The notes under the pieces were generated by a model, which worked only from the letters and a program-made list of their open reading frames with translations, ran no database searches and was not told the origin of the DNA. A DNA stretch of 35,782 nucleotides from Candidatus Moraniibacteriota bacterium (GTDB lineage: Bacteria > Patescibacteriota > Minisyncoccia > Moranbacterales > UBA2206). The position numbers and the translations under genes are program-made. The stretch spans positions 1 to 35,782 of the forward strand of contig JBAXKA010000003.1 of the NCBI GenBank assembly GCA_037137555.1, given 5' to 3'. Position 1 is the stretch's first letter; each line of letters opens with the position of its first letter. This document shows positions 1-35,782 of the stretch, piece after piece.

Positions 1-174
1 TGGTATGGCTAATAGTCCCCTCTTTTTGGGAGCTTAGTTTGTTTTTTAGTTTAGACAAAATTATCATTTTTTATTTTGTTTTTTTAGGTGATACTACCTG
101 ATTATTGTAGCATAGTTTTTTGAAATGCAACAATGGGGATTTAATTTTTTAATTTTATAGCTTAAAATTCATAT

Positions 175-1977
175 TTGGCAAAATCTCCATTTACCGATAT
201 AATGAAAACAATGAAAATATCCACCAAATTCAATGCATACAAATTATTTTCCGCCCTCGGAATCTTTATTTTGGGGTTGGAATTTTTGGCGATTATTCTG
301 ACGCTATTCAAAATCTTTTATTGGCCTTTTTTTGCTCTCTATTTTTTAATTGGCAGTATTGTCTTGCTAACACTTTTTTTGCGCAATCACAAAAACTTAA
401 ATCGCTCGCAAGTTTTAATTTTTTTATTGCTTTTGCTATTTTCTTTTTCAGCTATTCTTCTTTCAACCTATTCCGCCGAACCATCCGTCTTTTCTGGACG
501 CGATCAAGGCTCATTCAGTGAAGCCGCCATTAGATTATCTCAAAATCATCAATTAACTTTCACAACAACCTCCTCGCAAGAATTTTTCAAAATTTATGGT
601 CCAGGCTCAGCCCTTAATTTTCCTGGCTTCAATTATACGCAAGAAGGAACATTGATTACGCATTTTTCTGTGGGCTATATTGCTTGGCTCGCTATTTTTT
701 ATAGCTTTTTTGGTCTCGCTGGCTTTCTAGTGGCTAATGGCATTTTGTTTTGCTTATTTTTATTCTCTTTTTTTGCTTTAATTAAAATTCAGACCAACTT
801 GCGTTCAGCTTGGGTTGGATTTTTTATTGTGATAAGCACTTTTGTTTTTTCTTGGTTTCTCAAATTCACCCTGAGCGAAAATTTAGCTTTAGGTTTTATT
901 TGGTTTGGGCTATTGGAACTCTCGCTTTTTTTGAAATATCGCCAGCAACTTTTTTTATTTTCCGCTCTCGGTTCTTTTTTATTACTCACTTTCACAAGGA
1001 TAGAAGCATGGGCACTGCTTTTTATGCTAGCCGTTATTCTTTTTATTTTACATAAAAAAACGAAAAATATTTTCTTAAACATACAAAAACAAAAAATATT
1101 TTGGCTTTTAGGATTTTTTGTCACTATTTATTTTATCACGCTCAAAGTCAATAGTCAGTTTTATCTTTCTTCGCTAAAAGGCCTTGTGAATTCTTTTTCT
1201 TCCACAGGAAATAGCTTAACTGCTATTTCTGCATTTATTTATTTAAGCAAAATTTTTTATTATTATGGTCTTTTGCTTTTTTTCATCATCGGAATATTAG
1301 GCATTTTTTATTTTATTACTAAAAAGAAATATTTTGCGCTTGTGCCTTTCTTCTTGCTCTTGCCGTTATTTATTTATCTCATCCACCCAGGAATCTCGCT
1401 TGACCATCCCTGGATGCTTCGTCGTTTTTCTTTTGCCCTTATTCCTTTGATGATTTTTTATACTATATTGATTATCGATCGCCTATTTTTGAAAAAGCTT
1501 TATTTTTTCTCACTAGCAATTTTTCTGATTATGGCAAACTTAACTTTTTTTCTGCCTTATACTTTTTTTTCGGAAAATAAAAATCTACTCACTCAAACAA
1601 AAACGCTTAGTGAAAATTTTTCAAATACTGATCTTGTGCTTGTCGATCAACTCGCCTCTGGTGATGGTTGGTCAATGCTTGGTGCGCCAATGAATTTTCT
1701 CTATGGAAAACAAGCGGTTTATTTTTTTAATCCCGCCGACTTAAATAAACTAAATATTAAAAAATTTAGTAATATTTATTTTATCATTCCGGATGAAAAT
1801 TTAGCTCTATATGAAAAATTCGGTCTTTTAGAAAAAATAATTCCCCAAAAAGATTATCAAATCACCAGAAATGCTTTTGTTGTTTCTGACCTGACAAAAA
1901 CTAGTGGACTATTTCAAGAATTTCCCCTAGAATCTCAACAGACCATAAAAGGCAAAATCTATTTATTAAAAAATTAA
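175..1977 (+). CDS. Polytopic membrane glycosyltransferase, GT-C fold (PMT_2/ArnT-like), putative
   Basis: 600-aa ORF with many hydrophobic helices followed by a soluble C-terminal domain, the same layout as the paralogues at 15835-19741. The track start is TTG; the first in-frame ATG is at 202. Confidence 0.6.
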   Translation: MAKSPFTDIMKTMKISTKFNAYKLFSALGIFILGLEFLAIILTLFKIFYWPFFALYFLIGSIVLLTLFLRNHKNLNRSQVLIFLLLLLFSFSAILLSTYSAEPSVFSGRDQGSFSEAAIRLSQNHQLTFTTTSSQEFFKIYGPGSALNFPGFNYTQEGTLITHFSVGYIAWLAIFYSFFGLAGFLVANGILFCLFLFSFFALIKIQTNLRSAWVGFFIVISTFVFSWFLKFTLSENLALGFIWFGLLELSLFLKYRQQLFLFSALGSFLLLTFTRIEAWALLFMLAVILFILHKKTKNIFLNIQKQKIFWLLGFFVTIYFITLKVNSQFYLSSLKGLVNSFSSTGNSLTAISAFIYLSKIFYYYGLLLFFIIGILGIFYFITKKKYFALVPFFLLLPLFIYLIHPGISLDHPWMLRRFSFALIPLMIFYTILIIDRLFLKKLYFFSLAIFLIMANLTFFLPYTFFSENKNLLTQTKTLSENFSNTDLVLVDQLASGDGWSMLGAPMNFLYGKQAVYFFNPADLNKLNIKKFSNIYFIIPDENLALYEKFGLLEKIIPQKDYQITRNAFVVSDLTKTSGLFQEFPLESQQTIKGKIYLLKN

Positions 1978-1988
1978 CTCTTGCTACT

Positions 1989-3335
1989 ATGTCTTTTGAT
2001 CTAACTAAAGAAATTAAATTAGACGAAAAAAGTTATTCCCAATATCGACGCTGGCAATTATTTTTTTATCTTACTGGCTTTGTCGCATCGCTCTATGTCG
2101 CTTATTTTATTTTTTTCCCTACCCAAGAATTTAATTTTTCTTTTTTAATGTTGACATCTAACAAAGGCAACGCCCTTAACCCCAGAAACTTTGATGGCAC
2201 GCTGATTACAGATGGAAATTTTTCCGCCAAACAAAAAAAATATTTTGATACATCACTTGTTGGCAGTTTTTCCAAAATTAAATTAAGCTTTACGCCGAAT
2301 AAACAATCTGCAAAACCAGAAAATATGCATATTGATCTGCGAAAGTCCTATCGTGCATTTCTTTATCTGGAAGGCGAACCAGTCGGATTCAAAAATGGCA
2401 CACTATTGGAAAATAATCATAATTTTTATTTAGTTTCTGACGGGAAATTAAGAAAATTTAGCAATCTTGAAATTATCGCATCGCTCGGTTTTCCGCAAAC
2501 GGCTTTTGTTACTATAAACAATATCACTGAATTAAATTATAATCTTTTGGGCGAAGAGATCACTGATCCAAAAAATTATCCTGCTGACACGATCTTTAAA
2601 ATTGCTAATTTTTATTATCAACTAAATTCTGCTGGCTCGTTAAATAAATTTATCAGCACCACAGCATTTCATAGTCAATATGACGAAAAATTAGCTATCA
2701 CCAAAGATCCTGACTTTCTCAAAAATTATTCTATCACGGAGAATCCTATTGGCTTTGCTGATGGAACGCTAATTTCCTATGGCACATCCGTTTTTATTGT
2801 GAGTAAAAATAAAATTTATCCGGTTGGCGATCCAGATATTTTCATCAATCAAGGTTATGCGTGGAACGATATTATCACAGTCAGCGGAGATGAATTTTCT
2901 CTCTATGAAAAAGAAAAGCTTTTCACACTTACCAGCATTCATCCGGACGGCACTATTTTTTTCACGCCAGATTCTGCCAAATGGTATCAAATTAAAAATG
3001 GCCAAAAACATGAATTGCCCTCAGAGAAAATTGCAAATTCTTGGCTTCAAAAAAATCCCATTCTTGTTTCCGCTAAAAGTCTTGATATTTTGGGCGGGTG
3101 CGAATTACAAAAAGAATTTTTTGGCAATTATTCCTGTCTAATTCCTCTGAACGATCAGGAAGACACGGCGGGAAAATATTACGAATTTACTTTTGCCACA
3201 AAAGACGATCTTAAAATTAACAATCTCAATGTGCTCTACGAAAAAAATATGACTATCCCCAATCTTAAATTAGCCCTACGCACTATGATTCTAAAAATAA
3301 AAGCCCGCTATGGCATTCAAACAAACTCACAATAA
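1989..3335 (+). CDS. Hypothetical membrane-anchored extracytoplasmic protein
   Basis: 448-aa ORF with one N-terminal TM helix (WQLFFYLTGFVASLYVAYFIFF) and then a large soluble domain. It starts 11 nt after the upstream GT-C gene, so is probably co-transcribed. No motif recognised. Confidence 0.6.
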   Translation: MSFDLTKEIKLDEKSYSQYRRWQLFFYLTGFVASLYVAYFIFFPTQEFNFSFLMLTSNKGNALNPRNFDGTLITDGNFSAKQKKYFDTSLVGSFSKIKLSFTPNKQSAKPENMHIDLRKSYRAFLYLEGEPVGFKNGTLLENNHNFYLVSDGKLRKFSNLEIIASLGFPQTAFVTINNITELNYNLLGEEITDPKNYPADTIFKIANFYYQLNSAGSLNKFISTTAFHSQYDEKLAITKDPDFLKNYSITENPIGFADGTLISYGTSVFIVSKNKIYPVGDPDIFINQGYAWNDIITVSGDEFSLYEKEKLFTLTSIHPDGTIFFTPDSAKWYQIKNGQKHELPSEKIANSWLQKNPILVSAKSLDILGGCELQKEFFGNYSCLIPLNDQEDTAGKYYEFTFATKDDLKINNLNVLYEKNMTIPNLKLALRTMILKIKARYGIQTNSQ

Positions 3336-3350
3336 TATTATCTAAACATT

Positions 3351-3755
3351 ATGCTCAACAAAAAAATTCATTCCCCAAATACGCTAACAATTTGCTATAA
3401 ATTATTGCATGACAGTTTGTTTATGCTAATTATTTTTTTCACACTAACCCTCATCACCGAAGCCGTTCTTCCTGGCACTATTATTTCGCATATTGGTTTT
3501 TCCAAAATAATTATTGCGATGCTTCTGAATATTTTTATCCTAAAAATACTGGAAAAAAAAATCACACCAGATCAAGTTGATAAAAATATTTGTCCAAAAA
3601 ATAATAATCTTAAAAAAATCATCATCCCCTTTTCCGCTCTTGGCGCACTGCTCATTTTCAACAGCCAACTAGGCATGAATATTTTTTTAAATTTATTTTT
3701 ACTATTAATTTGTGCGATTTTGGGCTATTTAAGTTATTGGATTTTGTTTGATTAG
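3351..3755 (+). CDS. Small integral membrane protein (4 predicted TM), hypothetical
   Basis: 134-aa hydrophobic ORF. Its last 161 nt plus about 90 nt downstream are duplicated at 5698-5947. Confidence 0.55.
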   Translation: MLNKKIHSPNTLTICYKLLHDSLFMLIIFFTLTLITEAVLPGTIISHIGFSKIIIAMLLNIFILKILEKKITPDQVDKNICPKNNNLKKIIIPFSALGALLIFNSQLGMNIFLNLFLLLICAILGYLSYWILFD

Positions 3756-3844
3756 TTTTTGTTTTTTTGTTATAGTTTGAGTGTGGTTAAGTCGTGCAAA
3801 ATAGCTGAAAACATTTTGGATATAAACGCATTTTGGCGAAATGC
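3595..3844 (+). repeat. Direct repeat copy 1 (about 250 bp): 3' end of the 134-aa gene plus downstream attI-like relic
   Basis: Matches 5698-5947 at a constant offset of 2103 nt. I found no mismatches in the first ~220 nt. Three mismatches cluster at 3814-3825 and the copies diverge completely after GGCGAAA (3841/5944). Confidence 0.95.
3776..3841 (+). other. Relic of the integron Pc/attI region (attI-like site without recombinase gene)
   Basis: TTTGAGTGTGGTTAAGTC (3776-93) resembles TTTGAGTATAATTAAATC (30943-60). CAAAATAGC resembles CAAAAATAGC. CTGAAAACATTTTGGATATAAACG (3805-28) matches CTGAAAACACTTCGGATATAAACG (31002-25) at 22/24. It is followed by TTTTGGCGAAA where attI has GTTATCTGAAA. 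A second copy lies at 5879-5944. Confidence 0.6.
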
Positions 3845-3923
3845 TATGCGCTTCGCTGTGAAAATGGTTTATTTATAAGGGGAAATGAGCTACTATGCAA
3901 TTATTAAACTAAATTAAAAAAAT

Positions 3924-4526
3924 ATGAAAGGACTTATTTACATAATAACAACGGCCGTTTCTGGTTTAATTAAAATAGGACAAACTGGCACGGGTAATTA
4001 TCAGGAGCGAATGCGTAATCTTGAGGCGAATGGCTACTATAATGTTTCTGGTCTTAAAAGATTTTTTGCGATCGAACTTGAAGATTACAACGATAAAGAA
4101 AATCTTTTAAAGGAAATTTTTAATAAACATCAAGTTGGGAACAGTGAATTATTTGCTCTTGATTATGATTTAGTGAGACAGCTTTTATTGTCATTCGAAG
4201 GCAAGGTGGTATATCCCAAAGATATAAACAAAGAAAAAGAATTTGATGAGGTTTCGAAAGCGAGAGAACAAGGGGTGCGGTTTAGTTTTTATAAAAAAGG
4301 TATCGGGAACGGAGAAGAAATTGTTTTTATAGCTGACAAAGAAATTACTGCGAAAGTAGTTGGCGAGCGCGAAGTAGAATATGGTGAACAAATTTGGAAA
4401 CTTGCACCATTAACATACAAAATATATGAGCAAAAGGGCGGATTAAATGAGAGCAAAGCATATCAAGGAGCCGCTTATTGGCAATATAAAAGCAAAAGAC
4501 TGAGAGATTTGCCTGATATTAATTGA
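3924..4526 (+). CDS. T5orf172 / GIY-YIG-superfamily domain protein with an uncharacterised C-terminal domain
   Basis: The N-terminus MKGLIYIITT..GLIKIGQTG..YQERMRNLE..NSELF fits the T5orf172 (MUG113) GIY-YIG-like pattern. The C-terminal ~90 aa ends in YQGAAYWQYKSKRLRDL, possibly DUF4357-like; this is from memory and unverified. Confidence 0.65.
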   Translation: MKGLIYIITTAVSGLIKIGQTGTGNYQERMRNLEANGYYNVSGLKRFFAIELEDYNDKENLLKEIFNKHQVGNSELFALDYDLVRQLLLSFEGKVVYPKDINKEKEFDEVSKAREQGVRFSFYKKGIGNGEEIVFIADKEITAKVVGEREVEYGEQIWKLAPLTYKIYEQKGGLNESKAYQGAAYWQYKSKRLRDLPDIN

Positions 4527-4531
4527 AAAAT

Positions 4532-4616
4532 ATGACGCAATCAAAAGGCTTAATTTAGGAGTTTTCAAGGCATTTTTATTAAAAATGACGCAATTGGCTT
4601 GAAATAATGACGCAAT
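4532..4616 (+). promoter_or_regulatory. Three direct copies of ATGACGCAAT upstream of / overlapping the Fic gene start (candidate operator)
   Basis: Exact 10-mers at 4532-4541, 4585-4594 and 4607-4616, each preceded by A-rich sequence. They lie in the 80-nt T5orf172-Fic intergenic region. Confidence 0.45.
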
Positions 4617-5671
4617 GGTGCTATGATGTATTTATGAATAAAAGACAACAACAAATCATAGAATTTGCCAAGAAAAATCATTCTTTCCAAAATAAAGAAT
4701 TGGTTACTTTTTTTGATGATAAATATTCCAGAGAAACAATTACCAGAGACCTGTCTTTTTTATGCACACAAAATTTTTTGCAAAAAAACGGTGCTGGAGC
4801 TTTTGTAGTTTATTCGCTGTCCGACGCATATGGAAGCTTAAAAGAAGTTGATATTCAAAAATATTTTAAAACTCCATATTTAAAAAGAGATGTAAAGGAA
4901 AGTTTTAATTTTGAAATCTTTTCCATATTAAAAGATGATATTTTTACAGTGGAAGAAAAAGAAAAGCTGGAAAACTTACAAAGAAAATTTATTAAAAATT
5001 TCTCCAAATACGATAGCCAAACGCTTATCAATAAAGAATTTGAAAGAATAATGATTGAGTTTTCTTGGAAGTCATCGGCAATAGAGGGGAATACCTACTC
5101 ACTCCTAGGCACAGAAGCCTTGATTAAAAATAATGTCATCGGGGAAGGCAAGACCAAGGAAGAAACTCAAATGATTCTCAATCATAAAGACGCTTTTAAT
5201 GAGGCGATCCAAAATAGGGCGCGTTTTATTAAATTACGATTGGCTGATGTTGAATATATCCATTCTGTTTTAACAAAAAAACTTGGAATAACCAAAAATA
5301 TTAGAAAAGCCGGGGTTGGCATTACTGGCACAAAGTATAAACCCCTGGATAATGAATCGCAAATCAAAGAAGCATTGCAAAATATGGTTGATTTTATCAA
5401 CAAAAAGGAATCATTTTTTGAAAAGGCCTTTTTGATTTCTATCCTTATCGCCTATATCCAGATTTTTGAAGATGGAAATAAAAGGACTTCGCGGATGATT
5501 TCCAATGCTATTTTATTAGCACATCATTCAATCCCACTTTCTTACAGAATCGTAGATGTTGAAGAGTACAAAAAGGCGATTATATTATTTTATGAGCTAA
5601 ATAATCTTGCTTATTTCAAACAGATATTTATAGAGCAATTCGAAGATGCGGTCAATAATTATTTCAAATAA
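4607..5671 (+). CDS. Fic/DOC-family protein with N-terminal winged-HTH and a degenerate Fic motif (His replaced by Gln)
   Basis: The Fic motif position reads IQIFEDGNKRTSR, versus canonical HxFx(D/E)GNGRxxR. An inhibitory-helix-like motif SSAIEGN ([ST]xxxE[GN]) lies upstream. The N-terminal ~60 aa look DeoR/wHTH-like. The likely true start is the ATG at 4634 (MNKRQQQ...). Confidence 0.75.
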   Translation: MTQWCYDVFMNKRQQQIIEFAKKNHSFQNKELVTFFDDKYSRETITRDLSFLCTQNFLQKNGAGAFVVYSLSDAYGSLKEVDIQKYFKTPYLKRDVKESFNFEIFSILKDDIFTVEEKEKLENLQRKFIKNFSKYDSQTLINKEFERIMIEFSWKSSAIEGNTYSLLGTEALIKNNVIGEGKTKEETQMILNHKDAFNEAIQNRARFIKLRLADVEYIHSVLTKKLGITKNIRKAGVGITGTKYKPLDNESQIKEALQNMVDFINKKESFFEKAFLISILIAYIQIFEDGNKRTSRMISNAILLAHHSIPLSYRIVDVEEYKKAIILFYELNNLAYFKQIFIEQFEDAVNNYFK

Positions 5672-5697
5672 CCACTTATGAACGAATCAGAAACAAA

Positions 5698-5947
5698 CAA
5701 AAAATAATAATCTTAAAAAAATCATCATCCCCTTTTCCGCTCTTGGCGCACTGCTCATTTTCAACAGCCAACTAGGCATGAATATTTTTTTAAATTTATT
5801 TTTACTATTAATTTGTGCGATTTTGGGCTATTTAAGTTATTGGATTTTGTTTGATTAGTTTTTGTTTTTTTGTTATAGTTTGAGTGTGGTTAAGTCGTGC
5901 AAAATAGCTGAAAACATGTTGGGTATAGACGCATTTTGGCGAAAGGC
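5698..5947 (+). repeat. Direct repeat copy 2: orphan 3' fragment of the 134-aa membrane-protein gene plus attI-like relic
   Basis: Duplicate of 3595-3844. It has no upstream in-frame start: the ATG at 5679 reads a different frame and stops at 5706-5708, so the coding part is a gene remnant. Confidence 0.9.
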
Positions 5948-6077
5948 ATTTTTTACTTTTGGGCAATCGCCCATCTCAAAAAAAGAATTTGAATTTTGTT
6001 TTTTTATTAATTTATAAAGGGGTATGAGGTGTTTTCTCCGCTACGAAAACGATTTAATTATATTGTAAAATATAGAT

Positions 6078-7670
6078 ATGAATACAACGACCATTAAACA
6101 ATTGTTGACCATAAAAGAGGCTTGCGAATGGGCAAGCTCGTTTTTAGGTCGTGCAATCAGTGAAACAAATATTTCTTACTTAATACAATATGGAAAAGTA
6201 AAAAAATATGGTGAAAATGGCAGTACTCAAATTCATATTAATGATTTAAAAAATTATTATCAATCATTTAACGGAACAAGAGAGGTTGAATGGAAAAAAA
6301 AGCTAGGCGATGACTTAAATTGGAGTTTGTCATTTGATAATTTAAGAGAAACAGATACCACAAAACATGTTCATAGGCTGCACCCATACAAAGGTAAATT
6401 TATTCCTCAATTAGTTGAGTATTTTATAGATGAACATACTGATGATTTTAAAAAACAATCCTTTTTCAAAAAAGGCGATATTGTATTAGATCCTTTTTCT
6501 GGTTCAGGGACAACTCTTGTGCAAGCAAATGAACTTGGTATTCATGCAATAGGTGTAGATATTTCTCGATTTAATTGCATGATAACCGATACAAAACTAC
6601 TAGACTATAACTTAAATTTATTAATACAAGACATCAAAACTATAAACTTAGCGATTACTAAATTTGAAACTGACGCAAAAATACAAGAATTTGAAAAAGA
6701 ATTATATTTTGAATTATCAAAATTCAACAATGAACATTTTCCATCCCCAGATTATAAAAGAAAAATTTATAAAAAAGAAATCGATGAAAATAAATATTCG
6801 GCTACTAAAGAAAAAGAATTTTTATCAATCTATAATAAATTAGTAAAAAAGTATAAAATTGAATTAAAACAAGAAAAAAATAACTCTTTTCTTGATAAAT
6901 GGTACATAAAAAATATACGAAAAGAGATTGATTTTGCATTTGAACAAATCAAGCAAATAAAAAATGAAAAAAATAAAAGAGTTTTGGCTGTGATATTAAG
7001 TAGAACAATTCGCTCTTGTAGGGCAACTACTCATTCTGATTTAGCTACATTAAAAGAACCTCAGACAACTACTTATTATTGTTGGAAACATAAAAAAATT
7101 TGCAAACCTCTTTTTTCTATTAAATATTGGTTTAGTCGTTATGCAAACGACACTATTGCTAGAATTAAAGAATTTCAAAAATTAAAAAATGGTGTACATT
7201 GGGCATCGATTACTGGCGATTCCAGAACCGTTGATATAGCAAAAGAAATTCAATTAAGAAATAAAGAATTTTATAATCTTATAAAAAACCAAAAGATTAA
7301 AGGGATATTTTCTTCACCGCCATATGTCGGACAAATAGATTATCATGAGCAACATGCTTATGCATATGATCTTTTCAGTTTTGAAAGAAAAGATGAGTTA
7401 GAAATTGGTCCATTATACAAAGGACAGGGAATGGAAGCCAAAAAATCGTATGTCGAAGGTATATCGCAAGTTTTGCTAAATTCAAAAAAATACTTTGCAA
7501 ATAATTATGATGTATTTTTGGTAGCAAATGATAAATGGAATTTATATCCTACAATAGCCGAGAAAGCTGGCATGAAAATTGTCAATCAATACAAACGACC
7601 AGTATTAAATCGCACAGAAAGAGATAAAAATCCTTATTCAGAAATAATATTTCATTTAAAAAATAATTAA
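6078..7670 (+). CDS. SAM-dependent DNA methyltransferase (N6-adenine or N4-cytosine), type II R-M
   Basis: HPYKGKFIPQLV...VLDPFSGSGTT (motifs X/I, aa ~101-146), GVDIS (motif II), and SSPPY (motif IV, aa ~411-415). A ~200-aa Lys/Glu-rich insert lies between them. The N-terminal ~45 aa look HTH-like. The gene stops 1 nt before the next ORF. Confidence 0.85.
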   Translation: MNTTTIKQLLTIKEACEWASSFLGRAISETNISYLIQYGKVKKYGENGSTQIHINDLKNYYQSFNGTREVEWKKKLGDDLNWSLSFDNLRETDTTKHVHRLHPYKGKFIPQLVEYFIDEHTDDFKKQSFFKKGDIVLDPFSGSGTTLVQANELGIHAIGVDISRFNCMITDTKLLDYNLNLLIQDIKTINLAITKFETDAKIQEFEKELYFELSKFNNEHFPSPDYKRKIYKKEIDENKYSATKEKEFLSIYNKLVKKYKIELKQEKNNSFLDKWYIKNIRKEIDFAFEQIKQIKNEKNKRVLAVILSRTIRSCRATTHSDLATLKEPQTTTYYCWKHKKICKPLFSIKYWFSRYANDTIARIKEFQKLKNGVHWASITGDSRTVDIAKEIQLRNKEFYNLIKNQKIKGIFSSPPYVGQIDYHEQHAYAYDLFSFERKDELEIGPLYKGQGMEAKKSYVEGISQVLLNSKKYFANNYDVFLVANDKWNLYPTIAEKAGMKIVNQYKRPVLNRTERDKNPYSEIIFHLKNN

Positions 7671-7671
7671 T

Positions 7672-8466
7672 ATGGCATTATCAAAAAATTTACAACAGAA
7701 GGTTTATAAATTTATAAAGGACAAAGTCCTAAAGAAAATTGACGCATACAATTTGAGCGATGAGGATTCATCAAAACCTTTTCAATATGCTCTTTTTACA
7801 AAAAAGGGTTACTTGGCAAAAGGATTTATTCATGGATGCGAAACAGCACTTGGGAACTGGCACGAAACCATAGCAAAAATTATTGCTACTGAAAATTTTG
7901 CAACTGCAAATAAATTACAAGGGCAAAACAAGTTGAAAGGAAAAATCACAAGAGAAGCACAAAGAACATTAGAAAATATTTTAAGTGATCTTGATAGTGT
8001 TAAAAGGGAGCCGAATCATAAGTCAGAGTCAGAAGAAATTTTCAATGCTAGCCAAAACCTCAAAAAAACAGAGGCCAGAATACAAACTGTTGATCTCTAT
8101 CTAGAAACAAAGGATGGTGAAGAAATTTATTTTGAAATAAAAGGGCCTAAGCCAAATAAAAACGAAATGAGAGCAGCAAAAAGAGACTTGCTAGAAATAT
8201 ATGCAATAAGATCAACAGAAAGCAAGAAAGTCAAAATTTATCTAGGTATGTATTATAACCCCTATTATCCTGAAGATTACCAAAGATGGACATGTTTAAA
8301 ATTCTTTGATGAAGGAAATGACTTTCTTATTGGCAAAGATTTTTGGGACTTCTTAGGAGGAAGTGGTGCTTACGAGGAACTGATTGATATTTATGAAAAA
8401 GTTGGAGAAGAAATAAGACCAGTGCTAGACCAAAAGTTCAAGGACATCGCAAAGAGTCAAAACTAA
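7672..8466 (+). CDS. Type II restriction endonuclease, PD-(D/E)xK fold (possibly TdeIII-like)
   Basis: 264 aa, translationally adjacent to the MTase. VDLYLETKDGEEIYFEIKGPKPN gives a D...ExK nuclease motif. The TdeIII family assignment is from memory only. Confidence 0.65.
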   Translation: MALSKNLQQKVYKFIKDKVLKKIDAYNLSDEDSSKPFQYALFTKKGYLAKGFIHGCETALGNWHETIAKIIATENFATANKLQGQNKLKGKITREAQRTLENILSDLDSVKREPNHKSESEEIFNASQNLKKTEARIQTVDLYLETKDGEEIYFEIKGPKPNKNEMRAAKRDLLEIYAIRSTESKKVKIYLGMYYNPYYPEDYQRWTCLKFFDEGNDFLIGKDFWDFLGGSGAYEELIDIYEKVGEEIRPVLDQKFKDIAKSQN

Positions 8467-8472
8467 TAAGAA

Positions 8473-8527
8473 GTTTTGGTTTTTGGCCATTCACACCCTC
8501 AATTCCCCTCTGCCAAAAATCCAAAAC
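8473..8527 (+). other. Stem-loop with conserved C-rich 24-nt loop immediately after the REase stop
   Basis: GTTTTGGTTTTTGGC (8473-87) pairs with GCCAAAAATCCAAAAC (8512-27), giving 15 bp with one bulge. The loop is CATTCACACCCTCAATTCCCCTCT. A homologue with a covarying stem lies at 32229-32281. Confidence 0.7.
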
Positions 8528-8574
8528 AAAAAAACTTATCTAATCTATTTAAAATAAAAAATAAATCAACCAAT

Positions 8575-9690
8575 TCAATCCTTCAAATATTCCAGCGTTT
8601 CTTTCGCACATTTTTCCCAAGAAAACTTTTTGATTTGTTCGGTGCCTTTTTTGATCATAGTTTCTCGTAAGTTTTTATCTTTCAAGACCAGTTCGATTTT
8701 TTCCGCCAAATCAACGGGACTTTTTTCTTGAAAATATAATGGCGCATCGCCACCCACTTCACCAAGGCTAGAATTTAATGCACAAATCAGTGGCACACGA
8801 GAAGCAAGAATTTCCAACACAGGCAAGCCAAAACCTTCATAAAGCGATGGATAAACATACACGCTGGCACCACGAACCAAATGACCCAAATCAGAAAAAG
8901 TTAATCGACCGGGAGTTAGAATATCTTTTTTAAAACGACTTTCTGCAATTTGTTTAAACACATCATCAGAAAGCCATGCCCGCTCCCCTGCAATAACTAA
9001 TTTAATTTTTGATTTAGTTTTTTCTTTGAAAATATCAAAAGCCGAAACCAAAACGCCCAAATTTTTTCTTGGCTGAATCGCACCGGCGTATAAAATATAC
9101 TCACCAGAAATGTTCATTTTATTTTTCACCGCCTGCTCAATCGAAAAATCTCGTTCAATAGAAAAAACTTCTGCGTCAAAACCATGATAAATCACTTTGA
9201 TTTTATGCTCACTTACATTTGGATAAAATTTTAAAATATCTTTTTTGGTTGATTCGGAAATTGCAATAATTTTGTCCGCTTTTGTAAATGCCCATTTTCC
9301 TAAAAGATTTAATTTAAACAAATCTTTTTTGGGAAAATATTCCGGAAAATATTTATAGGCCAAATCATGTGCCGTTACGACTGTTTTTATTTTTGTCGCA
9401 CAAAACACCGGAATATTATGCATCGGCATCCAAAGCACATCCGGTTTATCTTTTCGCAACTCATTGGCTAGCCAAAGTTGAGTCCAAAATACAGGAAAGT
9501 TTTTTTGTTTAATTTTATAGTTGGGAAAATTCGGCGGAGCAAGTTCAGGATTAAATTTATTTTTATGATACAACAAAAAATCACTAGAGTTATCTAGTTT
9601 TCCAAAATATTTCAACATATTCTGAATATAAACACGAGTTCCGTCAATACGACTCGCGTCCAAATCAGCAACTTGAATAGCAATTTTCAT
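8575..9690 (-). CDS. Glycosyltransferase family 4 (GT-B)
   Basis: 371 aa. C-terminal signature YPSLYEGFGLPVLEILASRVPLI, typical of GT4/GT1 retaining transferases. Confidence 0.85.
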   Translation of the reverse strand: MKIAIQVADLDASRIDGTRVYIQNMLKYFGKLDNSSDFLLYHKNKFNPELAPPNFPNYKIKQKNFPVFWTQLWLANELRKDKPDVLWMPMHNIPVFCATKIKTVVTAHDLAYKYFPEYFPKKDLFKLNLLGKWAFTKADKIIAISESTKKDILKFYPNVSEHKIKVIYHGFDAEVFSIERDFSIEQAVKNKMNISGEYILYAGAIQPRKNLGVLVSAFDIFKEKTKSKIKLVIAGERAWLSDDVFKQIAESRFKKDILTPGRLTFSDLGHLVRGASVYVYPSLYEGFGLPVLEILASRVPLICALNSSLGEVGGDAPLYFQEKSPVDLAEKIELVLKDKNLRETMIKKGTEQIKKFSWEKCAKETLEYLKD

Positions 9691-9698
9691 TAAATAGA

Positions 9699-10565
9699 TT
9701 AAAATTTTAAACTTTTTAAATAGGCTTTTAATTTATCACCAATTTCTGCATGTTTTAGTCCAATATGAATAACGGCTTTGAGAAAATTAAATTTATCACC
9801 CGTATCTAGCCATGTTCCTTCAAGTATTCTGCCATAAATTGGTCTATTTTTTTCAAGCATTGCTTCGAAAGCATCGATTAAGCGAATTTCGCCTGAGTTA
9901 CCATGTTCAATCTTAGATAATTCTTCAAAAACTTCTGGCGTGATAATATATTTTCCCACGGCGACCAAGTCTGACTTAGCATCTTCCATTTTTGGTTTTT
10001 CCACCACATTTTTAACTTCAATATTTTTTTCATCCAATTTCACACCATCAAAAACACCAAATTTAGAAACTTCGCTTTTATCGACACGACTCAAGCCAAT
10101 AACTGGATCGCCATAGCGTTCAAATGTTTCCATTAGCTGTTTTGTTGACGGCACTTCGCTGTCATACATACAATCACCAAAAATAACTAGCACTGGTTCA
10201 TCGCCGACAATATGTCTCGCTTGTAAAATAGCATGGCCATCACCAAGTGGCATTGATTGACGCACATAAGAAAATTTAGCCAGATTGGGAATTCTTTGCA
10301 CCTCACGAAGCAAATCATGTTTATTTTTTTCCACCAATGTTTCTTCCAGTTCAAAAGAAATATCAAAATGATCTTCAATCGCCCGCTTGCCTCGTCCTGT
10401 CACAAAAATTATTTCCTCAATACCTGCCGCAACAGCCTCTTCCACTAAATATTGCACGACTGGTTTGTCCACAACTGTGAGCATCTCTTTTGGTTGCGCT
10501 TTTGTCGCTGGTAAAAATCTTGTTCCAAATCCTGCTACTGGCAAAATTGCTTTTTTGATTTTCAT
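9699..10565 (-). CDS. galU: UTP--glucose-1-phosphate uridylyltransferase
   Basis: 288 aa. The N-terminus KAILPVAGFGTRFLPATKAQPKEMLTVVDKPVVQYLVEEA is the classical GalU signature. Confidence 0.92.
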   Translation of the reverse strand: MKIKKAILPVAGFGTRFLPATKAQPKEMLTVVDKPVVQYLVEEAVAAGIEEIIFVTGRGKRAIEDHFDISFELEETLVEKNKHDLLREVQRIPNLAKFSYVRQSMPLGDGHAILQARHIVGDEPVLVIFGDCMYDSEVPSTKQLMETFERYGDPVIGLSRVDKSEVSKFGVFDGVKLDEKNIEVKNVVEKPKMEDAKSDLVAVGKYIITPEVFEELSKIEHGNSGEIRLIDAFEAMLEKNRPIYGRILEGTWLDTGDKFNFLKAVIHIGLKHAEIGDKLKAYLKSLKF

Positions 10566-10733
10566 AATTTTTAAAAATTAAAAAATTAACTGCTTATTCC
10601 GCTCAAATCCTCTACTAAATTTATAGCAGAAATTAGAAGAAAAATCAAAATTTCAAGTAATCGCCAGTTTCACTTTACGAAAAACAAAATTTAGTCTATA
10701 CTAAACATAGCTTAATTCGTTTAAATATATCCT

Positions 10734-10967
10734 ATGTTTTCACTTTTAAAATTGGCTATTTGGATTTGTGGAGTGGCTGTTGTCAGTTATTTTGTGCTTA
10801 ATTTTTTTGGCTTTGAAATAAATCAAGAATATTTTAAGGCCAGCAAAATTGAATGTCAAAAAAAGATAGAAGAATGTAAGGGCAAGCTTATTCACAATGG
10901 CGTTGATGGAGCTAATTGTGATTTTAATTGTGCCGATCCAAAACTAATTATCAATAAAAAACCTTAA
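10734..10967 (+). CDS. Small membrane-anchored Cys-rich protein, hypothetical
   Basis: 77 aa with one N-terminal TM helix and then a Cys-containing tail. It heads the downstream same-strand glycosyltransferase genes. Confidence 0.45.
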   Translation: MFSLLKLAIWICGVAVVSYFVLNFFGFEINQEYFKASKIECQKKIEECKGKLIHNGVDGANCDFNCADPKLIINKKP

Positions 10968-10977
10968 GCAAATATCT

Positions 10978-11961
10978 ATGAAACTAATTGTCAACATCCC
11001 CGCTTATAATGAAGAAGAGAAAATTGGAGAAACAATTGCTCGCATCAGAAAAAGTTTTTCGGCTGATTTTTATTCTCAAGGCGAAGGCACTGCTATTTCG
11101 CAAAAGTTAATTCAAATAGTGGATGACGGATCAAGTGATAAAACTGTGTCTGTTGCAAAAACAGCCGGTGTGGATTTAATTGTTTCCTATAAACCCAATC
11201 GTCGCTTGGCTTATTCTTTCAAACGAGCAGTAGAAAATTCTTTGGAAAATGGAGCCGACATTATGGTTAATATTGATGCGGATGGTCAATTTGATCCCAA
11301 TGATATTCCCAAAATACTCTTGCCAATTCTTTCTGGACAATGCGACATGGTTATTGCTAGTCGGTTTGGAAAACATGAGGCTATTGGTATGCCAAAAATT
11401 AAATATCATCTCAATCGTTTTGCCGCCAAAATGATTGGCTTTTTTCTAAATTATCCCATTGATGATTTGACTTGTGGCTTTCGTGCTCATAATCGCGAAA
11501 CGCTTTTGCGACTCAATATTACTAATGTCAGTTTTACTTACACGCAAGAAACAATTATTGATGCTATCGGCAAAAATTTAAAGTTACAATGGATTCCCGT
11601 TAAGGTTCAATATTTCGCTGACCGAGAAAGTCGCATTGTGAAATCAGTTTGGAAATTTGTTTCTAATTCTGCAAAAATAATTTTGAAAGCAGTTCGCGAT
11701 GTTCGTCCCATGAAATTTTTTGGCGTGCCAGGTTTAACACTTGTTACGGCTTCGCTTTTAGTTTTCCTGCTTTTTCTTTTTCATTATTTCCAAACATTTC
11801 AAGTTACCACTTATCGCAATTATCTTTTCCTTTCTGTTATTTTGCTTTTCGTTGGTTCACAGTTGCTGATTTTCGCACTGATTGCCGATATGATTAAGAC
11901 CAACCGCAATCTCACCGAAGAACAAATGTATCTTTCAAAAAAAGACCGTCTTAAAAAGTAG
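10978..11961 (+). CDS. Glycosyltransferase family 2 (polyprenyl-phosphate glycosyltransferase, DPM1/GtrB/ArnC-like) with C-terminal TM helices
   Basis: NIPAYNEEEKI...VDDGSSDKT...NIDADGQFDP (GT-A DxD region) plus two C-terminal TM segments. Confidence 0.85.
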   Translation: MKLIVNIPAYNEEEKIGETIARIRKSFSADFYSQGEGTAISQKLIQIVDDGSSDKTVSVAKTAGVDLIVSYKPNRRLAYSFKRAVENSLENGADIMVNIDADGQFDPNDIPKILLPILSGQCDMVIASRFGKHEAIGMPKIKYHLNRFAAKMIGFFLNYPIDDLTCGFRAHNRETLLRLNITNVSFTYTQETIIDAIGKNLKLQWIPVKVQYFADRESRIVKSVWKFVSNSAKIILKAVRDVRPMKFFGVPGLTLVTASLLVFLLFLFHYFQTFQVTTYRNYLFLSVILLFVGSQLLIFALIADMIKTNRNLTEEQMYLSKKDRLKK

Positions 11962-11977
11962 TTTTTATATTATATTT

Positions 11978-13102
11978 ATGGCAAAAAAAACTCGCCTGCT
12001 TTTTATTTCTCGTGCCTATCCGCCGATTCTTGGCGGAATTGAAATGCAAAATTTTGGAATTGCCAAAGCACTTTCGGAAATAACACCCACAAAAATCATC
12101 GCTAATAAATATGGCAAAAAGTTTTTGCCAGTTTTTTTGCCTTGGATTATATTAAAAAGTTTATTTATTCTACCAAATTATGATGTAATTTTGTTTGGCG
12201 ATGGTGTTTTGGCGCCAGTTGGAATATTTTTAAAATGCTTTTATCCTAAAAAGAAATTCTTGTCTATTGTTCATGGATTGGATATTACTTTTGCTCACAA
12301 GAAATCACTACTGGGAAAAATTTATAGAGCTATTAATATTCCTGCTCTCAAAAAACTCGATAAATTAATTATGGTTGGCAACGAAACAATTAACCAAGCC
12401 ATTAAGTTTGATATTCCAAAAGAAAAATGCGTTTTTATTCCCAATGGCCTTGATCTTTCCCAAAAAGTTAAGTTATCCGAACGAAAAGAGCTAGCAGATT
12501 TACTAAAAATAGATTTAGCTAATAAAAAAATTATTTTTCGTGGTGGCAGATTCGTAAAGCATAAAGGCTTGGAATGGTTTATCAGAAATGTAATGCCAAA
12601 ACTGCCGGAAAATTATATTCTAGTGGCTGCTGGTGGCGTTGTGGCAAATAAAACTGTCGGTGATGAAAATTATTATCCTAAATGTCTCAAGGCCATAAAA
12701 GATTTAAAGCTGGAAAATCGCATCAAACTGTTTCCCAATTTAGCTGAAAGCAAAATGCTAATACTATTTAACACTGTGGATATTTATATTTCTCCTAACA
12801 TTAAAGTTCCTGGATCAATGGAAGGTTTTGGCATCACCGCGATTGAAGGTGGCGGTTGTGGTTGTGTTGTGCTGGCTTCTAATCTCGAAGGATTAAAAGA
12901 TGCGATTATCGATGGCAAAAATGGATTTTTAGTTGAGCCCGGCAATGCTAATGCTTGGACGATGAAAATAAAAGAATTACTTGAAGATGATTCTTTCCGA
13001 GCAGATTTTGGCAAAAAAGCACAAACATTTGTAACGGAAAATTTCGCTTGGGAAAAAATTTCCCAAAAATATCTCGAGGAAATCGAAAAAACATTATGCT
13101 AG
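11978..13102 (+). CDS. Glycosyltransferase family 4 (GT-B)
   Basis: 374 aa. SMEGFGITAIEGGGCGCVVLASNLEGLKDAIIDGKNGFLV matches the GT4 EX7E region. Confidence 0.85.
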   Translation: MAKKTRLLFISRAYPPILGGIEMQNFGIAKALSEITPTKIIANKYGKKFLPVFLPWIILKSLFILPNYDVILFGDGVLAPVGIFLKCFYPKKKFLSIVHGLDITFAHKKSLLGKIYRAINIPALKKLDKLIMVGNETINQAIKFDIPKEKCVFIPNGLDLSQKVKLSERKELADLLKIDLANKKIIFRGGRFVKHKGLEWFIRNVMPKLPENYILVAAGGVVANKTVGDENYYPKCLKAIKDLKLENRIKLFPNLAESKMLILFNTVDIYISPNIKVPGSMEGFGITAIEGGGCGCVVLASNLEGLKDAIIDGKNGFLVEPGNANAWTMKIKELLEDDSFRADFGKKAQTFVTENFAWEKISQKYLEEIEKTLC

Positions 13103-15012
13103 AATTTATTCAATCACAAATTATTTTTTATCTCACAATCACGCTAGTGCTTTTTGTGCCAGGCTATTTTATGCTTTTGGCTTTTTTCGGCAAAGAGAAA
13201 TTAAGCTCGCTAGAAAGAGTTATTCTTTCTAGTAGTCTAAGTATTCTTATTACAGATTTTTTAATGCTTTTGTTATCTCGGGTTGGCATAATTTTTACAA
13301 GAAATTCGCTAATTTTAACACTTATACTTTTTAGTTTTTGCTGTTTTATTGTTTATAGAAAAAGATTTAAAAAATCACCAGCAATCGTTGATAAAAATTC
13401 GCTTTTTACTTTTTCCTCAAAGCAATTGTTATTTATTATGCTCGTTCTTTTTCTATCTTTCTTTCTTCGCTCGGCCTATTTGCAAAATTCATCACCACCC
13501 TCAAGCACTGACCTTGGTCATCATATGTATTGGTCAAAACTTTTTTCCGAAACAGGTAAAATTCAAAACTACACACAAAGCGATATCATCAAAGAAAATG
13601 AAATTTATCAAATTGATTCTCCCCGCCCAATCAGTGATTTCGTAATCGGCGAACATCTAATTTTTTCTGCCATCAATCTTATCTCTGGTGCCAACTTTAT
13701 TTCTGCCTTTCCTATTCTCGTGCTTTTTTATATCAATATTTTCACTTTGCTGGCAATATTTATTTTATCTTTGCGTTTATTTGAAAATAATCCACAAAAT
13801 AAAAACATAGCAATTTTCGTGCTACTTTTTTGCGGAGCAATTTTCGCAATCGATCCACCACAAGCTAAATTTATTGGTGGCGGTGTGGTGGGAAATATTA
13901 TCGGAAATTTGCTCATGCCCATCACTTTTTATTTTTACATTCGCTTTTTGCGAGAACGAGTTACGCCGTTTTTATTTTTCGCCCTATTCCTTTCAATGGG
14001 ACTTTTCTATACACATCATTTAACAGCTTTAATTTTTCTCTTAACTTTTGCTATTTTTATTTTGCTTGCACTATTTTTTAATTTTCATGCAACAAAAAAA
14101 ATTCTGCTTGGCGAAATAAAATTATTGCGTTCACCACTCCTAATAACTTTTTTTCTTTTTGTGTTTATCTTTGTTTTTAGTATTTACACTCCGACTTATC
14201 TCAAAAATAGTGCCATAAACACCGTCGTAGGTGCCACAAAAAAAATCGAACACACAGGATTATCCCTCTTGCAATTCAGAAATATTCTCGGAGAAGCTCG
14301 TTTTGCACTTGGATCTTTGGGATTTATTTTATTTTTATTTTTTTACAAAAAAAATGACTTTAAATATTCGTTTTTACTTTTGCTTAGCTGGACATCCATT
14401 ATCACAATCATTTCTCTGGCACCAAATTTAATCAAGCTCTCCATTCCCTCTGGTCGTGTAGCTAATTATGGAATTTATCCTTTTGCCCTAATTAGTGCCT
14501 TTGTATTTGTGTCTATTTTTACACAAAAAAAATTCAATAATAAACTAATTATTAGTGCTTTTATATTAATTTTTATTTTTACTTTCATTAGTGGCTTCGA
14601 TGGTAATGTAGATTATTTTAAGAAAAATACTACAAATAAAAATGCTTGGCAAACAATTCAGACTGGAAACTACCTTGCCTCAAAAATGTCTTCCACTGAT
14701 TTTCTCGCTTCTGATCATGTTTATTTAATTGCCGATTCGTGGCTAAAATTATTTTTCATGCGTGATTATTATTTTCCCAGTTACCGAGCAAACTTTGAAC
14801 GCTATGAAAATGGTATTGATAAACATGAATTTTGCACGCGAGATATGATTTCCAGTCCCGATGGAGAACTTGGAAAGAAATGTTTTTCCGATTTAGGCAC
14901 GAATTTTGTCATGGTGGACAAGGCCATGGATAGCATGCAATTTCAAAAATTAAATAATTTTTGGCAAATTTATTCTAATGATAAAATCAATGTCTATTAT
15001 CGCAAAAAATAA
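13096..15012 (+). CDS. Large polytopic membrane protein, GT-C-like glycosyltransferase (putative)
   Basis: About 638 aa from the ATG at 13096 (MLEFIQSQ...), which overlaps the upstream stop as ATGCTAG. The track's TTG at 13048 would overlap the GT4 gene by 55 nt. More than 12 hydrophobic helices and a C-terminal soluble domain. Confidence 0.6.
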   Translation: MLEFIQSQIIFYLTITLVLFVPGYFMLLAFFGKEKLSSLERVILSSSLSILITDFLMLLLSRVGIIFTRNSLILTLILFSFCCFIVYRKRFKKSPAIVDKNSLFTFSSKQLLFIMLVLFLSFFLRSAYLQNSSPPSSTDLGHHMYWSKLFSETGKIQNYTQSDIIKENEIYQIDSPRPISDFVIGEHLIFSAINLISGANFISAFPILVLFYINIFTLLAIFILSLRLFENNPQNKNIAIFVLLFCGAIFAIDPPQAKFIGGGVVGNIIGNLLMPITFYFYIRFLRERVTPFLFFALFLSMGLFYTHHLTALIFLLTFAIFILLALFFNFHATKKILLGEIKLLRSPLLITFFLFVFIFVFSIYTPTYLKNSAINTVVGATKKIEHTGLSLLQFRNILGEARFALGSLGFILFLFFYKKNDFKYSFLLLLSWTSIITIISLAPNLIKLSIPSGRVANYGIYPFALISAFVFVSIFTQKKFNNKLIISAFILIFIFTFISGFDGNVDYFKKNTTNKNAWQTIQTGNYLASKMSSTDFLASDHVYLIADSWLKLFFMRDYYFPSYRANFERYENGIDKHEFCTRDMISSPDGELGKKCFSDLGTNFVMVDKAMDSMQFQKLNNFWQIYSNDKINVYYRKK

Positions 15013-15379
15013 ACTAACAAGCGAGAAAAAAATCATTCTGACTGTGATTATTTTTTTGTTTTTTAGTTTTAGTTTTCTCGCTTATAGTGAGCGAAAACAA
15101 ACAGACCCCACTGGCCAAAATAGCTGGTGGGAACTTTATTTTGAAAATCCCCAATCGCAAGATCTAACTTTTACAATCAAAAATTATGGCAAAGCCAAAA
15201 AATTTCACTGGAAAAAACTAGAAAAAGAAAATCCCGTCCCATTGCAAGAAGCTGACATCTTCATTCAAGCTGGACAAAAAAGCACCATTCCCCTCTCACT
15301 AGAAATAGAAAAAAAGATCATCCTAGAAGTTACCGATGAAGAGAATAAAAAGAAAGAGATCTATAAAATAATTAATTAA
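14978..15379 (+). CDS. Small membrane-anchored protein, hypothetical
   Basis: 133 aa with a TM helix (IILTVIIFLFFSFSFLAY) and then a soluble domain. It overlaps the upstream stop by 35 nt. An alternative ATG is at 14990. Confidence 0.5.
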   Translation: MIKSMSIIAKNKLTSEKKIILTVIIFLFFSFSFLAYSERKQTDPTGQNSWWELYFENPQSQDLTFTIKNYGKAKKFHWKKLEKENPVPLQEADIFIQAGQKSTIPLSLEIEKKIILEVTDEENKKKEIYKIIN

Positions 15380-15393
15380 CTGAAATCAAGCAT

Positions 15394-15786
15394 ATGAAAA
15401 ATTTCAACGGTGTTATTATTGAAGAAAGTCTTGAGAATAAAGATGTTTTGGGAAAAATAAAAATTCTCAAAACGGATGTTGAACAGGTAACCAAAGAACA
15501 TGGAACTCCCTGGATAAAACAATGGACTTTACACACCGTTGAAATTTTAGAAAATCAAGCTGATAATATTGCGAAAGAAATTAGCAAGGCATTGGATTCT
15601 AAGCAGGATTGGTATGCTGATTTCAAGAATGGTGATTTTCATTACATTATCTTCCGCAATAAAATATTCAAAGTTGATCGTGCCAAATCAAAGCAATATA
15701 ACAATGTAACGAAATATGGCATATCATTAGGCATCCCAGATTACCAGCTTGATTTTTCACCGCATATAAAAGAATGGGAGAGATAA
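15394..15786 (+). CDS. Hypothetical cytoplasmic protein
   Basis: 130-aa ORF, non-hydrophobic, with no motif recognised. Confidence 0.5.
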   Translation: MKNFNGVIIEESLENKDVLGKIKILKTDVEQVTKEHGTPWIKQWTLHTVEILENQADNIAKEISKALDSKQDWYADFKNGDFHYIIFRNKIFKVDRAKSKQYNNVTKYGISLGIPDYQLDFSPHIKEWER

Positions 15787-15834
15787 ACAATAATTAACAA
15801 GTTTAACCAATAAGCCACAAAGCAACTGGTGCGC

Positions 15835-17670
15835 TTACTCTTTTTTAGCCTTATAAATACTCACAAAGTTTTTTGGTCTGCCATCAATATTTATTTTCCA
15901 CATAGGCTTTTCCGACAAATCCTCTTTAAGAATATTCCAAATTTTATTATTTGCTATTGCTCCCCTGCGTGTCATAACATAATAATCAATCGTATTTTCT
16001 TCTGACTTTCCCATATAATTATTATACCCAGAAGCTTGAATGCAAGTTCCATTAAAAAAATAACAGACGCCCCAATAATCTGACCAGACTTTTAAATTAG
16101 TCGAATTTGGCAAAGCATTTAAAATTTGTGCCGCTTCATAACCACCATAACCCCAAGCACCTGTGATAATCCTGTCTTTTGGTAATAAATTACTTGTATA
16201 ATTAAAATAATACGGCTTGATAAACCATAAGCTCAAACTGCTTATGCCAACAATGACTAGCACTGCTATGAATTTATGTTGCACACGATTTATTTTTCCT
16301 AAAATAAACTCATCAATCGAAAAAGCTGCGATCAACATTAATAATGGATAAAGCATCACGCTATAACGAATATTAACTAAAAGATCTTGCTTTAAAACCG
16401 CCGCATAAAAAACAATCAAAAAAACTGAAGCAGAAAAAACAATCAAAGGATATTTTAATTTTACAAATATGCCCTTAATCCATAAGGCGATGACTGAAAA
16501 TAAAACTAATGGGGTGAGAGAAAAAACTAGTGGATAAATTTCCAGAAATAATTTATCCTGAAAGTCTTGTCTGCGAAATGGATAGCTACTCCCCGCATCA
16601 AAATTCATGCCTTTTATGTTTAAAAAATTATCCATACCAAACCAGTTAAATAAAACCAAACAAAACATCGTTGCAATAATAAAAAATATTACTCTCATCA
16701 AGAACGGAAAAATCTTGTTAATTATTTTTGCCAGAAAAAACATAATTCTAGATTGCAAAAAATGAGCATCAAGATAAATCAACAAATTCAATAACATAAT
16801 AGACCAAAATATTGGTGCCATGCCCTTAAAACCAATTGTGCCGTAATAAAAAAAACTAGGGTCAACAATAACAGCTGGCATCAATATCGCGAAAACAAAA
16901 AATGAACCAGCTAAAATAGCTAAATAAGTTAATATATTTTCCTTGGCTCTTTTGGAAAAATCAAGCTGATTTTTTTCTTGCAACAGATGAATCAATATCA
17001 ACATAAAGAAAAACGGAATAAAAATAACGGCCGAATATTTACTTAAAAGTGCAAAGCCAAATAATATCGAGCATAAAATGGCATCTTTTTTTCCTCGATA
17101 TTTCAGATAATTTAAAAGTGAAATGAGTGCAGAGAAAGAAAAAATCCATAAAAGCGAATCGGGATTGATGATTTGAGAAACGCCAATAATAATCGGGTTC
17201 AATAAAATCAAAGTTACGGCGGTTAGTGCTAGCCATCTATTTTCCGTTAAGCGTTTGATTGCCCAAAAAAGAAATAGTGAAAATAATCCGTTGAAAATTA
17301 GAAGTGGCAAACGAAACGCTAGATTAATTCTTTCCGTTTCCGCGGATGTAAAATTACTTTGATAATCCGCTGTTTCAATAGTGCGTTCATGTAAATTATC
17401 TTCAAATAAAATTCCAATACCAGAAACATACGCCAACATCACTCCGGGTTTATCATTTATTCGTGTGCTTAGCCAATCATTTTTTGCAATCGCATTCCAA
17501 TAATCATGAATCCTACCTGCCGTTGGATCATACATCCAATAATGCTCATCGGCTGTTTCGAATTTTGTTATATGATAAACACCAAAAGCAAAATAAAGAC
17601 TGAGCGGTATTAAAAGCAGTAGCAAAAATTTGCTTTTTAGTTGTTTTTTTATGGATTGAATTTTTTGCAT
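15835..17670 (-). CDS. GT-C / PMT_2-family membrane glycosyltransferase (paralogue A)
   Basis: Aligns along its whole length with the upstream paralogue (FETADEHYWMY...RINDKPGVMLAYVSG vs FVSFDEHYWLY...RINDKPGITLAYVSG). I trimmed the track ORF (to 17919) to the ATG at 17670 (MQKIQSIKK...), because the extension overlaps the upstream gene. Confidence 0.8.
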   Translation of the reverse strand: MQKIQSIKKQLKSKFLLLLLIPLSLYFAFGVYHITKFETADEHYWMYDPTAGRIHDYWNAIAKNDWLSTRINDKPGVMLAYVSGIGILFEDNLHERTIETADYQSNFTSAETERINLAFRLPLLIFNGLFSLFLFWAIKRLTENRWLALTAVTLILLNPIIIGVSQIINPDSLLWIFSFSALISLLNYLKYRGKKDAILCSILFGFALLSKYSAVIFIPFFFMLILIHLLQEKNQLDFSKRAKENILTYLAILAGSFFVFAILMPAVIVDPSFFYYGTIGFKGMAPIFWSIMLLNLLIYLDAHFLQSRIMFFLAKIINKIFPFLMRVIFFIIATMFCLVLFNWFGMDNFLNIKGMNFDAGSSYPFRRQDFQDKLFLEIYPLVFSLTPLVLFSVIALWIKGIFVKLKYPLIVFSASVFLIVFYAAVLKQDLLVNIRYSVMLYPLLMLIAAFSIDEFILGKINRVQHKFIAVLVIVGISSLSLWFIKPYYFNYTSNLLPKDRIITGAWGYGGYEAAQILNALPNSTNLKVWSDYWGVCYFFNGTCIQASGYNNYMGKSEENTIDYYVMTRRGAIANNKIWNILKEDLSEKPMWKINIDGRPKNFVSIYKAKKE

Positions 17671-17680
17671 TGTTTCATTA

Positions 17681-19741
17681 TTATTCTGTGCCAATTGCAC
17701 CTTCGACTTTCTTAGCTTTAAAAACTCGCACATAATTCTTATACCGACCATCGATTTCCAGATTAAAAACTGGTTTTCCATCTTCTCTATAAATTGGTCC
17801 CACGAAATTTGGACGCAATTGATTTTGCAGTGTGGCATAAAAATAATCAATTGGATATTGTTCTGTTCTTGTTTTTGCTTTACGAATACATTTGCCAATA
17901 TAAAATTCACAAAAACCATATGAATCCGCCCAGACTATTGTATTTTTCGCATCAGGCAATTTATTCATTTCTTGGGCTATCTCATAACCACCATAACCCC
18001 AACCACTAGTAATGATATATTTTTTTGGCAAAAAATCATTGCTATAACTAAAATAATACGGCCTGATCAGCCAGATGCTTAAGCAAGCCGAACAGACAAC
18101 TAATAAATATATTACTCCGTAAGTCAAATTGCGCAACTTATTCCAGTTTATAAAAATATAAATTAGTTTTGTTGTTATAACAACCACGGAAATAACAATC
18201 AATGCAAAAATAATTCGGTGAAAATTATAAAAAATTCGCAAATTTGCTTCACTAATAATTTTAGCTTGTTCAAAAGAAGATGTCATAAATAAAAGCAGGA
18301 TTATTGAAAATAGCAATGCGAAAAAAATTAAAAATTTTCGCGAATCTTTATGTTCTTTTTCTTTTTGGGCTATAAAAAAATTCTCCAGCGCAATCGCTGA
18401 AAGCAAAGCAGAAATAGGAAAAAGAATAATACTATAACGAATAGTCAAAACCAAGCCTTGCTTAATTACTGCTAGATAAAAAATAAAAATAAAAGCTGAT
18501 AAAATAAATGTCAAATATTCCTGCTTAATTTTTTGAAAGATACTTTTTGACCAAAGATAAATTAAAGAAAATAAAATTATTGGCAAAGAAGCAAAGGCTA
18601 ACGGCACGGTTTCCATAATGAATTGAGAGCTTAATGGCAAATTGCCAAACTCTGGTTTTCGTTTCATATCAAAAGAAATATCTGAAAGATCAATCAAGCG
18701 ATGACGAAGCATCCAATTAATTAAAACGATGACAATACTAGAAAGCAATAATAATGCAACTAATTTTGGCGCATTTTTTTTGACAAATTGCAATTTTTCT
18801 AATAAATAATATAAAATTTTATTTTGATTAAAATAAGCATCCGCCATAAGTAGCAAATTGACCAACATTGAAAACCAAAAGATTGGAGCCATACCGGGAA
18901 AACCAATCGTGCCGGCATAAAAAAATTGTGGCTCAACAAAAACAGCTGGCATCATTAAAGCAAAAATCAAAAAACCGCCAAAAACAATTCCCAGATAAGC
19001 TAAGCTGTTTTTTAAAACGAGCGCTTTTAATTTTTCTGCTTTATTTGTCCAACCAGAAAATTCAAATAAATAAAAAGCTAACAGCATAAAAAGAAAAAAC
19101 GGAACGAGAATAACACTCACATATTTGCTCGCCATAGACAAACCAAAGAAAAATAGCGTTAGCCAAAAATATTTTTTTTCAGTTTGCAAGAGCCAAGCCG
19201 CAAAAGTCAACATCGCCGCGAAAGCAAAAATCCAAAACAACGAATCCGGATTAACAATTTGCGAGATCCCAATAATCACAGGAGAAAGATATATTAAAGC
19301 AACTGCCAAAAGTGCCAGCCATTCATTCTTTGTGATCTTTTTAATGATCCAGAAAAAATAAAAAATAAAAAAACCAGTCGTCAACAAGATTGGCAAACGA
19401 AAGAGAAAATTAATTTTCTCTGTTTTTTGCGGATCAAAAATTTTCACGGTTTTATCTGTAAAAATCACATGTTCATCTACGATATTATTATCAAAAAGCA
19501 ACGCCAGTCCGGAAACATAGGCGAGTGTAATTCCTGGTTTATCATTGATTCTTGTTTTTTCCCAATCCCCTTCGGCAATTGCTTTCCAATATTGATGGAT
19601 TCGATCATTATCCGAATTATACAACCAATAATGTTCATCAAATGAAACAAACTTAGTCAGATGCGTAAATCCAAAAAAGAAATACACAGCCAAGACAACT
19701 AACAATAAAAATTTAATTTGATATTTTTTTTTAATCAGCAT
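17681..19741 (-). CDS. GT-C / PMT_2-family membrane glycosyltransferase (paralogue B)
   Basis: 686 aa. DEHYW loop motif, many TM helices, and a conserved C-terminal domain (GWGYGGYE...). It is in tandem with paralogue A, 10 nt apart. Confidence 0.8.
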   Translation of the reverse strand: MLIKKKYQIKFLLLVVLAVYFFFGFTHLTKFVSFDEHYWLYNSDNDRIHQYWKAIAEGDWEKTRINDKPGITLAYVSGLALLFDNNIVDEHVIFTDKTVKIFDPQKTEKINFLFRLPILLTTGFFIFYFFWIIKKITKNEWLALLAVALIYLSPVIIGISQIVNPDSLFWIFAFAAMLTFAAWLLQTEKKYFWLTLFFFGLSMASKYVSVILVPFFLFMLLAFYLFEFSGWTNKAEKLKALVLKNSLAYLGIVFGGFLIFALMMPAVFVEPQFFYAGTIGFPGMAPIFWFSMLVNLLLMADAYFNQNKILYYLLEKLQFVKKNAPKLVALLLLSSIVIVLINWMLRHRLIDLSDISFDMKRKPEFGNLPLSSQFIMETVPLAFASLPIILFSLIYLWSKSIFQKIKQEYLTFILSAFIFIFYLAVIKQGLVLTIRYSIILFPISALLSAIALENFFIAQKEKEHKDSRKFLIFFALLFSIILLLFMTSSFEQAKIISEANLRIFYNFHRIIFALIVISVVVITTKLIYIFINWNKLRNLTYGVIYLLVVCSACLSIWLIRPYYFSYSNDFLPKKYIITSGWGYGGYEIAQEMNKLPDAKNTIVWADSYGFCEFYIGKCIRKAKTRTEQYPIDYFYATLQNQLRPNFVGPIYREDGKPVFNLEIDGRYKNYVRVFKAKKVEGAIGTE

Positions 19742-19756
19742 AATGTTACAAAAAAA

Positions 19757-20890
19757 TTATAACTGCACTTTTATTTTTAATTCTTCTCCATTTCGCAAGA
19801 TTGTCAATTCCAGCTCTTCGCCTTTTTTATATTTATACAATAAATCCGGCAATGTTTTTTGAGCATCTATTTTTTCGCCCGCAACGGAAATTATAATATC
19901 ATTGATTTTTAATCCCGCTTTTTCCGCTGGAGAATTTGCCATAATTGAAAGCCCTTGCTGTCCCGAAGGAGAATAAATCAATGCGCCAGATTCACTCGGT
20001 AAATTATTTATTGATGCGTATATTTTATTTACTGGAAGATAATATATGCCAAGCGTAGAATTAGTGCTAATTTCTTTTCGCAATTCTTTATCGATAACCA
20101 ATTTTATTTTATTAGACGGGATTTGAAAAAAACTTTCCAAATTGTTTCTTCGCACCATGCCTGTGATGCCCACAATTTGACCAGCATAATCCACAATTGG
20201 TCCACCCAAATAATGACCTTGTGCAGAAAGATCAATCTCAAAAACACCTTCTAGTTTTTCTGATGAAGCAATTGTTTTTTCTGACAAATTATAATAGGCA
20301 TTAAAACTACTTAAAATTCCTGCAGCAAAAAATGGAGCATAAACTGGCGAGTCGTTACCGATAGCAATAATTTTTTCTCCCGGAATTGCTTCATCGGAAT
20401 TAGCAAATGAAGCCACAGAAAGATTGCTGGCGTTTATTTTAAGAAAAGCCAAATTACTGTAAGAATCAATGTTTGAAAGAGTTGCATCATAAATATTTCC
20501 GTCGTCCGTCGCTACTTTATATTTTGCATTCTCTGTGAGCAATGTTCCAGCATATGTCACAATTAGTCCATCGCTTGCCACAATCAAGCCTGTGCCATTT
20601 TTTATTACCGGCAAGTTAGTTTTCTCTGCCACAGCATAAGAAGTTATATTCACCATAGACGCAGTGATTTGACTAACTATTTTATTTACCGAAGCATCTT
20701 CTTTAATATAAATCTGTTCTGTTTTATTGATGATTGTCACTTCTTCGGTGGATTTTTTTATAAAATCATATTTAGCAAAAAACTTCGTCGTAGCCAGGCG
20801 AGGAAAAATATATCGATTAGTCACCACACCGCTTAAACCACTGATAAAAATAATCCCTAGAATAAAAACGCTTTTTTTAGTTTTTCGCAT
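19757..20890 (-). CDS. HtrA/DegP-like trypsin-fold + PDZ protein with all three catalytic residues substituted (pseudoprotease)
   Basis: Aligned to the active paralogue at 24298-25587: TNKHVV becomes TYAGTL (His lost), DVAVIKI becomes NLAFLKI (Asp to Asn), and GNSGGP becomes HYLGGP (Ser to Leu). The N-terminal TM and C-terminal PDZ are retained. Confidence 0.75.
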   Translation of the reverse strand: MRKTKKSVFILGIIFISGLSGVVTNRYIFPRLATTKFFAKYDFIKKSTEEVTIINKTEQIYIKEDASVNKIVSQITASMVNITSYAVAEKTNLPVIKNGTGLIVASDGLIVTYAGTLLTENAKYKVATDDGNIYDATLSNIDSYSNLAFLKINASNLSVASFANSDEAIPGEKIIAIGNDSPVYAPFFAAGILSSFNAYYNLSEKTIASSEKLEGVFEIDLSAQGHYLGGPIVDYAGQIVGITGMVRRNNLESFFQIPSNKIKLVIDKELRKEISTNSTLGIYYLPVNKIYASINNLPSESGALIYSPSGQQGLSIMANSPAEKAGLKINDIIISVAGEKIDAQKTLPDLLYKYKKGEELELTILRNGEELKIKVQL

Positions 20891-20916
20891 AGAATAAATA
20901 TAAAAAATATTTTAAA

Positions 20917-21666
20917 TTAAATCACCGGAATCCATTTTGAAGTTATTAACACAAGCAAGATCAAAAATGAAAAAAATACTATATTAACTATCGCTCTTTT
21001 TTGACTTAAATTGTTCAGAAAATGACCTTGAACAATACTCCAGAGGATATAATAAAGTATAAGGGCAATTACGCCTGTGGTCAAATACCCAAACGGCCAA
21101 AAACTAATCGCCCAAACTATTTCCATCATAGCTAGTCCCAGCAAAAAACTATATGTCCAGACCACTTTTTGCTCATTGTTTTTTATAATAGAAAGATATT
21201 GATAGCTCACTAATAGCGTGCTTAAAAAATAAACTAACATTAATATATATAATGGCACGAGAAAATTCAAATAAAGTCCATAGGCACTGGCATAAATAAA
21301 AAAAATCGTCGTAGATGTTGCCGCCATATTCATGCCTTTGGCCGTTTGATCTTTTTCATATATTCCTAAACGATATGCACCAAAAAGTGCTAGATAATTC
21401 ATGCTAGAAGCCAGCACGATGAAAATCTGCTGTTCATATGCCAAAGTGATTAAATATAATAAGGCCGCCGAAGAAAGTGTGAAAAAAATCGGAAGAATAG
21501 AAAATTTCCATTTTGCCCCAACATGTTTTCCCTCCCAAAGAGCAACTAAAATTAAAAATGCTACTGTACTTATAACAAGATTAAAATTATCGCGAATATA
21601 AATAACAAATTCCAAGCCAAGCAAGAATAAAAGACTATACAGAAATGGACGCAATTTTAAAAACAT
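20917..21666 (-). CDS. Integral membrane protein (about 7 TM), hypothetical
   Basis: 249-aa highly hydrophobic ORF directly downstream of clpB on the same strand. Confidence 0.55.
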   Translation of the reverse strand: MFLKLRPFLYSLLFLLGLEFVIYIRDNFNLVISTVAFLILVALWEGKHVGAKWKFSILPIFFTLSSAALLYLITLAYEQQIFIVLASSMNYLALFGAYRLGIYEKDQTAKGMNMAATSTTIFFIYASAYGLYLNFLVPLYILMLVYFLSTLLVSYQYLSIIKNNEQKVVWTYSFLLGLAMMEIVWAISFWPFGYLTTGVIALILYYILWSIVQGHFLNNLSQKRAIVNIVFFSFLILLVLITSKWIPVI

Positions 21667-21671
21667 ATTAT

Positions 21672-24287
21672 TTATGCAATTTCAAAAGTAAGTTTACCAC
21701 TTTTTGCATCAATTTTCAAAGTGTTGCCTGCTATTATTTTATTTTCAATAATCATCCGTGCCAATTCATTCATTATTTCAGTTTGAATAAGTCGCTTTAA
21801 TGGTCTGGCACCATAGGTTGTATCATAACCTTTTTCGCTCAACCATTCTTTTGCATTTGCCGTAAGTTTTATTTTTATATTTTTCTCCGCTAATCTTTTT
21901 TCAATCTGCACTAATTGCAAATCAACAATCTGACGAAGCATTTGGCGACTAATTGGATGAAAAATAATTATCTCATCCATGCGATTTAAAAATTCTGGTT
22001 TAAAATTTTCCTTAAGTGAACTCAGCACTTTTTGTTGCATATCCACTTCAGCAATTGCCTCATCTTCTTTTTCTTCACGAAAACCCAGATTATTTTTATA
22101 AATAATATCGGAACCAAGATTTGAAGTCATAATGATGACCGTATTTTTAAAATTAATTCTTCGCCCTTTTGCATCAGTCAGATGACCTTCATCTAAAATT
22201 TGCAGCATAATATTAAAAACCTGTTGATTGGCTTTTTCGATTTCATCAAATAAAATAACCGAGTAAGGTTTTCGCCGAACAGTTTCTGTTAGCTGACCAC
22301 CTTCCTCATAGCCAACATAGCCCGGTGGTGAACCAATTAATTTTGAAGCACTGTGCGATTCTGTATATTCTCCCATATCAATTCTAATGATTGCTTTTTC
22401 ATCATTAAATAAAAATTCTGCCAACGCTTTTGCCAATTCTGTTTTTCCCACGCCAGTTGGTCCCAGAAAAATAAATGATCCGATTGGTCTTTTGCTTTCT
22501 GCGATTCCGGAACGAGATCGTCTAACGGCATTTGCTACGGCAGAAATTGCATCAGTTTGTCCCATCACTCGCTTGCCAATCGCCTCCTCCATTTGGATTA
22601 ATTTTTGAGCTTCACCTTCAATTAATTTTGATACAGGAATGCCTGTCCAGCGAGATACAACTTTGGCAATATCCTCAGCGGTTACTTCTTCCTTAAGAAT
22701 TGCACCTTTACTTTGAAGATTGCTTAATTTTTTCTTTTCCAAAATAATTTTTTTCTCTAGCTCGGGAATTTTTCCATAACGAATTTCAGCTACATTATCC
22801 AGTTCCATTTTTCGCTCGGCAATTTCCGCCATTGATTTCAATCGATCAATTTCAATTGAATGTTTTCGAATATTAGTAATTAATTCTTTTTCCGCTTGCC
22901 ATTGTAATAAAACCGTGCTTTCTTTTTCTCGAATTTCCGCTAACTTCCGATTCAGCTCACGAATTTTTTTCTTCACATCTTTATTTTTTTCTTTTTCCAG
23001 TGCTTTTTTTTCAATTTCCATGCGACGCAATAATCTTTCCGTGGAATCAATTTCCGTTGGCATCGAATCAATTTCCATTCGTAAAGCACTTGTGGCTTCA
23101 TCAATTAAATCCACCGCTTTGTCCGGCAAAAAACGATCCGTAATATACCGATCAGAAAGCTTAACCGCTTCTTGAATTGCTGCATCAGTTATTTTCACTC
23201 CATGATGCACTTCGTATTTTTCTTTAAGTCCACGCAAAATTGCAATCGAATCTTCAATTGATGGTTCGCCCACTATAATTGGTTGAAATCTTCTTTCAAA
23301 AGCAGCATCCTTTTCGATATATTTTTGATATTCTTTGGTTGTTGTCGCACCAATCATGCGAAGTTTTCCCCGAGCCAGTGCCGGCTTTAACATATTAGAC
23401 GCATCCATCGTGCCTTCAATCGCACCAGCACCAACCAGTGTGTGCAACTCGTCAATAAATAAAATATATTTTCCCGCTTCACGATCAATCTCACCTATCA
23501 AAGCCTTTAAGCGTTCTTCAAATTCTCCCCGAAATTTTGTGCCAGCAATTAAAAGACCCAAATCTAATGACATTAAAGATTTATCTTTCAAAGTTTCCGG
23601 CACATCACCGTCGGCAATTCTTTGCGCCAAACCTTCTGCAATCGCTGTTTTTCCTGTTCCCGCTTCACCAATAAGCACCGGATTATTTTTTGTTCTGCGA
23701 CTAAGCACTTGCATCACTCGTCGGATTTCATCATCACGACCAATTACTGGATCAAGTTTATTATCTTTTGCCAATTGCGTCAGGTCAATTGTATATTTTC
23801 GCAAAGCCTGCAATCTATTTTCTGGATCAGGTGAATCTATTTTTTGTGATCCTCGCAACTCTTTAATAATTTTAAAAATACTTTCATAAATAATCCCGTG
23901 TTCGGCCAGAAAATCTCCAATCACACCTCTAGTTGCTAGAAAAGAAAGTAGCAAATGTTCCATAGAAACATATTCATCATTATTCTTTCTCGCTTCAATT
24001 TCTGCATTATTCAAAACCAGCACAACCTCAGGAGCAATAAAAATTTGCTTGATTCCTTGTGGCGGGTTATGTGGATATTTTTCAATCTCTCTGGTTATAT
24101 CATATTTTATTTTATCCCCATCCAGTTCTATTTTTTTAAAAATTACTGGAATAATTGAATCTTCTTGATCAAGAAGAGCAAAAAGCAAATGAAAAACATC
24201 CACCTGCTGTTGATTATTAATAATGGCCAATTCTTGTGCGTGTTGCAAGACCAATTGCGCCTTAGTTGTAAATCGATTAAGATCCAT
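21672..24287 (-). CDS. clpB: ATP-dependent chaperone/disaggregase ClpB
   Basis: 871 aa. Clp N-domain, two AAA+ modules (GEAGTGKTAIAEGLA; GPTGVGKTELAKALA) and a long coiled-coil middle domain. Confidence 0.95.
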   Translation of the reverse strand: MDLNRFTTKAQLVLQHAQELAIINNQQQVDVFHLLFALLDQEDSIIPVIFKKIELDGDKIKYDITREIEKYPHNPPQGIKQIFIAPEVVLVLNNAEIEARKNNDEYVSMEHLLLSFLATRGVIGDFLAEHGIIYESIFKIIKELRGSQKIDSPDPENRLQALRKYTIDLTQLAKDNKLDPVIGRDDEIRRVMQVLSRRTKNNPVLIGEAGTGKTAIAEGLAQRIADGDVPETLKDKSLMSLDLGLLIAGTKFRGEFEERLKALIGEIDREAGKYILFIDELHTLVGAGAIEGTMDASNMLKPALARGKLRMIGATTTKEYQKYIEKDAAFERRFQPIIVGEPSIEDSIAILRGLKEKYEVHHGVKITDAAIQEAVKLSDRYITDRFLPDKAVDLIDEATSALRMEIDSMPTEIDSTERLLRRMEIEKKALEKEKNKDVKKKIRELNRKLAEIREKESTVLLQWQAEKELITNIRKHSIEIDRLKSMAEIAERKMELDNVAEIRYGKIPELEKKIILEKKKLSNLQSKGAILKEEVTAEDIAKVVSRWTGIPVSKLIEGEAQKLIQMEEAIGKRVMGQTDAISAVANAVRRSRSGIAESKRPIGSFIFLGPTGVGKTELAKALAEFLFNDEKAIIRIDMGEYTESHSASKLIGSPPGYVGYEEGGQLTETVRRKPYSVILFDEIEKANQQVFNIMLQILDEGHLTDAKGRRINFKNTVIIMTSNLGSDIIYKNNLGFREEKEDEAIAEVDMQQKVLSSLKENFKPEFLNRMDEIIIFHPISRQMLRQIVDLQLVQIEKRLAEKNIKIKLTANAKEWLSEKGYDTTYGARPLKRLIQTEIMNELARMIIENKIIAGNTLKIDAKSGKLTFEIA

Positions 24288-24297
24288 ATTTTTTAAA

Positions 24298-25587
24298 TTA
24301 TATTCTTTCTTCTAATTTAATTTTCACTTCTTTTATGTTGCCTTTGTGCCAAATCTTTAAAACTATCTCATCCCCAACTTTAAATTTAGCTAGAAGCTCG
24401 ATAAAGGCATTATTTGCATCAATTTTTTGTCCATTTATTTCCAAGATTATATCATTTTCCACTATCCCAGCCTTGTCTGCTGGAGAACCAGGAATAACCG
24501 CAAAATCAGTTATTTCTTGTCCACGCAAAATCATTATTCCATAATTAAAAGCTAGATTGATTTTTTTTTGCAAAACATCATCAACTGGAATGTAACGCAC
24601 GCCAAGATATGGCGTAGATATTTTTCCAGTATTTTTTACTTGCTCAGTTGTTTTCATTACTTGATTTGCTGGAATAGCAAAACCAACATTTTGTGCACCT
24701 TGTGCAATTGCCACATTAATTCCAATTACTTTTCCATTGATATCCAAAAGCGGACCACCAGAATTTCCCGGATTAATTGCTGCATCAGTTTGAATAATAT
24801 TGGTCAATTTTTCGCTATCATTAAAACCGTTACCAGCGATTAAAGTTCTTTTTAATCCAGAAATAATTCCCTTACTAACAGTATTAGAAAATTCACCTAA
24901 CGAATTACCAATAGCAATTGCCGTTTGTCCAATTTTTAAACTTTCCGAATCTCCAAAACTAAGTGTAGCATAATCTGTTCCCTCAATTTTAATTACCGCA
25001 ACATCAATTGATGGATCGCGCGCCAAAACTTTAGCGCCATGTTCTTTGCCATCACTCGTAATGACGGTATATTCAGCCATAGCGTCAGAAACAACATGCT
25101 TATTAGTCGCAATCATACCATCGGAAGTTATAAGAAAACCCGTGCCTGCACCAATTTTTTCTTTTTGCATATTTCCAGGCGAACTGTTTTGATCAGGAGT
25201 ATTATCAAAAAAACCAAACGGATCAAAAAACTTTTGTATTTTTGGCATATCCTTACTGACAACAATACTAACAACGGCTGGAGTGCTTTTTTCAACAACA
25301 TCAATCACGGCAGAATCTTCCTGAATTATTTTCTCTCGTGAAATAATAGAACTTATTTTTTCTTGATGATTAAATAAATTAGGAAATTTTTGAGAAATTC
25401 GTGTGAAAATTGTTTGTCCAAATCCTCCTGACAAAAAACCAAAAACGGTACCAGTCATGGCTGATACTAAAATAACTAACAATATACTTGATGCGAAATA
25501 AGCACACGAATGGTTAATCTTTCTTTTTTTTGTCGCCACTATTCTTTCCCCTTGCGACTCTTCTGGGGCAATATTGATATTATCCAT
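24298..25587 (-). CDS. htrA: Serine protease HtrA/DegP family with PDZ domain (catalytically intact)
   Basis: GTGFLITSDGMIATNKHVV (His), DVAVIKI (Asp), NPGNSGGPLLD (Ser). N-terminal TM anchor and C-terminal PDZ. Confidence 0.9.
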   Translation of the reverse strand: MDNINIAPEESQGERIVATKKRKINHSCAYFASSILLVILVSAMTGTVFGFLSGGFGQTIFTRISQKFPNLFNHQEKISSIISREKIIQEDSAVIDVVEKSTPAVVSIVVSKDMPKIQKFFDPFGFFDNTPDQNSSPGNMQKEKIGAGTGFLITSDGMIATNKHVVSDAMAEYTVITSDGKEHGAKVLARDPSIDVAVIKIEGTDYATLSFGDSESLKIGQTAIAIGNSLGEFSNTVSKGIISGLKRTLIAGNGFNDSEKLTNIIQTDAAINPGNSGGPLLDINGKVIGINVAIAQGAQNVGFAIPANQVMKTTEQVKNTGKISTPYLGVRYIPVDDVLQKKINLAFNYGIMILRGQEITDFAVIPGSPADKAGIVENDIILEINGQKIDANNAFIELLAKFKVGDEIVLKIWHKGNIKEVKIKLEERI

Positions 25588-25596
25588 ATTTATTAT

Positions 25597-25776
25597 TTAC
25601 TCCATTGAAATTGCGCTGACCGGACAACTATCGATCACACTTTGACAATCACAATCACCACACTCCTCAGAAATTACTTTGGATTTCCCATCTTCAATTT
25701 TGAAAACAGCAGAACAAAGCGACTCGCATGTTCCACAACCAATACACATCTCTTCATTAACTTTTACTTTTGTCAT
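25597..25776 (-). CDS. Small ferredoxin (single Fe-S cluster type), 59 aa
   Basis: Not in the ORF track (below its length cut-off). My translation of the minus strand: MTKVKVNEEMCIGCGTCESLCSAVFKIEDGKSKVISEECGDCDCQSVIDSCPVSAISME. CxxCxxC...CP is the ferredoxin pattern. Confidence 0.75.
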   Translation of the reverse strand: MTKVKVNEEMCIGCGTCESLCSAVFKIEDGKSKVISEECGDCDCQSVIDSCPVSAISME

Positions 25777-25794
25777 ATGATTAAAAAAATTAAA

Positions 25795-26619
25795 TTAATT
25801 AACTAAAAAACTTTTTTTTGTTTCCTTGTTTGTCAGTAGTGATTTCATCTGAATAATCGCAGTAATATTTAATTTTTGAATTCGATCTTCAGAGGACAGT
25901 CCATCGCGAATCAACAATGCATTGATACTTTCGAGGTTTGATAAAACCACGAGCTGTTCGATTGAAGCGTAATCTCTAATATTTCCAACTAATTTTCTAT
26001 TTTGATCTCGCCATATTTTTGCAGTTATTCCAAACAAAGCAACATTTAGTAAATCCGCTTCGCTGGCATATTGCATATTAATTTGGTTTTTAGTTAATTC
26101 TGGCGGGATCAATTTCTCTTTTATGGCGTCAGTATGAATCCGATAATTTACTTTTGCCAAAGTTCTTTGAAAACTCCACTCAAGTTTTAAATTATTTGAT
26201 TCACTATCTTTAAGACGCTGAAATTCTTTGATCAGATATATTTTGAATTCAGCGCTAATCCACATTCCGAATTCGAATGCAATATCTTTATGCGCATATG
26301 TTCCGCCATATCTTCCAGTTGTCGCCTTTAATCCTATGGCATTAGTTTTTTCAACCCAGTCCTTTGCACTTATCTTATAATTATTTAAACCGGCCTTACT
26401 TTTAATTATGGCGAATTCGCCATAATTAAAAGCTGGATTATAAATACTTTCCCAAATCCCTATAAATTCAACCGTATTTCTATTTCGAAGCCAGTCAGAA
26501 ATGAAAAAATCACCATCTTTTGCTTTAAGCATGTCCGTCAAAGAAATATAATCATCACCATGATATTTAACGATGGTGATTTCACTTCCTTTTACAATAA
26601 TTTTCGTTTTCTTTGGCAT
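25795..26619 (-). CDS. KilA-N domain-containing protein
   Basis: YISLTDM...WLRNRNTVEFIGIWE...GRYGGTYAHKDIAFEFGMWISAEFKIYLIKEFQRLK is the familiar bacterial KilA-N family pattern. I chose the start at ATG 26619 (MPKKTKIIV); the track start 26652 overlaps the upstream gene. Confidence 0.8.
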   Translation of the reverse strand: MPKKTKIIVKGSEITIVKYHGDDYISLTDMLKAKDGDFFISDWLRNRNTVEFIGIWESIYNPAFNYGEFAIIKSKAGLNNYKISAKDWVEKTNAIGLKATTGRYGGTYAHKDIAFEFGMWISAEFKIYLIKEFQRLKDSESNNLKLEWSFQRTLAKVNYRIHTDAIKEKLIPPELTKNQINMQYASEADLLNVALFGITAKIWRDQNRKLVGNIRDYASIEQLVVLSNLESINALLIRDGLSSEDRIQKLNITAIIQMKSLLTNKETKKSFLVN

Positions 26620-26629
26620 ATACTTTTTT

Positions 26630-27682
26630 TTAAAACAAAACCGAAATGTCATCTGGGGAATTTTTTTCTAAATTATTTTCGAAATCTTTCAACTCGTTAT
26701 TTTTAAATTCCACTTGACCAGTTGCCTTATTCCAAAAAAGATCTTTTGCGAAAATATGAATGTCAAAATCTTTGATATATTTATCCAACCAACCAGCAAA
26801 ATTATTCGTGCGCACAAAGATTTGCTTCAACTGAACTTTTTCCGCATCATCCTCACTTTTTCTATCTTCCAGAAAAATAATATGATAACCCAGTGAGCTT
26901 TCAATTATTGCACTTCGTTCGCCCTTTTTTAGACCAAAGACAACCTGAGCTATTTCCGGCAACATTTCTGATCCGCTAAACCAACCCAATTCGCCATCAC
27001 TTTTAGCACTCTCACCTTCAGAATATTTTCGAGCAACATCAGCGAAAGTTTTTTTCTCAGTCAATTCTTTTTGAGCCAAAGTTATCTTATTTTTTGCTTC
27101 CGTTCTGGCTTTATCATTTTCTTTGATATTTTCAAATAATTTTTCTTGATACATATCCGGCTTCACAATATTTTCTTCAAAATCTGCTATTGTCCAACCA
27201 TATAATTTTGTTAAATTATTTTTAAGATATTCTTCACTACCATATTCTTGCATTTTTCGAGAAACTGCTTGAGAAATATCTTCCGGATTTATCGTCAAAC
27301 CTCTTTTTCTGGCTTCATTTTCAATTAGTTTATTTTCAATTAATTTATTTAAAATATTTTTTTCTTTAATTCGCAATCTTTTTTTTCCGTCCTCTGTTGC
27401 AAAATCAACACGCAAACCAAGCTCGGAAAAATCTTGATTTTCATAAAACATTCTGGCAGAATCCAGTTGACTTTTCAATTTATTTTCACTAATAAAATTT
27501 GTGCTCCAACTAGCCACGGGATAAGGCACAATCGCTGTGGTTTTTCGGGTCAATTTATTATCCACATTAAAACCATAAATTAAAATTGCGATTATGCTAA
27601 AATATAAAAACAAAAAAAACAAAAGGCTCAATATTATTGTGAGTAGTTTAATTTTTTTTAGATTAGCTTTTTTTTGCATCAT
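26630..27682 (-). CDS. Parvulin-type peptidyl-prolyl cis-trans isomerase (PrsA/SurA-like), membrane anchored
   Basis: GELGWFSGSEMLPEIAQVVFGLKKGERSAIIESSLGYHIIFLEDR is a PPIC rotamase signature, with an N-terminal TM helix. The track start 27691 is TTG; the first ATG is at 27682. Confidence 0.85.
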   Translation of the reverse strand: MMQKKANLKKIKLLTIILSLLFFLFLYFSIIAILIYGFNVDNKLTRKTTAIVPYPVASWSTNFISENKLKSQLDSARMFYENQDFSELGLRVDFATEDGKKRLRIKEKNILNKLIENKLIENEARKRGLTINPEDISQAVSRKMQEYGSEEYLKNNLTKLYGWTIADFEENIVKPDMYQEKLFENIKENDKARTEAKNKITLAQKELTEKKTFADVARKYSEGESAKSDGELGWFSGSEMLPEIAQVVFGLKKGERSAIIESSLGYHIIFLEDRKSEDDAEKVQLKQIFVRTNNFAGWLDKYIKDFDIHIFAKDLFWNKATGQVEFKNNELKDFENNLEKNSPDDISVLF

Positions 27683-27687
27683 ACAAT

Positions 27688-28086
27688 TCAATACTTAAAG
27701 AAATAATCCCACCATTTTTGCGGATTAGAATTTTTTATCAACAACTCCTGATTGGCAACGACCGTTTCAGTATTTATTTTTTTGGGAGTAAGTCCCGAAT
27801 CAATCACTACTACATTTTCAGCTGGATCTTGCAGGTTCAATTTATCTCGAATTTCTTTTTCCTGGTAATCCCGACCTTCCAAATAAGCAATTTTGTCAGA
27901 CAATCGCATATTATCACCCTGAATTCGCTTTGCTTCTTCTTCTAGTTTTGTAATTTCAGCTTGCACTTGTCTTTTGTGATAAGTTTCCTTGGAAATTGCC
28001 AAAAAAATAAACACACCCGCCACACAGCCGAGAAAAATTATAATTCGAATCAGCCATGAATTTCCTTTGTCACTATTATTGCGCAT
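27688..28086 (-). CDS. Septum formation initiator family protein (FtsB/DivIC-like)
   Basis: 132 aa. N-terminal TM, then a coiled coil (QAEITKLEEEAKRIQGDNMRLSDKIAYLEGRDYQEKEIRDKLNL), typical of FtsB/DivIC. Confidence 0.7.
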   Translation of the reverse strand: MRNNSDKGNSWLIRIIIFLGCVAGVFIFLAISKETYHKRQVQAEITKLEEEAKRIQGDNMRLSDKIAYLEGRDYQEKEIRDKLNLQDPAENVVVIDSGLTPKKINTETVVANQELLIKNSNPQKWWDYFFKY

Positions 28087-28100
28087 AAAATTAGTGCCTG

Positions 28101-28220
28101 TTAATTCCCTAGCATTGTCAATGCTGGTGCAACTGTCATTGCCACCATGGAAAGCACAGCCAAAACAGAAATCACCACCCAGATTTTATAGATTTTTTTG
28201 TTGCGTTTTTTAAAGCTCAT
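28101..28220 (-). CDS. Possible 39-aa membrane peptide (low confidence)
   Basis: Minus-strand ORF MSFKKRNKKIYKIWVVISVLAVLSMVAMTVAPALTMLGN, with a basic N-terminus and one TM. It fills the lepA-ftsB-like gap. There is no supporting motif. Confidence 0.3.
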   Translation of the reverse strand: MSFKKRNKKIYKIWVVISVLAVLSMVAMTVAPALTMLGN

Positions 28221-28272
28221 AAAATTATTTTAGCAAATTATTAGTTAGTTGACAAATCAAATTAATTAGCCC

Positions 28273-28300
28273 GTAGAGACGCATTGCAATGCGTCTCTAC
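28273..28300. terminator. Perfect 28-nt palindrome (GC-rich hairpin) just downstream of lepA
   Basis: GTAGAGACGCATTGCAATGCGTCTCTAC. It is flanked by a T-run on the plus strand and by AT-rich sequence on the minus strand. Plausibly an intrinsic or bidirectional terminator. Confidence 0.5.
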
Positions 28301-28310
28301 TTTATTTTTT

Positions 28311-30095
28311 TTATTTTTTTAAAACCGCCAAAAAAGCTTCCGACGGAATCGCCACCTTGCCAATGTTTTTCATTTTCTTCTTGCCTTTTTTTTGTTTTTC
28401 CAAAAGTTTTCTTTTTCTGGTAATATCACCACCATAGAGGCCACTAATCACATCTTTGCGAAAAGCTTTAACGGTTTCTCGTGCTAAAACTTTCCCACCA
28501 ATAGCCGCTTGAATAGCAATTTGAAAATTTTGTCGCGGAATAGCCTCTTTTAATTTTTCCACAATCCGCTTACCTTCACTATGCGCCCAAATTTTTGGCA
28601 CAATTCGTGAAAAGGCTTCCACTTTTTCCTCGGCAATAATAATATCTAATTTCACAAGCTCATTGGCACGATAATCAGACAATTCATAATTCATTGACGC
28701 ATAACCAGAAGAAGCACTTTTCAGATCATCATGCAAATTCGTGATCACATCCGTCAGCGGACAATTAAATTTCAAAATCATTCGTTCACTATTTAAATAT
28801 TCCGTATCGAGATATTCCGCCCGCGTATTTTTCATCATTTCCATAATCGCTCCTAAATAATTAGACGGAGAAATAATTTCCAGATGCACATACGGCTCAA
28901 AAATCGCTTCAATCACTGAAGGATCTGGCAATTCCGAAGGAGAATAAACTTTCAATCTTTTTTCTTGACTTTTTCCGGTTAATTGAATTTCATAAACAAC
29001 ACCTGGCGTGGTAATAGTTGGACTCAACTCAAATTCTTTTTCCAATCGCGCTTGAATAATTTCTAAATGCAAGAGACCCAAAAATCCACAACGAAAACCA
29101 CGACCAAGTGCCAAGTTGCTTTCCGGCTCAAATACAAAAGCCGCATCGTTTAATTTCAATTTTGAAAGTGCATCCCGCATTAAATTATAATCATCCCCAG
29201 AAGTGGGATAAAAAGAAGCATACACCATCGGACTGACTTCACGATAACCTGGCAATTTTTCAATTTGTTTTTCAAATTTAGAAATCGTGACTGTATCACC
29301 AACCTTGCAATATTCCACACTTTTGAAACCAGTAGCGATATAACCAATTTCTCCCACTTTCAATTTCGCAGTTTTTTGAAAATCCGGCTTGAAATATCCC
29401 ACCTCAATCACATCACTTTTCGCTCCCGTCGCCAACATTAAAATTTCTTCTTCCGCTGAAATTCCCCCATCAATTATTCGCACATACGCCAAAACGCCTT
29501 TATAAATATCATATTTAGAATCAAACACCAAAGCACGCAATGGCTTATTTTCATCACCACTTGGAGCAGGCACAACTTCCATAATTTTTTGTAATAATTT
29601 CTCCACGCCCGCACCAGTTTTGCCTGACACTTCCAAAATATCTTCTTTTTTGCAACCAATAATATGCATAATTTCCGCTTTAGTTTTTTCCACATCAGCA
29701 TTCGGCAAATCAATTTTATTCGCCACAGGAATAATTTCTAAATTATGTTCAATCGCTTGATATAGATTAGCCAATGTCTGAGCTTGCACACCTTTCGTCG
29801 CATCAACTAAAATCACTGCACCTTCCACAGCGGCCAGCGATCTCGAAACTTCATAACCAAAATCCACATGCCCTGGCGTGTCAATTAAATTTAAAATATG
29901 TCCAGCATATTCCATGCGCACCGGTTGCATTTTAATCGTAATCCCCCGCTCTCGCTCAAGATCCATCTGATCAAGCAACTGCTCTTTCATTTTGCGCGCC
30001 TCAACCGTTTTAGTAATTTCCAACATACGATCAGCCAGCGTGGATTTGCCATGATCAATGTGTGCGATAATACAAAAATTTCGAATATTTTTCAT
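28311..30095 (-). CDS. lepA: Translation elongation factor 4 (LepA)
   Basis: 594 aa. NFCIIAHIDHGKSTLADRMLE G1 motif, DTPGHVDF, NKID, and the LepA-specific C-terminal domain. Confidence 0.95.
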   Translation of the reverse strand: MKNIRNFCIIAHIDHGKSTLADRMLEITKTVEARKMKEQLLDQMDLERERGITIKMQPVRMEYAGHILNLIDTPGHVDFGYEVSRSLAAVEGAVILVDATKGVQAQTLANLYQAIEHNLEIIPVANKIDLPNADVEKTKAEIMHIIGCKKEDILEVSGKTGAGVEKLLQKIMEVVPAPSGDENKPLRALVFDSKYDIYKGVLAYVRIIDGGISAEEEILMLATGAKSDVIEVGYFKPDFQKTAKLKVGEIGYIATGFKSVEYCKVGDTVTISKFEKQIEKLPGYREVSPMVYASFYPTSGDDYNLMRDALSKLKLNDAAFVFEPESNLALGRGFRCGFLGLLHLEIIQARLEKEFELSPTITTPGVVYEIQLTGKSQEKRLKVYSPSELPDPSVIEAIFEPYVHLEIISPSNYLGAIMEMMKNTRAEYLDTEYLNSERMILKFNCPLTDVITNLHDDLKSASSGYASMNYELSDYRANELVKLDIIIAEEKVEAFSRIVPKIWAHSEGKRIVEKLKEAIPRQNFQIAIQAAIGGKVLARETVKAFRKDVISGLYGGDITRKRKLLEKQKKGKKKMKNIGKVAIPSEAFLAVLKK

Positions 30096-30101
30096 AAATT
30101 G

Positions 30102-30917
30102 TTATTCTAGTGGACTTTTAATTTTCCTTAACATCGGATTAGTCACTTTCGTATAAATCTGGGTTGTTCTAATGTTAGCATGCCCTAGCAATTCTTGCAC
30201 GAAACGAACATCTACGCCATTTTCTAACAAATGCGTTGCAAAACTATGACGCAAAGAATGAAATGTCGCCTCTTTTTTAATTCCCGCTTTTTTGAGTGCA
30301 GTTTCAAAAACTTTTTGTGCAGTTCTTTCGGTTAATTTTCCACCGCGTTCACTAGCGAAAATATAATCATTGAGTTTTTTGTTTGCAATTAATTTTTCAA
30401 CATCACCAATTAGTTTTTCCGGCAAAAGTGTTATCCGATCTTTATTTCTTTTAGCGTCTTTAATGTGAATCGTCAATTCCGCCAAACAAACATCTTTAAC
30501 TTTCAAATTAATAATCTCACTCACCCGCAAACCACCAGAATAAGCCAAAGCAATCATCAAATTATGTTTTTTATTATTAATTACTAGCAATATTTTTTCA
30601 ATTTCAGCGCGAGAAAGCACAATCGGTAACTTGCTTGGAGTCTTGGCAAAGCGCACATCAATTTTTCCCCGAAATTTCAAAACATTCCAGCAGAAGAAGT
30701 TAATCGCTTGCAAATTCTGATTAGACATCTGCGATGATTTCCCCTCATCTATTTTTGACAAAATATACTGCTTAATAAAATCCACATCAACAATTTCAAA
30801 ATTATTCTGTTTAGCTTTTAAATAATTAGTAACACAATAAGTATATGCACTGATAGTTTTTGGACTATATTTTCTCAATCGCAATTCATCATTTAGTTTT
30901 TTTAAGTAAAAATCCAT
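30102..30917 (-). CDS. Tyrosine site-specific recombinase, integron-integrase-like but lacking the IntI-specific insertion
   Basis: 271 aa. R (GGLRVSE), HSLRHSFATH (HxxR) and LLGHANIRTTQIYTKV (H, Y). SAM-like N-terminal domain (YSPKTISAYTYCVTNYL) and a ...KSPLE C-terminus. It is divergent from the cassette array. Confidence 0.85.
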   Translation of the reverse strand: MDFYLKKLNDELRLRKYSPKTISAYTYCVTNYLKAKQNNFEIVDVDFIKQYILSKIDEGKSSQMSNQNLQAINFFCWNVLKFRGKIDVRFAKTPSKLPIVLSRAEIEKILLVINNKKHNLMIALAYSGGLRVSEIINLKVKDVCLAELTIHIKDAKRNKDRITLLPEKLIGDVEKLIANKKLNDYIFASERGGKLTERTAQKVFETALKKAGIKKEATFHSLRHSFATHLLENGVDVRFVQELLGHANIRTTQIYTKVTNPMLRKIKSPLE

Positions 30918-30925
30918 TTATTTAT

Positions 30926-30954
30926 TTGACACATTATTACAATTTGAGTATAAT
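30926..30954 (+). promoter_or_regulatory. Pc-like cassette promoter, perfect sigma70 consensus
   Basis: TTGACA (30926-31), a 17-nt spacer, then TATAAT (30949-54). It points into attI and the cassette array. Confidence 0.65.
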
Positions 30955-30957
30955 TAA

Positions 30958-30986
30958 ATCATACAGAATATTCACAAAAATAGCAA
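30958..30986 (-). promoter_or_regulatory. Candidate recombinase promoter (Pint-like), face-to-face with Pc
   Basis: On the minus strand: TTGCTA (30986-81), a 17-nt spacer, then TATGAT (30963-58), about 40 nt upstream of the recombinase ATG (30917). Confidence 0.45.
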
Positions 30987-30998
30987 TATTATGCATGC

Positions 30999-31037
30999 TA
31001 TCTGAAAACACTTCGGATATAAACGAGTTATCTGAAA
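30999..31037 (+). other. attI-like site: two direct TATCTGAAA boxes; inferred crossover G|TT at 31027/31028
   Basis: TATCTGAAA occurs at 30999-31007 and at 31029-31037. The second box is part of GTTATCTG (31027-34), the exact reverse complement of cassette 1's inverse core CAGATAAC (32349-56). Confidence 0.65.
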
Positions 31038-31139
31038 TTTGCTTTTTCTTTTCGCCTATCGGCGACGCATTTCTGTAATGAATTAATTGAATTTATTTAT
31101 TTTAAAAGGGGGTATAAGGAAGAAAACTTTATTAATATT

Positions 31140-32222
31140 TTGAATACAAATATGGAAAAATTCTCACCAGAATTAGTACAAGCGCAAACTGAGGCTCTTG
31201 ATATTCAAAAAAAAGCAAAAGAGGAGAAAGAAAAGAAAGGAGAAGTCGGAAGTTTAAGCAACGAAGATTATGAGAATGCTTGCCTGCCCCGCGTTGAAAG
31301 TTATGAGAAATTTTTGGAGGAAAATACAAAACTAGAATCCTTCGTTGATCACATTGAGCAAAACTCCCCAAATGGCGAAATAAATATATACAGTCCTGAA
31401 TTTTGGTATTCCTATCAGAAATTTATTGAAACTGTTTGGACAAAAGAAGGATTGGCACAATTAAACAGTAAGGACTACGAGGATTTTGAAGATTATAGAC
31501 ATGATTCCAATAAAATGCGAAAACCGATTGATCATGTTTTTTCTAACGGTGCATCTATTTTCAGGGGTAACGAACATTTCAATAGAATAAAACAGCGTTC
31601 TCTTTTGAATACTTTAAATAAAAATGGCATATCTACTGAAAACCTGCAAACCATAAAAGATTCATTTGCACATTATTATCGTAGCGATGGCGGCTATGGA
31701 CCAAAAAATATTAGCAAAAGTGCCTTGGAGCAATCGTACTTACAACGAATTGAGGCAGTCAAAAAATTGAACCAAAGTCAAGAACTATCGAAAATAACCG
31801 AAATCTGGGATGAATACGGATTACTTGATTCTCTATCTAGCGAGGTCAGCACATGTTTTGGCGGGCGCAACGAAACGCCAATTATAAGAAAGATAAGAGA
31901 GAAGCACAAAAATTCTTTTAAGGAAAAAAAGTTTAAAGAAATTGAGTTAGCTATAGTTGAAACAATTACCTTAAACGGACTAAAGGATAGCTTTTTATTA
32001 ACAAAAGAGTATGACAAATTAATTGAAATAGAGAAAAAAGACCCAAATTTAATAAAATCAGCTATTGCTGGAACATCCGCCCTCACCTTTGTTGTACTTA
32101 CTTCCAATATAGTCTCAACAGTAGTTGGAGACGCTTACGCATACACCCCAATAGGTGCAGTTCCAAATATTGATAGTATTTCTCGCGAGATGAAAGAGTT
32201 TTGTTGCGACGTAGAAGAGTAA
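31140..32222 (+). CDS. Cassette 1 ORF: hypothetical protein with C-terminal TM helix
   Basis: 360-aa ORF (TTG in the track; first ATG at 31152, MEKFSPEL...). The N-terminus is charged and the C-terminus has a hydrophobic segment, SAIAGTSALTFVVLTSNIVSTVVG. No motif recognised. Confidence 0.6.
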   Translation: MNTNMEKFSPELVQAQTEALDIQKKAKEEKEKKGEVGSLSNEDYENACLPRVESYEKFLEENTKLESFVDHIEQNSPNGEINIYSPEFWYSYQKFIETVWTKEGLAQLNSKDYEDFEDYRHDSNKMRKPIDHVFSNGASIFRGNEHFNRIKQRSLLNTLNKNGISTENLQTIKDSFAHYYRSDGGYGPKNISKSALEQSYLQRIEAVKKLNQSQELSKITEIWDEYGLLDSLSSEVSTCFGGRNETPIIRKIREKHKNSFKEKKFKEIELAIVETITLNGLKDSFLLTKEYDKLIEIEKKDPNLIKSAIAGTSALTFVVLTSNIVSTVVGDAYAYTPIGAVPNIDSISREMKEFCCDVEE

Positions 32223-32228
32223 TAAGGA

Positions 32229-32281
32229 GTCTTTGTTTCTGGGCATTCACCCCTTAATCCCCTCTGCCCAAAAACAAAGAC
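32229..32281 (+). other. Stem-loop with conserved C-rich loop after the cassette 1 ORF (homologue of 8473-8527)
   Basis: GTCTTTGTTTCTGGGC (32229-44) pairs with GCCCAAAAACAAAGAC (32266-81) at 15/16 bp. The loop is ATTCACCCCTTAATCCCCTCT. The stem sequence differs from the 8.5-kb copy while pairing is kept. Confidence 0.7.
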
Positions 32282-32348
32282 AAAATTCAATTAATTCATT
32301 ACAGAAATACTATTCCTCTGCTGAGGAATGAAAAGAAAAAGCAAACAT

Positions 32349-32437
32349 CAGATAACACGGCATATCTGGTTACGGCTTTTTACAAAAGCCTCCACCCAAA
32401 TTGCTACGCAACTTCAGATATGCCGAAACGTTAGCTG
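32349..32437 (+). other. attC-like site 1 (89 bp)
   Basis: R'' CAGATAAC; P1 GGCATATCTG (32359-68) pairs with CAGATATGCC (32415-24); P2 GGCTTTT/AAAAGCC; conserved CCACCCAAATT (32392-402); R' GTTAGCTG (32430-37). Confidence 0.75.
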
Positions 32438-33815
32438 AAATAAATTTTTATCTTTGTAGTAATTTCAAGTTCTGTGCGTTGATCAAAGACGAAAATTTGA
32501 TTTTTTAAATTAAAAGTTTTTTCCGCTTCGCGGATTATTTGGGGGCAATTTTATTTTTTATTTTAAATACAATATGATGAACAAACAAATCAACACCGCT
32601 TTGGCGATTGCGGTAATAATCATAATCGCTGGAATTGCGGGCGGAACAATTTATACAAACATTGCGAATAACAATCCGGCCACAATTATTCCTGTAATCA
32701 ATAAAACTCAACAAAACAAAGTTATTAGCAAATCTTCAGATGATATTGCTATAGGCAAGTCATGTGATGCTCGTAATTTAAAATCCTACAACGGTGGCGG
32801 AGAAATTGCAGCCACAAAAGGTTTACAATGTTATATGTACGACGACCTTTCTGACAGAATGCTTAACAATGGCAAGTGGATTTATCCGAGCGGCAAGGAA
32901 ACGGTTCGCAAGGGCGTTTGGGTTTATCCGAATCATATGAGCATACCGATATTCTTAGCCCAAGAAAAACCTTCCTTGTTTGATACGGTTTCAATAAATG
33001 ACCTTACACAAAACTGGAAGTTATACGATAATTCCAACGGTAATTATAGTTTTAAGTTTCCGAAACAATGGGAAGTAAAAAAAGACGCTTCAAATGCAAA
33101 CCAATTGACAATAGAAAAAATAAATACGACCGAAGCAAATACTATATTCGCAACAATCACATATTATCCGAATGCTAAATTCGAAACTACAGATGATTAT
33201 CAAAATATTAACGAAGCTCCAGATGATTGGCTTGTGCCTGACAATTCTACTGACACATTCATCCTTACTCGCCATTTTGATTTAAATGGCGCTACTGCAC
33301 TCTTAGTCGAAAGAATGAATAATTTTGACTTGGGTGGAAGTTCTTATGGCGAAACAATTTTTGTCACTAAGCCAAATTCATATTTTACGATTGAATATAC
33401 AAAATATCAGGACGCCGATATTGATTTGCCAGTAGAGATGTTAATTAAAACCTTACGGTTTAAATAACATCTTATAAAAAAATAAGGAAGAAAAATAAAA
33501 AATAAAATTGCCCCCAAATAATCGTTTTGCCATTCGGCAAAACAAAAACTTTTAATTTAAAAAATCAAATTTTCTTTACGATAAGCAAAGTTTATACTGT
33601 TAAAGACGAAGATAAAAATTTACATCAGCTAACACGGAGTAAACGGTTCAGAAATTTTTCAATATTAATAATTAGAGGAGTAAAAAATTTCTTCACCCAA
33701 ATTCGTTTTCCTTAGTCAGTGCCATTATCAAGATTAGTGCATTTAATATAATTCCGTTAAGATAACAAAGTTTAATCAATTAAGTCGGAAAACGAACTTC
33801 GTTTACTCCGATACG
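32431..33815 (+). mobile_element. Gene cassette 2
   Basis: Opens TTAGCTG and ends at G of GTTATGTG. The IR arms are 32430-32564 and 33492-33633, including perfect 31-bp (32491-521/33544-74) and 32-bp (32533-64/33492-523) blocks. Confidence 0.75.
32574..33467 (+). CDS. Cassette 2 ORF: secreted/membrane-anchored hypothetical protein
   Basis: 297 aa. N-terminal signal-anchor (ALAIAVIIIIAGIAGGTIY) and then a soluble domain. No motif recognised. Confidence 0.65.
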   Translation: MMNKQINTALAIAVIIIIAGIAGGTIYTNIANNNPATIIPVINKTQQNKVISKSSDDIAIGKSCDARNLKSYNGGGEIAATKGLQCYMYDDLSDRMLNNGKWIYPSGKETVRKGVWVYPNHMSIPIFLAQEKPSLFDTVSINDLTQNWKLYDNSNGNYSFKFPKQWEVKKDASNANQLTIEKINTTEANTIFATITYYPNAKFETTDDYQNINEAPDDWLVPDNSTDTFILTRHFDLNGATALLVERMNNFDLGGSSYGETIFVTKPNSYFTIEYTKYQDADIDLPVEMLIKTLRFK

Positions 33816-33822
33816 TTATGTG
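33626..33822 (+). other. attC-like site 2 (197 bp)
   Basis: R'' CAGCTAAC; P1 GGAGTAAACG (33636-45) pairs with CGTTTACTCC (33800-09); P2 33650-59/33683-92; conserved TCACCCAAATT (33693-703); P3 CGTTTTCC (33704-11) pairs with GGAAAACG (33787-94); R' GTTATGTG (33815-22). Confidence 0.75.
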
Positions 33823-34957
33823 AAATACCCAGAAATTTCTTTATTCATTTTTAAGATTTTTTTGGCGAATGCACGGGTCGAATAACTCAGATATAAATAA
33901 TTAAAATTAATTTTAAAAAACAAAGTATGAAAAACAAAAGAGGAAACGTTGCCGTAATTGCGCTTATCATCGTTATTGTGGCAATTACAACAGGCGTAAT
34001 CACTTGGCTTATCGCGACAAAAACACAAGCGCCAGTTCAGCAGGCAGTTGTAACTCAACCTGCGCCAGTTGCAAAAACACAGCCAGTAGTTCAATCTACC
34101 ACGCCAACTGCACAGTCAACACCAGCTAGCGATGTGAGTAAACAGGGCATTAAAGAATATAAATCAGGGAATACATTCAGTTTTAATTATCCTTCTCAAG
34201 TTTGTGATCCTGAAAGTAAAAAATGTTATCCGATTGTGTTGTCTGAAGATAAATCAGTAATCACACTAAATGCTTCAGAAGGTGGTTTATTTAAGATTTA
34301 TTATGGTACAAATATTACTGATGATAAATCAGCTAATAATTTCTTACAAACCACATTGAAGAACGGACTATGCAAGATTGATACAACTGAAACTAATATG
34401 CTACAAGGAACAACGATTAAAAATGTTTTCTTAGATGGAGGTTGTTCTCTTTATGGTCCTGCATATGAAAAATATTCTTCTGCTCATCCGGATGCAATTG
34501 GCTTAGCTGGAAAAAATAGGGCTTATTGGGCAACTGATAGCAAGGAAATGATTGTCTATGTTCTTGGTCAGGGAGGTGGTTGTTCATTTCTTGATTGTGA
34601 ATTGGAAGGAAAAATATCAGAAAGTATTAACCTTGGTGGAATCAATGTATTTGATAAATCTATGAGTGGAATTTAAAAACAGTGTCGCAAAAGAAATAAT
34701 TTTTTGAATTCATAAATGCAATTCGCCAAAAAATACATTAAGGAGGAAGAAATTTCTGGGTACATCACATAACAGCCCATATCTGGCTACAGGAAATTGA
34801 CGCTATTGAAAACAATATTGAGTGTCAATTTCCCTCCGCCCAAATTTTCATCCCTTAGTTTTGATGAAGGTTTAGGTGGAGTTCATCAAAAAATATATCA
34901 GCCTATAATCAAAGTCTATCCTATAAAACGGGATGAAAACTTCAGATATGGGCAACG
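33816..34957 (+). mobile_element. Gene cassette 3
   Basis: Opens TTATGTG and ends at G of GTTAGGCG. The IR arms are 33815-33872 and 34718-34773, with a perfect 16-bp block at 33826-41/34747-62. Confidence 0.75.
33927..34676 (+). CDS. Cassette 3 ORF: membrane-anchored extracytoplasmic protein with P/T/Q/V-rich linker
   Basis: 249 aa. N-terminal TM (VAVIALIIVIVAITTGVITWLIA), the linker QAPVQQAVVTQPAPVAKTQPVVQSTTPTAQSTPA, and a Cys-containing globular domain. Confidence 0.65.
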   Translation: MKNKRGNVAVIALIIVIVAITTGVITWLIATKTQAPVQQAVVTQPAPVAKTQPVVQSTTPTAQSTPASDVSKQGIKEYKSGNTFSFNYPSQVCDPESKKCYPIVLSEDKSVITLNASEGGLFKIYYGTNITDDKSANNFLQTTLKNGLCKIDTTETNMLQGTTIKNVFLDGGCSLYGPAYEKYSSAHPDAIGLAGKNRAYWATDSKEMIVYVLGQGGGCSFLDCELEGKISESINLGGINVFDKSMSGI

Positions 34958-34964
34958 TTAGGCG
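34766..34964 (+). other. attC-like site 3 (199 bp)
   Basis: R'' CACATAAC; P1 CCCATATCTG (34776-85) pairs with CAGATATGGG (34943-52); P2 AGGAAATTGAC (34791-801) pairs with GTCAATTTCC (34824-33); conserved CCGCCCAAATT (34836-46); P3 TTTCATCCC (34846-54) pairs with GGGATGAAA (34930-38); R' GTTAGGCG (34957-64). Confidence 0.75.
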
Positions 34965-35072
34965 AAAAAACTAAAAATTTCCTCTCTATTTTTGAAAAGA
35001 ATTTTTGGCAATTTTGCTCGGTCGATAACTCGGTATATAATTAAGATAAGTTTAACAAATTAAAAAAAAATT

Positions 35073-35627
35073 ATGAAAAAAGTATTAGCAATAAGTTCGG
35101 TGTTGCTTGGAGTCGTCTTTTTGGCTGGGTGTGGTCAACAGCCGGTGAGTCAAACGCAGCCAACAACGCCAGCTCCCATAGTGAAACAGCCAGCAACTAC
35201 TCCTCCGGTCGCAACTCAACCAGCGCCAACAACTCCAGCCGTCACTCAAAATTACATTGAAGTAAAAGAATTGGGATTCAAGATTCCCGTTGATGCCTCA
35301 AGCGCAAATGAGATAACTTACAAAATTACACAAGTCACAAAAGACAGTCCAACTCCTGGCGTGTACTTTTCAACCAAGGAGCTAAACTCAATGAGTAAGG
35401 ATTGCGAAGAAGGATCGATTGGGGCAATTTCAAAAGTGTCTGGCAAAGTATCCACAGATCCTAATTCAGAAAATTTCATGCCAGGAGAAATAAAACAACT
35501 CCAAGGTTTTTCACTGGTATTTCAGACTCCTCAAGCCCCTTGTCACTCCGGCGACAACTCTCTGGATAGAAAATTTATGCAAATCCTTGAAACTGGATTT
35601 AAAAATGCGGTTCTACTTGGTCAGTAA
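35073..35627 (+). CDS. Cassette 4 ORF: lipoprotein with P/T/Q-rich linker
   Basis: 184 aa. Signal peptide with lipobox (VFLAGC|GQQ), the linker QPTTPAPIVKQPATTPPVATQPAPTTPAV, and then a globular domain. Confidence 0.7.
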   Translation: MKKVLAISSVLLGVVFLAGCGQQPVSQTQPTTPAPIVKQPATTPPVATQPAPTTPAVTQNYIEVKELGFKIPVDASSANEITYKITQVTKDSPTPGVYFSTKELNSMSKDCEEGSIGAISKVSGKVSTDPNSENFMPGEIKQLQGFSLVFQTPQAPCHSGDNSLDRKFMQILETGFKNAVLLGQ

Positions 35628-35674
35628 ATTGCCAAAAATTCTTTATCATTAAGAATGGAAATTTTTAGTTTCAT

Positions 35675-35782
35675 CGCCTAACAACGCATATCTGGCTACA
35701 GGAAAATCACTCAAATATATTCAAAGGATGTGATTTTCCCTCCGCCCAAATTTTCATCCCTTAGTTTTGATGAAGGTTTAGG
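35675..35782 (+). other. attC-like site 4 (partial)
   Basis: R'' CGCCTAAC (35675-82), the reverse complement of the cassette 4 opening GTTAGGCG; P1 5' strand GCATATCTG; P2 AGGAAAATCAC/GTGATTTTCC (covaries with site 3). The rest is near-identical to site 3 up to the window edge. Confidence 0.7.

Follow-up and report, generated by a model that had tools for sequence, protein, structure and literature searches.

The window, a stretch of 35,782 nucleotides from Candidatus Moraniibacteriota bacterium, contains a tyrosine recombinase gene and, divergent from it, a promoter-like box, an attI-like site and a series of unidirectional cassettes (Table 1). By sequence the recombinase is closest to XerA (5HXY, 2.5e-39), which is also its first match in Foldseek, where the best matches were XerA and IntI (2A3V) with 270 and 313 aligned columns, respectively. 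It scored 210.7 bits against the NCBIfam model XerA_Arch, just below the cutoff of 220, and 201.8 bits against TIGR02249 (integron integrase), below that model's cutoff and in two separate stretches. Alignment to VchIntIA (2A3V) was likewise split: query 5-180 corresponds to 6-184 and query 195-270 to 242-317, which leaves 14 residues where VchIntIA has 57, and in IntI1 as many as 312 codons, 45 more, lie opposite query residues 5-271. The IntI-specific extra domain around patch III is hence absent by alignment, TIGR02249 and Foldseek. CPR bacteria hold hundreds of homologues with 73-93% identity, and an archaeal relative (locus L057) scores 236.6 bits, above the NCBIfam XerA cutoff.

Table 1. 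Coordinates of the recombinase gene, the attI-like region, the cassettes and their sites in the window.
Feature	Position	Strand	Description
Tyrosine recombinase, XerA/IntI-like	30102..30917	-	271 aa; without IntI-specific extra domain
Pc-like promoter	30926..30954	+	TTGACA-17 nt-TATAAT; 12/12 consensus match; points into cassette array
attI-like site	30998..31038	+	small inverted repeat, then core
attI-like inverted repeat	30998-31020		repeat triplets covary between loci
attI-like core	31010-31038		ACTTCGGATAT-AAACGAG-TTATCTGAAAT
Cassette 1	31028..32430	+	ORF 31140-32222, 360 aa, plus site 1
Site 1, attC-like three-way junction	32345..32441	+	87 nt R''-to-R'; covariance model 79.8 bits
Site 1 R''	32345-32356		ACATCAGATAAC
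Site 1 P1; P1'	32359-32368; 32415-32424		
Site 1 P2; P3	32374-32390; 32398-32414		
Site 1 R'	32430-32441		GTTAGCTGAAAT
Cassette 2	32431..33815	+	ORF 32574-33467, 297 aa, N-terminal membrane anchor, plus site 2
Site 2, attC-like	33622..33826	+	~197 nt; covariance model 40.1 bits; long P2 and P3 loops
Cassette 3	33816..34957	+	ORF 33927-34676, 249 aa, N-terminal membrane anchor, plus site 3
Site 3, attC-like	34762..34968	+	~199 nt; covariance model 45.8 bits
Cassette 4	34958..35782	+	ORF 35073-35627, 184 aa, plus incomplete site 4
Site 4, attC-like	35671-35782	+	incomplete; reaches window end before P1'

The promoter-like box has counterparts elsewhere: a TAnAAT box, TGCTATAAT in most loci, occupies the same place in 24 related loci. 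Across 24 loci the attI core lies 83-88 nt (mostly 84) upstream of the recombinase start and varies only in the triplet after TTA. It is made up of two inverted 11-bp arms that end in TA(A/T) and enclose a 7-bp centre, with the putative crossover point, between G and TT, falling between 31027 and 31028. Nucleotide homology among ~27 loci stops at attI, at 31029-31052 of the window.

A preliminary description of this DNA had noted four sites with a common architecture, and their positions are confirmed here. Folding of both strands of sites 1-3 with DNA parameters gave a three-way junction in each, with z-scores for the two strands of -5.6/-6.0 (site 1), -2.6/-3.5 (site 2) and -5.9/-6.1 (site 3). 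Related sites, ~250 of them, were found in ~150 other loci; site 2 has homologues in L009 and L015, site 3 in L037 (8875-9082), and positions 8327-8483 of L022 are 97% identical to site 4. From R'' to R' the sites measure 66-199 nt (median 88), and 26 of the 250 exceed 141 nt, in line with the earlier remark that some lie above the usual attC size. The left spacer has 2 nt (conserved A-n) and the right one 4-5 nt (conserved ..AC), and this inequality creates the asymmetric loop beside the R boxes that had been described, except that the right spacer is not 5 nt throughout, being 4 nt (CAAC) in site 3. P1 is a continuous 10-bp helix without an extrahelical base in sites 1-3 of the window; a subset of the sites elsewhere has one additional G in P1' (CAGAT-G-ATGCC). 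Conservation among sites extends to the junction sequences GGYT, CCC, AAATT and AACTTC. Two arms can be recognised, both of which conserve T, A, three variable bases and GAAAT, with the partner strands ACTTC and ACATC, in which the A.C position is identical. The TA dinucleotides are separated by 8 nt in the left strand and by 10-11 nt in the right one.

A covariance model built on 22 sites identified 54 sites in the genome loci plus the window and 143 further sites in metagenome loci (E <= 1e-5). P1, P3 and the R helix were paired in 93.4% of cells in the 54 sites and in 92.7% in 142 distinct metagenome sites, as against ~75% in shuffled and 28-43% in slid controls. In these two alignments 194 and 571 cells, respectively, were changed on both sides, and none of 500 shuffles reached the observed values. 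RNAalifold, applied to 33 short sites, independently recovered P1, P2 and a closing GGY/RCC helix with compensatory changes in 16 of 17 pairs, and the uninterrupted P2 stem averaged 7.7 bp, compared to 3.8 bp in shuffles. The covariation first proposed for P1 and P3 is thus strong on two separate alignments, and that of P2 is supported by RNAalifold. Together with the folds, these data bear out the three-way junctions with covarying stems and indicate, at the level of the alignments, that pairing in the sites is under selection.

The sequence CCRCCCAAATT, previously taken to be a conserved unpaired strand, was rejected in that role because most of it is paired. Its R pairs with the Y of GYT, as seen in their covariation (GT with CACCC in 56 cases, GC with CGCCC in 45, GC with CACCC in 4, GT with CGCCC in none) and in the pairing of GGY with RCC by RNAalifold; its AAATT pairs with AACTT, with covarying versions such as ATATT/AACAT, ACATT/AACGT and AAATC/GACTT, and the central A.C mismatch of this helix is kept in 133 of 143 sites. 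The unpaired part comes down to about CC. AAATT is probably a recognition determinant all the same, but in duplex form, where it would make up the outer half of a second arm for recombinase binding rather than act as a single strand: the second arm reads TA-nnn-G^AAAT, compared to TTA-nnn-GAAAT in R'. The bottom strand folds better, with a mean difference of -2.3 kcal/mol (Wilcoxon p = 1e-35), and the less stable strand, which bears the conserved A.C mismatches, is that of mRNA sense. Variable stem positions showed no G.T/A.C bias (77 vs 70); the strand asymmetry is owed to a small number of conserved positions. Classical attC sites have the same strand bias, via G:T pairs (PMC5027507).

Each cassette in the window has a single ORF, and no replication or phage genes were found in these cassettes. 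The ORF of cassette 1 had no family match, and that of cassette 4 has a lipoprotein-type signal peptide and an LptM-like match. Three of the cassettes have ends that pair: in cassette 1, 31024-31053 with 32330-32359 and 31069-31094 with 32283-32308; in cassette 2, ~135-nt inverted repeats (32430-32564 and 33492-33633) on either side of the ORF, with 111 identities in 135 nt and a score of 49.5 against a null maximum of 13 in anchored alignment; and in cassette 3, 33815-33841 with 34747-34773. Cassettes have been reshuffled between genomes. The 5' end of cassette 2 follows different sites in L003, L037 and L042, and homologues of the 5' end of cassette 4, fourth in the window, adjoin the recombinase in L030 and come after one site in L022. 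An ORF-less cassette of ~190 nt is present in three copies in one array. Loci have 1-5 folded sites, all on one strand within a locus, and the longest ORF between sites follows the direction of the array in 87 of 97 cassettes (median 186 aa). The cassette boundaries lie between G and TT of R', so that the bases after G belong to the next cassette, and the triplet after the G and TTA of one site is complementary to R'' of the following site. This complementarity is full in 40 of 81 adjacent pairs, compared to 21 of 192 for R'' with its own R' and 9% for random pairs.

The hosts of these loci are CPR bacteria and one DPANN archaeon. All 63 model matches (E <= 1) in 81 sources were on the strand opposite the recombinase gene and, except for two weak ones, upstream of it, and among the 27 CPR loci whose upstream DNA extends for 1 kb or more, 26 have a site. 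Among the 100 metagenome loci scanned with the model, 10 site-anchored ones hold a recombinase match; in nine the gene is divergent from, and upstream of, the sites, and the tenth (L197) has a co-oriented C-terminal recombinase fragment. On the side where the recombinase is expected, 22 site-anchored metagenome loci extend for 2.5 kb or more; 16 of them lack an intact recombinase, and at least two of these 16 retain a degraded gene. In Wolfebacteria CP011209 (L020), the only complete genome examined, GC skew does not change sign across the locus, and the GC content of the module, 38.5%, is below the ~47% of the flanking DNA, an indication of acquisition rather than of a terminus site. The repeats thus behave as suggested initially, as attC-like cassette sites adjoining a short tyrosine recombinase, and we put the probability at roughly 0.7 that the four repeats and the recombinase are parts of an integron-like platform with which a CPR (Patescibacteria) bacterium captures genes into a cassette array.

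How such sites may work can be proposed from the patterns of conservation. Each would mimic a dif-type site by the folding of a single strand, and would offer the recombinase two arms of the form TA-nnn-GAAAT to bind. The R arm would consist of R''/R' plus the flanks ACATC/GAAAT, and the L arm of P1 stacked coaxially on the AAATT/AACTT base of P3, and so be assembled across the junction, with P2 branching off between G and AAAT; this L-arm model is our reading of what is conserved. One strand would have 8 nt between its TA dinucleotides, as expected from a 6-bp central region, and the other 2-3 extra nt. Strand choice may depend on what makes the two strands differ: the extra nucleotides, the branch order and two conserved non-Watson-Crick positions, with A.C on the top strand and G.T on the bottom strand. 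Such features would stand in for the extrahelical bases and the extra domain of IntI on which classical integrons rely. Crossover would occur between G and TTA, that is, between TAA and C on the bottom strand, as in integrons. We infer recombination activity and use of a single strand, in which the adjacent recombinase would be the catalyst and the folded bottom strand its substrate, with one strand exchanged and the junction resolved by replication.

Some of these observations could also be accommodated by classical double-strand recombination. In every site the right half, composed of L', a spacer of 8-9 nt and R', is by itself a complete two-arm duplex site with the same two arms as attI, and such duplex cores (ACTTCnnnTAT, 8-9 bp, TTAnnnGAAAT), directly repeated along the array, might be the true substrates, with R'', P1, P2 and P3 accessory or unrelated, for example transcript ends or protein-binding palindromes. 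This would agree with attI, in which two arms and a 7-bp spacer form a plain duplex site, and with a recombinase devoid of the domain by which IntI reads folded DNA. A duplex reaction would not, however, select intramolecular pairing, yet P1, P2, P3 and AAATT/AACTT all covary; R'' also tracks the cassette-specific triplet in R' of the preceding site, the left half is a full arm only in the folded strand, and spacers of 8-9 bp, unlike the 7 bp of attI, would make unusual partners for it. We consider double-strand recombination quite unlikely as the explanation. The elements might, on the other hand, function at the RNA level, for example as terminators or as stabilisers of 3' UTRs, or be generic repeats such as REP/MITE-like palindromes, with the recombinase next to them by coincidence, as each lies just downstream of an ORF in the same direction and some lack a nearby recombinase. 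This is very improbable: the mRNA-sense strand is the one less stable and mismatched, no T run follows the sites, a terminator scan detects none of them, Rfam gave no match, and DNA-level signatures are seen in the logic of the boundaries, in the end of homology at attI and in the reshuffling of cassettes.

The roles could also be assigned differently, the recombinase being a housekeeping Xer and 'attI' its dif, with cassettes that exploit Xer through a folded single-stranded hairpin in the manner of CTX phage and no dedicated integron. Elements that exploit Xer (IMEX, CTX type) are self-contained phages, plasmids or islands that integrate at the dif site of the host. That the site adjoins the gene, as it does in Xer systems with a single recombinase (XerS or XerH, for example), favours this assignment, as do the proximity of the protein to XerA and of its archaeal relative to the XerA family, the high conservation of the recombinase gene and the failure to find a second tyrosine recombinase in the window. 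CPR recombinases have, moreover, been grouped as Xer substitutes (PMC8138268). The constant sign of GC skew and the low GC content of the Wolfebacteria module, and the decay of recombinase genes beside some arrays, argue against it, and we regard a housekeeping Xer as unlikely. Since the mechanism at the sites would be alike under this assignment and in the integron-like platform, the two differ mainly in which role came first.

The integron-like platform that we favour shares with integrons a recombinase gene divergent from the array, an adjoining promoter and attI, one-directional single-gene cassettes, sites that are imperfect palindromes with ...AAC and GTT... boxes, stems that vary in sequence with pairing kept, a bottom strand that folds better, and the existence of arrays without an integrase, as in CALINs. 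It differs from them in its recombinase, which is devoid of the extra domain specific to IntI, through which extrahelical bases are contacted; in the L stem of the window's complete sites, which has no extrahelical base, the asymmetry being in the spacers; in the distal part, a conserved three-way junction with fixed junction sequences where integron sites are little conserved in sequence beyond the R boxes and have a free, variable terminal structure; in size, with attC sites of 57-141 nt and sites here of up to 199 nt; and in its CPR and DPANN hosts. Like attP(+) of CTX phage, it would pair a Xer-type enzyme without extra domain with a site that exists only in a folded strand and has unpaired bases in the central region, and one strand exchange followed by replication would be expected; CTX, in contrast, involves a whole phage genome, the host XerC and XerD and chromosomal dif, whereas here single genes are stacked beside a single, dedicated-looking recombinase and the site is a three-way junction. 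The closest relatives of the recombinase in sequence and fold belong to archaeal XerA/dif, XerH/difH and XerS/difSL. These single-recombinase systems resolve dimers at the terminus, where each chromosome has its one duplex site, whereas the folded sites found here form cargo-bearing arrays and the GC-skew switch is absent from the locus in the one complete genome. The pdif modules of Acinetobacter plasmids are similar in that cargo genes bounded by Xer-type sites occur in varying contexts, but those are XerC/XerD sites of the ordinary duplex kind whose orientation alternates, and they come without folded structure, adjacent recombinase gene, attI or one-directional array. A literature search found no description of such an integron-like system. 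Altogether, we see an even chance that CPR bacteria and at least one DPANN archaeon practise integron-like cassette capture by an unmodified XerA-type recombinase acting on a three-way-junction single-stranded site, with the second arm assembled across the junction and polarity coming from the bulged bases of the spacers, the order of the branches and fixed G.T wobbles, whether the system survives from a stage that preceded integrons or arose independently as recombination on folded DNA; if true, polarity would here be achieved without extrahelical bases or an IntI domain.

The recombinase gene, a promoter-like box, the attI-like site and four ORFs with their sites occupy the last 5 kb of the window, in that order (see table). 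Elsewhere the window carries ordinary chromosomal genes (LepA, ClpB, two HtrA, glycosyltransferases, a restriction-modification pair, Fic and KilA-N) and no second recombinase. The restriction-modification pair, an N6_N4 DNA methylase and a TdeIII-type endonuclease (6078-8466), adjoins a Fic-domain protein (4607-5671) and a T5orf172-domain protein (3924-4526), and the group resembles a small island of defence genes or mobile DNA. Gene direction flips from plus to minus at ~15.8 kb, and the minus strand carries a tandem pair of large PMT_2-type glycosyltransferase ORFs (15835-17919 and 17681-19741) with an overlap of ~240 nt.

Coordinates of the recombinase-cassette module in the window
Feature	Position (nt)	Strand	Remarks
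Recombinase gene	30102-30917	minus	271-aa tyrosine recombinase
Promoter-like box	30926-30954		TTGACA-17-TATAAT, perfect consensus, facing right toward the array
attI-like site	31010-31038		ACTTCGGATAT-AAACGAG-TTATCTGAAAT
Cassette ORF 1	31140-32222	plus	
attC-like site 1	32345-32441		behind ORF 1
Cassette ORF 2	32574-33467	plus	
attC-like site 2	33622-33826		behind ORF 2
Cassette ORF 3	33927-34676	plus	
attC-like site 3	34762-34968		behind ORF 3
Cassette ORF 4	35073-35627	plus	
attC-like site 4	35671-end		behind ORF 4
Cassette-end inverted repeat	31024-31094 with 32283-32359		
Cassette-end inverted repeat	32430-32564 with 33492-33633		
Cassette-end inverted repeat	33815-33841 with 34747-34773		
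Cassette-end inverted repeat	34957-35014 with 35626-35682		

The site architecture proposed in the preliminary description is present, and sites 1-3 fold with DNA parameters into a three-way junction on both strands (z-scores -2.6 to -6.1). To extend the sample past the four window sites, we retrieved 80 loci encoding recombinase relatives, and a DNA-pattern scan of metagenomes yielded at least 120 more loci. A loose regular-expression site finder gave 159 matches, mostly false, and was replaced by a covariance model built from 22 loop-trimmed sites. In MAFFT alignments of whole sites, length differences in the junction strands put P2 and the right spacer out of register; the model therefore includes the P1, P3 and R pairs only, and P2 was tested separately. 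Sites matching the model numbered 63 (E <= 1) in the window plus the recombinase-anchored loci, 35 in viral-collection contigs and 171 in 100 metagenome loci preselected by DNA pattern. In an alignment of 54 sites (A3), 93.4% of cells were paired, compared to 74.9% in shuffled and 28-40% in slid controls, with 194 cells changed on both sides and a covariation score of 0.385 (shuffled, 0.107). The covariation persisted in more homologues: for 142 sites, none used in building the model (A4), the values were 92.7% paired (shuffled, 74.6%; slid, 29-43%), 571 cells changed on both sides and a score of 0.412 (shuffled, 0.111). In neither alignment did any of 500 shuffles equal the real sites in pairing or in covariation score. 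Fitting to the covariance model biases both alignments toward the structure, but covariation in P1, P3 and R is robust despite this, given the slid controls and the variety of pair types within each column. In the separate test, the uninterrupted P2 stem averaged 7.7 bp versus 3.8 bp in shuffles. From a plain MAFFT alignment of 33 short sites, RNAalifold predicted P1, P2 and the closing helix, with compensatory changes in 16 of 17 pairs; P3 was missed owing to the alignment fault already described.

The CCRCCCAAATT strand, previously taken to be single-stranded, turned out to be mostly paired, R with the Y of GYT and AAATT with AACTT. The Y and R combinations were GT/CACCC (56 sites), GC/CGCCC (45), GC/CACCC (4) and GT/CGCCC (0), GGY was paired with RCC in the RNAalifold prediction, and the AAATT/AACTT helix is preserved in the variants ATATT/AACAT, ACATT/AACGT and AAATC/GACTT, its central A.C mismatch being retained in 133 of 143 sites. 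Only about two C are left unpaired, and hence the junction is tight. Metagenomes also contain apparent hybrid sites (L184, 1459-1559; L220, 261-359; L166, 2147-2246, minus strand), which combine a left half (R''-P1-P2) from one site type with a right half (P3-P1'-R') from another, P1 being unpaired near the junction; they may reflect past exchange either at the L arm or within the conserved CCCAAATT.

Several independent DNA-level signatures of the sites match integron cassettes. In 40 of 81 adjacent pairs, the variable triplet after G|TTA of one site can pair at all three bases with the R'' triplet of the next, compared to 21 of 192 for a site's own R' and 9% for random pairs. Nucleotide homology across ~27 loci spans the recombinase gene and ends at 31029-31052, the attI-like site, which in 24 loci lies 83-88 nt (mostly 84) upstream of the recombinase start codon and varies only in the triplet after TTA. 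Homologues of the 5' end of window cassette 4 adjoin the recombinase in one locus (L030) and follow one site in another (L022), and the 5' end of cassette 2 is found behind four different site cores; the site core therefore moves with the ORF upstream of it, as it does in integrons. Within each locus all sites lie on one strand, and the longest ORF runs in the array direction in 87 of 97 cassettes.

The non-coding 5' and 3' ends of the window cassettes form long inverted repeats (up to ~135 nt, with perfect 31-32-nt blocks) that prolong the R'(n)/R''(n+1) pairing between neighbouring sites and would place the cassette ORF in the loop of a long hairpin. Such repeats also occur in L037, L003 and L011; clear in the window and several loci and missing from many other cassettes, they were rejected as a universal feature. 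That cassettes encode surface or secreted proteins likewise fits window cassettes 2-4 but was dropped as a general rule, the overall count being 20 of 87 versus 79 of 200 baseline ORFs. In L020, a complete Wolfebacteria genome (CP011209), a ~190-nt GC-rich cassette lacking an ORF is present in three copies in one array (7300-10010), and one site has a P2 loop of ~430 nt holding a 118-aa ORF on the opposite strand (7988-8344).

The attI-like site, in which 7 bp separate an L'-type from an R'-type arm, is the duplex counterpart of the sites; the left arm alone forms a small hairpin, with triplets that covary among loci. The ~120 nt from the recombinase start codon to attI are conserved (30918-31020 and the matching region of 24 loci). 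This stretch includes a -10-like box oriented toward the cassettes and an inverted repeat, ATA-nnn-GAAAACACTTC-nnn-TAT, with covariation of its triplets among loci; a further imperfect palindrome, AATATTCGC...GCAATATT, may be an operator.

Sites and recombinase gene are associated in position and orientation. In the recombinase-anchored loci every model match is on the strand opposite the gene and, except for two weak ones, upstream of it. At least one site is present in 26 of the 27 CPR loci having at least 1 kb of upstream DNA, and arrays comprise one to five sites; many other recombinase loci stop within ~200 nt of the gene, because repeats tend to break assemblies. Among the site-anchored metagenome loci scanned with the model, ten have a recombinase match, the gene being divergent from and upstream of the sites in nine; in the tenth (L197, 1741-2217) a C-terminal recombinase fragment is co-oriented with them. 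The main caveat to the association is the arrays without an intact recombinase gene: of the 22 site-anchored loci in which the side expected to carry the gene extends for at least 2.5 kb, 16 have none. In at least two of the 16, a decayed copy oriented like the cassettes lies next to an attI-like site. Such arrays resemble the integrase-less attC clusters of integrons. A second arrangement is seen in L156 (~2.8-3.1 kb), L160 (~2.25-2.54 kb) and L197 (1741-2217), where the recombinase gene, decayed in the first two, is co-directional with the cassettes and ends just ahead of an attI-like site ...CGGATATAAACAAG|TTA...

The recombinase is about equidistant from XerA and IntI, and is without the IntI-defining feature. 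It scored 210.7 bits against NCBIfam XerA_Arch (cutoff 220), 201.8 bits in two stretches against the integron integrase, and 175 and 169 bits against XerD and XerC, respectively; a Foldseek search with its AlphaFold model (pLDDT 77.6) matched XerA (5HXY, 6.9e-14) and IntI (2A3V, 2.4e-13). It aligns with VchIntIA (2A3V) in two blocks (residues 5-180 with 6-184, and 195-270 with 242-317), 14 of its residues standing in for 57 of VchIntIA that include the IntI-specific domain, and IntI1 is 45 codons longer across the aligned span. Homologues 73-93% identical are found in hundreds of CPR assemblies, where such proteins have been grouped as 'Cand' and presumed to be Xer substitutes (PMC8138268). 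In the window (28311-30917) as in L002, L003, L005 and L006, lepA lies immediately downstream of the recombinase gene (75-81% nucleotide identity, 2.7 kb); more distant loci have the recombinase-attI module alone in common, which is consistent with module transfer between lineages.

How such an enzyme might use the sites is suggested by their conserved columns. The R' arm reads TTA-nnn-GAAAT opposite ACATC-nnn-TAA, and the end of P1 with the start of P3 reads (A)TA-Tnn-G^AAATT opposite AACTTC-nnA-TAT (^, P2 branch point), a C facing the third A of GAAAT in both arms. Xer arms of 11 bp around a 6-bp centre, as in E. coli dif, give a TA spacing of 8 nt. The TA-to-TA distance is 8 nt on the left strand of the sites and 10-11 nt on the right, where 2-3 bases must therefore bulge, and the bases adjacent to the R boxes are conserved (A on the left, AC on the right). 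Given two arms with the same conserved positions, we propose that two recombinase monomers would bind the folded strand, one at the R arm and one at a coaxial L arm formed by P1 and the base of P3, and that the bottom strand of site 1 would be cleaved after TAA of 5'-ATTTCAGCTAA|C. The fixed top-strand A.C positions are G.T wobbles on the bottom strand; this bias is seen at fixed positions only, a general G.T bias in stems being rejected (77 versus 70 at variable positions). Classical attC sites have a strand bias of the same kind, and there extrahelical bases, central spacer and terminal structure jointly set strand choice (PMC5027507). In the present system, which has no IntI domain, strand choice would fall to three features: the bulge in the spacer, the fixed wobbles, and the order in which P2 and P3 follow from the cleavage site.

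Judging from conservation, this two-arm folded strand is probably the substrate. A duplex reaction at L'-spacer-R' cores is possible in principle, but leaves unexplained both the selection for pairing and the tracking of R'' with R'. Were the recombinase a housekeeping Xer acting on dif, with hitch-hiking cassettes, the chemistry at the sites would be unchanged; we consider this unlikely, as L020, the one complete genome, has no GC-skew switch at the locus and its module has 38.5% GC within ~47% GC surroundings, so that a dif at the terminus is unsupported by the single complete genome examined. A role of the sites as RNA or as generic repeats fits poorly, Rfam having no match anywhere in the window.

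Named hosts of close loci are Moranbacteria, Wolfebacteria, Liptonbacteria, Parcubacteria and other Patescibacteria; a few automated-binning labels (Bdellovibrionales, Cyanobacteriota) are probably mis-assignments. In a Candidatus Pacearchaeota MAG (L057, 4961-10756), four sites lie upstream of a recombinase passing the XerA cutoff, with Bud32, archaeal RecJ, aIF2-alpha, S3ae and an intein-containing SRP54 as neighbours. The covariance model found no sites in other XerA-like DPANN loci (L046-L056, L058, L064-L068). A pattern scan of viral contigs gave 58 matches, ~16 of them real sites and the rest at chance level for 19 specified bases; the recombinase was not found in the retrieved stretches around the real sites, and hence we make no claim of phage carriage. 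Dense arrays occur in IMG/VR contigs, with six sites in 2.1 kb in L093 (1622-3747), which also encodes a 776-aa protein with a LAGLIDADG/homing-endonuclease domain, and at least eight in the 39-kb contig IMGVR_UViG_3300038954_000279 (L092/L101/L116); these contigs may be CPR fragments misfiled as viral.

A full-text search of the published literature, incomplete in coverage, found no integrons or attC-like arrays in CPR and no Xer-type enzymes with cassette arrays, and the IntegronFinder 2 survey does not mention CPR. Integron-finding tools need the IntI domain, and platforms like these would therefore not be called complete integrons. Archaeal integron integrases have been reported with the IntI domain (PMC9668308). 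The sites and recombinase described here would extend cassette-based gene capture to ultra-small host-dependent CPR bacteria and a DPANN archaeon, in which routes of gene exchange are poorly known, and supply a concrete set of alternative polarity determinants open to mutation. In engineering, they could provide a structure-specific recombination system orthogonal to the existing one. The prevailing view derives integron integrases from Xer recombinases by gain of a domain reading extrahelical bases of folded DNA, and the pairing of a domain-less recombinase with folded cassette-bounding sites bears on how an Xer-like enzyme could begin using such sites. Altogether, the system would work like an integron, but departs from it in three respects: the IntI domain, the extrahelical bases, and a terminal structure that is free and keeps the site within the usual size range.
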